Positions 1-57,667 of a DNA stretch of 57,667 nucleotides are shown in pieces. Origin of the DNA: a virus. Lineage: Duplodnaviria; Heunggongvirae; Uroviricota; Caudoviricetes. The notes beneath the pieces are model-generated. The model made no database searches, was not told the DNA's origin, and was given only the letters and a program-made list of their open reading frames with translations. Both the position numbers and the translations under genes were made by a program. Location of the stretch: the IMG/VR virus record IMGVR_UViG_3300025682_000004, one strand, 5' to 3'. The number at the start of each line of letters is the position of its first letter. Within the stretch, counting starts at the first letter, position 1.

Positions 1-36
1 GTTTAATTGAATGTTTAAAACATTTAAAGAAAAATT

Positions 37-62
37 TGTAACATTTTTTAAATATTTACGTA
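37..62 (+). promoter_or_regulatory. ECF-sigma-type promoter TGTAAC-N16-CGTA
   Basis: TGTAAC 37-42, 16-nt spacer, CGTA 59-62; one of 11 copies with identical spacing. Confidence 0.75.
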
Positions 63-79
63 TATTTATATAGAAAGTA

Positions 80-272
80 ATCGTTCTTACTAAAGATAAA
101 AAAAGCCAACCGAAAATTCGTTCTAACCAATATATATAAAAGGTTAGAAAAAGTGATTACGGCAATGGTTATTCACGGACAGTTCACCTCTGTCCAATAG
201 GTGAGTGAATAAAACGACCCTTAATTAACGTATTTTATATTCTAATATAATTTACAAAATTAAGGGTTGTTT
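80..272 (+). ncRNA. candidate structured RNA with nested pseudoknot
   Basis: Non-coding, downstream of promoter 37-62. Stems ttctaacc/ggttagaa, ttattcac/gtgaataa and ggacag/ctgtcc, whose loop tcacct is complementary to aggtga; aacgaccctta/taagggttgtt. Confidence 0.45.
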
Positions 273-294
273 CTTTTTAAAAAATTTATTTTTT

Positions 295-320
295 TGTAAC
301 ATTTTTAAAAACATTTCGTA
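295..320 (+). promoter_or_regulatory. ECF-sigma-type promoter
   Basis: TGTAAC-N16-CGTA upstream of ORF 374. Confidence 0.75.
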
Positions 321-373
321 TAATTAAATAAACAAACAAAACATTATTAACTTAATTAAAGGGGGAATTAAAA

Positions 374-853
374 ATGGGCTACACACACTACATTGTAAAC
401 AAAAAAGTTTCTGATGAAAAATTTGAGGAATTTTCAAATGCCTGTAAGAAACTTTATGAAAATTTACCCGAAAAAACTAATAGTGCGGGTGGATATTTCG
501 CCAATGATAAAATTGAAATTGCAGGTTGGGATGGAAATGGTAAACCTGAATTTACTAAAGAATTTGTTTCTTTTAATGGTAAAGGTGAAGAATTATCACA
601 TGAAACGTTTTACTTAGAAAATAAAGAAGGTTTTAGTTTTTGTAAAACAGCAAGAAAACCATACGATTTACTTGTTGTTGCCTGTTACCTTGCTGCAATG
701 CAAATTTTAGGAAGTAAATTTTCTTCTGATGGTTTTCTTCGTGATGGAACTTGTGACTATTTAAACGAAGGCATTGACTTCTACAATGAAGTAATGAAAC
801 CAAAAATACCAATAACACAAAAAATACTCTGGGAACAATATTTAAAAGATTAA
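374..853 (+). CDS. conserved phage hypothetical protein
   Basis: 159 aa ORF behind a promoter; MGYTHY...FCKTARKPYD pattern resembles a common phage family. Confidence 0.7.
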   Translation: MGYTHYIVNKKVSDEKFEEFSNACKKLYENLPEKTNSAGGYFANDKIEIAGWDGNGKPEFTKEFVSFNGKGEELSHETFYLENKEGFSFCKTARKPYDLLVVACYLAAMQILGSKFSSDGFLRDGTCDYLNEGIDFYNEVMKPKIPITQKILWEQYLKD

Positions 854-937
854 AAATACTATTCACGGATTCTTGAAATCCAAATGAGGACGTTGTGAAC
901 CCTCACTCCTTTCAATTTTTATTGGTGTTTTGGTTTG

Positions 938-972
938 CCCCCTGTTGATTTGATTTAACAGGGGGATTTTAT
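938..972 (+). terminator. intrinsic terminator
   Basis: ccccctgtt/aacaggggg hairpin followed by T-rich tract. Confidence 0.7.
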
Positions 973-1036
973 TTAAATTAAAATATCTTTAAATAAAATA
1001 TATATTTTAATTAAATAATAAAATTCTTTATCATTT

Positions 1037-1062
1037 TGAAACATAATTAAATAATATTCGTA
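1037..1062 (+). promoter_or_regulatory. ECF-sigma-type promoter (TGAAAC variant)
   Basis: TGAAAC-N16-CGTA; no ORF before the next promoter at 1292. Confidence 0.65.
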
Positions 1063-1291
1063 TAATCAAATGAACTTAGGTTGGGTTCGTGTTCAAAAAA
1101 CACGCAGAGGGTATACTCCAATATACTTATTATCTTAAATTTAGATTTAATCTAAATAAAATTAATCATACCTATATATATAATATAAGAATATTCATCC
1201 TGATAAACAACTTTTTTTCTTTTTAATTAAAAACATTTCAATATTTGTTTTTTATATTGTCTTTAATTAAAACAAAAAAACATTATTTTTT

Positions 1292-1317
1292 TGTAACAAT
1301 TTTAAAACATTTGCGTA
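1292..1317 (+). promoter_or_regulatory. ECF-sigma-type promoter
   Basis: TGTAAC-N16-CGTA upstream of rIIA. Confidence 0.75.
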
Positions 1318-1366
1318 TTATGAAATAGAAAAGAAAAAATATGTTAAACTTTTAAATTTTAATACC

Positions 1367-3655
1367 ATGAAAATTGATGTAGGAGTTTTAAATGAAAAAG
1401 AAGTGGTTACAACTAATAATGATGGACAAATTAATATGCGTTTGTCTAAAGATGCCACTACCATTGTTTTTCAAATGTTTACAAAAAATATTTATTCTAA
1501 TCCCATTGGAACAATTGTAAGGGAAATTACAAGCAATTGTTTTGATTCACACATTGAAGCAAATGTTAATAAACCCGTTATTATTAGAAAAACATTTGAT
1601 AAAAAAGATAATACCTATTATATATCATTCATTGATTTTGGTGTGGGTATTTCACCCGAAAGAATGAAAGAAATTTATAGTGTTTACTTTGAAAGTACCA
1701 AACGTGATGACAATAATCAAATTGGTGGTTATGGTATTGGTGCAAAGTCAGTATTGGCATATAGAAGAATTACAGGTTATGGAACAAATGAATATGACAA
1801 TAGTTTTTATGTTATTACTACCTTTAATAAGATTAAGTATTATTATTGTATATATGAAGGTAAGGAAAGTCCCGTAATATCATTACTTCATTCTGAAAGT
1901 ACAACCGATGGCAATGGAACTGAAATTAAAATTCCTGTATTGGAAAAAGATATACCTACCTTTGAAAGAGAAATGGTAAAACAACTTTACTACTTTGAAA
2001 ATATTATTTTTGAGGGAATTGATAAAAATAATAATTATGATTTAAAACCAACTAATGATTATCAAATTGTTAAAGGAAAATCATTCTATTATAGGGGAAA
2101 TGACTATTCTAAATATATACACGTATGTTTAGGAAAAGTCGCTTATCCCATTGACTACAATGTACTTAACTTAAATCAAAGTGAATACTATTTACCCATT
2201 GCCATTAAGTTTAATGTTGGTGATATTAAAGTAACAGTAAGTCGTGAACAATTGGACTATGACGAAAATACAATTAGGTTAATTAAAAAGAAACTTATTG
2301 AAGTTAAAGAAGAATTGATTAGTCTATTGAATAAACAATTTAAAAATATTGTTACTTTAAAAGATTTTTTTGAATATACACAAAACTATAACATATTGAA
2401 ATTTGGTAATGGAAAATCTTTAAATTTACAAGGGTTGATAAAAAAAGAAGATATTGATTTGTCTAATTTTAGGTATAAAGAATTAAAACTTAATGCACTT
2501 ACCAAAGATACTTCATTATTCAATTTCTTTTTTAATATAAGAAGATTAGGTGATAAGCCTAAAAAGTATGAAAAAAAAGAATTTTATGGTGAGTATAATT
2601 CTTTAATTTCTGATAAGAATATATACTATGTTGAAAATGAATTTAAACGTAAGCAAATTAAATCTACTTACCTTAAATCATTACATAAAACATACTATTT
2701 AATTACAAAAAGAAATATTTTAAATAATCGTTTGGATATTTCAGACATTTTTAAAATTGCTTTAAATAGCACAACCGATGAAAATGGTAAACCTGTGAAA
2801 ATTGTTAAAACAATGTTAAAAATGCAAGAAGAATTTTTTAACATTGTTCGTGAAAATGCCATAAACTATGATAATTTGGAATTACCTGATAATTTTGTAA
2901 TTAAAAGAATATCAAAAAAGAAAAATGATTTTAGTGATATTACAATACCTGTTAAATTTATTCATCATTCAATTAATAGAATTAAAGTTGAAAAATTGGA
3001 AAAATTTAATGGTGTAATATTTTATAGTAATTTGGAAGAAGAATATAAACTAAACAATTCTTTAAAAATATTTGAATTACTATTTGATAATAATCACCTT
3101 ATTTGGGGCTATAGTAAATATAATGATAATTTTAAGTCATATAATCATAATATTACCAATAACGGCATAATGTTTATTAGGGTTGCTCAAAACAATATTA
3201 AGTATTTGGAATCCTGTAAAAATGCTTACCATATAAGTCAATTTACTAATAAAATGTTATATCGTAAAAGGGATTTAGTAATTAATTACTTACAATCGAA
3301 TGAAATTTTTTCAAAATATCAAAATTTAAGTCCACTTTATAAAAGATATGATTTTAACAGTATTAATGAAAAATATGGTAAAATCATTCTAAAAGTGAAT
3401 GAATATTTTAAAAAATTGAATAATATTAATACTGATATAGAATACCATAAAGATGAATTAATACGTCTTTTAAATATTGGTGATATTGAATTGAATGATG
3501 AACAAAAAGATATTATGAAAAAACTGGAACAACTATACCAATTGGAAGAAAATAATGAAAAAATATTAAGATATTTCAATACTTACAACATTAATTATAA
3601 TAAAGTATTGGATGATGTTTTAGTTGATATTCTGAAAAAAGTTATGGTTTTTTAA
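1367..3655 (+). CDS. rIIA: rIIA-like protein (N-terminal GHKL/HATPase domain)
   Basis: IYSNPIGTIVREITSNCFDSH, DFGVGIS, ESTK..IGGYGIGAKS motifs; adjacent to rIIB-like gene. Confidence 0.85.
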   Translation: MKIDVGVLNEKEVVTTNNDGQINMRLSKDATTIVFQMFTKNIYSNPIGTIVREITSNCFDSHIEANVNKPVIIRKTFDKKDNTYYISFIDFGVGISPERMKEIYSVYFESTKRDDNNQIGGYGIGAKSVLAYRRITGYGTNEYDNSFYVITTFNKIKYYYCIYEGKESPVISLLHSESTTDGNGTEIKIPVLEKDIPTFEREMVKQLYYFENIIFEGIDKNNNYDLKPTNDYQIVKGKSFYYRGNDYSKYIHVCLGKVAYPIDYNVLNLNQSEYYLPIAIKFNVGDIKVTVSREQLDYDENTIRLIKKKLIEVKEELISLLNKQFKNIVTLKDFFEYTQNYNILKFGNGKSLNLQGLIKKEDIDLSNFRYKELKLNALTKDTSLFNFFFNIRRLGDKPKKYEKKEFYGEYNSLISDKNIYYVENEFKRKQIKSTYLKSLHKTYYLITKRNILNNRLDISDIFKIALNSTTDENGKPVKIVKTMLKMQEEFFNIVRENAINYDNLELPDNFVIKRISKKKNDFSDITIPVKFIHHSINRIKVEKLEKFNGVIFYSNLEEEYKLNNSLKIFELLFDNNHLIWGYSKYNDNFKSYNHNITNNGIMFIRVAQNNIKYLESCKNAYHISQFTNKMLYRKRDLVINYLQSNEIFSKYQNLSPLYKRYDFNSINEKYGKIILKVNEYFKKLNNINTDIEYHKDELIRLLNIGDIELNDEQKDIMKKLEQLYQLEENNEKILRYFNTYNINYNKVLDDVLVDILKKVMVF

Positions 3656-3668
3656 ATAAAAAAGAAAA

Positions 3669-3710
3669 AAATAATTGGTATATTTATACAATGTACCAAT
3701 TATTTTTTTT
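3669..3710 (+). terminator. probable intrinsic terminator
   Basis: aaataattggta/taccaattattt inverted repeat plus T run after rIIA. Confidence 0.55.
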
Positions 3711-3715
3711 AATTT

Positions 3716-3741
3716 TGTAACAAAATTAAAACAATATCGTA
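3716..3741 (+). promoter_or_regulatory. ECF-sigma-type promoter
   Basis: TGTAAC-N16-CGTA upstream of rIIB. Confidence 0.75.
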
Positions 3742-3787
3742 TTATTAAATGTAGTTAAACTAATATTAACCTTTAAATTTCGGGCAA

Positions 3788-4960
3788 ATGAAAACAAACA
3801 TTCAAGCAGTAAAAATCGGAAATACGATTAATGTTTCGATTAATGGCAAATTGCACAAAAAGAATTGTAGTAATCTTAATGATGCTAATGATTTTTATCG
3901 TGTAATATTGGATGCAAAAGAAAATCCAAGTGAAGAAAATCTACGAAAAATTTATTTTTTCTTAAACGAAAAGATTAGAATTGCTTACCTTTGTGGATTG
4001 GAAACTGACCCTGATAATGGTGAAGTATTTTTAGCGGGATTCAATACTCCAATACCCAATGAATTGGTTGAAACCATTAAAGAATACCATGAAAATGGTT
4101 TTCCAATGGATGCTATTATTAATTTTTGGAAACTCCTTATGATTAATCCTGATAAAAGGGTTAGGAAAAGTCTTTTTAATTTCATTTCTACCCATGATTT
4201 TGTATTAACCAATAAGGGCTATATGGTTGTTTATAAAGCCGTATATGAAAAGAAAAAAGGTAATAAATTAAATGAGTTTGTTGCTGAAAAATACCTTATG
4301 GTAAGAAAAGATTGGAAATGTAATCCAAATAAGTATGTTGTATATCAAAACATGGATGGTGATTTTGCCATTACCAAAAGAAAAACTTTTGAAATGTGGG
4401 ATGAAAAGGAAAAAAGTGTTGTTGGTTTTGGTAAACTTGGTGATTTGTACGAAGATGTTGTATTATTTGGTGATTCGGAAGAAAATACCACTTATACGGA
4501 TATGTACACAAGGTCAATGAATATTGAATTGGGTAAACCTGTGAAAATGGAAAGAACTAATTGTGATTCTGACCCAGAAATTGATTGTTCTTATGGTTTG
4601 CATGTTGGTGCAACTTCTTATGTTCAATCCTTTGCCAATTCCCATTCAAAAGTATTGGTTTGCCTTGTTAATCCTGCACACGTTATTGCCGTTCCTAATT
4701 ATAACCATTCAAAAATGAGGGTAAGTGAGTATTTTCCATTTGCTGTTGCAAAATATGAAGATGGAATAATTGATATTATTGAAGATGGATATTATGAAGA
4801 TGATTATTCCACCTATGAAATTGAGGAATTGGAAAAAGCGGTTGATATGGCAATAAGAAGTGAAATACCATATAAAGCAGCAATCGAAGCGGAAGAAGAA
4901 AATCGTCCAATGGAAGAACTTATTAAAATGCTCGAAACAAGATTGGTTGATATTAGTTAA
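3788..4960 (+). CDS. rIIB: rIIB-like protein
   Basis: NFWKLLMINP, CDSDPEIDCSYGLHVG, VNPAHVIAVP, KMRVSEY motifs typical of rIIB; follows rIIA. Confidence 0.85.
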   Translation: MKTNIQAVKIGNTINVSINGKLHKKNCSNLNDANDFYRVILDAKENPSEENLRKIYFFLNEKIRIAYLCGLETDPDNGEVFLAGFNTPIPNELVETIKEYHENGFPMDAIINFWKLLMINPDKRVRKSLFNFISTHDFVLTNKGYMVVYKAVYEKKKGNKLNEFVAEKYLMVRKDWKCNPNKYVVYQNMDGDFAITKRKTFEMWDEKEKSVVGFGKLGDLYEDVVLFGDSEENTTYTDMYTRSMNIELGKPVKMERTNCDSDPEIDCSYGLHVGATSYVQSFANSHSKVLVCLVNPAHVIAVPNYNHSKMRVSEYFPFAVAKYEDGIIDIIEDGYYEDDYSTYEIEELEKAVDMAIRSEIPYKAAIEAEEENRPMEELIKMLETRLVDIS

Positions 4961-4976
4961 CCATAATGTTTCATCA

Positions 4977-5014
4977 CAATTCCCTTGTTAGATTACAAGG
5001 GAATTGTTTTTTTT
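4977..5014 (+). terminator. intrinsic terminator
   Basis: caattcccttgt/acaagggaattg hairpin plus T run. Confidence 0.8.
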
Positions 5015-5052
5015 ATAATTAAATTTATTTTTAATTAAAAACACATATAACA

Positions 5053-5367
5053 ATGTTCGAAAATAAAACAGCAGAAGAATTAAAAAATCAAATGTCTTAT
5101 CTTTTAACCAATGTAAAAAATTTAGATTTGTTTATTTCCAATAAACTTTACAATTTATCTTTAAAATACCCCGATGCCATTATTGATATAATGGAAATAG
5201 ACGATATTAAATTTAAAGCAAGCAATTTAATTCCACCCAATAAATCAAAAAAATTTATACTTGAACTTCCTTTTGAAACACGGATTAAATATTTAAAAAA
5301 TATTGAAAGTTGGATTGAATTGAATTCATCAATTAAACAATTGAAAATAAATTTTAATAATAATTAA
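5053..5367 (+). CDS. hypothetical protein
   Basis: 104 aa ORF in + strand run. Confidence 0.6.
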   Translation: MFENKTAEELKNQMSYLLTNVKNLDLFISNKLYNLSLKYPDAIIDIMEIDDIKFKASNLIPPNKSKKFILELPFETRIKYLKNIESWIELNSSIKQLKINFNNN

Positions 5368-5446
5368 ATAATAAAACCATGAAATTAAATAAAAGTATTA
5401 CCTATTATTATATTTTATTATACAACAATACTTTTAAATAAAATAA

Positions 5447-5797
5447 ATGAAAATAATATCTAAAACTAAATATAATGACATGTTTTTATCCATTGTGGAA
5501 GTTGTTGACCCAATGGCAATCATTCATTTTAATAGAAGATATAACCTTATTTTAATTAAAGATAATAAAAATATATTTCCAAAGGATAAGCATAAATATT
5601 TTACCTTCAATGAAAATTCTAAATTATATCCTATTAAATCATCTTTAACAATCAAAACTATTTATATCAACCAATTATTATATTATAAATTGAAAATTTG
5701 TGATAAAACATATGAAGAATGTTTATCCTTAATTAAAGAATTTATTAGAGGTAATCTAAAAATAACTAAATTTTATAAAAATTTTACCTATGTTTAA
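5447..5797 (+). CDS. hypothetical protein
   Basis: 116 aa ORF overlapping next start. Confidence 0.55.
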   Translation: MKIISKTKYNDMFLSIVEVVDPMAIIHFNRRYNLILIKDNKNIFPKDKHKYFTFNENSKLYPIKSSLTIKTIYINQLLYYKLKICDKTYEECLSLIKEFIRGNLKITKFYKNFTYV

Positions 5798-6236
5798 TAT
5801 AACAATAAATGAAGTAAAAGGAAATCCAATTAATATTGAAAATAATAATGAAAAAATTATAATTGCACATATTTGTAATGAAAATACTTGGGAAAATGAA
5901 TTTACTAAAACACTTTCAAAGAAATGGATTGAACCTGAAATTATTTTTAAAAAAGAAAAATTAACAATTGGAAAAGTACAAATTATTAATATTAATAATA
6001 ATATTACTATTGCTAATATGATTGTAGAAAATTCATCCAATAATATAGAAGTAGAATATGGTGCTTTTAGATTATGTCTAAATTATGTTAATGATAAAGC
6101 ATTTAGAACAAATTCAACAATACATATACCTTTATCTAAAAAATATACTACTACTAATATTAAAAATAATATTTTAAATATTATAAAAAACGTAATGTCT
6201 GTTAATATTACATTGTACAACCCTATTTTAACCTAA
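5790..6236 (+). CDS. macrodomain-like protein (Poa1p-like, divergent)
   Basis: ITINEVKGN..KIIIAHICN, IANMI, YGAFRLCL..V, STIHIP pattern; the usual GxG loops are degenerate. Confidence 0.55.
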   Translation: MFNITINEVKGNPINIENNNEKIIIAHICNENTWENEFTKTLSKKWIEPEIIFKKEKLTIGKVQIININNNITIANMIVENSSNNIEVEYGAFRLCLNYVNDKAFRTNSTIHIPLSKKYTTTNIKNNILNIIKNVMSVNITLYNPILT

Positions 6237-6256
6237 TTTTTTTAATTAATACCATC

Positions 6257-6673
6257 ATGAGTAAAAAAATACTAATGAATATTAATTTAAATCTGCCTAA
6301 CCACGAAACCGAATTAAAAAAAGCAGAAGACATATTATTAGAATATGAAAAAAAATTTAACCAACATGTAATACAATGTACAATCACAAATAATGAATTC
6401 ATTAATGAATATGAAAATATTATTATGATTTTAGATTATATCGGAAATCTATCAAAACCTGCCCTTAATGTTAGAAATGAACTCGAAGAACAATATTTTA
6501 AATCATATAGAAGAACTCCTGAACTAGCCAAAAAATTATGGATTGAACATTTTAAAACAATCAATAAACCCTATACAAAGTTAAAAGATAGATGTTTTGA
6601 TTTATTGGATGAATATGATATGTTCTATCAAAGAATATATAATAAAAAACCACCTAATTGGAGTTGTAAATAA
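6257..6673 (+). CDS. hypothetical protein
   Basis: 138 aa ORF. Confidence 0.65.
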   Translation: MSKKILMNINLNLPNHETELKKAEDILLEYEKKFNQHVIQCTITNNEFINEYENIIMILDYIGNLSKPALNVRNELEEQYFKSYRRTPELAKKLWIEHFKTINKPYTKLKDRCFDLLDEYDMFYQRIYNKKPPNWSCK

Positions 6674-7070
6674 TTTTAATTAATAACAATGTACAAACAT
6701 AATATAAGAATGTATGACTATTTATATTTAAACCAAAAAATGAATAATAAACAAAAATTATTTAAATTGATGCATAAGGTGGCTGGAATGCCATTGTTTG
6801 AAAATAATAAAAAAATTAAAATTCTTGTTTCTAATAATAAATTTCAATTAATAATTAATAATGTATTAGTAGGTGAAACTAAATTTAATATTGAAGAACC
6901 AGATGAATTTTTTAATGAAAATTATGTATCAATTTACGAATTAATAATTTTTGAAAAATTCAGAAATAAGGGTTAATCAACAGTTAACGAATAATTAAAC
7001 AAAATTACACAAAAATCTACTTATTTTAACTAAATTTTATTACTTTTACGAAAATTTAAAGTATTTATAT

Positions 7071-7286
7071 ATGAAAAAGATTAATAAAATTATGGAGAAC
7101 CTTAAAAAGAAGTCATTAAATGTGGTTCGTGTTGATAAAGACGAATTCGAACTCGACAATGGTGACGTGTATCCAATACCTTTTGAACTTGATATTGATG
7201 AAGATATTTCCGTTGAGGAATTTCAGAAGATTCTGGATTCATCCAAAGAAATAATGCTGAAGATTCTTGAACAGTCGAATGAGTAA
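7071..7286 (+). CDS. conserved small acidic protein inside IS607 (orfX)
   Basis: 71 aa; closely similar to 36630-36848; overlaps tnpA start. Confidence 0.8.
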   Translation: MKKINKIMENLKKKSLNVVRVDKDEFELDNGDVYPIPFELDIDEDISVEEFQKILDSSKEIMLKILEQSNE

Positions 7287-7908
7287 ACTTTTATCCATAC
7301 AGAAGGTATCGGAACTTCTTGGAGTAACTAAAAAAACTCTTCGTATTTGGGATAATGAAGGTAAATTACCTTCGGTTAGAACTGTTGGTGGGCATAGAAA
7401 ATATAATGAGGACGATATATTAAGATTCATGGGTGAACAGAAAATAGAATATATTAATGATTCGGTTGCAACCTATGCCAGAGTTAGTTCACATGAACAG
7501 AAACAAAAGGGTGATTTGGACAGACAGTCTCAAAGAATATCGGAGTACTGTGCAAAGAAAAAATATAAGGTTGAACATATAATTAAAGATGTTGGTTCTG
7601 GATTATCAGACACCAGAGTTGGATTCACAAAACTCGTGGATTTGGTAATTAAGAAAAAAATCATTAAAATTGTAATCGAAAACAAAGACCGTTTAACCAG
7701 ATTTCAATATAATTTGATTAAGGCCTTCTTTAATAGTTATGATGTAGAAATTGAATGCATTGAAAACAAAAACATTTCAGAGGAAGAAGAATTTGTTAAT
7801 GACATTATGATGCTCATGGCAAGTTTTAGTGGTAAATTATATGGTAAACGTAGCGTTAAACGTAAAAAAGAATTGAAAGAACAAAAAATAAAACAAGAAA
7901 ATGAATAA
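7279..7908 (+). CDS. tnpA: IS607 transposase TnpA (MerR-like HTH + serine recombinase)
   Basis: TLRIWD..G, RTVGGHRKY, YARVSS, DVGSGL, DRLTRF, SFSGKLYG. Confidence 0.95.
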   Translation: MSKLLSIQKVSELLGVTKKTLRIWDNEGKLPSVRTVGGHRKYNEDDILRFMGEQKIEYINDSVATYARVSSHEQKQKGDLDRQSQRISEYCAKKKYKVEHIIKDVGSGLSDTRVGFTKLVDLVIKKKIIKIVIENKDRLTRFQYNLIKAFFNSYDVEIECIENKNISEEEEFVNDIMMLMASFSGKLYGKRSVKRKKELKEQKIKQENE

Positions 7909-8065
7909 TAATTGGTTTGAATCTCGTGGTTTAAAGGTATTAAAGTATCAGTTGTTGTATGATTGGAGAATGAATGAAAGACCCGCATATAATGCTGCAA
8001 CAAGAAATGGTTGGTTAGAAAAATGTACAGAACATATGAAAAATAAATATCATAAAAATTTATAA
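7901..8065 (+). CDS. 54 aa cargo ORF resembling a repeat found in phage endonucleases
   Basis: Translated by hand: MNNNWFES...AYNAATRNGWLEKCTEHM; overlaps tnpA stop. Confidence 0.45.
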   Translation: MNNNWFESRGLKVLKYQLLYDWRMNERPAYNAATRNGWLEKCTEHMKNKYHKNL

Positions 8066-8067
8066 TA

Positions 8068-8220
8068 ATGGAAAATATTAATAATAAAAAACTTGAAAAA
8101 AGAACTGAAATCACAAAAGAGCCGAGAATAGGAAGCGGTCATCCAAACCTCGACCCTGCTTTAATTGACCCTAAGAAAAATGAACCTAAAGAACCCAATA
8201 AAAAGAACAACAATAAATAA
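8068..8220 (+). CDS. 50 aa cargo ORF
   Basis: MENINNKK...PKKNEPKEPNKKNNNK; TAATG-coupled to tnpB. Confidence 0.4.
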   Translation: MENINNKKLEKRTEITKEPRIGSGHPNLDPALIDPKKNEPKEPNKKNNNK

Positions 8221-9365
8221 TGAAATTAATCAGGTCAACCAAATGTAGTTTGAAATTCACAACATCTAAGAAGATGTTGGAATTAAACACCATCTTAACC
8301 GAATATGGTAAAGTGGTTAATTTTTTCATTCAACATTTTTGGCAAGACCTTGATAATATCCCTTCAAAATCACAATTATTAAAACCGTTGGTGGATTTAC
8401 CAGAAACATGGTTATCTGCACGACTACGAAAGGTTGCTGCAAGAGAAGCAATTGACATGGTGATGGCAACAAAACAAAGATGGAAAGATAAACCAAATAA
8501 AATGGTTGTACCAGTTCATAAAGGTCAGAAGATGTATGTTAGTTGCACTATTGCTGACTTAGTACCAACAAAAAACAATGGATATAAAACCGAAGACAGT
8601 AGGTTGTTCGATGCTTGGTTACATATAGCCTCAGTCGGTAATAAAATGATTATGGACTTACCAATAAAGTATCACAAACATTTCAACAAATATAATAATA
8701 TTGGTAAGAGGTTGAACTCATACATCATCACCAAAAACTATGTTCAGTTCAGTTTTGAGATTATAACTGAATCAAAGAAGGAAGGTTTGAAGTGTATCGG
8801 TGTTGATACTGGTATCAATGCTCTCGCTTCTCTTAACAACGGCAATCAGTATGGTAAAGACATTAAAGGTTGCATCGAAAGAGTTAAAAGGTGTAAACAG
8901 AAGTCCAAAGGTTATTATGTCGCTAAGAGAGCGTTGAAACAAAGAATTGATGAAATTGCAAAAGAAATTATAATAAAAGAGAATCCCGATTTGATAGTTG
9001 TTGAACGACTAAAGAATATGGGACATAAAACAAAGGTCAAACGTCTGTTGACCAAAAATATCAGGCGTTCTATCGGAACTTGGAATTGGAAGTACTGGTT
9101 GTTGAGGTTAGAAGCACAATGCGAGATTAACCGTGTTAGTTTTCGCAGCGTAGCACCTTATTATACCAGCACAACCTGTCCAGCATGTGGTCATTCCGAT
9201 AGGGGAAATCGAAATGGAGAAGTGTTCTTGTGTCTTAGTTGTGGTCACGAAGACAATGCAGATATAAATGCAGGTAAGAATATTTTGAATCGATTTCTCA
9301 CGGGACAATACGGTGCTCGTTACAAGAATTTGGATGATGTACAAGTTTGTGCAATTTCAAATTAA
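8220..9365 (+). CDS. tnpB: TnpB RNA-guided nuclease (IS607-associated)
   Basis: RuvC GVDTG / VVERL / NADIN intact; CPAC..CLSC zinc finger. Confidence 0.93.
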   Translation: MKLIRSTKCSLKFTTSKKMLELNTILTEYGKVVNFFIQHFWQDLDNIPSKSQLLKPLVDLPETWLSARLRKVAAREAIDMVMATKQRWKDKPNKMVVPVHKGQKMYVSCTIADLVPTKNNGYKTEDSRLFDAWLHIASVGNKMIMDLPIKYHKHFNKYNNIGKRLNSYIITKNYVQFSFEIITESKKEGLKCIGVDTGINALASLNNGNQYGKDIKGCIERVKRCKQKSKGYYVAKRALKQRIDEIAKEIIIKENPDLIVVERLKNMGHKTKVKRLLTKNIRRSIGTWNWKYWLLRLEAQCEINRVSFRSVAPYYTSTTCPACGHSDRGNRNGEVFLCLSCGHEDNADINAGKNILNRFLTGQYGARYKNLDDVQVCAISN

Positions 9366-9597
9366 CGGTTACGCTAAAATTTTATTAAATAAATTTTTTT
9401 GTTTTGTAAAAAATAAATTAAATTTAAATATTATAGTATTAATTGTTGATAAAAACAATCATAAAGCAATTAATTTATATAAAAAACTGGTTTTGAAGTT
9501 TTTATTGAATATGATGATTCATATTCATTGATAAAAAACCTTAAAAAAAATTAAACCACATTTTTCATATAATATATATTTTTTTATTTCTTCTTTT

Positions 9598-9623
9598 TGT
9601 AACAAAATAAATTATTCTTCGTA
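9598..9623 (+). promoter_or_regulatory. ECF-sigma-type promoter
   Basis: TGTAAC-N16-CGTA upstream of ATG 9644. Confidence 0.75.
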
Positions 9624-9643
9624 TAAATAAACAAATTAACATC

Positions 9644-10084
9644 ATGGAAACGAATAAAACCTTAAAAGAAGTATATAAAAATTCATCTGATGAAGTCAGA
9701 GAAATCTTAAGAACTAAATTTTCAAATGAAGAATTAGGAATTAAAAACATTGAAGAAGAAATTAAAAATGAATTTCTTGAAATATTATGAAAATATTCTA
9801 AAAATATAAGATTTTTAGATTCTGTTGGAATAATAACCAATTTACCATCACCACGATTTGAAATTTTAAATGAAAATGATGAATGGTTATTTGATATTTC
9901 ATATGAAGAAAATAATAAACATTTTTTGTATAGTCAAAAAAGAATTCTTAATTTTTTTGAAAAGAAATATAATTATAATTTTTTAATGGATAATACAATA
10001 ATTAAATCAATAATAAATGATTATTTGAATTTAAAAGAAATTAAACCTGCTAGTAGTTTAAAATATCATTATGATTGTGGTTAA
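9644..10084 (+). pseudogene. 147-codon reading frame with one internal TGA
   Basis: METNKTLKE...EFLEIL*KYSKNIRF...HYDCG*; in-frame TGA at 9788-9790. Confidence 0.55.
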
Positions 10085-10096
10085 TAATAAATTATC

Positions 10097-10336
10097 ATGA
10101 AAATATACATAAAATATAAATATTTTGGATTGGGATTTTACTTTGCAAAAGTTAATGCAGATTTAGGATATAAATATTTTTTTAATATTCAATTACTATT
10201 TTGGAGAATACACGGTTATTTTATAAAATCAAAATTTTGTGCATATGAAATGACAATTGATGATGATTGGATATCTAAAAAAATAAAAAAGTATGATAAA
10301 ACAATAAATGAATATACCAATAAAATAAAAAAATAA
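10097..10336 (+). CDS. hypothetical protein
   Basis: 79 aa ORF. Confidence 0.55.
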   Translation: MKIYIKYKYFGLGFYFAKVNADLGYKYFFNIQLLFWRIHGYFIKSKFCAYEMTIDDDWISKKIKKYDKTINEYTNKIKK

Positions 10337-10527
10337 TGTTAGGCTTAAAAGATAAAATAGAATTAAGAATAAAAGAACTTGAAAAAAATATTACAGTCAA
10401 TTATCATCATCATATGCCGAATCTTTATCTTGGTCAAATCATTTTCAAGAAAAAAATTTGCTTATCTAAAATCTGATGACTAAAAAAGTAGAATAAATGA
10501 ACTTAAACCATTAATAAATATAATATA

Positions 10528-10803
10528 ATGAAATGGATAAAAATAACATCAAAAACTAATAAACTTGAAAAAAATAATATTTATTGGGTTATGAATGATA
10601 ATAACATGCATTTAGCATATTATGATAATCAAGGTAAATGGTTTAATTGTCCACTATTTTTTAATGAAAATGGAAAAATATTTCCATATGATATTGGTTA
10701 TGAATTAAAAAATGTTACTCATTGGCAACCAATACCAAAACCTATTAATAAACCAAAAAATTATAATTTTTTATCATCATCTCTAGAAAACAATGGTTGG
10801 TAG
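10528..10803 (+). CDS. DUF551-like phage protein
   Basis: MKWIKI...VTHWQPIPKP signature. Confidence 0.7.
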   Translation: MKWIKITSKTNKLEKNNIYWVMNDNNMHLAYYDNQGKWFNCPLFFNENGKIFPYDIGYELKNVTHWQPIPKPINKPKNYNFLSSSLENNGW

Positions 10804-10827
10804 TTTTATTATTAATAAAATAAATCT

Positions 10828-11019
10828 ATGAGTAGATATATTGGAAAAAGAGTTTTTTATCATTGTGATTATTGTAATAAACCTTTTACAATAAATAAAA
10901 ATTGTGTGGATGATTGGAAATATTCTGATAATATTTTCTGTAGTAGAAAATGCTATGAACGTTTTAAAAATTTAATCCATAAAAACAAAGAAAATGAAAA
11001 CACAACAAAGAGTTTATGA
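10828..11019 (+). CDS. small Cys-rich zinc-binding protein
   Basis: CDYC...FCSRKC. Confidence 0.6.
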   Translation: MSRYIGKRVFYHCDYCNKPFTINKNCVDDWKYSDNIFCSRKCYERFKNLIHKNKENENTTKSL

Positions 11020-11200
11020 AATTAGTGGATATGCTTGGGGTGGTTTTAAAAACCAAAAACTATTAAAATTTATTACAGCATCCACAAAAAAAGAAGCAAT
11101 TAAGAAATCAGGATTCCTTAATGTATCTTTTGCTAAATGGAGAAAGGATATTAATCCCAATGATAAAATATTATCCACAATGTACAACATGAATTATTAA
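10994..11200 (+). CDS. hypothetical protein
   Basis: 68 aa ORF. Confidence 0.55.
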   Translation: MKTQQRVYEISGYAWGGFKNQKLLKFITASTKKEAIKKSGFLNVSFAKWRKDINPNDKILSTMYNMNY

Positions 11201-11215
11201 TTAATAAACATAATC

Positions 11216-11596
11216 ATGGAAAAAGAAATTATATTTAGAATACATCTTCAACATGTATTTACTGGTAAAATAATATTTAAAGAATTTACATATGGTGAAA
11301 TATTTTCTGGTAATGCAATTCGTATTCTAAAAAATATATATTTTAAATATTATGTAATTGGTAAAAGTGAATTTACGGGAAGATATGATTCAAAAGGTAA
11401 TAGAATATATGAAAATGATATCATCGATTTCGATGAAAAAGAATGGGGTAGTAATTCACACTTTCATATCGTAACTTGGGATAATAAAGAATCTAAATGG
11501 TGTTTTGGTGGTGGAACAGCATCTGACATGCATTATAGAACTGTAATTGGAAATAAATTTGATAATCCTGAACTTTGGAATAGTTTAATTCATTGA
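11216..11596 (+). CDS. YopX family protein
   Basis: FTGRYDSKGNRIYENDII...VIGNKFDNPEL. Confidence 0.85.
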   Translation: MEKEIIFRIHLQHVFTGKIIFKEFTYGEIFSGNAIRILKNIYFKYYVIGKSEFTGRYDSKGNRIYENDIIDFDEKEWGSNSHFHIVTWDNKESKWCFGGGTASDMHYRTVIGNKFDNPELWNSLIH

Positions 11597-11599
11597 AAT

Positions 11600-11887
11600 A
11601 TGGAAGACTTTAAAATAGATTTTAGTGATTTAGAAAATGTTATAAATAATTTAACTTCTAATCATAATAAAAAAATGAAAAAAGAAAATACAGAAAAACA
11701 ACAAAAAGAAGTTTTCAATAAACTAAATGAAATAAGAGAAATTGCCTTAAAATATTCTAAATTAATACTAGAAGAAGCAGGTATATCAAAAGAAAATAAT
11801 CCATACTATTCCATTCGTCTATATGAAATGCAATTTAAAATATATAGCGAATTAAAACTATGCTTTTATATTAACACAGAAGAATAA
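11600..11887 (+). CDS. hypothetical protein
   Basis: 95 aa ORF. Confidence 0.55.
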   Translation: MEDFKIDFSDLENVINNLTSNHNKKMKKENTEKQQKEVFNKLNEIREIALKYSKLILEEAGISKENNPYYSIRLYEMQFKIYSELKLCFYINTEE

Positions 11888-11896
11888 TATTAAAAT

Positions 11897-12319
11897 ATGA
11901 AAAATAAATTCAAAAATTTATATGATGAATTTAAACCAGAAGTAATTGATGAAGTTTTTAATGAATTATTTAATGATTTAAATAAAAACAAATCAAATGA
12001 TACTATTATAATGAATCAAAATGAATATTTCAATAAAACAAAATCATTACTAACTAAAATTTATACATACTATTCACAAGGATGGAAACATATACCATTT
12101 AAAGAAAATGAATACCCAGATGAAAAAATATGTGATGAATGTACAGGTTCTAATTCATTCATTAATGATAATAATGAAACTATAGAATGTATACAAAATA
12201 GAGAAGAAGGAGAATGCTACTATTTCTATTGTGATTATGAAGAAATAGGTTTTAATCTACAAAATTGTATTAATGATATTTTAAATCTACTTTTAGTTGA
12301 TGAAATTAATAATGAATAA
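11897..12319 (+). CDS. hypothetical protein
   Basis: 140 aa ORF with four clustered Cys. Confidence 0.6.
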   Translation: MKNKFKNLYDEFKPEVIDEVFNELFNDLNKNKSNDTIIMNQNEYFNKTKSLLTKIYTYYSQGWKHIPFKENEYPDEKICDECTGSNSFINDNNETIECIQNREEGECYYFYCDYEEIGFNLQNCINDILNLLLVDEINNE

Positions 12320-12386
12320 ATATTTTTAAATAATTTAAATTTATACTATTTTTGTTATAATAATATGTATTATCTAACTAACAACA

Positions 12387-13292
12387 ATGTACAACATGGA
12401 AACAATTACATTTAATGAATTAATGATTGAACTTAATATTCGATGGGGAAAAAATTGGTTTAATGAAAAATCTGAAAATTCTGAATTCGAATTTAATTCT
12501 ATATATAATACTAATATTGGATGGGGAATACAAAATATAAATAATAATTTTACTATTTGGGGTAAATATGGTAAAATTTATGATAGTGGTATTTGGGAAA
12601 TTCGTAAATTAACTAATAAACCTAAAAAATGGATTCTTGAAAGAAATGAAAAACATCCATTATGGAAATCTTTTGAATTATGGTTTAAAAATAAATTTGA
12701 ATATATTCCAAAATATAAATATCAAACTTCTGATGGATTAGAAACTGATATTATTAATGGAATAGAAAATGAATATATAAACTACCAATATATTACCCTA
12801 AATCAATGGAAAAAATTCTTTCAACCAAACAATGTGGATTTATCAATTATTAATGATACTGATTGGTTTTATATTAAAACAAAATATAGTGAATGGCTGG
12901 CTAAAGGAAATATAATTAAAAAAAATATAGATAATGCAATACATTATTCCATAAAACAAAATTTATTACATGAAAATGTAAATTTCTTAACATCTTCTAT
13001 TGATATCATAGAATTACGATTGGCTACCAATGATGAAATAAAAAATCTATATGATTTATATCCTAAACTAAAACCAATAGAAAATAAACCAATAAAAGGT
13101 GAACTATATATATTTAAAAATACATTGGATGCCAAAGGATATATTGCTGAATATGCACTTACAAACCCTCATAACCAATATGTAGATGCTAATGGTGCTT
13201 CATGGAACTATTGCTTCCCATTATCCAATGAATTAAAAATTAATCTGAAAAAAGAAATAAATGATACAATAAAAAATAAAAACTATATTTAA
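12387..13292 (+). CDS. hypothetical protein, paralog of 17711-18622
   Basis: Shared segments TFNELMIEL..RWG/SFIEIISEL..RFG and QYITLNQW/QYITLEQW. Confidence 0.65.
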   Translation: MYNMETITFNELMIELNIRWGKNWFNEKSENSEFEFNSIYNTNIGWGIQNINNNFTIWGKYGKIYDSGIWEIRKLTNKPKKWILERNEKHPLWKSFELWFKNKFEYIPKYKYQTSDGLETDIINGIENEYINYQYITLNQWKKFFQPNNVDLSIINDTDWFYIKTKYSEWLAKGNIIKKNIDNAIHYSIKQNLLHENVNFLTSSIDIIELRLATNDEIKNLYDLYPKLKPIENKPIKGELYIFKNTLDAKGYIAEYALTNPHNQYVDANGASWNYCFPLSNELKINLKKEINDTIKNKNYI

Positions 13293-13383
13293 AACAATGT
13301 ACATAAAATAATAATATAATCTACTTAATAATTTTAATCTAAATATTAATACCAACCAATGTACATAATAAAAGTTTAAACCT

Positions 13384-13629
13384 ATGAAAAAAATATTTAA
13401 AACACTAATGTACAACAATATCTTTGTTGATGTCAATAAACTTACTAAAGGAATATATGAAACAAATACACCTTTACTATATGAAGAAAATATTACAATG
13501 AATGATATGATTTATACAGTAAAATGTGTCCAAAATATTATTGGTAATGATAGCCTAATAACTGATGAATATTTCGATAACCTTAATAAATGTAAATTAG
13601 TCGATGTTGAATTAACTCTTTTAAATTAA
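13384..13629 (+). CDS. hypothetical protein
   Basis: 81 aa ORF, last of the + strand run. Confidence 0.6.
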   Translation: MKKIFKTLMYNNIFVDVNKLTKGIYETNTPLLYEENITMNDMIYTVKCVQNIIGNDSLITDEYFDNLNKCKLVDVELTLLN

Positions 13630-14475
13630 AAAATATATCATATTCCCATTATTTTTGCAACGAATAATTATTCCATTCAACGCAAAATATGCAAGAAATA
13701 AATTTTATACTAATTAGTATTATACCATTAAGTATATTACAACAATGTACAGCATAAATGTCCAGATATTACCAAATTAATGTCCAAATATTATTATATC
13801 ATCAATATCAATTTAATGTGCTTTAATTATAAATATTTTAAATGTCCAGATTTGATATTCTATAAAATTTAATATTTATAAACTTTTTATAATTTTTTAT
13901 AAAATAACTTTTTAAAAAAATAAAAAGTAAGAGAAGATGTGGGTGTAGGGGCTACAAAAATACCTTTATTTTTAGTGGTAATTTGTGGTAAAAAATGGTA
14001 AAAAATGGAATTTTGTATTTGTCTATATTTAAAGCATTAAGATATTACTGTATATTATACTGATAATCAATTGTATTATTTTTAGTTTAAGTAAGTATAA
14101 TTTATAGTTAATTTAATAATTAATTTCAATAAAAAGTATAATTATAGTACAAAAAAACAGAGATATTTTTTTTATAAAAATAATGATATTATCTTGTCGC
14201 AAATTGCGACCACAAAATCACAATATAATGTTATTTTAATGTAATATCAATGTAATATCTATCATTAAAGAATAAAATCACAATATAATGTTATTTTATT
14301 ATAAAAAACCATTTTCTTGATATCAGGAAAATGGTTTTTATATTTATATTTTGACAAATAGGGAAGTAAAAATAATCCAAATAATGAAGTTTATTTAAAA
14401 TAACTTCTACTATAGTTCTACTGTAGTTCTACGGTAATATAAAAAATAATATTTTAACATGGACAACATGTCCAT
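13630..14475. repeat. non-coding repeat/palindrome-rich region, putative origin (left part)
   Basis: AATGTCC x3 (13757, 13779, 13841); aaaatcacaatataatgttatttta x2; palindrome 14303-14342; ttctac-based 11-nt tandem repeats at about 14405-14436; palindrome taacatggacaacatgtccatgtta. Confidence 0.5.
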
Positions 14476-15607
14476 GTTATATGCAATGCTACGTTATTTC
14501 TTCGTATTAATTTTTGTGGTTATAATCTTTTTGTTTTATTTTTTCTCCCACCGCACAAATATACGAATTAAATTTGGATTATCTTATTTATTTTAATATT
14601 ATCATCATCAAATACCACAATCTCATCTGTTATACCATATCCAGTATCAGCATCTTCAATAATAACAGTATCATACCCTTCAGCATTCATACTTTCGAGC
14701 CAACCTGCTCTACCCCAATTAGTACCGATATTTTCACCTTTCTCACTTATTGTATTACCAAGTCTTATATCACACTCGTAGATATATGCAACACCATTAT
14801 TATCTTTTATTACCGATGCGTAGTAGTTAGCAAATTTTATATCCTTAAAAAAGAAAAAACCATTTTCAGCACCTATCTGACCGCTTGTTTTGGTTTCACC
14901 ATATCTAAATTGTTTAAATTTATTCGGTGATGCATGATAACCTTTTATAGTTTTTTCGTTTTTATTAAATTTAGGTTTCTTATTTGTTTTATTTTGTTGG
15001 TATAATAGCCTAGCCTCGTCCTGTAATTCTTTTGTGTTGTCTAAAATAAATGCCCAATGATTACTACCATAATCTTTATCAGCAATAACAGTTTTATAAG
15101 GTGCATATAATTGAACACCATTTCTATATACATTTTTACCATTAGCATCTTTTACTTCTCTTCCTATAATAATTTCATCACCCTTATTTATTCTTCCATA
15201 ATCTTTAATTAAATTTATATCGTTTAAATAAACATATTCTTCAACAAAATCATTTTCATTCCATTTTCGAGCATTCTTAATGAAATCATTTAATTTGCTT
15301 TTATCAAATTTATAACCATAATCTAATTTATTGCTGTATTCACCAACATCTTCATTCAAAAATTCTCTAATAGTAGTTGCTATAAATTTACGTAGTTTCG
15401 TATCTTTCTCCATATATTTTACTTTATATATAAATATTTAATTTTTAATTTTCCACCCATAAAAATAAAACAAAAAGGTTCGTCTCTCGTATCAACATTT
15501 ATCCAATAAATACGCACTGCATATAACAAGGTGTATAAGAAAGTTTGCTATCAGCAGTTGTGTTAATTTAAAATTTTCTACAAGCAAACCTTCTCATACA
15601 CCCAACC
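14476..15607 (+). mobile_element. solo integron-like gene cassette
   Basis: Starts GTTATATGCAATGC; its reverse complement matches GCACTGCATATAAC (15514-15527) at 13/14; hairpin ends at the next GTT (15608). Confidence 0.8.
14568..15413 (-). CDS. ADP-ribosyltransferase-fold protein (ART-PolyVal-like C-terminal domain)
   Basis: GYHAS..F, GFFF...A.YY, IYECDI, GYDTVII, EIVVFD. Confidence 0.65.
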   Translation of the reverse strand: MEKDTKLRKFIATTIREFLNEDVGEYSNKLDYGYKFDKSKLNDFIKNARKWNENDFVEEYVYLNDINLIKDYGRINKGDEIIIGREVKDANGKNVYRNGVQLYAPYKTVIADKDYGSNHWAFILDNTKELQDEARLLYQQNKTNKKPKFNKNEKTIKGYHASPNKFKQFRYGETKTSGQIGAENGFFFFKDIKFANYYASVIKDNNGVAYIYECDIRLGNTISEKGENIGTNWGRAGWLESMNAEGYDTVIIEDADTGYGITDEIVVFDDDNIKINKIIQI

Positions 15608-15614
15608 GTTAATG
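15514..15614 (+). repeat. attC-like site of the solo cassette
   Basis: TAAC-aaggtgtataagaaagtttgct ... agcaaaccttctcatacacccaacc-GTTA imperfect hairpin. Confidence 0.8.
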
Positions 15615-16160
15615 TCCATGTTAATAAGTTTAATTTCATATTATAATAAAATAAAAAGAAATATTATGTTTTTTTTAGAATAGTATAATTTATATTTTTT
15701 TTTATAAAGTGCAATATATTGCACATTTATTATGATTTTGTTCAAAATAATTAACATTATCAATATAAAGTGCAAGGTAATGCACTTTTATTCTTATTTT
15801 TTTATTATAAAATTAAAATAGTTTTGTTATATAATTATTTTAAATTAATTTGTCAATTAAATCGCAGAAAATAGTTGACATATTAATTATATTTATTTTT
15901 TAATAAGGATAATAAAATTATTAATATTAATATCACAAGAATTATAATTTCTTTTTAGAAAAATATAAATATTCATTTTGCAGGACATCTTACAGGACAT
16001 TTTGTCTTGCAAGATATTTTTTTCTTTCAGAATTATATTTTACGGGACATTTTGTTTCTCTTTCAGAATGATATGATTACCATTGTATATGTCAGTATAT
16101 GTCAGTATCTTTGTATTGTGATTCTCTTTCAGAATGATATGATTATCAGTAATTATCGTT
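15608..16160. repeat. non-coding repeat-rich region, putative origin (right part)
   Basis: GGACAT x3 (15983, 15995, 16045; inverse of ATGTCC); ttctctttcagaatgatatgatta x2; ataaagtgca-based palindromes x2. Confidence 0.45.
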
Positions 16161-16161
16161 T

Positions 16162-16935
16162 TCATTTTTTAAACCCATGTTGTGATTCTTTTTCAGAATT
16201 ATTAGTATATTCACGAAACCATCTGTAAAGCATCTGTGGATATATTCGATGGTCGGCAAAACCATATAAACCACAAGAAAAAAAGTCATGTGCTTCCACT
16301 AAAAAAACTGTGTTAGTGTTTTTATTGATTCCAACATCAAGAGTATATGCGATTGGTGCTGATTTAAAATCAATAATCATTGCTTCAATTGCCATTATAT
16401 TTGGAAATATTTTAAAATCACCGAGATAATGTTGAATCCCCACCAACTTACCATTATAAATAAAACATCTTCTTTGGCTATCAATCCTGATACTTTCAGA
16501 AAATTGATAATTATTCGCTGGTATATAAATGAAGTCATCTTTTGTGTTGCAATTTAATAAACTTATATACTCATTAATTTTATTGTTTGATTTTGCTATC
16601 CAATAGCCATTACGAGGTAAATCTTTTTCTGTACCATTGTATATTTTTCTACCCGCATAATGAAACAATTCTTCTGGTACATTTAATGGTTTGGGAACAA
16701 CGCCATAAAATTGTTCAAGGAATGATGTTACAAATTCAACACTACCAACAGGTACATATTTTTTATGTGCATCATTAAAAATAAAAGTATTTTCGTCTGA
16801 TTTGGTGTTAAAAAACTTATACTTAATTACGTCTTTAGATTTATGATACCATTGTTGATATCGAATGGATTCCATGAGAGTAAACGTGAAATCGTGTCTT
16901 AATTCTTTGTCGATTTTCTGAATTAAAAATTTCAT
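16162..16935 (-). CDS. ATP-grasp domain protein (DUF4343-like)
   Basis: PVGSVEFV, RCFIYNGKLVG, AYTLDVG, LVEAHDFFSCGLYG. Confidence 0.75.
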   Translation of the reverse strand: MKFLIQKIDKELRHDFTFTLMESIRYQQWYHKSKDVIKYKFFNTKSDENTFIFNDAHKKYVPVGSVEFVTSFLEQFYGVVPKPLNVPEELFHYAGRKIYNGTEKDLPRNGYWIAKSNNKINEYISLLNCNTKDDFIYIPANNYQFSESIRIDSQRRCFIYNGKLVGIQHYLGDFKIFPNIMAIEAMIIDFKSAPIAYTLDVGINKNTNTVFLVEAHDFFSCGLYGFADHRIYPQMLYRWFREYTNNSEKESQHGFKK

Positions 16936-17023
16936 ATCATTTAATTAACGTTAATTAAAAAATTCTTTTTCCAATTTATCCAATTCATCAATTGTTTTAA
17001 CAACAACAGAACCACAATAATTG

Positions 17024-17686
17024 TCAAAAATCATAATTTACTTTACATTTAGTTTTTTTAAATACCCAGAAAAATGAATGATATTTTCTGGCATGACGTT
17101 GATTTTTCCATTTATTTTTTGAAAAAGAATTGATTCTATTTTTTGCTAAAAGGACAAATAAATCAATTGGGTAAAATCCTATTTTTTGTGCCATATTCAT
17201 TACAACACAATGAGAGAAATGGTTTTTACCGCTAGAAACAGTATCTTGTGTTTTAAAAACGAGAATACCATCATTTTCTAATAATCTATATGCTTCTTTT
17301 AAAGTACCATAGTAATGGTTTTTTAGTTCTTCAAAACTAAAATATCCTTCAAATCTTTTAGCAATAATACTACTACCATCATCATTATCTTTATATGTTT
17401 TACCAGCGATTACAAATGGTGGGTCAAACATAATACTTTTCATTGATTCATTTTCAAAGGGTAGATTATCACTACTTGCTTTAATCACATCTGGTTTTTG
17501 TGGGTATAAATCTGTTTTATGTTTTGGTTTTGGTAATTTTTTCCAAAAATTTCCAATAGAATAGGTACAATCGAGGTCAAATCTTTCGATATTATAAAGG
17601 GTCATTATATTTTTTATGGTTTCATCATTAGTATATGATATTGATGAAATTGGGATAAAATTAGAATCAGTATTATTTATTTCCAT
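17024..17686 (-). CDS. DNA methyltransferase (N6A/N4C, DPPF), not in a cassette
   Basis: LDCTYSIGNFW and FDPPF motifs, GILVFKTQD. Confidence 0.75.
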   Translation of the reverse strand: MEINNTDSNFIPISSISYTNDETIKNIMTLYNIERFDLDCTYSIGNFWKKLPKPKHKTDLYPQKPDVIKASSDNLPFENESMKSIMFDPPFVIAGKTYKDNDDGSSIIAKRFEGYFSFEELKNHYYGTLKEAYRLLENDGILVFKTQDTVSSGKNHFSHCVVMNMAQKIGFYPIDLFVLLAKNRINSFSKNKWKNQRHARKYHSFFWVFKKTKCKVNYDF

Positions 17687-17710
17687 TTTAAAATTTTTTA
17701 TTATTTTGAA

Positions 17711-18622
17711 TTAAAAATATGTTGGTTTATTTATTTCAGACCAATGAGTAATGTTATTTACATAAGAAATTAAATCTTTATCTATTGTATATTCAATTAT
17801 TTTCCAAGTTTCTTTTAAATCATTTGTAAAACTTCTATATCCCATATATACATTATTTTTATCATCCAATATCCAAACCATTTTTCCAAATTGTGGTAAT
17901 GGTGAATTTTCTTTAAATTCAATCCATTCATTATTTTTTTTGGAGATATTAATGTTAATGTTATCGTTATAAACTAATTTATTTTTATCGTGTTTAAAAT
18001 TACTAATAAAACGATAATCATATATTGGTTTACAATATTTCCATTCATTTCTAACTAAATCAACAAATAATCCATTTTCATTTTTATAATCATATTTTCC
18101 AAGAATTCTAATATCTTCATTTTCATTATTCCAAAAAAGGCATGTTAAATATTTTGTTGGATTAAATATAAATTTATACCACTGTTCAAGGGTAATATAT
18201 TGATGGTTTTTTAATTCATGGAGCAAATTTATAGATGTATTACCATATGGTATATTACAATAAAAATATTTATCGTTTGAATTTTTCACATTCGATTTAA
18301 AATATTCGTTTTCATATATTTCCCACACTGGGTTATTAATATCTTTTTCAACAAACCAATATTGTGGTTGTGTTTTTAATTTACGAGTTGCCCATTTACC
18401 ATTGTAGTAAATCAAACCGTTTTTGTTTGAAATTTTTTGACAATTTTCAGAAAAATTTATTGAAATATCACAATTTCCATTATTCAAAGCATTTGTATGA
18501 AAAATATCATTAAATGGATAATTTTTAATTTCAATTTCACTATTTTTCCAATCATCATTCCAACCAAACCTTGCTTGAAGTTCGGAAATAATTTCAATAA
18601 AACTTACATTATTTTCTTCCAT
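17711..18622 (-). CDS. hypothetical protein with C-terminal DUF551-like domain
   Basis: EWIEFKENSPLP...ITHWSEINKP; paralog of 12387-13292. Confidence 0.6.
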   Translation of the reverse strand: MEENNVSFIEIISELQARFGWNDDWKNSEIEIKNYPFNDIFHTNALNNGNCDISINFSENCQKISNKNGLIYYNGKWATRKLKTQPQYWFVEKDINNPVWEIYENEYFKSNVKNSNDKYFYCNIPYGNTSINLLHELKNHQYITLEQWYKFIFNPTKYLTCLFWNNENEDIRILGKYDYKNENGLFVDLVRNEWKYCKPIYDYRFISNFKHDKNKLVYNDNININISKKNNEWIEFKENSPLPQFGKMVWILDDKNNVYMGYRSFTNDLKETWKIIEYTIDKDLISYVNNITHWSEINKPTYF

Positions 18623-18675
18623 TTTTATTTAAAATTTAGTTATTTAAATTATTCTAACATTTTATACAATAAAAA

Positions 18676-18784
18676 GATTTTTATGCTACCCACACTTCTT
18701 CTGCCCTATTTATCGGATTGGGTTACCATCAACAGAGTTCGGGGTTTATAGGTATTCACCCGACAAGTTTTAAGCATAAAAATC
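18676..18784 (-). ncRNA. candidate structured RNA
   Basis: GC-enriched island closed by a perfect 12-bp stem gatttttatgct/agcataaaaatc; inner tcggg/cccga; cctat/atagg loop complementarity. Confidence 0.4.
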
Positions 18785-18922
18785 AAAAAACAAAAAATGA
18801 TGAATTTAGACATACAAAAGTAATAATATTTTAATATAAACAAAATTTATTTATATAAATTATTAAATTGTGTTGTATAAACAGTTCCAAATACACATCC
18901 TGTTGATTGACCAATTCCATAG

Positions 18923-19711
18923 TTAGTGGCAATACTCAGAAGCCCTCCGAACAGCGACATCATAATATTGTTTTTCCTTTTCTATTCCAATTGACCTTCG
19001 ATTTAATTTGATACAAGCCAAGTTTGTAGTTCCTGAACCCATACAATTATCTAAAACTATATCGCCTTCGTTGGTATAGGTTTTTACAAGATATTCCAAT
19101 AATTCCAATGGTTTTTGGGTTGGGTGCTCTCCTGTTTGCCTTTTTACAAATTGAATTGAAGATGGTACTCTCAATTTTGATACTTTAAATTCTGCACCTT
19201 GAAATAAACCGTAATTTTCGCTTTTTTTATAGTGCTTATTTGTTGCTCCTACACTTTTACTCCCACTACCTTTGCGTTCTTCCATTTGTTTATTATAAGT
19301 CCATTTTTTATTAGCAAACACTAATATATTTTCGTGTTCTTTCATAGGTTCTCGAACTGTATTAGCAAAGTTACTTCCTTTATCTTTTTGCCAAATCCAT
19401 TCGTGCTTGTAGTTTTTAAGGTTACTCATTACTAATGCACTTGTAAAGGGTTGTGAAGAAAATAAAACAATAACTCCGTTTTCTTTTAATACCCTATTAT
19501 ATTCAGCCCAAAGTTTATCTAAAGGCAAAATACTATCCCATTTATTTGCAGTTGTTCCGTAAGGCAAATCGCAAATTATCGCATCAATTGATTTATCCTC
19601 AATAAAAGGAAAAACATCGAAGCAATCAGCGTTCACAAAAATACTGCCACTAACTTCGGCTATATGCAATGCCTTATTTTGTGCTTCGTATTTAAATTTT
19701 TCTATATCCAT
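18923..19711 (-). CDS. beta-class DNA methyltransferase (cassette A)
   Basis: DLPY catalytic motif N-terminal, HPTQKP, LDNCMGSGTT SAM-binding motif C-terminal. Confidence 0.92.
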   Translation of the reverse strand: MDIEKFKYEAQNKALHIAEVSGSIFVNADCFDVFPFIEDKSIDAIICDLPYGTTANKWDSILPLDKLWAEYNRVLKENGVIVLFSSQPFTSALVMSNLKNYKHEWIWQKDKGSNFANTVREPMKEHENILVFANKKWTYNKQMEERKGSGSKSVGATNKHYKKSENYGLFQGAEFKVSKLRVPSSIQFVKRQTGEHPTQKPLELLEYLVKTYTNEGDIVLDNCMGSGTTNLACIKLNRRSIGIEKEKQYYDVAVRRASEYCH

Positions 19712-19779
19712 AAGTTTCTACTTCGTATTAAGTTTTGTGCAAGTTTGTCGGCACTGCACATAGCCGCAAAACGTTAACA
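19646..19779 (+). repeat. attC-like site A (long type)
   Basis: GCCACTAAC-ttcggctatatgcaatgcc ... ggcactgcacatagccgcaaaac-GTT; near-identical to sites D and E. Confidence 0.85.
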
Positions 19780-19797
19780 GTAATACTACATTCAATC

Positions 19798-20598
19798 TCA
19801 GAATAGAGTTTTCTGCGTTAAATCTTTTTCTTTTCTTTTTTCTTCCCACGCTTTTTTAATACGTTGTTCAATCATATCGCAGTATTCAGAAGATATTTCA
19901 CTCCCTATCCAATTTCTGTTATTTAGAATACTCATTTTAGCGGTTGTTCCACTTCCCATAAATGGGTCATAAATTATGTCGTTCTCATTGCTCCAACTTA
20001 AAATATGGTCATTAGCAAGGGCTTCTGGGAATACAGCAGGGTGTTCACCTTTTTGTGGTGGGATATACCAATAGTTATTTCTCCTACTAAATTCGGCACT
20101 TGGTTTACGCTTTTCTATTTTGTGTTCACCAGTTACCAACCTCCTACCTACTCCGCTTTTATCTTTTCCAAAAGAAGCATTTGGTTTGTCATAAATTAAG
20201 TTTGTAGTCTTTATTTTCCCTTTTGAAAACACAAACATATATTCAAAGTTTTGTGTGTAACACTTATTACTTCCTACTGCACCGCCACCGTCTTTAATCC
20301 AAATCATTGTGTCGTGCAAATTAAAACCAATCTCTTTGAAATATAAGGCTTGTTTAAATGATGTTCCGCTTTCATTTCCTTGAACGGTAGCATCTGAAAT
20401 AACCCAAACCAAAACACCACCTTCTTTTGTTACTCTGTAAAGTTCCTTTGCAATATCTTCAAACGGAAATGAATATCCGTTGTAAGTTCGCAATCCATCG
20501 TAAGGCGGAGATGTTATTGTTAAATCTACAAAGCAATCAGGCATCTTTGCCATTGTTTCTAAATTACTTTCATTGTAATTCTTGTTTATTTCAATCAT
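19798..20598 (-). CDS. beta-class DNA methyltransferase, SPPY type, possibly N4C (cassette B)
   Basis: TSPPY, HPAVFP, DPFMGSGTT. Confidence 0.92.
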   Translation of the reverse strand: MIEINKNYNESNLETMAKMPDCFVDLTITSPPYDGLRTYNGYSFPFEDIAKELYRVTKEGGVLVWVISDATVQGNESGTSFKQALYFKEIGFNLHDTMIWIKDGGGAVGSNKCYTQNFEYMFVFSKGKIKTTNLIYDKPNASFGKDKSGVGRRLVTGEHKIEKRKPSAEFSRRNNYWYIPPQKGEHPAVFPEALANDHILSWSNENDIIYDPFMGSGTTAKMSILNNRNWIGSEISSEYCDMIEQRIKKAWEEKRKEKDLTQKTLF

Positions 20599-20695
20599 AT
20601 TTTAAAATTTTTCAAATTAATATTTCCCACCGCACAAAAAAGAAAAGAAAAATGTCCAGTTCTCCGATTGAGCATTTGTGGTTTAAATCCGTACT

Positions 20696-20751
20696 ACTGC
20701 TAACAGCGTATAAAAACATTAAAACGATTTTTTATACGCAAAACGTTATAC
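20696..20751 (+). repeat. attC-like site B (short type)
   Basis: ACTGCTAAC-agcgtataaaaa-cattaaaacga-tttttatacgc-aaaac-GTT. Confidence 0.85.
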
Positions 20752-20752
20752 G

Positions 20753-21271
20753 CTATTTTAAGGACACAAAGTTCAAATCAGAACTTAATCCACACCCGAA
20801 ACAAAACCAAGATGTTTGAAACCAAGCACCACTATTCTTTTCAGGTTTAAAATTAAAGCGTTTGTTTGGTATCAACATTTGAATACCATTTTTATCAAAC
20901 ATCTTCCCACGTTCAATTCCTTCTAATGTTGTTAAAGGAAGTAAAAACATAAAAGGTTTTTTCAATTCATAAGCACGTTTTAAAAACTTGTCCTTTAATG
21001 AATATGGTGGGTTTGTAATAATCATATCATAATTTTCAGGTTCGTATTTGAAAAAATCTTTTCCATCTTCAATATGTGTTGTTATTACATTGTATCCAGC
21101 ATCTCTCAATACTTTTACAATTTTACTTTCTTTAATTGCTGTACACTCCCAAATTATTTTTACTTCCTTTGGTATGTATGGTAAAATCATTTCTACCGCT
21201 TCATTTGGTGTGTATAGTTCGTCAAACGCACCTCTTTTACTAAAATCTTTTTTCTGCTCTAATAAACTCAT
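20753..21271 (-). CDS. DNA adenine methyltransferase, NPPY type (cassette C)
   Basis: DELYTP, IWECTA, DFF, IITNPPYS; ATG at 21271, or upstream GTG 21337 inside the attC. Confidence 0.82.
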   Translation of the reverse strand: MSLLEQKKDFSKRGAFDELYTPNEAVEMILPYIPKEVKIIWECTAIKESKIVKVLRDAGYNVITTHIEDGKDFFKYEPENYDMIITNPPYSLKDKFLKRAYELKKPFMFLLPLTTLEGIERGKMFDKNGIQMLIPNKRFNFKPEKNSGAWFQTSWFCFGCGLSSDLNFVSLK

Positions 21272-21313
21272 ATTTGTTTTGTTTTTATTTTTAAAAGGAC
21301 ACAAAGAAAAAAC

Positions 21314-21370
21314 AGCGTATAACAAGATATAAACCACATTAAAACGATGGTTTATACCCAGCCGTTAGTG
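21314..21370 (+). repeat. attC-like site C (short type)
   Basis: AGCGTATAAC-aagatataaacca-cattaaaacga-tggtttataccca-gcc-GTT; same loop as site B. Confidence 0.85.
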
Positions 21371-22144
21371 GCAATACTCAGAAGCCCTCCGAACAGCGAC
21401 ATCATAATATTGTTTTTCCTTTTCTATTCCAATTGACCTTCGATTTAATTTGATACAAGCCAAGTTTGTTGTCCCTGAACCCATTGTGTTGTCTAAAACA
21501 ATTTCATTTTCTTTTGTGTATGTTCGCACAAGCATTTCCATTAATTCAATAGGCTTTTCAGTCGGGTGCAATTTGTTTAATCTCGGATTAGCAAGTTCAT
21601 AAATGTTTATAGGGTAATACATATCGGAATAGTTTTCAAAACCATCTTTTAATCCGCTTCCTACAACCCTGCTTTTTTCTTTTGCTCCACCACGTTTTCG
21701 CATCTTACCTTTTCTCATTATAGGATAATAGTTACATTTACCATTACTAAACACCACAATATCTTCATCAATTTGCAGTGGCATATATTTAGCGTTTTGA
21801 AAACTACCACTTTGTTTTTTATTCCATACCCATTTATGTTTGTAGTTCTTTACATTGCTCATTACTATTGCAGATGTAAATGGCTCTCTACCAAATAAAC
21901 AAATTGCACCGTTTGGTTTTATAATCCGGTTGTATTGCTCCCACAATTTATCGAATGGCAATACACTATCCCACTTACAAGCAGTAGTTCCATAGGGCAA
22001 ATCGGCAATAATCGCATCAATTGATTTATCCTCAATAAAAGGAAAAACATCGAAGCAATCAGCGTTCACAAAAATACTGCCACTAACATCGGCTATATGC
22101 AATGCCTTATTTTGTGCTTCGTATTTAAGTTTTTCTATATCCAT
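21365..22144 (-). CDS. beta-class DNA methyltransferase (cassette D)
   Basis: DLPY, HPTEKP, LDNTMGSGTT; ends nearly identical to cassette A. Confidence 0.92.
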   Translation of the reverse strand: MDIEKLKYEAQNKALHIADVSGSIFVNADCFDVFPFIEDKSIDAIIADLPYGTTACKWDSVLPFDKLWEQYNRIIKPNGAICLFGREPFTSAIVMSNVKNYKHKWVWNKKQSGSFQNAKYMPLQIDEDIVVFSNGKCNYYPIMRKGKMRKRGGAKEKSRVVGSGLKDGFENYSDMYYPINIYELANPRLNKLHPTEKPIELMEMLVRTYTKENEIVLDNTMGSGTTNLACIKLNRRSIGIEKEKQYYDVAVRRASEYCH

Positions 22145-22212
22145 AAGTTTCTACTTTGTATTAATTTTTGTGCAAGTTTGTCGGCACTGCACATAGCCGC
22201 AAAACGTTAGCG
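22079..22212 (+). repeat. attC-like site D (long type)
   Basis: GCCACTAAC...gcaaaac-GTT 22206. Confidence 0.85.
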
Positions 22213-22218
22213 GCAATG

Positions 22219-23016
22219 CTAAAAACCGCATCGCTGACAAGCAATCTCATAATATTTAGGTTCTTTTTCAATGCCGATAAATTTACGGTTGAGTTCTTTT
22301 GCAGCCAAACAGGTTGTTCCGCTTCCCATTGTATTGTCAAGCACGTAATCATTTTCATTTGAGTATGTTTTGATAAGATATTTCATAAGTTCTAAAGGTT
22401 TTTGAGTTGGATGGTTTCCTTTTTTTCTTTCAGTATTTATTTTTAAAATTGATTTTGGGTATCCCTTAAATTTAGGAACGTACTCATCATTTTTACACCC
22501 ACTTTCAGTTAAGTAATTACCCTTGTTTCCTCTTTTGCTTCTTTTTTTTATGTTTTCTATTAAACCTTGCGGATGATACGCAATTTTATTCTTTGAGTTT
22601 GGGTAGGTATATCCCTTACTAAATACTAATATATTTTCGTGTGTTTTTAAAGGCATAACATTTGCAAGTTGAAACCCTGTTGCATTTTCTTTTTCCCAAA
22701 TCCATTCATATTTAAACATTTCATAATTACTACTAATCAATTTAGTTGTAAATGGCTGTGAAGCAGTTAAAACTATTGCTCCATTATCTTTAATAATTCG
22801 CTTATATTCTTTCCAAAGTTTTTCTAATGGTATTATACTATCCCACTTACAAGCGGTTGTTCCGTAAGGCAAATCCGCCAAAATAAGTTGAACCGATTTA
22901 TAAGGAATAAGAGGTAAAATATCCATACAATCAGCATTGAATAAAGCACTACCGCTAACTTCGGCTATATGCAATGCCTTATTTTGTGCTTCGTATTTAA
23001 GTTTTTCTATATCCAT
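22219..23016 (-). CDS. beta-class DNA methyltransferase (cassette E)
   Basis: DLPY, HPTQKP, LDNTMGSGTT. Confidence 0.92.
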   Translation of the reverse strand: MDIEKLKYEAQNKALHIAEVSGSALFNADCMDILPLIPYKSVQLILADLPYGTTACKWDSIIPLEKLWKEYKRIIKDNGAIVLTASQPFTTKLISSNYEMFKYEWIWEKENATGFQLANVMPLKTHENILVFSKGYTYPNSKNKIAYHPQGLIENIKKRSKRGNKGNYLTESGCKNDEYVPKFKGYPKSILKINTERKKGNHPTQKPLELMKYLIKTYSNENDYVLDNTMGSGTTCLAAKELNRKFIGIEKEPKYYEIACQRCGF

Positions 23017-23083
23017 AAGTTTCTACTTTGTATTAATTTTTGTGCAAGTTTGTCGGCACTGCACATAGCCGTAGCCGTTATAA
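22951..23083 (+). repeat. attC-like site E (long type)
   Basis: ACCGCTAAC...gtagcc-GTT 23077. Confidence 0.85.
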
Positions 23084-23406
23084 ATATATTCTGCCAATTT
23101 TCTATTGGTATTTATTGCTATTTGACAAATATTGGTCGTATTTACAACATTTTTCACCAATAAAATTTTAATTCTATTGGACTTATGTTTTGTTACTTCA
23201 ATTTTTAAATTAGAAAAATCTAATTTTGGATTAATTTTAGAAAATTTATTTATGATATGTTCCTTTAGAATATCATTAATATTTTCATTATTAATGGTAT
23301 AAAAATATTTATTTGAACCATTAATTAAAGAAAAAAATATTTTCATTATTTTCTTCATTATTAATATTCTTTTTTCTTAGAATGAAACCAACAATTATTT
23401 ATTTTA

Positions 23407-23754
23407 TTAAATAATTATATTGTATTTTTTTAAAATATCAATCAATTTACATCCATTATATGGTTTATATAAAATTTCATGAAAAATTTTATGCTCTTTA
23501 CTTTCATATTGACCTGTGATACCTATAACGATAATATTGGGATATTTTTCGTTAATAATTTTAGTTGCTTCAATGCCATTCATAATTGGCATCATAACAT
23601 CCATAAATATTAATTTAGTGTTATTATTAATAAGATTAATACATTCTTCACCATTTGTTGCTTCAGTTATTTCTATTGGTTTTTCTTTTATTATTTCTTT
23701 TATTAAGAATCGATTAACATCGATATCATCAACAATAATTACATTTGGTTTCAT
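23407..23754 (-). CDS. stand-alone response regulator receiver (CheY-like)
   Basis: IIVDD, LIFMDVMMPIMNG, ITG, KP motifs. Confidence 0.9.
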   Translation of the reverse strand: MKPNVIIVDDIDVNRFLIKEIIKEKPIEITEATNGEECINLINNNTKLIFMDVMMPIMNGIEATKIINEKYPNIIVIGITGQYESKEHKIFHEILYKPYNGCKLIDILKKYNIII

Positions 23755-23797
23755 TTTAAAATAAACTTTATTAATATAAATAGAAAAAAAACAACAA

Positions 23798-24154
23798 TTA
23801 ATTAATATTAAAAAATTTTAATAAACTAAGATTTGCATTTTTCCAAGTAGGTTTTCTTGCTATAAATTTATTATTATAATCCCATTCATAAGTAATTTCA
23901 TCAATAGAATCATAATTATAAATTCGGTATGTTTCAAAAAATCTACATTTTGTTGGATTTATAGAATATAAATTAACAATATCACTTGCTAACTGTTCTG
24001 ATGCATTAGTAACAGATGTTCCATTTCCAATATCTTCAAATAATATATAAAACATATCTCCATTTTTTTCTATTCGAATAATGCAAGATGATTTATGAAC
24101 ACCAAAACCCATATATTCATATTCAAAATTTTCTATTTTATCCATTTCATTCAT
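23798..24154 (-). CDS. hypothetical protein
   Basis: 118 aa, GTSVTNASE motif. Confidence 0.65.
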   Translation of the reverse strand: MNEMDKIENFEYEYMGFGVHKSSCIIRIEKNGDMFYILFEDIGNGTSVTNASEQLASDIVNLYSINPTKCRFFETYRIYNYDSIDEITYEWDYNNKFIARKPTWKNANLSLLKFFNIN

Positions 24155-24522
24155 GTTTTCTTAATTTTAGATTTATTATTTTTTTGTTTTTTCTTTTCTT
24201 TAATTTCCAACTCACCATTTAAATATATTTTAACAAAATCTTTAATGGTCATGTTAAAATTAAAATTTTTGGATATTAATGAACCATTCGTTTCTATTTT
24301 ATATGAATTGGTTGTAAATATATGTTTGGTATTTATAATAAATTCATTGTCGGATTCTTTTAATAAAAATGGTGATGCTTTTTCATTGAATGAATATCCA
24401 AACAAATAATTTGTATTATTAAAATTAAAAAAAATTAAATTATAGGAATCTTTTTTTGCTTCTTTTATAATTTTAAGTGTGTTTTTTAATTCTTCACCAA
24501 AACGAATTTTATTATAGGGCAT
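24151..24522 (-). CDS. hypothetical protein
   Basis: 123 aa ORF behind a promoter. Confidence 0.6.
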   Translation of the reverse strand: MPYNKIRFGEELKNTLKIIKEAKKDSYNLIFFNFNNTNYLFGYSFNEKASPFLLKESDNEFIINTKHIFTTNSYKIETNGSLISKNFNFNMTIKDFVKIYLNGELEIKEKKKQKNNKSKIKKT

Positions 24523-24558
24523 ATTTTCTAATTTTTCTTTATTTTATTCAATTATATA

Positions 24559-24584
24559 TACGAAAAAGGAATTTAAATGTTACA
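24559..24584 (-). promoter_or_regulatory. ECF-sigma-type promoter
   Basis: TGTAAC-N16-CGTA on the minus strand. Confidence 0.75.
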
Positions 24585-24613
24585 AAAGTATTTATATTAA
24601 ACAATTTTTACTA

Positions 24614-25354
24614 ATGAATATTTTAAAAATAATCAATAAAATTCTTCTTTTTCTATATAAAATAGGTTTTAGAATTAAAGTTAAACCAATTTTAATTGGT
24701 GAACGTATTACACAATTTAAATATTGTTATCCTTGGGGTAGAACAAATACTGGTTCTAATCATGTTTATATTTCAGATAATAATGTTATTAAAAGAAATA
24801 ACGAATATTCTCTTTTTGTAAAAAAAGAGCATGTTGTTGATAATGGATGGTGGAATACTAATAATATAGAATTTGAATACACTAGAGGTGTTTTATTTAG
24901 TGAAAACACCTTTTTATATGGTAATTTTGAAGCAGAAATTTACATTCCTAAAGGATATGGTTTGTGGTCTGCATTTTGGCTATTTGGTGCAATGGATGAT
25001 AATAGTAGATTTGCAGAAATTGATATTTTTGAAGAATATGGTGATAAACAAAAATTTACATATAATACACATGCTGGTTCTGATTATAATCATAATATTT
25101 ATGGTAAGGCAGATGGTATGATTTTAAAAAACATTGAGGATAGATGGCATTACTATAGATTGGATTGGAATAAAAAATATTTAAAATATTATATTGATGA
25201 TTATCTTGTCGGTATTAGAAGTGCAAAAAATATTGATATTCCAATGCATGTAATTATTAGTTCGGGTATTGAAAATAAAGATTTGGATGTTATTGATAAA
25301 ATATTACCAAAAGAAATGAAAGTTAGAAATATAATTGTTAACCCAAAATTTTAA
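24614..25354 (+). CDS. glycoside hydrolase family 16
   Basis: YGNFEA, GLWSAFWL, catalytic EIDIFE, WHYYRLDW. Confidence 0.88.
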   Translation: MNILKIINKILLFLYKIGFRIKVKPILIGERITQFKYCYPWGRTNTGSNHVYISDNNVIKRNNEYSLFVKKEHVVDNGWWNTNNIEFEYTRGVLFSENTFLYGNFEAEIYIPKGYGLWSAFWLFGAMDDNSRFAEIDIFEEYGDKQKFTYNTHAGSDYNHNIYGKADGMILKNIEDRWHYYRLDWNKKYLKYYIDDYLVGIRSAKNIDIPMHVIISSGIENKDLDVIDKILPKEMKVRNIIVNPKF

Positions 25355-25939
25355 TTAAATTGTTACAATATTATCATCCTTAATTTTTACTTTTCTTTCA
25401 ATTACAATGTAGGGTGTATATTCATATGCAAAATAATCTGGTCGCATATTCTTTTTTACATATGCCATGTACATATTAAATCTTCTTTTATCTTCCCTAT
25501 TATATAAATCTTCATATTCATCATTTTTTGATGGTTTTATTAATATGAAATTGGGTTTATATTTATCAATAAAATCATTAATAATTTTAGTAATTGTTGA
25601 CATAACTCTAAAATGTCTACCCTTATTTAAAATATCTGTTGGAGTTCCACCAACAACACCAAAAGATACTTCCCATTTTCTACTTATTCTATCCACAAGA
25701 TTTATTAAAACAACATATTCGTCTTCTTCGGTATCAAAATGATAATTAACTTCATTAAAACTAACATTATCAAATTTAAATGGATATGGTTCATGGGTTG
25801 CTTCACCATATTCAACAATACTTTCAAGTTCTTCTGTTATATTATCTAAATCTAAATGGTGTAATCTATCACCAAATTCAGGAAAATTGGCTGAATATAT
25901 ACTTTCAATTTCTTCTCTAATAATATTTATAATATTCAT
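25355..25939 (-). CDS. phage hypothetical protein with IIREE-type leader
   Basis: 194 aa; FRVMSTI..II.DF motif. Confidence 0.65.
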   Translation of the reverse strand: MNIINIIREEIESIYSANFPEFGDRLHHLDLDNITEELESIVEYGEATHEPYPFKFDNVSFNEVNYHFDTEEDEYVVLINLVDRISRKWEVSFGVVGGTPTDILNKGRHFRVMSTITKIINDFIDKYKPNFILIKPSKNDEYEDLYNREDKRRFNMYMAYVKKNMRPDYFAYEYTPYIVIERKVKIKDDNIVTI

Positions 25940-26086
25940 CTTAAATAATAATTTTAATATAAATAGTTATGTTAAATTATTATTTACATAATTAATAACT
26001 TCTTGTGTTGGATTTTTTATATATTTAATTGTATAATATTTTTGTTTAATTTCATCGGCAGTTAATTCCAACAAAAGGTATAAAAA

Positions 26087-26749
26087 TTAAGCATAGAATG
26101 TTTTATTAATTAATTCGGAAATATCCATATCAACATCATTAATTTTTATTGATTTTAATTTAATTGGTGTGTTTTTAAATAATCTAATTTCGTTTTCTTC
26201 ATGAAAATTTGAATTCATATTCATTTCAAGAGTTTTATACCAATTAATATATTTTTCATCTATTTCAATTTCAATTAATGCTTCATTTTCTTTTGAATAA
26301 TCTCCCCAATGAGTTTCAGCACTATTTTCATTCCATGTCCAATATATACCTAATCTTTTTCCCTGTGTTTTTAAATGGTTTAACCAATTATTATCAACTC
26401 TAATTGCTCTATATAATTTTATTTTATTGGTTTGATTATCTATATTATCATATATATTATCCATTGCAACATTTAAATTGGATTCTAATTCACTTTTTAC
26501 TAAATCAAAAAATTCTTCCGATTCTAAAACATCATCATCATTACGATTATCTAAATTATTTTCATCTTTATAATAATCCAATAAATTATCAGCATAACCA
26601 TTTAAAATATAATTTCTAACATACTTATCTGTTATATAATTTCTAACATACTTATCTGTTAATATATCATCAATTTTTATATCATGAAAAGAAATTTCGT
26701 TTAAAAAATCTTTTACAACGTTTTCTATAAGTTTTATTATATTACCCAT
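26087..26749 (-). CDS. possible ADP-ribosyltransferase-fold protein
   Basis: LYRAI, LGIYWTW, EENEIRL pattern; contains a 27-bp tandem duplication. Confidence 0.45.
   Translation of the reverse strand: MGNIIKLIENVVKDFLNEISFHDIKIDDILTDKYVRNYITDKYVRNYILNGYADNLLDYYKDENNLDNRNDDDVLESEEFFDLVKSELESNLNVAMDNIYDNIDNQTNKIKLYRAIRVDNNWLNHLKTQGKRLGIYWTWNENSAETHWGDYSKENEALIEIEIDEKYINWYKTLEMNMNSNFHEENEIRLFKNTPIKLKSIKINDVDMDISELINKTFYA
26608..26661. repeat. 27-bp in-frame tandem duplication
   Basis: tataatttctaacatacttatctgtta x2 (TDKYVRNYI x2). Confidence 0.9.
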
Positions 26750-26751
26750 TA

Positions 26752-27270
26752 TTAATAATTCTCAATTGATTTAATGTTATTTTTTTTACAAATATAGTTT
26801 TCTATATTATCTTCGGTTACTAATATTGAATCAAAACCATTATTAAATATCCAATCAATAACACCTTCTGTACTTTCAATGGCATCCCATGTATTATTAT
26901 TAGTTGGTGAATTTATAAATGCTTTTGCTGTTCTAAAATTTTCTTTATTAAAATCATATCCAATATCATCCCAATCTTCATCTACATTTGGGTCATATAA
27001 TTTAAAACCGTTTTTATATAATAATTGAATATCGTTAAATTCTAAAGAATTAAAAACATTACCCAAATCTGCTTTTATAATTAATAGTTTATCACCATAT
27101 TTTTTTGCAAATGTTGATGATGTTGATAAAAAAATTATATCATCATTTTGAAATTCTTTTTTATTATCAGAAGTACCATGATATAATGTCTTTATGTTAT
27201 TAATATTTTCATTTATAACAGGTTTTAAATTTTTGATTTTATCAATCATCATTCTAATATCTTTACTCAT
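26752..27270 (-). CDS. ART-PolyVal-like ADP-ribosyltransferase-fold protein
   Basis: LYHGT, IFLST...AKKYG, NGFDSILV.E. Confidence 0.6.
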   Translation of the reverse strand: MSKDIRMMIDKIKNLKPVINENINNIKTLYHGTSDNKKEFQNDDIIFLSTSSTFAKKYGDKLLIIKADLGNVFNSLEFNDIQLLYKNGFKLYDPNVDEDWDDIGYDFNKENFRTAKAFINSPTNNNTWDAIESTEGVIDWIFNNGFDSILVTEDNIENYICKKNNIKSIENY

Positions 27271-27293
27271 GTTTTTATAAAATTTGTTTTTGA

Positions 27294-29020
27294 TTAATTT
27301 TCGAAATTAAGATAATTATAGATAATTTTTTTATAATCTTTACCAAACAAATATTCTAATACTGAATATGGATTCCAATAATTTTCGTTAGTCATGGTAT
27401 ATAGAGGATAATCATCATCATCGTCAAAATCAATTAAATTTCCATCTTCGTCAACCAATGGTTTAATTAAAACATGCATAAAATCATCAGAATCAGAATT
27501 TTTGTTAAAATCTATAATAACATAAACCATATCGTTATGACTAAAAGCATACCAATCTCTATATGCTCTATCAAAACCACCGCCATAGGTAAAACACCAT
27601 AATGAATTGCAACCAATTTTTTTAATCCCTTCGGGTGAATCAACCCTTACAATCATTTTATTATCATGATTATATATAATTTCAAAATCTTCTGTTTTTG
27701 ATAATTCGATAATATCTTCTTTTGTAAATTCAACCCCACCAATTAAATTTTGTTTATCTTCAACAAAACTAAGTAATTCTGATAATGTTATATTATTTTT
27801 GAACATTTTATTTAGTATTTTTTCTTGCATTTTTTTATCTCTATTTGATAATAATGAATAGTGTGCAAAAAAATAATCTAAATTATGTAAATAAGTATCT
27901 AATTGGGAAATTATTCTTTCTTTACGAATATCATTTTTTAAATTTCTAATGGCAATTGATGGTAAATCTTTTATTTTTTGAATTATTAAACGTCTTTTAT
28001 ATAAACTTCTCATGATTACATCAATATCATTTGGATTAATATTAAAAACATCAAATCCAACAATAGGAAAAACATTTTTATTGTATGTTTTAACATCTTT
28101 ATATAAAAATTTCAAATCAATAATTGAATTAAAATCTAATTTATCTAATTGTTTTGTTTTTTTCATTTCATAATAAAAATCAGAAATTATTTTAGTATAA
28201 TTATCACCATTAGTAATATTTAAAATAATATTTTTATCTTCTTCAGTTAGTTTACCAGTATTAAAATAAACTTTATTTGCTAATTGTAAATTTTCAATTA
28301 ACAAATTTTTATGTTGAAAAAAATCCACAACAATTTCATTGATAATATTTTTCATATAATTTTGTTTATATTTTTTTATTTCTACTATTTTAATATCATT
28401 TGAATTAAAAATAGAATAATATTTATATCCAGATAGAATATCCATACACCCATCAATTCCATTTTTTAATAAAAATAAAGATGCATTTTTATCACCATTC
28501 AATAAATGTGATATTTTTTTATAAATAAGAAAACCAATATCATGAAGGTTAAAATCTAATATCTTTTTATTGTTTTTTATATTTAATAAAGAATAATATT
28601 TATTACATAATTTATTAATTTGATTATTATTAATATAGTTAGATATATAAAACCAAGAATTTTTATTGTCCGTATCAAATACTTCAGAAAAGGTCAACAT
28701 ATTTAAATCACTATCTATTTTTACCAATTCATTCCAAATTTTATTTTTAAAATTTTCAATTTCTTTTTCTATGTTGTATAATAATTTAAAATTATCATAG
28801 TTTATTTTTTTTCTATTAATTTTATAATAAAGGGATGTTAATATGTTATATAAAATATTTGGTTCTATTGGTTTATTAAAGTCAATTAAATGGTAATGAT
28901 TCTTATTATTGAACAATTTAACTTTATATATATAATTTCCATACTTAAGAGCAGTTTGTGGATTATCCACAAAATAAAAACCCCAACCTAAATGTAATTC
29001 TTTATTTGCTTTTATTTTAT
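27294..29020 (-). CDS. 5'-truncated ART-like domain fused to a second virion-type protein
   Basis: Frame stays open upstream of 28970 (ELHLGWGFYFVDNP) to the IS end but lacks the YHG strand; internal MKNIINEIV leader; later IGCNSLWCFTY motif. Confidence 0.5.
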
Positions 29021-29069
29021 ATGGGGGAGCGTAAAACCCACAAATCTTTAGTTTGTGGGATGTAAGCGA

Positions 29070-29483
29070 CTAACCTTGAGTGAGGATATACTGACGAATG
29101 GTATCTGGTGAAGCCTCACCAATAGAGCAAACAAAATACCCATCTGACCAAAAGGTACGCTCACGCCAAAAATGCTTGAATAGAAATGAACGATGTGATG
29201 AGTGCCAAATGTGATAGGTGGATTCTTGTTTTAACTTACGAACAATAGAGGTGATAGAAAGACGGGGAATGTAACGAATGAGGAAATGTATATGGTCTAA
29301 ATCTGACTCAAATACTTCAATTTCAAAATCTGAATTAGAAGTAATGTTTAAGAGAATGGAACGCATATCATCTTTTAACTGACCAACAAGTAACTTTTTA
29401 CGGTACTTGCAAACGAAAATGAGATGACACTTTAGGTAATGCTTTGAACGATTTGTGCTGATGTACTGTGATTTTTTAGACAT
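29070..29483 (-). CDS. tnpA: IS200-like HUH (Y1) transposase
   Basis: HLIFVCKYR, DHIH, FWSDGYF, YILTQ. Confidence 0.95.
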   Translation of the reverse strand: MSKKSQYISTNRSKHYLKCHLIFVCKYRKKLLVGQLKDDMRSILLNITSNSDFEIEVFESDLDHIHFLIRYIPRLSITSIVRKLKQESTYHIWHSSHRSFLFKHFWRERTFWSDGYFVCSIGEASPDTIRQYILTQG

Positions 29484-29574
29484 AATGAAGCAAGTTTTTG
29501 TGAAAGTTTTTACCCAAAGACGGAACTTTTACAAAAACTTGTGTATTTAGTATAAAAAGAGTATATTTGTAAAC

Positions 29575-30765
29575 GTGAAAACAATACATAGGACATATCG
29601 CTTTGAATTAAGACCAACACAAGAACAAAAAATGTTGTTGGAGAAGCATTTTGGATGCGTGAGATTCGTGTATAATCACTTTTTGAATGAGCGTAAGGAG
29701 CAGTATCAGGCAAACAAGAAGTCTGATAATTACTATGCTCAAGCAAAAACCTTAACTGAATTAAAAAAGCAAGAGGAAACTGTTTGGCTCAAAGAGGTGA
29801 ATAGTCAAACTTTGCAATTTGCTTTAAGGTCTTTAGATACAGCATATCTCAACTTCTTTCGTGGTAATGCCAAGTTTCCAAGATTTAAGTCAAGGAAAAG
29901 AAAGAATAGTTTTACCGTACCACAACATACAAAACTGATTAACGGTAAAGTTCACGTACCTAAATTCAAAGAGGGGATTAAATGTGTTGTTCACCGTGAA
30001 GTAAAAGGTGAAGTGGGTAAAATGACTTTTTCTAAAACACCTACTGGAAAATACTTTGTATCAATCCTAACCGAAGAACAGTATCAACCAAAAGAAAAAA
30101 CTGGTGCTGTTTGTGGTGTGGATTTAGGATTGAAAGATTTTGCTATTACTTCTGATGGAATCAAATTCAAGAATAACCGATATACCAAGAAATATGAAAG
30201 AGATTTAGCGAAAGCACAAAAACACCTTTCTCGTAAACAAAAAGGCAGTAGTTCGTTTGAAAGACAAAAACGAAAAGTTGCCAAGATACACGAGAAAATA
30301 TCCAACACAAGACAAGATGTATTACATAAGGTATCGCATCAACTTGTTTCTGATTATGACCTAATTGCTATTGAAGATCTTAATGTAAAAGGAATGATGA
30401 GCAATAGGAAGTTGTCAAAGCATATTGCAGACGCAAGTTGGGGTACGTTTGTAAGGTTCTTAGAGTACAAAGCAGATTGGAACGATAAACAAGTGGTTAA
30501 AATTAATCGCTTTTACCCTTCAAGCAAGACTTGTAATGTGTGTGGATGGATAAATCAAGATTTAAACCTTTCAGTTCGTGAATGGACTTGCAAAAATGGA
30601 CATCAATTAGATAGAGATGAAAATGCTGCAAAAAACATTCTGAATGAAGGATTAAAAATAATATCGGGTGGAACGCTCGATAACACGGGTGGAGATGGTG
30701 TAAGAAGTAGTAATACTCAACTATCTGTGAAACCCGAAGCCCATTTGTCTTTAGCAAATGGGTAG
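29575..30765 (+). CDS. tnpB: TnpB RNA-guided nuclease (IS605 type)
   Basis: GCVRFVYN, GVDLG, IEDL, PSSKTC, DRDENAA. Confidence 0.95.
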   Translation: MKTIHRTYRFELRPTQEQKMLLEKHFGCVRFVYNHFLNERKEQYQANKKSDNYYAQAKTLTELKKQEETVWLKEVNSQTLQFALRSLDTAYLNFFRGNAKFPRFKSRKRKNSFTVPQHTKLINGKVHVPKFKEGIKCVVHREVKGEVGKMTFSKTPTGKYFVSILTEEQYQPKEKTGAVCGVDLGLKDFAITSDGIKFKNNRYTKKYERDLAKAQKHLSRKQKGSSSFERQKRKVAKIHEKISNTRQDVLHKVSHQLVSDYDLIAIEDLNVKGMMSNRKLSKHIADASWGTFVRFLEYKADWNDKQVVKINRFYPSSKTCNVCGWINQDLNLSVREWTCKNGHQLDRDENAAKNILNEGLKIISGGTLDNTGGDGVRSSNTQLSVKPEAHLSLANG

Positions 30766-30770
30766 TTCAC

Positions 30771-30962
30771 TCCTAAAACTAAAGCACACATTGGTGTTAA
30801 TAAAACATTAAAACATTCCTTATCAATATAGCAACAATATTAATAACCTTCACCACGAATAATTTGAATATCATGTTCTAATTGAAAATTTAATATTTCT
30901 TTTAAATTAAAAAAATTTTCAGTTAATTCAATTTCTTTATTATGATAATAATCTATTTTCAT
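30771..30962 (-). pseudogene. gene fragment ending at the IS605 right end, with internal stop
   Basis: MKIDYY...RGEGY*YCCY...ALVLG; ATGA-coupled to the upstream gene. Confidence 0.5.
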
Positions 30963-31228
30963 TTTTTTATTAATTCCAATAATTCTAAATAAACATTTTC
31001 AATTTCTTCAAAAGAATATGCATATAATCTATTTTCTTTATGAATAAAAACAAACGCACCTTTTTTTTCTGGTGTTTCTTTTTTTGCCATATAATAACTA
31101 ATAATATTACTACTACTATTAAAATATAGTGGATATAATTCCTTACCAGTTTTTCTAAACCCAAACTCTTTTAGTTTTTCAAAAACTTTAACATGGTCGA
31201 ATTTTCTATTTTTTGTGATTTCTTTCAT
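30959..31228 (-). CDS. hypothetical protein
   Basis: ATG 31228 preferred; upstream TTG lies in the RNA stem. Confidence 0.6.
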   Translation of the reverse strand: MKEITKNRKFDHVKVFEKLKEFGFRKTGKELYPLYFNSSSNIISYYMAKKETPEKKGAFVFIHKENRLYAYSFEEIENVYLELLELIKK

Positions 31229-31246
31229 TATTTTTATGATATTAAA

Positions 31247-31528
31247 AGAGTTGTTTAGCAATACGTTATATAGTTAAAGAAAAAATCAAAAGCAACGTCA
31301 AAGACCTTCTCTCACCCAAGGACAAAATCAAAAACCAAGTCTTACAATTTGATGATTAATAATCATCATATAATATAAAAATTTTTGTGAGAGAAGCGGG
31401 TTTAAAAAAAAAATGTTTGTCAAACATTTACCACTTATGCTAATGATAAAATTTAATTAAATAAAGAACGTATTGCTAAACATAAAGAATGGTAAACTCG
31501 GCTTGTGCTTTATTTACCATTCAACTCT
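31247..31528 (-). ncRNA. candidate large structured RNA with 6-nt periodic repeats
   Basis: 16-bp perfect stem 31252-31267/31467-31482; 10-bp stem 31306-31315/31387-31396; further hairpins; UUG repeated every 6 nt. Confidence 0.6.
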
Positions 31529-31537
31529 ATTTATTAA

Positions 31538-32479
31538 TTATTCATTTCTATCATCCTTAATTTCAGATAAAAACATATCAATGATTTCTTGAAATCTTTC
31601 ATCAACTGAAATTCTCATTGAAACAATTTCTTTAATTCTTTTTTGTCTTTCAATTTCAAATTCATTCTGAATTGTTTTTATTTTTTCAGTATATTCATCC
31701 ATTGCAATTTTATATTCGGAATTCATTTTTTGATTTAATGCTTCTGTTTCAATTTGAATTTCTGTATTATGTTTTGCAATTCTTGCATTTTCATTTGTCA
31801 CCAAATTTTTTACAATGGATTTAAAATAGTTAACACGTTGTTCATGTTTACGATGCAATGCCGATAATTTTTCATGAATATCAAAAAGTTTATCCTGTGT
31901 ATGGTGAATTTCCACTTTAACAGGTGTTTTTTCACCAGATTTAATTTCCATCCATTCAACAGGTTTAATGTTTTTTAATTCATTTCTTAAATTATGCAAA
32001 ACACCATCTTTATGAATAAATTGACCAATATGTGCTGCATATGCTTCCGATTCAAGATATTCATTTATATCTGATACGCATAATTGTTCCCATCCCCACC
32101 TTTCATTAACTTTAGGAAGAAATTTAGCATGAGAATTAATTAAATCTGGTTTTTTTGGTTCTTCAATATCTGATATATCAGCAGATGTTGTCATAGTTTC
32201 ATTCAACATGGCATCTTTAGCCTTAATATTTTCCATTAAAAATGCTTGACAAGCATGTAATTTAGCCTTAAGTTCAAGCAATTCAATAATATTATCGGGC
32301 ATTGGTGTACCATTAACAAGTGTTAATTCCTCACCATCTACTTTAATTTTTTTACTTGAATTGTTAATGCTATTTAACTGCATATCAATTTCACTTGCTT
32401 TTTGAAAGCAAAGATTAGAAATACTTTGTGCTTGTGATAAACTCAAGCCTTTGTTTGGTGTTAATGAATTTTTTTTCAT
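31538..32479 (-). CDS. coiled-coil phage protein upstream of the candidate RNA
   Basis: 313 aa; GLSLSQAQSISNLC, EAYAAHIGQFIH; helical composition. Confidence 0.7.
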   Translation of the reverse strand: MKKNSLTPNKGLSLSQAQSISNLCFQKASEIDMQLNSINNSSKKIKVDGEELTLVNGTPMPDNIIELLELKAKLHACQAFLMENIKAKDAMLNETMTTSADISDIEEPKKPDLINSHAKFLPKVNERWGWEQLCVSDINEYLESEAYAAHIGQFIHKDGVLHNLRNELKNIKPVEWMEIKSGEKTPVKVEIHHTQDKLFDIHEKLSALHRKHEQRVNYFKSIVKNLVTNENARIAKHNTEIQIETEALNQKMNSEYKIAMDEYTEKIKTIQNEFEIERQKRIKEIVSMRISVDERFQEIIDMFLSEIKDDRNE

Positions 32480-32564
32480 GACAATATGTTTTTTATTGTT
32501 AATAATTTTTCCAAAATCTAAAAAACAAAATTAATGAATATTTTTTAAAAAACAAAAATAAAAA

Positions 32565-32936
32565 CTATTTTTCGTTAATATGTTTTAAAAATTCTTTCCA
32601 TTTTAATTTTATTCCATTGGGTATGTATAATTTCATTATTGAATTTTGTGGTTTATTGTAATATAATTTTAATTTACCCCAAAAATTTTTTTTTAAGTAG
32701 GCAATATCATAATAATTATTAATTTCTTTTTCAAAAATAGTATGATTATTTAATTGTGTAAAATGAACATCATTATTTTTTAAACTATTTTTAAATTTAT
32801 TTAGATTGTACCAATCCTTTATAAAATTACCACTATCGAATGAAATTTTTTTATTCAATGAATTATAATATAAATCAATAGATTTATATATAAATTTATT
32901 ATTTTTTTCTTCGTAATTAAAATTATAAATTGCCAT
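32565..32936 (-). CDS. hypothetical protein
   Basis: 123 aa ORF. Confidence 0.6.
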   Translation of the reverse strand: MAIYNFNYEEKNNKFIYKSIDLYYNSLNKKISFDSGNFIKDWYNLNKFKNSLKNNDVHFTQLNNHTIFEKEINNYYDIAYLKKNFWGKLKLYYNKPQNSIMKLYIPNGIKLKWKEFLKHINEK

Positions 32937-33612
32937 ATTCTATTTTTTTTGTAATTAAATATTTAAGAAACTGAAACATTCCAACTATTTTTTCTTTGAT
33001 GGACATTTTTTCATTTTTAAATCTAAAATCATATATTAAACGAAAAAACATTGGGAATTCGTTTTTAATAATTTGATATGCATAATAATCAGCATCCCTT
33101 TCAGTATGCTTACCCATATTTTTAAAAGCAAAATGGTGACCCAATTCATGTAAATATGTTATAAAATAACTTATCATCCCACCTAATTTAATTCTTTCAT
33201 TATCATATGCATTACATATTTCAATTCTTGGTAAAACTAAGGATTTAAAATTTTTGTTTGTTTTTGAATAGTCTTTATATTCTTCATCGTTTTTCGATAG
33301 TTTATTAATAATATCAATATATTCATTAATCTTTTCTTGATATTCATTATCATATGTATATATATATCTACCAAGAATTAAATCAACAAAATTTTCAATA
33401 TCTTTATTTAATTCATTATAGGAATAATCATAAACAAATATTTTTTCTTTTTTACATATTTCATCCAATTTTTTGAATATAAATTCAATGATTTTAGGGT
33501 GTTTTTCTAATTTAAAAAATAAAAAATATGAAAATATTCTTTCTGAAATAAATATTACTCCAAATGAAATAAAAAAATAAATTAAAACAAATATTAATGC
33601 TTTAGTTGCCAT
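32923..33612 (-). CDS. membrane-anchored HExxH metallopeptidase-like protein
   Basis: N-terminal hydrophobic helix; LHELGH...ERDADYYA. Confidence 0.55.
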   Translation of the reverse strand: MATKALIFVLIYFFISFGVIFISERIFSYFLFFKLEKHPKIIEFIFKKLDEICKKEKIFVYDYSYNELNKDIENFVDLILGRYIYTYDNEYQEKINEYIDIINKLSKNDEEYKDYSKTNKNFKSLVLPRIEICNAYDNERIKLGGMISYFITYLHELGHHFAFKNMGKHTERDADYYAYQIIKNEFPMFFRLIYDFRFKNEKMSIKEKIVGMFQFLKYLITKKIEYGNL

Positions 33613-33615
33613 ATT

Positions 33616-34083
33616 TTAATAATTATTATAGGTTATTTCATCTAAATTTAACATATAAATATTATCACAATTATTGTTTAAAAATTCATTAGTAATCATA
33701 ATCACAACACCATTTTTACTTATTTTTATCATATTTCTTATGAATTCAAAAATATTTAGTAAAGAATGATAATGTTTTAAACCAACTTTAATAATATTTT
33801 TATTTGAATTTATTATTAATGGTGTGTTTTTCTTTTCTTTTTTACTTAAAACAATTTGTTTTGGATTTATTTCTTTAGTTTCAATATTATAGTAAAAATA
33901 TTCTTTGGATATAAATTTAATTTTATCTATTGGTACATTATTTTCAATTAACAAAAATTTAAAATTCTTTTTTAATAATATTAGTGTTTCAGAATTATTA
34001 TCATTCATATTAACATAATCAAACTTTGTTTTATTGGTTAAATTAATTCCAATTATATTCATAATATTTTTTAATATTTTCAT
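33616..34083 (-). CDS. hypothetical protein
   Basis: 155 aa ORF behind a promoter. Confidence 0.55.
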   Translation of the reverse strand: MKILKNIMNIIGINLTNKTKFDYVNMNDNNSETLILLKKNFKFLLIENNVPIDKIKFISKEYFYYNIETKEINPKQIVLSKKEKKNTPLIINSNKNIIKVGLKHYHSLLNIFEFIRNMIKISKNGVVIMITNEFLNNNCDNIYMLNLDEITYNNY

Positions 34084-34108
34084 TATAAAGAATGATTTTA
34101 CTAAATAT

Positions 34109-34134
34109 TACGAATAAAATTAATAATTGTTACA
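34109..34134 (-). promoter_or_regulatory. ECF-sigma-type promoter
   Basis: TGTAAC-N16-CGTA on the minus strand. Confidence 0.75.
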
Positions 34135-34178
34135 AAAAAAAGAAAAAAAATGGATTATATTTTTTTTATTGTGTTTAT

Positions 34179-34684
34179 TTAATAAATAAACCTATTTTCT
34201 TTTTGGTATGGTTTATTAATTGCTTTTAATGCAATTTCAACTTCTTTAAGACATTCATCCTTACCACCACCCATAAGAACGATATTATTATATTTTTTTA
34301 ATTCATCCACCAAATCAGGAATATATATCATATCACCAGCCATATCCAATAATTCTCTAATTTCATTGGTATTTAAATTGGTATTTTCTTTTATATATTT
34401 TTCCCATAATGGTTTATTAATATCTCTACTATCAGTAATATCATTTTTTATCATATATCTTACCAAACTAACAATAATATCTTCTTCTATTTGATTATCT
34501 ATGCAATATCTAAAAAAAGCATATCCCTTATCATAAAAAATTAAATTATCAATTGTGTTTTTTTCCATTCCAATATTATACAACCATTCAACGTAATCAT
34601 ATTCAGTAATCATTCCTAAACTATCATAACCATTATAAAGTAAAACAATATTATTATTGTCTATATTATTATTAATATATTCAA
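34179..34684 (-). pseudogene. 5'-truncated cysteine-hydrolase-like gene abutting IS607 copy 2
   Basis: DKGYAFFR and VLMGGGKDECLKEV; the listed start codon lies inside tnpB and the frame does not join the other IS flank. Confidence 0.5.
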
Positions 34685-34719
34685 CCGTTAAAATTAATCT
34701 AACAAAATCTACTAATAGA

Positions 34720-35814
34720 CTAAATCGGACTAACTTCTTTGTAACAGACACCGTATTGTCCTGTGAGAAATCGATTCAAAATATTCTTACCAGCATTAAT
34801 ATCTGCATTGTCTTTGTGACCACACTTTAGACACAAGAATATCTCTCCTAATCGATTCCCCCTATCGGAGTGACCACAAACAGGACAGGTAGTACTGGTG
34901 TAGTAAGGTGCTACACTGCGAAAACTAATACGATTAGTCTCACACTGTGCTTCCAACCTTTTCAACCAGTACTTCCAATTCCATGTTCCGATAGAACGTC
35001 TAATACTTTTAGCCAATAGACGTTTGGCTTTTGACTTTTTACCCATGCTCTTTAGTTTTTCTACTACTATTAAGTCTGGATTCTCAGTATTTACTATTTC
35101 AATGGCAACCTCATCGATACGTTGTTTTAATGCCCTCTTAGCAACATAGTAACCATTACTACCTTGTACACAACGTTTAACTCGTTCAATACACTCCTTA
35201 ATATCTAAACCATACTGTTTACCATTATTCAATGAAGCCAGAGCATTGATACCAGTATCAATACCTATGCAAAGTTTACCTTCTCGTTTTGGTAATGTAA
35301 TTATCTCAAAACTAAACTGAACGTAGTTCTTGGTGATGATATATGAGTTCAGACGTTTACCTGTTAAGTTGTACTTATTAAAGTGCTTATGATACTTAAT
35401 CGGTAGGTCTAATATCTTCTTATTACCGATTGATGTAAGGTGTAACCAAGCATCAAATTCTGTAGATAGTTTACTTGGTATTAAATCAGCAATGGTACAA
35501 CTAACATACATTCGATTGCCTTTATGAACAGGAATAACTGCTTTATCCTTCCAACGTTCCTTGCTGGCGTTAATCATATCAATCGCTTCTCGTGCAGCAA
35601 CCTTTCTTAGACGTGCAGATAACCAAGATTCAGTGGGTAGGTCAACAACAGGTTTAAGTAGACTGCCTTTACTCATAATATTAGGATTCAACCAGAAGTA
35701 GTTAATGAAGAAGTTAACCACCTTAGAGTATTCGTCTAGGATGATTAACAACTCGTTCTTCTTTTTCTGTGTACTGAATTTCAGACTACACTTGGTTGAC
35801 CTAATTAGTTTCAT
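34720..35814 (-). CDS. tnpB: TnpB RNA-guided nuclease (IS607-associated)
   Basis: GIDTG / VVEKL / NADIN, CPVC..CLKC; homolog of 8220-9365. Confidence 0.93.
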   Translation of the reverse strand: MKLIRSTKCSLKFSTQKKKNELLIILDEYSKVVNFFINYFWLNPNIMSKGSLLKPVVDLPTESWLSARLRKVAAREAIDMINASKERWKDKAVIPVHKGNRMYVSCTIADLIPSKLSTEFDAWLHLTSIGNKKILDLPIKYHKHFNKYNLTGKRLNSYIITKNYVQFSFEIITLPKREGKLCIGIDTGINALASLNNGKQYGLDIKECIERVKRCVQGSNGYYVAKRALKQRIDEVAIEIVNTENPDLIVVEKLKSMGKKSKAKRLLAKSIRRSIGTWNWKYWLKRLEAQCETNRISFRSVAPYYTSTTCPVCGHSDRGNRLGEIFLCLKCGHKDNADINAGKNILNRFLTGQYGVCYKEVSPI

Positions 35815-36637
35815 TTCTATTTTTTAAAAATTCAATATAATCATTAACAGATTCTTTAAATGATAATTCAATATCAGATATCGTTCTCCCTTCGAATGTA
35901 ACTAAATCATCAATACCTTCTATTTTACCAAAGAAAATATTATCTTCTTCACTAAAATTAACACTTCCAGTATAACCGTTATAGTTTAAAGTATTCAAAG
36001 TATTTTGATTTGATTTTTCTTTCAATTTTTGTTCTTTAATCTCTTTTTTACGTTTAACACTTCTCTTGCCGTACAACTTCCCAGAGAACGATGCCATAAG
36101 CATCATGATATCATTCACAAATTCTTCTTCATTCGATATGTTCACGTTATCCACACATTCAATCTCTACATCATAACTGTTGAAGAATACCTTAATTAAA
36201 TTGAACTGGAATCTGGTTAGCCTATCCTTATTCTCGATGACCACCTTATTAATTTTCTTCTTAATCACCAAATCAACCATTCTTACGAATCCAGTTCGTG
36301 TGTCTGATAATCCAGAGCCAACATCCTTAATAATATGATGAACTACATACTTCTTCTTCGCACAGTACTCAGATAGTCGTTGAGACTGTCTATCCAAATC
36401 ACCTTTCGTTTTCTGTTCATGAGAACTCACACGAGCGTAAGTAACAACAGTATTAGATACACATTCTACTTTTAACTCACCGATAAACCGATTAACATCA
36501 TCCTCTCTATACCTACGATGACCACCAACTGTTTTTATCGGTGTGATGTTGATATTCTCTCTATCCCAATTTCTCAGAGTATTCTGAGAAACGTTTAAAA
36601 TCTTAGATGTTTGTGCAATAGTTAATAGTTTACTCAT
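35801..36637 (-). CDS. tnpA: IS607 TnpA with C-terminal HicB-like domain
   Basis: YARVSS, DRLTRF; tail YNGYTGSVNFSEEDNIFFGKIEGIDDLVTFEG...FKESVNDY. Confidence 0.88.
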   Translation of the reverse strand: MSKLLTIAQTSKILNVSQNTLRNWDRENINITPIKTVGGHRRYREDDVNRFIGELKVECVSNTVVTYARVSSHEQKTKGDLDRQSQRLSEYCAKKKYVVHHIIKDVGSGLSDTRTGFVRMVDLVIKKKINKVVIENKDRLTRFQFNLIKVFFNSYDVEIECVDNVNISNEEEFVNDIMMLMASFSGKLYGKRSVKRKKEIKEQKLKEKSNQNTLNTLNYNGYTGSVNFSEEDNIFFGKIEGIDDLVTFEGRTISDIELSFKESVNDYIEFLKNRNETN

Positions 36638-36848
36638 TCGTTTTATCCAATATTTTTAGGATAGTCTCTTTCGAAGAATCCAAAATCTTCTGGAACTCTT
36701 CAATCGATATATCCTCATCGACATCCAACTCAAATGGAATTGGATATACATCACCGTTATCAAGTTCGAATTCGGTTTTATCAACTCGAACTACTTTCAA
36801 CGATTTATTTTTTAGGTTCTCCATTACTTTATTAATTTGCTTTCTCAT
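36630..36848 (-). CDS. conserved small acidic protein inside IS607 (orfX)
   Basis: 72 aa homolog of 7071-7286. Confidence 0.8.
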   Translation of the reverse strand: MRKQINKVMENLKNKSLKVVRVDKTEFELDNGDVYPIPFELDVDEDISIEEFQKILDSSKETILKILDKTNE

Positions 36849-36905
36849 ATATATACTTTTAAATTTGTCAAAAGTAGTGTTTTTATGTTAAATTATTGTT
36901 AAATT

Positions 36906-37214
36906 TTAATATTTTTTTGTAGATTTTGTTAAATTTTCGTTAGCGGTTGATTCACCCTTTGGTTTTATATTTCGTTCTTTTTGTTTATTTTCACCATAAC
37001 TATCACCAGTCAAAAAATATAAAATTTTTTGTATTTTTTTTATTTTATTAACAATTTCATCAAATAAATCAAAATTTCGTTTTTTTCTTGCTCTTTCTAA
37101 TTCTACATTTTCTAAATAATTTAATTCTCTTTGTAGTTGTTTAATTTCATTACTTAAATTTTCATTTAAATATTCATGAATTGTATTATTTATTATTTTA
37201 TTTATGTTTTTCAT
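36906..37214 (-). CDS. hypothetical protein running into the IS607 left end
   Basis: Leader MKNINKIINNTIHEYLNE; the residues after KPKG are IS-derived. Confidence 0.55.
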   Translation of the reverse strand: MKNINKIINNTIHEYLNENLSNEIKQLQRELNYLENVELERARKKRNFDLFDEIVNKIKKIQKILYFLTGDSYGENKQKERNIKPKGESTANENLTKSTKKY

Positions 37215-37501
37215 TTTTTAAAAATTTTTGACTAATTGTTTTTCTGTAAATTCTTTTAATTTAAAAAGAATACCATTCATTTCATTTATAATTTTATCCA
37301 ATTCATTTTTTTGGTATATTATTATTGAATATCGTATGATAAATTTTTTCCACTCCCTTTTTAATTATTAAAAATGTTCTTTTATTATAAAATATTAAAT
37401 TCTTTAGGTTATTTTACATAAAATTGATTTTTTTTAAATTATTAATCATTAAAATATTTTTTTATAAATACTAAAGAAACTTTATGATTATAATAAACAA
37501 A

Positions 37502-37533
37502 AAATCCCATATGTTTTTTTTATATGGGATTTA
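37502..37533. terminator. probable intrinsic terminator
   Basis: aaatcccatat/atatgggattt inverted repeat downstream of 37555. Confidence 0.6.
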
Positions 37534-37554
37534 AATAATATATATATTTAACTT

Positions 37555-37941
37555 TTATAATACAATTTCAAACCTATTTTTCATTTTTTCAATTGTTTCT
37601 TCTGGTACATCATGTATATTTTTTCCCTTATGCCTATTTTCAACAATAATAGTAAAAATATCATATCCATATATATTAGCAAGTTCAATATATGGTTGCA
37701 TTTCTTTTGTTGTTGTATTAGTATTGGCAATGATAATTTTTAATGCATTAATTTTCATAAATCTTTCGCATTTTTTAATACACCAAGCATGAGCATCATA
37801 TATTTTTTCTTTATCCCAACAATATTCTCCATTATGCATAAAATAATCATCAGCACTACAAATTGCTTTTCCAATTAGTTTGCTAAATGTAGTCTTACCT
37901 GAACCTGGCAAACCACGACATATAATTAATGTTTTTTTCAT
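37555..37941 (-). CDS. P-loop kinase (AAA_33/polynucleotide kinase-like)
   Basis: RGLPGSGKTT, SADDYF, NTNTT, NIHDVPEE. Confidence 0.85.
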   Translation of the reverse strand: MKKTLIICRGLPGSGKTTFSKLIGKAICSADDYFMHNGEYCWDKEKIYDAHAWCIKKCERFMKINALKIIIANTNTTTKEMQPYIELANIYGYDIFTIIVENRHKGKNIHDVPEETIEKMKNRFEIVL

Positions 37942-37950
37942 ATATTAAAT

Positions 37951-37976
37951 TACGAATTAAATTTTTAAATGTTACG
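37951..37976 (-). promoter_or_regulatory. ECF-sigma-type promoter (CGTAAC variant)
   Basis: CGTAAC-N16-CGTA on the minus strand. Confidence 0.65.
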
Positions 37977-38061
37977 AAAATTTTTATAAATTTAAAATAT
38001 TAATTTAATATTCACCAATTTTAAAATAAAAAAGGGATTTAATTCACATAATTTACTTTTT

Positions 38062-38415
38062 TTATTTATATTTAGCAAAATATATTTCATCAGGAAAAAA
38101 ACCCAAAACATATTTTGTAACATTGCACAACCAAACCTTTAAATTAATATTATTGTTCTTATATTTTTCAATAGTATAATCAGCACCATTAAACCAACAA
38201 TTTCTTTTCTTTTTTAATAAAGAAGCACCATCAAAATTTTCATAATGAATAAAAATTTCAACAGAATTTGAATGATTTGAAATAATATCCAATAGTTTAT
38301 CTGCACCACAAACCATTTGTAATGCAGATTTTTTACCCTTCCATTTAGGTAAATCAATATACCATTTACCATTAGATTCTTTATTAAACTTAAGTATTTT
38401 TACAAATTCATTCAT
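38062..38415 (-). CDS. DUF6717-like protein
   Basis: WYIDLP, MVCGADKLLD, WLC.VT.YV.G.FP..IYF. Confidence 0.65.
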   Translation of the reverse strand: MNEFVKILKFNKESNGKWYIDLPKWKGKKSALQMVCGADKLLDIISNHSNSVEIFIHYENFDGASLLKKKRNCWFNGADYTIEKYKNNNINLKVWLCNVTKYVLGFFPDEIYFAKYK

Positions 38416-38537
38416 TTTAAATTACCAAATAAAATTATTATAAAAAATATATTGACAATAATAGATGATATTGGTTTAAAAAATAATGATTAGAATATAT
38501 ACAAAATTTAATATTAATTTAAAATAAAAACAAATTT

Positions 38538-38849
38538 TTAATTTAATGTAATATTATCAAGTAAACCATTTTCATCATTTCTATGAATAATAAAATCTAC
38601 TTCATCATTTTTCACCAATTCATTGTAGAATTCGATTGTTTCTTCATCAGCAAGAATAAATTCTAAATCATCTACAACATCATTCAATTCATATTGAGAA
38701 TCATTTCTTAATTCATCCTTTAAATTTTCAAAATCATTTTCATTGGGTTCTTTCCACAAACCCAAAAAATGAACAACAGGTATTTTACCATCCTTTTCTA
38801 GTTTTGGGTTTAATACCAAAATACCGTGTGTAAAATTTTTTATTTTCAT
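38538..38849 (-). CDS. hypothetical protein
   Basis: 103 aa ORF. Confidence 0.6.
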   Translation of the reverse strand: MKIKNFTHGILVLNPKLEKDGKIPVVHFLGLWKEPNENDFENLKDELRNDSQYELNDVVDDLEFILADEETIEFYNELVKNDEVDFIIHRNDENGLLDNITLN

Positions 38850-38857
38850 ATTTTATT

Positions 38858-40267
38858 TTAATTAATTAAAACTGTTGCAGATATTGTTGGTCTTGTTAAT
38901 GCCACATATTTTATTTGATTTCGTTCTTTTAGTAACCAATTATCATTAATATCATTTTCCATAACAAAAACATGGGTATATGTACTTCCCTGTGATTTAT
39001 GACCAGTTATTGCATATCCATAATCTAAATCTTTTATAATTACATCATAACCACTTCTCTTATCACCATTCCTATATTCAGTAATTGTTTTCATTAGTAA
39101 ATTTTCACGTCTAAAATCATAATATTTAGACCAGAATTTTTTATTGGTTTTAGAAATATCTCGTAAAAAATCATGCATTTCTGCATATTTATGTAAATTA
39201 TCGTGATTATTGGAATCTATAATGAAAACATCTTGAAAATTAAACAATCCCTTACCCAATGTTTCTCTTAATTTAACACGATAACCCAAAATTTCATACC
39301 TATTTTCTTCCAGATTTGATTTACCAACAACATGATAATCTGCACTATTTTCAATAATATTATATTTTTGACTTTCATTGCTAATGCTACGATAACCCAT
39401 TATAATATCATTAACTTCAATAACATCACTTTTATCACCCAATAATTCTTTTCTAATTATTGAATTGGATTTCATTACAGTATCATTTTTCCATGCAATT
39501 ACCTTACAAAAATCCGTATCTTTTTTAAATTCATCATCTTTAAATTTTTCCAATATTAAATTTCTAAATTTACGTTTGTCTTTTAAAAAAACAATACCCT
39601 CACCATTATCATTTATATTACTTATTCTTTTAAAACCACCATCCAATTTATTTAAATTGTTTCTTAATGCATCATATACAAAAGTAATGGGATTGGTATC
39701 ATTTTGCCTTTCAATTTTACTTAAATGATGATAAGTTTTATCATCCATTTCTTGATTAAAAACAACGCTTTCCTTTTCACCAACAGGTGGTATTTGTGCG
39801 GGGTCACCAACAAACAATACTTTGGTTTTAGAATTTAAAACATTACTATGAATAAGTTTATATAATTCTTGATTAATCATTGATGCTTCATCTATAACAA
39901 CAAACGAAAAATCAGTTATTTTAGGTTCTGCAATTGGATTGAATTGCGGGTCATTTGGATTAAAATCATCCAAATTTACATCGGGTCTTAAACCAAGTAA
40001 ACTATGTAATGTTTGACCTCTTTTACCCGTAACATTGGCAATGACTTTTTTTGCTTTATGTGTTGGCGCACTAACAACAACATTACCATTATAATTATCT
40101 AATATTTTTTTTAATATTGTAGATTTACCAGTACCTGCATAACCAGATAAGGTAAAAAATAAATCACCATTCATTAACCAATGCTTTATTTTATTTAAAG
40201 CATCTGTTTGTTCATTATTGAATGTAATTAATTTACCATTGGGAAGTAATAATTGATTATCCTTCAC
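38858..40267 (-). CDS. dda: Dda/RecD-like SF1B DNA helicase
   Basis: GYAGTGKS, APTHKA, IDEASM, GDPAQIPPV, YAITGHKSQGST, YVALTR. Confidence 0.9.
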   Translation of the reverse strand: MKDNQLLLPNGKLITFNNEQTDALNKIKHWLMNGDLFFTLSGYAGTGKSTILKKILDNYNGNVVVSAPTHKAKKVIANVTGKRGQTLHSLLGLRPDVNLDDFNPNDPQFNPIAEPKITDFSFVVIDEASMINQELYKLIHSNVLNSKTKVLFVGDPAQIPPVGEKESVVFNQEMDDKTYHHLSKIERQNDTNPITFVYDALRNNLNKLDGGFKRISNINDNGEGIVFLKDKRKFRNLILEKFKDDEFKKDTDFCKVIAWKNDTVMKSNSIIRKELLGDKSDVIEVNDIIMGYRSISNESQKYNIIENSADYHVVGKSNLEENRYEILGYRVKLRETLGKGLFNFQDVFIIDSNNHDNLHKYAEMHDFLRDISKTNKKFWSKYYDFRRENLLMKTITEYRNGDKRSGYDVIIKDLDYGYAITGHKSQGSTYTHVFVMENDINDNWLLKERNQIKYVALTRPTISATVLIN

Positions 40268-40523
40268 GTATATTTCGTTTAATGATTAATAAAAGTTCTT
40301 TTAATTCATTTAAATTGGTAATTGCAATATTTTTTTCAAATTCAAAGAATGATATGGTATAATTACCATCATTTTCATCCGAAGCATCGCTTATAAATAA
40401 ACAATTATCACCAATATCAAAAGTGTAAAAAGTAAATTCTTTATTACAACCAGATTCTTCTGGTGTTACTATATTTTCCTCAAAACCTAAATTAATTAAA
40501 TCTAAACCCCTAATATTTTTCAT
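40257..40523 (-). CDS. hypothetical protein
   Basis: 88 aa ORF. Confidence 0.6.
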   Translation of the reverse strand: MKNIRGLDLINLGFEENIVTPEESGCNKEFTFYTFDIGDNCLFISDASDENDGNYTISFFEFEKNIAITNLNELKELLLIIKRNIREG

Positions 40524-40576
40524 AAATATTCTATTTTAAGAAACAAAAATATTAAATTTATTTATTAAAAACAAAT

Positions 40577-41050
40577 CTAAGTTTTTAATAATTTCTTTTT
40601 TAAATTCCAAATTCTCATATTACCCAATCTAAGCAGTTTAAACTGTTCATCGTTTGTTAGTTTTCTAGCACCTTTTATTCTTTTTGATTTACGAATTAAT
40701 TTTACATAAATATGTTTTTTTGTATTATTTCCAACATATTCATCACACACAATCACACCAGCATTATTTGGTATTAAATTTTTACAATTATCATATATTT
40801 TTTGTGGTAATGCATAATAAAATTCACAAATTCTATTATCTATATCTATATGTTTATGTATTTTCTTAAAATCTGCTTTAAAATCAGATTTACTTATTTT
40901 AATTTCAACCTCAATAGCATATCCACTTTTTCTAACTATTAATAAATCACATTCATGTATATTAAATCCCCATGAAACGTTAGGAACTATTAAATTTTTT
41001 CTAAAATTAAAATATTTTGCAACAGCAAATTCAATATCAGATGTTTTCAA
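40577..41050 (-). CDS. PD-(D/E)XK nuclease (MmcB-like)
   Basis: ECDLL, EVEIKISKSDFKAD, FYYALP. Confidence 0.7.
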   Translation of the reverse strand: MKTSDIEFAVAKYFNFRKNLIVPNVSWGFNIHECDLLIVRKSGYAIEVEIKISKSDFKADFKKIHKHIDIDNRICEFYYALPQKIYDNCKNLIPNNAGVIVCDEYVGNNTKKHIYVKLIRKSKRIKGARKLTNDEQFKLLRLGNMRIWNLKKKLLKT

Positions 41051-41058
41051 AAATATAA

Positions 41059-41634
41059 TTATTTTTTATTATAGATTGATTTATACTTACTTTTCAATAA
41101 TTTAAGAGTTAAATATTTTCTTGTGTCGTTATGAAGTTTTTCATAATTTTTCTTTTTTAACTTAAAAATAGATTCCGCATAACAACCATCAAACACTTTA
41201 ACAGCATCCAATTTCCAATCACAATCTTCATTATTTGAATTATTTAATGTTTCAAATAGATAATTTAATGTAACTCTTAATATATCACTACCTGAAATAT
41301 ATTTTATTCTTCCTTTTGTCCATTGATTTCCACATTTATTACAATGATTAATTTCTTGTGTTTCAATATTATTTTCTATTTTATTTAAAGTAAAACCAAA
41401 AATAATTGTATTTGTAGTATTTGTTTTACCATAAACATATGAAATTTTATTTACAATATTTTCACAAGAACCACAATTAGGACATTTACTATCATGTTTT
41501 TTTTTAGTTTCTTTAAGTTCAATATATTCTTTTTGTGCAATACTATTACATCTACTTAATATTAATTTAATATCATCATCTATTATTTTTTTTTGTTTTT
41601 TATTTAATATATGTAATAATAAATTTAATTTCAT
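41059..41634 (-). CDS. zinc-ribbon protein
   Basis: CPNCGS...CNKCGNQW. Confidence 0.6.
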   Translation of the reverse strand: MKLNLLLHILNKKQKKIIDDDIKLILSRCNSIAQKEYIELKETKKKHDSKCPNCGSCENIVNKISYVYGKTNTTNTIIFGFTLNKIENNIETQEINHCNKCGNQWTKGRIKYISGSDILRVTLNYLFETLNNSNNEDCDWKLDAVKVFDGCYAESIFKLKKKNYEKLHNDTRKYLTLKLLKSKYKSIYNKK

Positions 41635-41644
41635 TTTACAAAAA

Positions 41645-41926
41645 TTAATTAAATTTTAAAGAATCCAAATATTCGTCTTCTGTTGTTTCAATCCATGTAA
41701 CAACATAAAATCTTTCTGTTTTTTCATCAACATGAACAACATAATGAAAAGCATAATATTTTCCATCGTCAGATGGATATATTAAATAACTTGAATATAT
41801 TGCAATATTACCATTTTTCAATTCATCAGATTTTCTAATTTCCTTTGCTTCATCATGAATATTTGAAGCAATTTCGTTAAAAATGAATTGTAGGTCTACA
41901 TTTTTTATGTTAGAATTAATATTCAT
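41645..41926 (-). CDS. hypothetical protein
   Basis: 93 aa ORF. Confidence 0.55.
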   Translation of the reverse strand: MNINSNIKNVDLQFIFNEIASNIHDEAKEIRKSDELKNGNIAIYSSYLIYPSDDGKYYAFHYVVHVDEKTERFYVVTWIETTEDEYLDSLKFN

Positions 41927-41956
41927 AGATTTTTATAATAAATACCAATAAACATG

Positions 41957-43915
41957 TTATTGATTTAAAAACTTTTTTAAAACTTTATCATAAGAATATA
42001 TGATTTTATCATTAACTTCTGATTTATTTAATATTATTCCATACTTTGAAAATATACTAATTATATCATCAGGAAAAATAGAATTTTTATCAATTGTTTG
42101 TTTAACTATTTCTTTATAGATATTTAAATTATCAATAATAATATTTTTACACCTTTCCTTTTCTTCTTTCAATATTTTTTCAATAATATCATTGGTTTTA
42201 TCAACATCATAATTATATTCAGACATCATTGTATGTTCTTTCATTTCAGTTGTTATTCTGGAAACATATTCATCCATACCATAACAACGAATATATTTAC
42301 CAACCATATTGGTTGCTACAGATATATCGCCAGATGAACCATTTGATTTAAATGAATCACCAAAAACAATTTCTTCTGCAACCAAACCACCAAACAGTAT
42401 TGCAATTTTATCTCTAATAAAAGATTTATTATCTATTGTTACGTGATTAATAATAAATCCATCACCAAGTCCCGTACTATTTATATTTATTTGCTTTGGT
42501 GGTGTTTTAAAAAGTATTGAATAAACCAAAGTATGTCCAATTTCGTGTACTATTGTTAACATTTTTTCGTCAACTGTTTTATTTATACGAATATTATCTA
42601 TTTCTAATTCAATTTCTTTTTCAATTTTATTATTATTAATTCTAATAAATAATTTATTGTTTTCACTCTCAATTTTTGTTTTAAAAACATCATTTAATAT
42701 TAAATAATATAGAAAATAGGGTAAATTATTTCCCAATAATGTATTAATAGTTGAAATTACTGGTCTAACACCTTGTGCTGGAAATACACCATTTCTATAA
42801 ATAATATCATAAATTTCATTAGATAATTCAATAATAATATTATGTTTGTCTTTAATTTCATCTAGTATTTTTTGAACATTATTCTTTATTATTTTTTTAT
42901 AACTCTTTTTATCTAAACAAGGGTATATTACATGATTATTACCAAATCTTGCTGTTTGTTCTGGTTTAAATTGTTTTAGTAATGCAGATTTAATATCAAT
43001 AATATTTATTCTTTTAGATAATTCATGATAAATATCCGCATCCATTTCAACATCATCAACATCATTGGACATATTAAATGCGTTATCAAGATTACCCGAA
43101 ATAAAAATTAATAACTTTTTATATGATTTACCTTCATTAATACCATTACTCTTTAATGCTTCTTCCAACAATTTAATACGTTCATTAACACTCATTTCCA
43201 TAATAGCACTTGTTGGAATTTTTAAATTTAATAGTTTTTTCATTCTATTGGCAGTCCAAACAGTGGTTTTATATTTATTTTGTTTCTCTTTGGGCTTTTC
43301 ACTTAATTCTTTTTTTACTTCATCCCAAAAAAAATAAGATTTTTTTTGTTTATTTTTTATTATTCCATTATCATTTTCTTCTGAATTATTTTCATTTTCA
43401 TACCAATAAAGTTCTTCCATTAGCATTTCCATTATTTTACTTTTTCTATTGGATTCGTTTTGAAACTTACCATCAGATAGTAACATCCAAACATCATTAA
43501 AAAATTTATTATCCAATAAATTACCATCTTCATCAACAGTTCTGAATCTTTGAATTTCATCCAATAGTAAAATGGATGGTTCTGATGAATCTACACCACT
43601 ATTTTCTAAATATGTTTCAATATTCGTTAAATATTCATTCTGAACATCCATTTGAATTTCAATGAATTTATCAGTAAAATTTAAATATTTAACAAGTGTT
43701 CTAACTAAATCTGTTTTACCAACACCAGTAATACCCCATAATGAAATAATTAATGGTCTGAATTGAAATTCAGGGGTTAAATACCATAAAGAAATATTAT
43801 TAATAACCTTATCAATTACATTATCAATACCAATAAATTTTTCTTTTAGTTTAGTTTTTACTATTTCAAGTTCTTTTGTTCTTTTTTTAATTCTTTCTAA
43901 AAATTCACTTTTCAT
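41957..43915 (-). CDS. AAA+ ATPase fused to a peptidase M41-like domain
   Basis: GITGVGKT, LLDEIQR; HEIGH, LFGGLVAEEIVFG, GSSGDI. Confidence 0.8.
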   Translation of the reverse strand: MKSEFLERIKKRTKELEIVKTKLKEKFIGIDNVIDKVINNISLWYLTPEFQFRPLIISLWGITGVGKTDLVRTLVKYLNFTDKFIEIQMDVQNEYLTNIETYLENSGVDSSEPSILLLDEIQRFRTVDEDGNLLDNKFFNDVWMLLSDGKFQNESNRKSKIMEMLMEELYWYENENNSEENDNGIIKNKQKKSYFFWDEVKKELSEKPKEKQNKYKTTVWTANRMKKLLNLKIPTSAIMEMSVNERIKLLEEALKSNGINEGKSYKKLLIFISGNLDNAFNMSNDVDDVEMDADIYHELSKRINIIDIKSALLKQFKPEQTARFGNNHVIYPCLDKKSYKKIIKNNVQKILDEIKDKHNIIIELSNEIYDIIYRNGVFPAQGVRPVISTINTLLGNNLPYFLYYLILNDVFKTKIESENNKLFIRINNNKIEKEIELEIDNIRINKTVDEKMLTIVHEIGHTLVYSILFKTPPKQININSTGLGDGFIINHVTIDNKSFIRDKIAILFGGLVAEEIVFGDSFKSNGSSGDISVATNMVGKYIRCYGMDEYVSRITTEMKEHTMMSEYNYDVDKTNDIIEKILKEEKERCKNIIIDNLNIYKEIVKQTIDKNSIFPDDIISIFSKYGIILNKSEVNDKIIYSYDKVLKKFLNQ

Positions 43916-43948
43916 ATATTTAAATTCGTTTAATGTTTATATTAAATT

Positions 43949-44956
43949 CTATTCCTTATTATCAATCAAAAATTTATTTGAAATTGCTTTAAAACTCAAT
44001 CTACCCTGATTTTTCAATTCATACTTAACAAAAACCAATCCTTCCCTTTCCGTCTGTGGATTTAATTTACTTTTACCAACGGCATATTCTAATATTTCTT
44101 CCATTGTGTTTGGTAATTTATAATTCCAATCAATAATAGGTACAGTTTGTAATTTCAATTCATTAATTAATTCACACATTTCTTCATAGGGTAAATATTC
44201 ATACCTATCAATATCAAAAATTCTAAAAAATCTAACCGTTTGACCCTTTAGTTTATATTTATTTTTTTGAATATTTTCACCAATAACTTCTCCTTGAAAT
44301 GCTAAATTCCGACCTAAATTTCTAAATTTATTTTTTAAATCATTTTCTTTTGCAAATTTCCACATTGTATTTGTTTCAGATTCAACATATTCCCATTTCC
44401 TACCACAAACACCAAAATCACCATTATTATAATAAAAAGAACAGGAAGAACCATCCAATTTTTCGGTTACAATAAAACTTTGACCACCATATGTTAATGG
44501 AATATCTGGTAATATTTGAATTCTATCTTCATCTGTTTTTTGAAAAAATGATGGTAATTTACCTTTAACTTCACCCGACAATTCAGCAGGTATTGGTGGT
44601 TCATATTTAATAATACCAAGTATTTCTGTTACATCATAACCAACAATATTTTTAGTTTTATGAATATATTCTTGAATTTCGTTTGGTAGTATTGCCAATG
44701 AAAAACAAATTCCTTGTGATATTTGACCCCTTAATTTAACTGTTCTAATTCTAAATTTTGAATTCCTTAAAAATTCGAATTCTGGTTTCTCTGGAAGTAT
44801 TGAATCAATCTGACAATATACAACTAAATCATTAACATTATATTCGCCTTTTTTTATAACAACATTCCAACCAAGAATACTTGCTAATTCAATTTTATCT
44901 GCACCATCAATAGGAGCAATTTTTGTAATTCGTTCAATTGTCGCTAATTTTCTCAT
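43949..44956 (-). CDS. ATP-dependent RNA ligase (Rnl2/DRB0094 family)
   Basis: MRKLAT, LRGQISQG, TEKLDGSS, QGE, REGLV, SFKAISN. Confidence 0.92.
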   Translation of the reverse strand: MRKLATIERITKIAPIDGADKIELASILGWNVVIKKGEYNVNDLVVYCQIDSILPEKPEFEFLRNSKFRIRTVKLRGQISQGICFSLAILPNEIQEYIHKTKNIVGYDVTEILGIIKYEPPIPAELSGEVKGKLPSFFQKTDEDRIQILPDIPLTYGGQSFIVTEKLDGSSCSFYYNNGDFGVCGRKWEYVESETNTMWKFAKENDLKNKFRNLGRNLAFQGEVIGENIQKNKYKLKGQTVRFFRIFDIDRYEYLPYEEMCELINELKLQTVPIIDWNYKLPNTMEEILEYAVGKSKLNPQTEREGLVFVKYELKNQGRLSFKAISNKFLIDNKE

Positions 44957-44978
44957 AATATTTAGATTTTTTAAAATT

Positions 44979-45004
44979 TACGAAAAAAAAATAAAATTGT
45001 TACA
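44979..45004 (-). promoter_or_regulatory. ECF-sigma-type promoter
   Basis: TGTAAC-N16-CGTA on the minus strand. Confidence 0.75.
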
Positions 45005-45078
45005 AAATTAATAATAAAAAAACAATAAACCAAATCCAATACATAAAATCTTGATTATAAAAAAAAATATTTATATAT

Positions 45079-45630
45079 TTGCCCAAAATAAAAAAAGATA
45101 TGAAACGATTTTTAATTAAAATATTTCTATTTTTTATATTATTTTTTTCCTTTATTAAAATATCAGAAAATATAACATTTAAAATAGATGAACGATATAT
45201 TCTAATCTATGATAATGTTTGGGGAAGTATCTATAATCCTGTTATTGAACAATGTAATAATAATCCAACAATTACGGGTGATGGTTCAAAAATTAATATA
45301 GAAAAAGCAAGTGAACTTCGTTGGGTTGCAATTAGTCAAGATATGCTATATTGTATATATAGACAAAAATTAATTAATGATTCTACTGATAATAGATATA
45401 AAGGTAAAATTAAATATGGTGATACTATATGGATTGACAGTCCATATAATAATATTAATGGTATTTGGATTGTTCATGACACAAAAAATAAAAGATATTC
45501 AGGGAGTATTGATTTTTTACAAACACTAAATGATGGTAGTTTATATGACAACAACCCTCTTTGGTCTGGTAAATTTGAAAATATTAAAATATATAAATAT
45601 AATAAAAATTTAATAAATAATTTATCGTAA
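45079..45630 (+). CDS. 3D-domain-like secreted protein
   Basis: N-terminal hydrophobic helix; ITGDG, WVAISQD, YGDTI, VHDT, IDFL. Confidence 0.6.
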   Translation: MPKIKKDMKRFLIKIFLFFILFFSFIKISENITFKIDERYILIYDNVWGSIYNPVIEQCNNNPTITGDGSKINIEKASELRWVAISQDMLYCIYRQKLINDSTDNRYKGKIKYGDTIWIDSPYNNINGIWIVHDTKNKRYSGSIDFLQTLNDGSLYDNNPLWSGKFENIKIYKYNKNLINNLS

Positions 45631-46187
45631 TGGAAAATAAATCTTATGGTCATTTAATGATTGATTTAGAAACAATGGGAAATGTTAAAAATTCAGCAAT
45701 TGTATCAATTGGTGCTGTTGAATTTAATATTGAAAATGGTGATATTGGTGAAGAATTTTATGCCGTTGTTAATTTACAATCATGTTTGGATAAAGGAATG
45801 GTTGTTAATGGCGATACAATATATTGGTGGTTAAATCAAGATAAAAAATCCATAAATGAAATATTAAAAGAAAATTTTAATATTGATTTGGTTCTCGAAT
45901 CATTCACAAGATTTTTTGATAATTTAAATTATCAAAATTTACAAATTTGGTCAAATGGTAAATATTTTGATTTACCAATATTAGAAAATGCATTCAATTT
46001 ATGTGGTTTAAAAAAACCTTGGAAATATTCAAATGAACGTGATGTTAGAACATTATTATCATTATATCCTGATGTAAAAAATCTTGAATATTGTCCTAAT
46101 GTCATTAAACATCATCCTATTGATGATTGTAAACATCAAATTAGAGAATGTAGTAAAGTTTGGAAATACATAATGAATAAAATATAG
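45630..46187 (+). CDS. DEDD 3'-5' exonuclease (exonuclease VIII-like)
   Basis: MIDLETMG, SIGAV, WSNG..FD, RDVRT, HHPIDD. Confidence 0.88.
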   Translation: MENKSYGHLMIDLETMGNVKNSAIVSIGAVEFNIENGDIGEEFYAVVNLQSCLDKGMVVNGDTIYWWLNQDKKSINEILKENFNIDLVLESFTRFFDNLNYQNLQIWSNGKYFDLPILENAFNLCGLKKPWKYSNERDVRTLLSLYPDVKNLEYCPNVIKHHPIDDCKHQIRECSKVWKYIMNKI

Positions 46188-46213
46188 TTTGATAATATAA
46201 AATATTGTTTAAT

Positions 46214-46471
46214 ATGAATGATATAATAAAATTTTTAGGTTTAATTCCAATTATAATCTACTATTTATTGGAATCCTTTTTATTTGCAATTTTTACAAAT
46301 TTTACATGGAAATTTTTTCTATTTGATTTGTTTAAAATTGAAATTAAATATATGCAATGGGTTGGAATAATTTGGATTGTAAAATTATTATATTTTAATG
46401 TGTTTGCACTAATACCAATTGCAAATAATCTAAAAAAAGAAAATAAAGAAACTAATAATGAAGCAAAATGA
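46214..46471 (+). CDS. small membrane protein
   Basis: Two hydrophobic segments. Confidence 0.55.
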   Translation: MNDIIKFLGLIPIIIYYLLESFLFAIFTNFTWKFFLFDLFKIEIKYMQWVGIIWIVKLLYFNVFALIPIANNLKKENKETNNEAK

Positions 46472-46692
46472 AATACATAAAAAAATCACCAAGAATAACA
46501 GTTAAGGTATATGATAATGATACTGAAGAATTATTAATTACAACAACCGACAGAAATTGGATGAATTTAGGTGAAATTTTTACACAACACCATATAACCA
46601 AATTAGTTGTTGATTCATTAAATAAAAGAAAAAAAGCAATACCATCTAATATACTGGTTATGGTTGCCGAAGAATTTTCATTGGAAGAATAA
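46468..46692 (+). CDS. hypothetical protein
   Basis: 74 aa, ATGA-coupled to the previous gene. Confidence 0.6.
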   Translation: MKYIKKSPRITVKVYDNDTEELLITTTDRNWMNLGEIFTQHHITKLVVDSLNKRKKAIPSNILVMVAEEFSLEE

Positions 46693-46702
46693 TTTAATTA
46701 TT

Positions 46703-46728
46703 TGTAACATTTTTTAAAAAATATCGTA
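46703..46728 (+). promoter_or_regulatory. ECF-sigma-type promoter
   Basis: TGTAAC-N16-CGTA. Confidence 0.75.
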
Positions 46729-46757
46729 TTATCCATAAAAATATATTATAAAATAAA

Positions 46758-47483
46758 ATGAAAGATAATATTAAATTATGGAATGATATTACATTCAAAA
46801 CAGTATGTTATCAAAAAAATCATGATTTTATTAATGATAACGATAATATAATAACTGAATGTGATGGGGAAATATTAAAATTAAGAATCGAAGAAAAAAA
46901 CAAACCCGAATTAATTGGTGAATATAATTTTTCAATATGGAATATTAAATTATGTAAAGACTTAAATATTTCCATTAATGAATTAATTAATTTTTATGAT
47001 TTTGAAGATTCATATGGTGAATTAAAAAAAGAATTAAATAATAAATCAATAAGTTTAAATAATTATGAGAGATTTATTATTATACATTCTTTAATTCTTA
47101 AAGAAGAATATAGAAAGAAAGACGTTACCAAAGAATTTATGGAAATGATTTATAGGAATTATTATAGTAACAATACATTAATTTTAGGATTGGTAAAACC
47201 AATACAATACAATAAAATCGACCATTTTTTCTATTTAAATCATAAAACAATATACATAAACAAAAATAAATCTAATGAAATTAAATTTAATGCCTTTAAA
47301 TATTATAATTTATCTAAATTTGATAATAATTTAGATTTTGAAAAAAATATATATAAACTTTTTTCTTTAGCAAAAAAAACTGATTTTGAAAGAATTAATG
47401 ATTCCTTTCTTTTTAAATTTACTCCATTAAATATTCTTAAAAGGATAAATGAGAAGAAAAAAAATAAAACAATTTCTGAATAA
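46758..47483 (+). CDS. hypothetical protein, possibly GNAT-fold
   Basis: IIHSLILKEEYRKKDV resembles GNAT motif A. Confidence 0.45.
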   Translation: MKDNIKLWNDITFKTVCYQKNHDFINDNDNIITECDGEILKLRIEEKNKPELIGEYNFSIWNIKLCKDLNISINELINFYDFEDSYGELKKELNNKSISLNNYERFIIIHSLILKEEYRKKDVTKEFMEMIYRNYYSNNTLILGLVKPIQYNKIDHFFYLNHKTIYINKNKSNEIKFNAFKYYNLSKFDNNLDFEKNIYKLFSLAKKTDFERINDSFLFKFTPLNILKRINEKKKNKTISE

Positions 47484-47717
47484 TAAAAATTTAAAACTAT
47501 TTATATCTAAATATGATTAATAAATTATACATAAAAAAAATAAAACCAAAAAAAAAATGTTTCTTTCGTTATTCCTACAATAACAAAAAAACACCCAGAA
47601 TATTAAAAAATCCTGGGAATTTTAGTTTAATAGAGTTATTAATAATCAATAATATCATAAAAAACAACAACCTATTTAACTAATTATCAATAAAATAATC
47701 ATTAAAACTTAGTAATT

Positions 47718-48302
47718 ATGAAAAAATATAACTTAATATTAATATTATTAATTAATTTTATTTTTTTTACTAATTCAAGTTCTACAACAAATACAAACGA
47801 TAAAATTAATGTAAAAACAAATCCATATGAATTTGTTGATGATGTTATTTTTGGAAATTTTAACTTATTAGATTTTTATCCCGACCAATCGCCAATTAAA
47901 GACATTAATGCTAAAATAACGTCTGGTTTTGGATTAAGAATGCATCCAATTTATAAAAAAATAATATTTCACAAAGGTGTTGATATTGGTGTTAGAATAA
48001 ATACTAATGTTTATGCACCAATGAATGGTATTGTAACTAAAGTAGAAAAATCTAAAAATGGGTATGGTAATAATATAATAATAAAAAATTCTGCTGGTTT
48101 TGAAATATTATTAGGACATTTAAGCAAAAATATATATGTTTCTGAAACAGATATTGTATATAAAGGTCAATTAATTGCAAAAAGTGGAAATACTGGTATG
48201 TCAACAGGACCGCATTTACATTATGAAATTCATAAAAATAAGAGAATAGAAAATCCATTAAAATTTTTTCATCTTAATAATAATTTAATTGTAAAAAATT
48301 GA
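47718..48302 (+). CDS. M23 family peptidase
   Basis: Signal peptide; HKGVD, GYGN, GNTGMSTGPHLHYE. Confidence 0.93.
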   Translation: MKKYNLILILLINFIFFTNSSSTTNTNDKINVKTNPYEFVDDVIFGNFNLLDFYPDQSPIKDINAKITSGFGLRMHPIYKKIIFHKGVDIGVRINTNVYAPMNGIVTKVEKSKNGYGNNIIIKNSAGFEILLGHLSKNIYVSETDIVYKGQLIAKSGNTGMSTGPHLHYEIHKNKRIENPLKFFHLNNNLIVKN

Positions 48303-48306
48303 TAAT

Positions 48307-48603
48307 ATGAAAACAAAAATAAAAACAATTCACGAAGAAAATTTTTCAAACACTAATAAAAATATTGGTGTTCTATATAATTATTCGATTGATGATAATT
48401 GGTCAAATACCTTAACATATTATTATAATGACAATATGTACATTTTTTTTCATACCATTATTGATTTAATAAACTATCTTTTATATGGTGAAAAAAAAAT
48501 GAATAGAGCATATATGAATGAAAATACTTTCGATGAATTCTATGATGCTGAATATATTAATGGTAAGTTTGAAGAAAATTTAAAGTGGGTAGATAAAACA
48601 TAA
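48307..48603 (+). CDS. hypothetical protein
   Basis: 98 aa ORF. Confidence 0.6.
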   Translation: MKTKIKTIHEENFSNTNKNIGVLYNYSIDDNWSNTLTYYYNDNMYIFFHTIIDLINYLLYGEKKMNRAYMNENTFDEFYDAEYINGKFEENLKWVDKT

Positions 48604-49018
48604 TTAATTATTTAATTTCATTATTAATAATTTTCTTCAAATCATTGGGAAGATATTCATATTTATAGAATCTAAATCCATCCCAATAATCATAATTTTC
48701 CAATAATTCAATTCTTTCATTTTCAGAAAGACTATCCCAATATTTTTTTCCATCGTTTTTCATTAATTATTTAATTTGCTGATAATATTATAAATTATAG
48801 GGTTATGTTTGTCGAATTTAATCTAAATGTTGTAATACCAGTATGACCAAGAATTTGATTAATCCAATATTTTGCTTGCTCAACATCTGTACCATCAACC
48901 AAAGGTGAAGCACTTACAATATTAGTTATTTTTGGACTATTAGAATACTCAGCAACTCTGATTGTTGCTGGTAAATTCTATTATCACCATAAAAACTAAG
49001 ATAAATTAACTCAGTTCA

Positions 49019-49777
49019 TTATTCAAATCCCCCAATAATATGATATTCTTTTGGGGTAAATGGATATACTGTTGTAGCATTACCCATTTTTGTTTTTAAA
49101 CCAAAACCAAATAATGTAACACCACTACCTGCTTTAAATTCACCTTCAGCATTACCTTTTTGAAAAATCATTATGGACTTAGTTATTCCAGAATTCAAAT
49201 TAAAGTCATAATTATCAGTTGAAATATCTGAAAAATACGTGTTAGAACTTTCATCGCCCCAAGTTTTATTACCGCTAGTTTCTAATTTTTTAAAGCCATC
49301 ATTGCACATACCATTCATCGAACCTTTAATATATATTTTAGCACCAGAACCAGCATCTAAAACACCTATTTGTTTAACTTCTGCTTTAATTAAATCACCA
49401 TCTTCAAAAATTTCAGTTTCAAATTCAGTAATTGAACCTTGTGTTGTACTTGCACTTACAATAATTTCACCGATATTATACCAACTATCGTTTCTTTTTA
49501 CTTTTAAATCTACAATAAAATTACCACCAGTTGGTTTTTCATTAAGGACGAGAGTAATTTTTTCAACAATAAAACCTCTTGTTATATAAATTTGAACTGT
49601 TTCACCTGTTGTAATTTCGCTATCTTCATCAGTTAATGCAAATGCAAGGTCATATGGTGAATCCAAACCCGTTAATTCACTACCATCACCAATAAATTTA
49701 CCACCATAATAAGTTTCACCTGTATATATATTACTTTTTATTTGTTTAGCATTTATTGGACTTAAAAAATCAACCAT
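49019..49777 (-). CDS. putative virion/tail-fibre-related protein
   Basis: FIGDGSELTG motif, Gly/Thr-rich beta composition. Confidence 0.45.
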   Translation of the reverse strand: MVDFLSPINAKQIKSNIYTGETYYGGKFIGDGSELTGLDSPYDLAFALTDEDSEITTGETVQIYITRGFIVEKITLVLNEKPTGGNFIVDLKVKRNDSWYNIGEIIVSASTTQGSITEFETEIFEDGDLIKAEVKQIGVLDAGSGAKIYIKGSMNGMCNDGFKKLETSGNKTWGDESSNTYFSDISTDNYDFNLNSGITKSIMIFQKGNAEGEFKAGSGVTLFGFGLKTKMGNATTVYPFTPKEYHIIGGFE

Positions 49778-49867
49778 AAGATTTATTATGTTATGTATAA
49801 CAATTTATTTTTATTATAAATACCTAATTCAACGAAAAGTTAAATTGTTTCTACAAAAACAAACAAA

Positions 49868-49900
49868 AAAAAAACGAATGATTCATCATTCGTTTTTTGA
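49868..49900. terminator. probable intrinsic terminator
   Basis: aaaaaacgaatga/tcattcgtttttt. Confidence 0.65.
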
Positions 49901-49923
49901 ATAGAAATAAAAATATTATATTT

Positions 49924-50706
49924 TTAAATTATTCTTAGTTTATTTATTATTTGAATTATAATGTTTGTTTGATTTGCTGATTGTAATGATATATATTCTA
50001 ATGTTTTTTCTTTATCCTTCTTTATATTATCCCAATAATATTTAGATAATTCAAATGGTGTAAGTAATTCTAATTTTCTTTTTAGATTTAGAAAATTTAT
50101 TATTGTTGATAATGGTGTTATTTCATATTTACCGTTAAAATTCCATAAATTAATAATATCAATAACACCAGATTCCCAAGGTTTAATTGTTAAGGCTCTT
50201 TTTAATATTAGAGGTAATTTATTATTAATATTATTAATGTTATTAATGTTTTTTAAATATCTTTTAAATAAAAGAGGTATGTCATAATTAATAATATTGT
50301 AACCAGAAAGTATAGGAAAATATTTTGGTTGTGATTTCATACCATCACTAGATATTTCATTTAAAACATTAAAAAAACCATCAATTACAATTGATTCTTC
50401 ATCATTTACAATTTTATTTATATAACGTTTTAATTCATTATTTTCATTATATACACCACCAAATGTAATTGATATAATTTTATTGTATTCGGGATAATAT
50501 ATTGCATTTTCTAAATAATAATTATTAAAATCAATAGTTTCAGTATTAATATTTTTTTGTTTGCATACTTCTAACCAAGATTGAAAAAGTAATGGATTTT
50601 CTTTTTCTAAAATTTCTAAATCAGGATATTCTAAAACACTTTTTACATTAAAGAAAAACATTTCATAAATAACCGATTTATTAAAAATATCATCAAACAA
50701 CCCCAT
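49924..50706 (-). CDS. PolB-type 3'-5' exonuclease-like protein (divergent)
   Basis: PEYNKIISI, LSGYNIINYDIP, KPWE...D; ExoI acidic residues not evident. Confidence 0.6.
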   Translation of the reverse strand: MGLFDDIFNKSVIYEMFFFNVKSVLEYPDLEILEKENPLLFQSWLEVCKQKNINTETIDFNNYYLENAIYYPEYNKIISITFGGVYNENNELKRYINKIVNDEESIVIDGFFNVLNEISSDGMKSQPKYFPILSGYNIINYDIPLLFKRYLKNINNINNINNKLPLILKRALTIKPWESGVIDIINLWNFNGKYEITPLSTIINFLNLKRKLELLTPFELSKYYWDNIKKDKEKTLEYISLQSANQTNIIIQIINKLRII

Positions 50707-50717
50707 ATTTAAGAAAT

Positions 50718-51065
50718 TTATTCAATATTAAACAAATAGTATAATAATTTTAACAAAAATGGTCTATTTTCTTTTTTTATTTCTTTATATATGTTTCTAA
50801 CATCATCCAAAGAATATGATTTTAATTCTTCTATTGAATATTCAGAATATTTAATAATATACTCTATTAATTGGTCTTTTTTCTTTTCATTTTTTTTTCT
50901 TTTTATTTCAATTTCATCCAATAAAAAACATCCACTTTTTTCGACTTCATTAATAAAATATTTTTTTTTATTGTTTGTATCGGAATTTAAATATTTTTCA
51001 AATTCATTATACTTCAAATTATCATCATCTGAATCAATGGATAATATTTTATCATTTAATTCCAT
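50718..51065 (-). CDS. hypothetical protein
   Basis: 115 aa ORF. Confidence 0.6.
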   Translation of the reverse strand: MELNDKILSIDSDDDNLKYNEFEKYLNSDTNNKKKYFINEVEKSGCFLLDEIEIKRKKNEKKKDQLIEYIIKYSEYSIEELKSYSLDDVRNIYKEIKKENRPFLLKLLYYLFNIE

Positions 51066-51071
51066 GAAACA

Positions 51072-51674
51072 TTACTTTAATTCATCATTAACTATTTCTT
51101 CTTCAATGCTTTGAGAGTCAATTTCTTCATTTATTTGTTTTTTCCTTATTGTTTTTCTTTTTGTTGTTGAAGATTTTTCATCTTTATTATTTTTTAAATC
51201 TTCAGTATTTTCTGTTGTAGAAATAGATTTTTCAAAATCTTTATTAATATTTTTAAAGGAATTAATTTTCAATTCATCAAGTTCTTCATAAAATTTTTTT
51301 GCTTCTTTTTCTAAAACAGATTTCATTTCTTCCATTTTAGTTGTAAATTCCTTTTCTTTTTCTTCAATTTTTTTGTTTGTTATTATGATAATATTTAAAA
51401 ATTTTATTAAATCATCAATAATTACTTTACTATTTTTTGGTTTTATTTTAACAATATTACCAAGTTCTTTTTCTTGTAATAATTCACATTCAATATCTTT
51501 ATTATTATTAAAAACCCAACCTTTTGGTAATCCAACTTCCAATTCCCACCAACCATCAATTGTATTTTTCTCAAACGATTTTAAATATTCGTCTGATTGT
51601 TTTAATATTTCATGTATTGTCATTTCCATTTTTTTTAAAAAATATATGAAAGAAATATTGTTAAAGAAACCCAT
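51072..51674 (-). CDS. hypothetical protein
   Basis: 200 aa ORF; true start probably slightly downstream. Confidence 0.6.
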   Translation of the reverse strand: MGFFNNISFIYFLKKMEMTIHEILKQSDEYLKSFEKNTIDGWWELEVGLPKGWVFNNNKDIECELLQEKELGNIVKIKPKNSKVIIDDLIKFLNIIIITNKKIEEKEKEFTTKMEEMKSVLEKEAKKFYEELDELKINSFKNINKDFEKSISTTENTEDLKNNKDEKSSTTKRKTIRKKQINEEIDSQSIEEEIVNDELK

Positions 51675-51829
51675 AATATCAATTTCTCAATATTGGTTAG
51701 AGTAAAACGGGTTTCTTTTTTTAATTTAAATCTTCCATAAACTTTTATAGATAAATTAGTTATAATATTTATTATAAAAATTATGGAAGATATAAATAAA
51801 ATTTGATATATTTCGTTAATAATTTTCAT
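51635..51829 (-). CDS. small membrane protein
   Basis: Two hydrophobic helices. Confidence 0.55.
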   Translation of the reverse strand: MKIINEIYQILFISSIIFIINIITNLSIKVYGRFKLKKETRFTLTNIEKLILWVSLTIFLSYIF

Positions 51830-51831
51830 TA

Positions 51832-52110
51832 TTATTCTCCATGTGATTGTCCTTGATGAATACGTTCTTGTTGTTGAACGGGTTTTTGTTGAAGAATTTG
51901 TTGCTGTTGTGGTTGTTCATCACGGAAATATTGTTCAATTAAATTTATTTGATTGTTATACAAAGAAATACGACCTAAAATGTCTTGCATTTCTTCAATT
52001 TTCTTTTTATAAAGCATATTAGGGTCTGCTGCTAAACGTACTAATTCTAATTCATCGTAATACTTGTCATTTTTAATTTTATTAATTAAATCTAATTTTA
52101 AATTTGCCAT
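51832..52110 (-). CDS. hypothetical protein with Gln-rich tail
   Basis: 92 aa ORF. Confidence 0.65.
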   Translation of the reverse strand: MANLKLDLINKIKNDKYYDELELVRLAADPNMLYKKKIEEMQDILGRISLYNNQINLIEQYFRDEQPQQQQILQQKPVQQQERIHQGQSHGE

Positions 52111-52173
52111 ATTATTAAAGTTTTTATTAGTTATTTTTTACAAAAATATACATTTTTTATATAAATTCCAAAT

Positions 52174-52578
52174 TTATAATATTATTTTTTCTGGTTTATT
52201 TTTATTTTGAAAATATTCATCAAATATTGAATATATTTCCATTAATAATTTCATACTATTTTTATCGTTTTGATTATCTAAATTAAATACATTTTTCCAA
52301 AATAGAAAATGTTCATTGTTTTCAATTTCATTATTTTTATAATATCTATGATAATAATATTTATAAAAATATTCTTTTAATTTATTATTTTTTGTAAAAT
52401 CAATTTCCTCTTTTTTAAAATTTTCACAAGTTTTATTAAAACACCAATTATAATGATTTTTTATATCATTGTCGTTGGATAATGTATCTTTATCAAGATA
52501 ATAATATATTATATGGGATAATAAATTAATACTAAAATCCCTATAAAGTTCATTTCTTTGTCTTATTATATTTTTCAA
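52174..52578 (-). CDS. hypothetical protein
   Basis: 134 aa; HYNWCFNKT..NF motif. Confidence 0.6.
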   Translation of the reverse strand: MKNIIRQRNELYRDFSINLLSHIIYYYLDKDTLSNDNDIKNHYNWCFNKTCENFKKEEIDFTKNNKLKEYFYKYYYHRYYKNNEIENNEHFLFWKNVFNLDNQNDKNSMKLLMEIYSIFDEYFQNKNKPEKIIL

Positions 52579-52587
52579 AACAATAAA

Positions 52588-53343
52588 CTATTTTAACGAT
52601 TTTAACATTTCAATTAATTCTTTTTGTGGATGAACATCACTTTTATCTTGTCTATATGAAGAATGTGACCATATACCTGAAACACCATTAATTGCTTTTT
52701 CTGAATATGTAAACATATCTTCATTATAATCTAAAGGTATATCATATTTTTCATTGAAAAAAATAAGTAATTTACGTAATGATTCAATTTGTTCATCGGT
52801 ATATTTTTCAAACCCATAAAAACCACGATATTGTTTATCATATATTACTACATTTTCAACTGGTTTTAAATTAGTATTTGGTATATTTTTCTTTTTTACA
52901 TCATCCCATTTTGCAGGATACCACAATCCATTTTTTTCAATTAAACCACCCCAAGAATCTATTTCAATTCCAATGGAATGTTTATCTAAATTTGAATTAC
53001 CAGCACCCAAATGATAAGCCCAATACTTGGATGAAAAACATTGAAATATTTTACCATCCCATTGAATTATTAATGCCGTGGCAATACGTTCTGCTGTCAT
53101 TAACCACCACTTAATATCACCATCAACGCCTTGACCAGATACGGTATGATGTAAAACAATTTGATTTTTTTTAGTTTCTTCTCTAACATATTGATTATAT
53201 GGAAAATCAACCAAAATAATTTCTTTTAAGTCTAATTTTGATAAAATTTTATTTTCTTTTTCGTTTTCTTTTTTTGTTTTCCAAATACCATCCATAACAA
53301 ATAATTTATTTAAAATAATTTTTAGATAATTTATTATATTCAT
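52588..53343 (-). CDS. N-acetylmuramoyl-L-alanine amidase (Amidase_2), endolysin candidate
   Basis: IVLHHT, WAYHLG, SIGIEI, YTDEQIESL, SH...KSD. Confidence 0.88.
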   Translation of the reverse strand: MNIINYLKIILNKLFVMDGIWKTKKENEKENKILSKLDLKEIILVDFPYNQYVREETKKNQIVLHHTVSGQGVDGDIKWWLMTAERIATALIIQWDGKIFQCFSSKYWAYHLGAGNSNLDKHSIGIEIDSWGGLIEKNGLWYPAKWDDVKKKNIPNTNLKPVENVVIYDKQYRGFYGFEKYTDEQIESLRKLLIFFNEKYDIPLDYNEDMFTYSEKAINGVSGIWSHSSYRQDKSDVHPQKELIEMLKSLK

Positions 53344-53671
53344 CTGTATTAATATTTAATTCTTTACATATTTTTTTTATTCTATAATTATTCATTAAAA
53401 TTGCAATTGTTAATGAAACTATAAAAATAATCAATAATATTAAATAAACAAAAATTGAACATAAAATAATTTTTTTATTTAAATTAAAAATAACACCAAA
53501 AAATCCAATTAAAAAAAGAATAATAAATATAAACGTATATACATTTTTTAATTTTAATTCTTTATTTATATTATTTTTTGTAAAAAAACTATATATAAAA
53601 ATTATCCACCTATTAGGTGGATAATTATAATACGTTTCCAAAAATTTTTCTTTACTAATATTATTTGTCAT
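53306..53671 (-). CDS. two-TM membrane protein
   Basis: Two hydrophobic helices; directly upstream of the amidase. Confidence 0.55.
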   Translation of the reverse strand: MTNNISKEKFLETYYNYPPNRWIIFIYSFFTKNNINKELKLKNVYTFIFIILFLIGFFGVIFNLNKKIILCSIFVYLILLIIFIVSLTIAILMNNYRIKKICKELNINTDEYNKLSKNYFK

Positions 53672-53674
53672 ATA

Positions 53675-56011
53675 TTAAAATCCTCTGTTTTTTTTAGTGC
53701 TTTTCGTATCAATAAAATTCTTTGGTTTATAATTTAATAAATGTTTCATTTTATTTAAATTTTTATTGTCTACATTTAAATTTTCATTAACAACATTTTT
53801 TTCTTTTTTTATTTTAAAAATACTATTTTTACCATCAGTATAAAATTTATAGTTTTCCATTAAATTTATAATCTTATCATTTTTTATAATTTTATAATCA
53901 ACCGTTTTGCTATTATACTTATTACCAAAACCAGTTAAATCTAATTTAAATAATCCGTTTACATTTTCAGTGGTTAAAACTTCATGAATATTAAAATCAA
54001 TAATTCGTTTTTTTCCTAATATATCAACATATCTTCCAGTAATCATTGATTCATTAATATCCTTATATTTGTTATATTGATTCATTTCATTACCATCATA
54101 TACAGGTTGTGATTCTTTATTATATAAAGGTTGTTTTTTACCATCTTCTAGTTGTTTTTTTCTTATTTCATAAAATTTATCACCCATATCTTTTTTCATT
54201 CTGTCTTTAAAACGTTTACTTGGTTCTATATCAAATTTAACGGAATGTAATCCTTTAGTATATAAATCCACTTCATTTTGTTCTTCTTGTGTTCTATTAC
54301 GTTTAGGTATTTCATTACCCTTATCATTATCACTATTACCTACATTTTTTAGATGTGTATTACTATTAGCATTAGTTGATTTAATTTCTTGCTTTTCAAT
54401 ATCCACACCTAATTTTTGTGGGTCTTTAATTGTTATTTGTTGGTCTTTCCATTCTAATTCTTTTTGAACATCAATTATTTTTTTAGTTCCGCTATAATTT
54501 AAATCTTTCTTAAAATTAGATGGATTTTGATTTATAATTCTTTGCCTATCCACTTCTGTTGATATTTTTCTATCTTCATTCATGTTTGATAATATATTAT
54601 GATATTTAGAAATTGCTTCCAATTCTTTATTTACTTGTTCAATAAATTCAGATTCATTTAATCCACCACTTTGTTGTGTTCCTGTTGGAACTGATGATGT
54701 TTCCATTTTATTAGACATTGAATCTTCTCTTGATTGTAATTTTGAAGCATTTACCATACTTGTTGCATCTTCATTTTGTTTAGTATAATATTTTTTACCA
54801 TCTGGTTTATTATCGCCACCAAATAACCAATCCTGAACATCAAAATAATATGGTTGACCTCTATGTTGTTCTATTTTATATAGAATACCTCTTTTGGTTT
54901 CTTCTTTTGACATAAAAAAATGAGTATAATCAACTCTTTCTAAATAATATGGAATATCATTAACGTATATTTTTATTCTTTCACCATAAAATTTTTCTGA
55001 TTCCAATTCATTAACATATTTTTCAAAACCAGAAGAATCTGTTAAATATTCACTTTCACCTATTTTTGTTTTTATATTCCTCTTTGCTTCATAAAAAATA
55101 CCATCAAATCTATCTGCACGTAATCTATCATCAACAGCATCTTTTACTGAATTAATTAAATCATTATAAGTCATACCACCATTTTCATCAATATAATCCC
55201 ATAAAGAATTAGTATCTCCCAAATCATCCCAATCTACATAACCAATCATTTTATTTGCAAATTTTAATGCAACATCATATAATGCTTGACCTTTTAATTT
55301 AGGAATATCATTTTTTGTTAATTTTCTAGTTTTAAGTAATGCTTGTAATTGTTCTGATGTTTCAATCATTTCATTATCATTAATTAAATTTTCATTTTCT
55401 TGTATTATTTTACCACCACTCCAAATTGGTTTTCTAATAATTTTGGATTTTTTACCCTTCATTAAATCACCATTACCCCATGCCGATGGTGTTGCATAAC
55501 CAACATATCCAACAGAACCACCTGCACTTCCACAAGATGTTGTTTCAGAAACATCATTATCCTTTTTACCATTAATTAATCCTTTATTTCTCATGGTTTC
55601 CTCACCTGCTTTTTTTATTTGATTAATACCACTTTTATCCCTTCTTTTTTTCTTTTTTGGTATCGCTCTTTTATATTTTAGAATATATTTTGGACTATTT
55701 AATACATAATCATTAAATATCATATTTTGAATTGTTTCATTGTAATGATATCCATATTTTTCTTCACCATTTTCAGCCATTTCATCATAAATTGCAGACA
55801 ATTTTGGGTCTGAAAAAACCAAGGCTTCCATTTTAGGTAAACTAAATATTTTCTTTTTTAATGATTGTTCTTTTTCTGTTAATAATGAATCAATTTCATT
55901 TAATTTAATATTCAACCCACTCATATTTTTTTTAAAATTATCTTCCAACCCTTTTGATTGTTTATTTATGGGTTTTTTTAATGTTGGTTTAAAATTAGTA
56001 TTCTCATTCAT
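53675..56011 (-). CDS. large phage protein, probably virion-associated
   Basis: 778 aa; repeated xNE/xSE-type segments and low-complexity linkers. Confidence 0.6.
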   Translation of the reverse strand: MNENTNFKPTLKKPINKQSKGLEDNFKKNMSGLNIKLNEIDSLLTEKEQSLKKKIFSLPKMEALVFSDPKLSAIYDEMAENGEEKYGYHYNETIQNMIFNDYVLNSPKYILKYKRAIPKKKKRRDKSGINQIKKAGEETMRNKGLINGKKDNDVSETTSCGSAGGSVGYVGYATPSAWGNGDLMKGKKSKIIRKPIWSGGKIIQENENLINDNEMIETSEQLQALLKTRKLTKNDIPKLKGQALYDVALKFANKMIGYVDWDDLGDTNSLWDYIDENGGMTYNDLINSVKDAVDDRLRADRFDGIFYEAKRNIKTKIGESEYLTDSSGFEKYVNELESEKFYGERIKIYVNDIPYYLERVDYTHFFMSKEETKRGILYKIEQHRGQPYYFDVQDWLFGGDNKPDGKKYYTKQNEDATSMVNASKLQSREDSMSNKMETSSVPTGTQQSGGLNESEFIEQVNKELEAISKYHNILSNMNEDRKISTEVDRQRIINQNPSNFKKDLNYSGTKKIIDVQKELEWKDQQITIKDPQKLGVDIEKQEIKSTNANSNTHLKNVGNSDNDKGNEIPKRNRTQEEQNEVDLYTKGLHSVKFDIEPSKRFKDRMKKDMGDKFYEIRKKQLEDGKKQPLYNKESQPVYDGNEMNQYNKYKDINESMITGRYVDILGKKRIIDFNIHEVLTTENVNGLFKLDLTGFGNKYNSKTVDYKIIKNDKIINLMENYKFYTDGKNSIFKIKKEKNVVNENLNVDNKNLNKMKHLLNYKPKNFIDTKSTKKNRGF

Positions 56012-56013
56012 AA

Positions 56014-56241
56014 TTATTTAATATCAGTTTTCCAAAATTCACGTTTTTGCCATAAAACTTTATATACGGCTTCTAATGAATCTTTTATTGTTGAAATCAT
56101 TTCATTTCTTGATTTACTATTGTTTTGTTTTAACAGTTTTGCAATTTCTTTATCTAATAAATCAGATACAAATTTATTCAATTCATCTTTTACTATTGAC
56201 TTTATTTCACTACTATTCATTATGAAACTATTCTTATTCAT
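56014..56241 (-). CDS. hypothetical protein
   Basis: 75 aa ORF. Confidence 0.6.
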   Translation of the reverse strand: MNKNSFIMNSSEIKSIVKDELNKFVSDLLDKEIAKLLKQNNSKSRNEMISTIKDSLEAVYKVLWQKREFWKTDIK

Positions 56242-56276
56242 AAATACTTAAAGAAAACGAAAAATAGTATAAAGGA

Positions 56277-57065
56277 TTAATTAGATATTAATAATGTTCC
56301 AAGAACACCAACACCCACACCAATAGTAGTATAAATAACCGAATTTTTATTTTTATAATAAAAATTTTGAACTTTTTGCCATCCATTTGGATTTAAATGC
56401 TCTTTTGTTATATTAGGTATAACATAACTTTCAATATTTTCTGTTTTAAAAAAATCATTACTGTTTGTAATACTGAATGATACTGGATAACCCATTTTTT
56501 TATCATTTTTCCATTGAAAATCAATGTATTGTTTATTTGGAAAATAAAGTGAATCTATTAATAGAAATGGTGTTTTTTCAATACTAATTGGTTTAATATC
56601 ATATACTGTAAATTTATATGTAACGAATTTGTTTTTATTGCTATAATTATCTTTAAAGACGATTTTATTAGTAATAGTATCTACAATAGTTTCACCATCA
56701 TGTAAAAAAGAATCAATTTTTAAATTTGTTTCAATCAATGCAGCAGCAATAATATTATTTTTATTTTCTAAATTATTAATTCTATTAATTAATTCTTTTT
56801 GCATTGAATTTAACTTACCACTAATTTCATTTAAATTTTTTATAGTTTCTTGCATGGTAAGTTTTTCAGAAACCAATTCGTTATTTTTATTTCTATATGT
56901 TGAAATAGTATCTAATAAAGCATTTTTTAGTTTAATTTCATTTGAAATTTTATCATTTAATTTTTCAATTCTTTTATTTTGTAAAGTAAAAATTATGATA
57001 AAAATTATTATAAAAAATAAAATAATTTTAATATTTTTTAATATATAATCTAAAATTTTATTCAT
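56277..57065 (-). CDS. membrane-anchored coiled-coil protein (spanin-like candidate)
   Basis: N-terminal TM, coiled coil, C-terminal GVGVGV hydrophobic tail. Confidence 0.45.
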   Translation of the reverse strand: MNKILDYILKNIKIILFFIIIFIIIFTLQNKRIEKLNDKISNEIKLKNALLDTISTYRNKNNELVSEKLTMQETIKNLNEISGKLNSMQKELINRINNLENKNNIIAAALIETNLKIDSFLHDGETIVDTITNKIVFKDNYSNKNKFVTYKFTVYDIKPISIEKTPFLLIDSLYFPNKQYIDFQWKNDKKMGYPVSFSITNSNDFFKTENIESYVIPNITKEHLNPNGWQKVQNFYYKNKNSVIYTTIGVGVGVLGTLLISN

Positions 57066-57083
57066 AATATAATTTATATTAAT

Positions 57084-57578
57084 TTATTTGTTTAACACCT
57101 CATTTCTCCAATATTCAGAAAATTTATTATAATAATTTTCAATTCTTTTAATAATTTCATCATATTTTGGATTATCTGGTGAATATTCTTCAAGAAAATC
57201 AAACATTACACCAGAACTATTTTCTTCTTTTGTTACCTGATAAGTAAATTCAATAACCCCATCAACAACACCACCCCAAAAAATAAGATTATCATAAACA
57301 TATAAATCAAAAAAAATAACACTTACTGTTTCATTTTCGGGCATATTATCAAACAATGCCAAAAATTTATTTTCTTCATTTTTTTGGTCAATAGTTGTTA
57401 TTTTATTTAAACCAATTTCATTTTCTTCTTTTTCTTCATTTAAAGAACGTGTTATTTTTAATAAATCACGCATTGTATATTCTTTTAACAATATTTTTTT
57501 TTGATTTTTCACATCATATCCATTACGCATACGATTAAGAAAAATTCTCATTTCGTTTGATGTTGTTGTTTTTTTCAT
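57084..57578 (-). CDS. hypothetical protein
   Basis: 164 aa ORF. Confidence 0.6.
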   Translation of the reverse strand: MKKTTTSNEMRIFLNRMRNGYDVKNQKKILLKEYTMRDLLKITRSLNEEKEENEIGLNKITTIDQKNEENKFLALFDNMPENETVSVIFFDLYVYDNLIFWGGVVDGVIEFTYQVTKEENSSGVMFDFLEEYSPDNPKYDEIIKRIENYYNKFSEYWRNEVLNK

Positions 57579-57667
57579 ATTAATCTAATCTTTTGTGTCT
57601 TTCATTTTTAATAAATAGTTTTTTTATTGAATTTTTCTTTTAAATTCATTAATATCAAACATTGGAT

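Follow-up and report, generated by a model that had tools for sequence, protein, structure and literature searches.

Hairpin-bearing methyltransferase cassettes, present or precisely absent at GTTA sites in a jumbo phage lineage

The DNA analyzed here, which we call the window, is a stretch of 57,667 nucleotides from virus record IMGVR_UViG_3300025682_000004 (Caudoviricetes). Its source is a jumbo phage from sewage sludge, with a genome of roughly 300 kb. Five tandem units (A to E, Table 1), each with one methyltransferase, had been proposed in an earlier, sequence-only reading, and their coordinates stand as first given. Indeed, all five methylase units begin with GTT, genes A, B, D and E match PF01555 at 113-149 bits (gene A at 123 bits) against a cut-off of 26.7, and gene C, which lies outside PF01555, has the phrog_799 DNA methyltransferase as its sole family match (E 8.7e-37); a search for relatives of gene C with a solved structure returned none. 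The catalytic and SAM-binding motifs are present by alignment in the A, B, D and E methylases and their middle regions differ, as they do between genes D and A (67% identity), gene E being 56% identical to gene A; methylases with intact motifs are carried by 5/5 units of the array. That reading overlooked a sixth unit, cassette F, whose cargo is not a methylase and whose gene has relatives carrying PF18760 (ART-PolyVal). All six genes are encoded by the minus strand and are read against the TAAC...GTT direction of their units.

Table 1. Positions of the cassettes, hairpins and target sites in the window
Feature	Position	Strand	Description
Cassette F	14476..15607	+	gene 14568-15413 minus, 281 aa; hairpin 15524-15611, offset +3
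Interrupted target gene	18847..23358	-	23077-23358 plus about 18847-18921 give a 118-aa Cas6 C-terminal-like protein
Cassette A	18922..19772	+ (unit, GTT to hairpin)	gene 18923-19711 minus, 262 aa, beta-type N6/N4 methyltransferase
Hairpin A	19651..19776	.	TAAC...GTTA, 126 nt, offset +4; gene A ATG in loop
Cassette B	19773..20744	+	gene 19798-20598 minus, 266 aa, PF01555, SPPY motif
Hairpin B	20701..20748	.	48 nt, offset +4; 11-nt loop identical to P12002L_attC1
Cassette C	20745..21363	+	gene 20753-21271 minus, 172 aa from ATG, NPPY methyltransferase, phrog_799
Hairpin C	21320..21367	.	48 nt, offset +3; loop same as hairpin B
Cassette D	21364..22205	+	gene 21365-22144 minus, 259 aa, PF01555
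Hairpin D	22084..22209	.	126 nt, offset +4; gene D ATG in loop
Cassette E	22206..23076	+	gene 22219-23016 minus, 265 aa, PF01555
Hairpin E	22956..23080	.	125 nt, offset +3; GTTA at 23077 is right half of target site
Third GTTA target	23620..23623	+	inside response-regulator gene; empty in window; occupied in runs X5, X7 (one study)

Cassettes A, D and E have ends that are 88-98% identical, with common 177-nt repeats, and the start codons of their genes sit inside their own hairpins. Cassette order in relatives, which the sequence-only reading had proposed to compare, is kept for A-B-C-D in locus L009 (99.83% over 2933 nt), but E is not next to D there; because L009 continues with other cassettes after A-B-C-D, the D|E junction is without independent confirmation. 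A-type cassettes have 53 different left neighbors, and in 57/88 alignments of cassette A the alignment starts at the exact first base of the unit.

The conserved triplets AAC and GTT occur in 6/6 units, the crossover being at the latter; judged by eye, A-E do not match the longer RYYYAAC/GTTRRRY pattern. The claim that the left arm of each hairpin is complementary to the 5′ end of its own unit is confirmed: the match is 12/14 in A, B, D and E and 13/14 in C (10/10 in A, C and D), against 8, 6, 7, 10 and 6 of 14 with the next unit for A to E, that is, 12-13/14 versus 6-10/14. With F included, the R″ complementarity to the own 5′ end is 12-13/14 in 6/6 units, and among 103 neighboring site pairs the own-end match is 6.7 versus 3.3 of 10, the own end being the better match in 81 pairs and the poorer one in 9. 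When four forms per unit were folded, the minus-strand circle form was the most stable in 6/6, with z of -4.6 to -8.3 against base shuffles.

A strict hairpin scan of the window found three sites (A, D, E) and 0 in each of 3 shuffles; a unit-based scan recovered 6/6 units in 14400-23200 plus one stray call elsewhere in the window, and a looser scan 4 of the six hairpins. The TA-anchored scan partly builds in its own consensus and overlooks L boxes of other kinds. An Rfam search of the window gave 0 matches. The geometry shows a stem offset of +3/+4 and no bulge at the L box in 6/6 window units, an offset of +3/+4 in 16/19 top-strand calls in G002, and the no-bulge register as the best one in 160/212 family sites. 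In the classical controls, a small set, the offset was 0 in 4/4 Vibrio calls and 1/1 TJE1 call. The offset scan used for this comparison yields no more than 4 calls from the Vibrio array; it replaced a stricter generic scan, which had given 0 calls in both the Vibrio array and the window.

The array is a single removable block that some strains possess and others cleanly lack, at a four-base GTTA site. It splits a Cas6-like protein at its glycine-rich loop, and the frame scores 36.0 bits against PF01881 when intact and 21.4 when filled (cut-off 23). As the sequence-only reading had noted, deletion of the array at GTT restores a reading frame, that of the 118-aa Cas6-like protein, and this same intact protein (P0001) is recorded on 36 contigs. 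The empty joint that it had proposed to look for, 18921 to 23077, was seen in 4/7 runs (X10, X14, X5 and X4), with an overlap of 4 bases, because of which the exact exchanged bond within GTTA is not fixed; it was also seen at locus L141. The empty-allele contigs of X10, X14 and X4 are 13.8-27.3 kb long with 0-1 differing letters. Cargo at this site varies between runs, and three kinds of protein allele are found there: intact (36+7 contigs and others), with the E-type end (6+2) and with another end (5+1). Cassette F also has an empty allele, 14475 joined to 15608, in 2/4 runs (X10 and X4). The three insertion sites have only GTTA in common and are used in one orientation throughout. The empty alleles, the alternative inserts and the 53 left neighbors of A-type cassettes thus uphold the claim that the cassettes are mobile and GTT-precise. 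What is new here is that a single phage lineage gains and loses units with base precision at secondary sites that lie scattered.

In run X2, contigs extend about 30 nt past each outer junction of the array, with the depth of the flanks. Elsewhere, a depth spike at 24025-24325 is gone at 97% likeness. The empty Cas6-like allele is commoner than the allele with the right end of the array (36 contigs versus 8). Searches for relatives of the interrupted gene in viral and genome contigs gave none, the array junction pattern had no match in viral contigs, and a search of run X18 for a long contig of this phage found none. No circle junction of the window units is among the joints listed, in one case 15 of 50, all taken from contigs, which drop rare forms. 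A back-joint in X14 (21368 to 19778) was considered as a circle and rejected, its contig being about 91% like cassette B.

That the window holds no integrase agrees with our scans: no tyrosine recombinase was found among 77 of its 150 listed ORFs, and PF00589 has no match in the window or in G001. The sequence-only reading also suggested a search for a recombinase elsewhere. A Xer-like enzyme is linked to hairpins of this family in other phages, but that clade is absent from the window and G001, from about 116 kb of the roughly 300-kb genome and from a 207-kb relative that is 91% complete; stricter scans of G001, whose coverage excludes 14000-28000, gave 0 family hairpins. Therefore the link between enzyme and site rests, for the phage of the window, on relatives, and because only about 116 kb of the genome was searchable, the assertion that the recombinase must act in trans is unproven.

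In these relatives the linkage is tight. The 79 viral loci of the recombinase clade, a query clade seeded from an array-linked gene, yield 193 upstream hairpins on a single strand, against 4 downstream and 0 in shuffles; where more than 2 kb lies upstream of the recombinase, at least one hairpin is present in 51/58 loci and none was detected in 7/58. The first unit lies 39-72 nt from the recombinase start in 20/32 resolved loci. The spacing from the catalytic R to HxxR is 86-94 in the Xer-like clade versus 134 in IntIA, and in the integron integrase test the array-linked recombinases of two stretches score 155 and 146 bits against a cut-off of 265. Furthermore, 5/5 Bacteroidota genomes have no TIGR02249 match over its cut-off. 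Our recombinase tree, in which a single IntI sits on a long branch, gives no placement of the clade relative to IntI; of its 51 intended rows, L204 gave no protein, and L107, L227, L234, L236 and L245 may be partial or rest on wrongly chosen frames.

Precise presence or absence at GTTA, varied cargo at one site, two further GTTA sites, the hairpin anatomy and the tight association, in other phages, of the hairpin family with the recombinase clade are directly established. We consider it probable that the units are mobile single-gene cassettes set base-precisely at GTTA in the Cas6-like gene. The agent is likely a Xer-like recombinase that has no IntI insertion and likely works on a folded single strand, and the outcome would be a changeable methylase set that serves the phage against host restriction. 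Excision of a unit or block of units would yield a circle that brings its two own ends together into a complete hairpin; on the gene-sense strand this hairpin would have a one-sided bulge of 3-4 nt, and the Xer-like recombinase would join it to a double-stranded GTTA. An attI-like site that precedes the recombinase gene by 39-72 nt may be the normal target, the sites in the window being secondary. The enzyme could come from the unseen parts of the genome, a co-infecting phage or a Bacteroidota host, and the cassette genes would be read from upstream phage promoters, the hairpin providing the start of A, D and E. Against this explanation count the absence of the recombinase clade from the DNA searched, the absence of circle junctions among the listed joints and the 7/58 recombinase loci where no hairpin was detected upstream; the window targets share GTTA alone with the attI-like consensus of relatives, and the G002 array, like F, has cargo other than methylases, many such genes in its case.

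The anti-restriction component is contested by a reading in which the same Xer-like units are selfish or neutral, tolerated off-target insertions whose methylases are frequent simply as frequent pool cargo. The insertions do interrupt genes (Cas6-like and response regulator), and because a conserved gene is truncated and the empty allele is commoner (4/7 runs), a benefit of the array is not evident; the variable content of the site and the non-methylase F point the same way. Yet each of the five array units carries a methylase whose motifs are intact, the middle regions vary among them, the filled allele stands at flank depth in X2, and orphan methylases of 936-type phages protected from restriction enzymes (PMC4190342, available text); we hold this reading possible but unlikely. 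A different agent, the IntI of host or sludge bacteria placing ordinary integron cassettes with divergent attC at attG-type secondary sites, would account for the AAC...GTT core, the crossover in GTTA, the own-end complementarity and the better folding of one strand, and it agrees with the attC call made by HattCI for P12002L_attC1 and with insertion by IntI at genomic attG (available parts of PMC9892861 and PMC12614218). We find it improbable in view of the +3/+4 offset (6/6 in the window and 16/19 in G002, versus 0 in 5/5 control calls), the antisense genes in 149/157 viral units, the absence of TIGR02249 over cut-off in 5/5 Bacteroidota genomes and, in the available text of PMC9892861, the failure of IntI1 on P12002L_attC1, one of six sites.

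HUH enzymes act on single-stranded hairpins beside short target words, and the window has one Y1 TnpA (IS200/IS605-type) and two IS607-type resolvases, which raises the idea that such an HUH or serine transposase of the phage moves the units via their hairpins. Each of these enzymes, however, adjoins its own TnpB, the hairpin family is tied by position and strand to the Xer-like gene, and both unit ends share the same GTTA, as in site-specific exchange; we regard this route as very unlikely. An assembly chimera through the 177-nt repeats might be suspected from the 88-98% identical ends of A, D and E, from the different cassette after D in L009 and from the fact that no contig of the compared runs spans the array. 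It is equally hard to credit, given the passage of both outer junctions in X2 at flank depth, the right-junction protein on 8 contigs and the recurrence of A-B-C-D in L009; only an internal order such as D|E could be chimeric.

Beyond capture by a Xer-like recombinase at GTTA, we lean, narrowly, toward a wider proposal: a second integron-like capture system independent of IntI, whose Xer-like recombinase without the IntI insertion would use folded single-strand sites of their own geometry, common to Bacteroidota chromosomes and phages, and would insert methylase blocks at any GTTA in a jumbo phage, at a pace that lets strains of a single phage diverge at three sites. This would give phages a mechanism for quick gain and loss of orphan methylases, for which natural before-and-after alleles exact to the base are available. 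If the Xer-like enzyme recombines these hairpins, the IntI insertion is not required for single-strand recombination, which would bear on the origin of integrons from Xer-type enzymes, and a hidden cassette pool would exist in Bacteroidota, a group described as rarely having complete integrons (PMC9024848, available text). The enzyme, a primary site, donor hairpins and three secondary targets are all named. Our literature search found no published account of this hairpin/Xer-like variant.

With integron cassettes (IntI, attI, attC) the units share single-gene arrays, the AAC...GTT core with GTT crossover, the own-end complementarity that completes the hairpin in the circle form and, in relatives of the window, a tyrosine recombinase gene directly preceded by an attI-like site. 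They differ in that the window genes are antisense with the hairpin at the gene start, whereas the classical gene is usually sense with attC after it. Among 157 viral units, 149 have antisense genes, 4 sense genes and 4 no ORF; the genes are antisense in 28/28 units of G002 and mixed in bacterial loci (8 antisense, 5 sense, 3 none). The window hairpins have a 3-4 nt stem offset and bulge on one side only, on the L′-R′ arm, whereas the classical attC, as described in the available text of PMC2727003, has a two-sided spacer and extra bases on the R″-L″ arm. The recombinase linked to such hairpins lacks the IntI insertion. Because of the antisense genes, the +3/+4 offset, the absence of an L-box bulge, an IntI1-negative sister site and this linked enzyme, membership among classical attC/IntI cassettes, as first claimed, is not supported.

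Insertion at genomic attG sites was reportedly shown for IntI in bacterial genomes by Loot et al. in 2024. There, as here, the entry points of the cassettes are short GTT-type sites that lie scattered in a genome, away from the integrase; the present case differs in concerning a phage genome, natural populations and another hairpin family. Insertion at unrelated genomic GTT sites describes all three window sites, the third from one study.

A phage CALIN is defined by at least two sites within 3 kb in the absence of a neighboring integron integrase; the array, with five sites in 4.2 kb and no PF00589, is one if its hairpins count as attC. Phage CALINs with methylases were published in 2023 by Qi et al. 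(PMC9892861, cited here from its available parts), which lessens the novelty of the array. Those CALINs have the same clustered hairpin sites, methylase cargo and lack of an integrase, and the sister site P12002L_attC1 of Polaribacter phage P12002L (Table S3) has the geometry and 11-nt loop of hairpins B and C; it was the only one of six sites that IntI1 did not recombine, in a single assay. By our comparison with Table S3, the recombined P12002L_attC2 maps to the first junction of that array and is not a family hairpin. The difference is that the hairpin sites are treated there as classical attC, and the available parts report no empty alleles or Xer-like partner.

Finally, the differences between cultured Muminvirus phages at GTTA comprise whole units. 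The efficiency with which these phages plated went along with one methylase (PMC7077304); the words attC and integron are absent from the available text. The orphan methylases of Muminvirus and 936-type lactococcal phages (PMC4190342, PMC7077304), like those of the window, are solitary N6/N4 enzymes; they differ from one close phage to the next and have been tied to escape from restriction. An anti-restriction role of the cassettes is likely. The available parts of both papers give no mechanism of site-specific capture.

The tandem methylase cassettes A to E, which split a Cas6 C-terminal-like gene, work like an integron cassette array, yet three tested features place them outside the IntI/attC family. 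Seven sequencing runs were compared as contigs (X2, X4, X5, X7, X10, X14 and X18; X1, a possible source run, was left out). The empty allele, in which 18921 is joined to 23077, is present in X10, X14, X4 and X5 with a 4-base overlap, on contigs of 15.4 kb (X10), 13.8 kb (X14) and 27.3 kb (X4) that show 0-1 other letters. This joint spans four studies, of which that of X4 (2016 activated sludge) may share the source's campaign; the metagenome contig L141 also carries the empty site, and no long contig of the phage was found in X18. The filled allele is seen in X2, where contigs as deep as the flanks reach about 30 nt across both outer junctions. In X7 the same GTTA is followed by 725 nt of other sequence. 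Overall, the empty allele is commoner than the filled one. Insertion and loss at GTTA are precise, and the cargo is variable.

The open reading frame said to be restored by deletion of the array exists as an exact protein on record (P0001, 36 contigs). Its cluster of 9 comprises five intact forms, two with an E-type end (8 contigs) and two with another end (6 contigs). The intact protein scores 36.0 bits as Cas6 C-terminal-like and the filled form 21.4, against a cut-off of 23; no CRISPR array turned up in the window's 20 largest repeat families. At a third GTTA, an A/E-type hairpin is joined in X5 and X7 (one study). The three targets have only GTTA in common and are used in the same orientation. 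In the response-regulator cluster P0100-P0104, several members have differing short tails, not at the position of this third site; these tails may reflect further insertions or chimeric contigs.

Coordinates of the features discussed, in the window
Feature	Coordinates	Gene strand	Remarks
Cassette A	18922-19772	minus	GTT first
Cassette B	19773-20744	minus	GTT first
Cassette C	20745-21363	minus	GTT first
Cassette D	21364-22205	minus	GTT first
Cassette E	22206-23076	minus	GTT first
Cassette F	14476-15607		281-aa gene, relatives with PF18760 (ART-PolyVal); beside palindrome
Stand-alone Cas6 C-terminal-like gene	18847-23358	minus	118 aa when intact
Third GTTA	23620		A/E-type hairpin joined in X5 and X7
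Methyltransferase (phrog_24333)	17024-17686	minus	outside any detected cassette
Gene-poor stretch	13630-14470, 15620-16160
Short repeats	15980-16150		within gene-poor stretch
IS607-type element	34687-36953		resolvase + TnpB
TnpA/TnpB pairs	7267-9365, 29070-30765

All five units of the sequence-only reading were recovered at its boundaries, and the complementarity it had seen between each hairpin's left arm and the unit's own end holds: 12, 12, 13, 12 and 12 of 14 bases match in A to E, versus 8, 6, 7, 10 and 6 with the following unit. A strict hairpin scan gave three matches in the window (hairpins A, D and E) and none in three shuffles, and own-end matching combined with a stem scan recovered 6/6 units in 14400-23200, with one stray call in the remaining window. 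The units have a G+C content of 30-35% versus 20-24% in the flanks. Each was said to hold one methyltransferase, and PF01555 indeed scores far over its cut-off in A, B, D and E, C matching only phrog_799; the table lists one further methyltransferase. Because the cassette genes all lie on the minus strand, each hairpin stands at the start of the gene that travels with it, and the ATG of A, D and E falls within the hairpin loop, 60 nt from TAAC. These three have common ends and differing middle regions, which suggests that their methylases may have different target sequences.

That the cassettes are swappable and GTT-precise, as had been proposed, is borne out by the empty alleles, by the variable cargo and by alignments to A: of the 88 that extend to its start, 57 begin exactly on its first base, with 53 different left neighbours. 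A-B-C-D is repeated at 99.83% in one matched contig (L009), which continues with other cassettes and DNA absent from the window and from the nearest record, G001; blocks may therefore travel together. The independent confirmation that L009 gives of the internal order extends to D and stops before the D|E junction. Three cultured Muminvirus phages differ by whole-unit gain or exchange at GTTA. In a comparison of 103 pairs of neighbouring sites, the left arm agreed with its own unit's start at 6.7/10 versus 3.3/10 for the next unit's (own match better in 81, worse in 9). X10 and X4 lack the sixth unit, F, with base precision, and two further phage arrays contain complete F-like units (89% and 82% identity). 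The bodies of F and D are still present in X10, as deep as the phage itself but in a different context, which may belong to the same genome or to another. The gene-poor stretch with the short repeats could be an origin or a control region.

Genes for rIIA, rIIB, a Dda-like helicase and an RNA ligase mark the window as phage DNA. G001 matches it at 99.9% identity over 22.3 kb; its length of 82.7 kb and its rating of 27% completeness imply a phage genome of about 300 kb, and the target gene is found on contigs of up to 220-240 kb. The IS607-type element is missing from G001. Since the cassettes' closest cultured relatives are Flavobacterium and Polaribacter phages, the host is presumably a member of the Bacteroidota.

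Which enzyme moves the units? In G002, a 38-kb array ends at a 289-aa tyrosine recombinase. This enzyme and a relative in G003 score 155 and 146 bits with TIGR02249, each in two stretches (cut-off 265). Catalytic Arg and HxxR are spaced 86-94 apart in clade members, 96-98 in XerC/D-like proteins of hosts and 134 in IntIA (7 rows gave no motif call); the insertion specific to IntI is reported to be indispensable for integrons to work (PMC8138268). Around the top 80 of 162 viral relatives, with the seed locus excluded, one strand carries 193 hairpins upstream, versus 4 downstream and 0 in shuffles (121 versus 5 in a stricter scan); of 58 loci with >2 kb upstream, 51 contain one or more and 39 two or more. 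The first unit starts 39-72 nt before the recombinase gene in 20/32 resolved loci, and the site there is AT-rich, mostly TA then GTTA. The link is weaker in 26 bacterial-genome loci (7/17). Two Bacteroidota genomes (L255 2002-3928, L257 246-4086) carry same-offset hairpins downstream of 347- and 377-aa relatives, the genes of L257 running in the classical direction, and TIGR02249 exceeded its cut-off in 0/5 Bacteroidota genomes. The site anatomy and its linkage to this clade in relatives are observed, and an Xer-like recombinase is likely the enzyme moving the window's units. In line with what had been noted, none was found among the 77 window ORFs scanned, nor in G001 or a 207-kb relative; with about 116 kb of the phage searchable, the enzyme may act in cis or in trans.

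We propose that units excise as circles, that the folded gene-sense strand would recombine with double-stranded GTTA, and that secondary sites would be used as with attG (PMC12614218). Cassette genes could be expressed by read-through, because they are co-oriented with a minus-strand run from 24522 with a promoter-like motif at 24586. This motif, TTTGTAAC-N14-17-CGTA, is probably a phage promoter, with nine copies in the window: 35, 293, 1290, 3714, 9596 and 46701 (+), 24586, 34136 and 45006 (-). The benefit of the methylases is likely anti-restriction, since orphan methylases protected DNA of 936-type phages (PMC4190342) and Muminvirus plating tracked one methylase (PMC7077304), though filled alleles are the rarer form.

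Classical attC sites combine a spacer unpaired on both sides with single extrahelical bases on the R″-L″ arm (PMC2727003). Unlike them, the window sites have a stem offset by 3 or 4 nt toward the GTT side in 6/6 units, as in 16/19 top-strand G002 calls, versus 0 in a small control set (Vibrio integron array 4/4 calls, TJE1 1/1). When both strands were folded, the gene-sense strand in circle form was the most stable in 6/6 units, giving an almost perfectly paired stem that bulges on one side after AAC-G, with one or two more unpaired bases opposite the bulge in A and E. The genes, unlike those of classical cassettes, are antisense in 149/157 viral units (28/28 in G002). The stem offset, the antisense genes and a linked enzyme without the IntI insertion all argue against the classical IntI/attC membership claimed earlier. 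Phage CALINs with methylases are already known: Qi et al. 2023 describe them, methylases being present in five, and assayed six sites for recombination by IntI1 (PMC9892861). The failing site, P12002L_attC1 (one site, one assay), has the geometry of the window units and an 11-nt loop identical to those of hairpins B and C. P12002L_attC2 (L122 ~3190-3250) was recombined by IntI1 (PMC9892861); it seems to be the first junction of its array and not a family hairpin. Our literature search, with most subscription papers out of its scope, found this phage-CALIN paper and no description of the present variant. What is new relative to those CALINs is population-level evidence of active cassette insertion at secondary sites.
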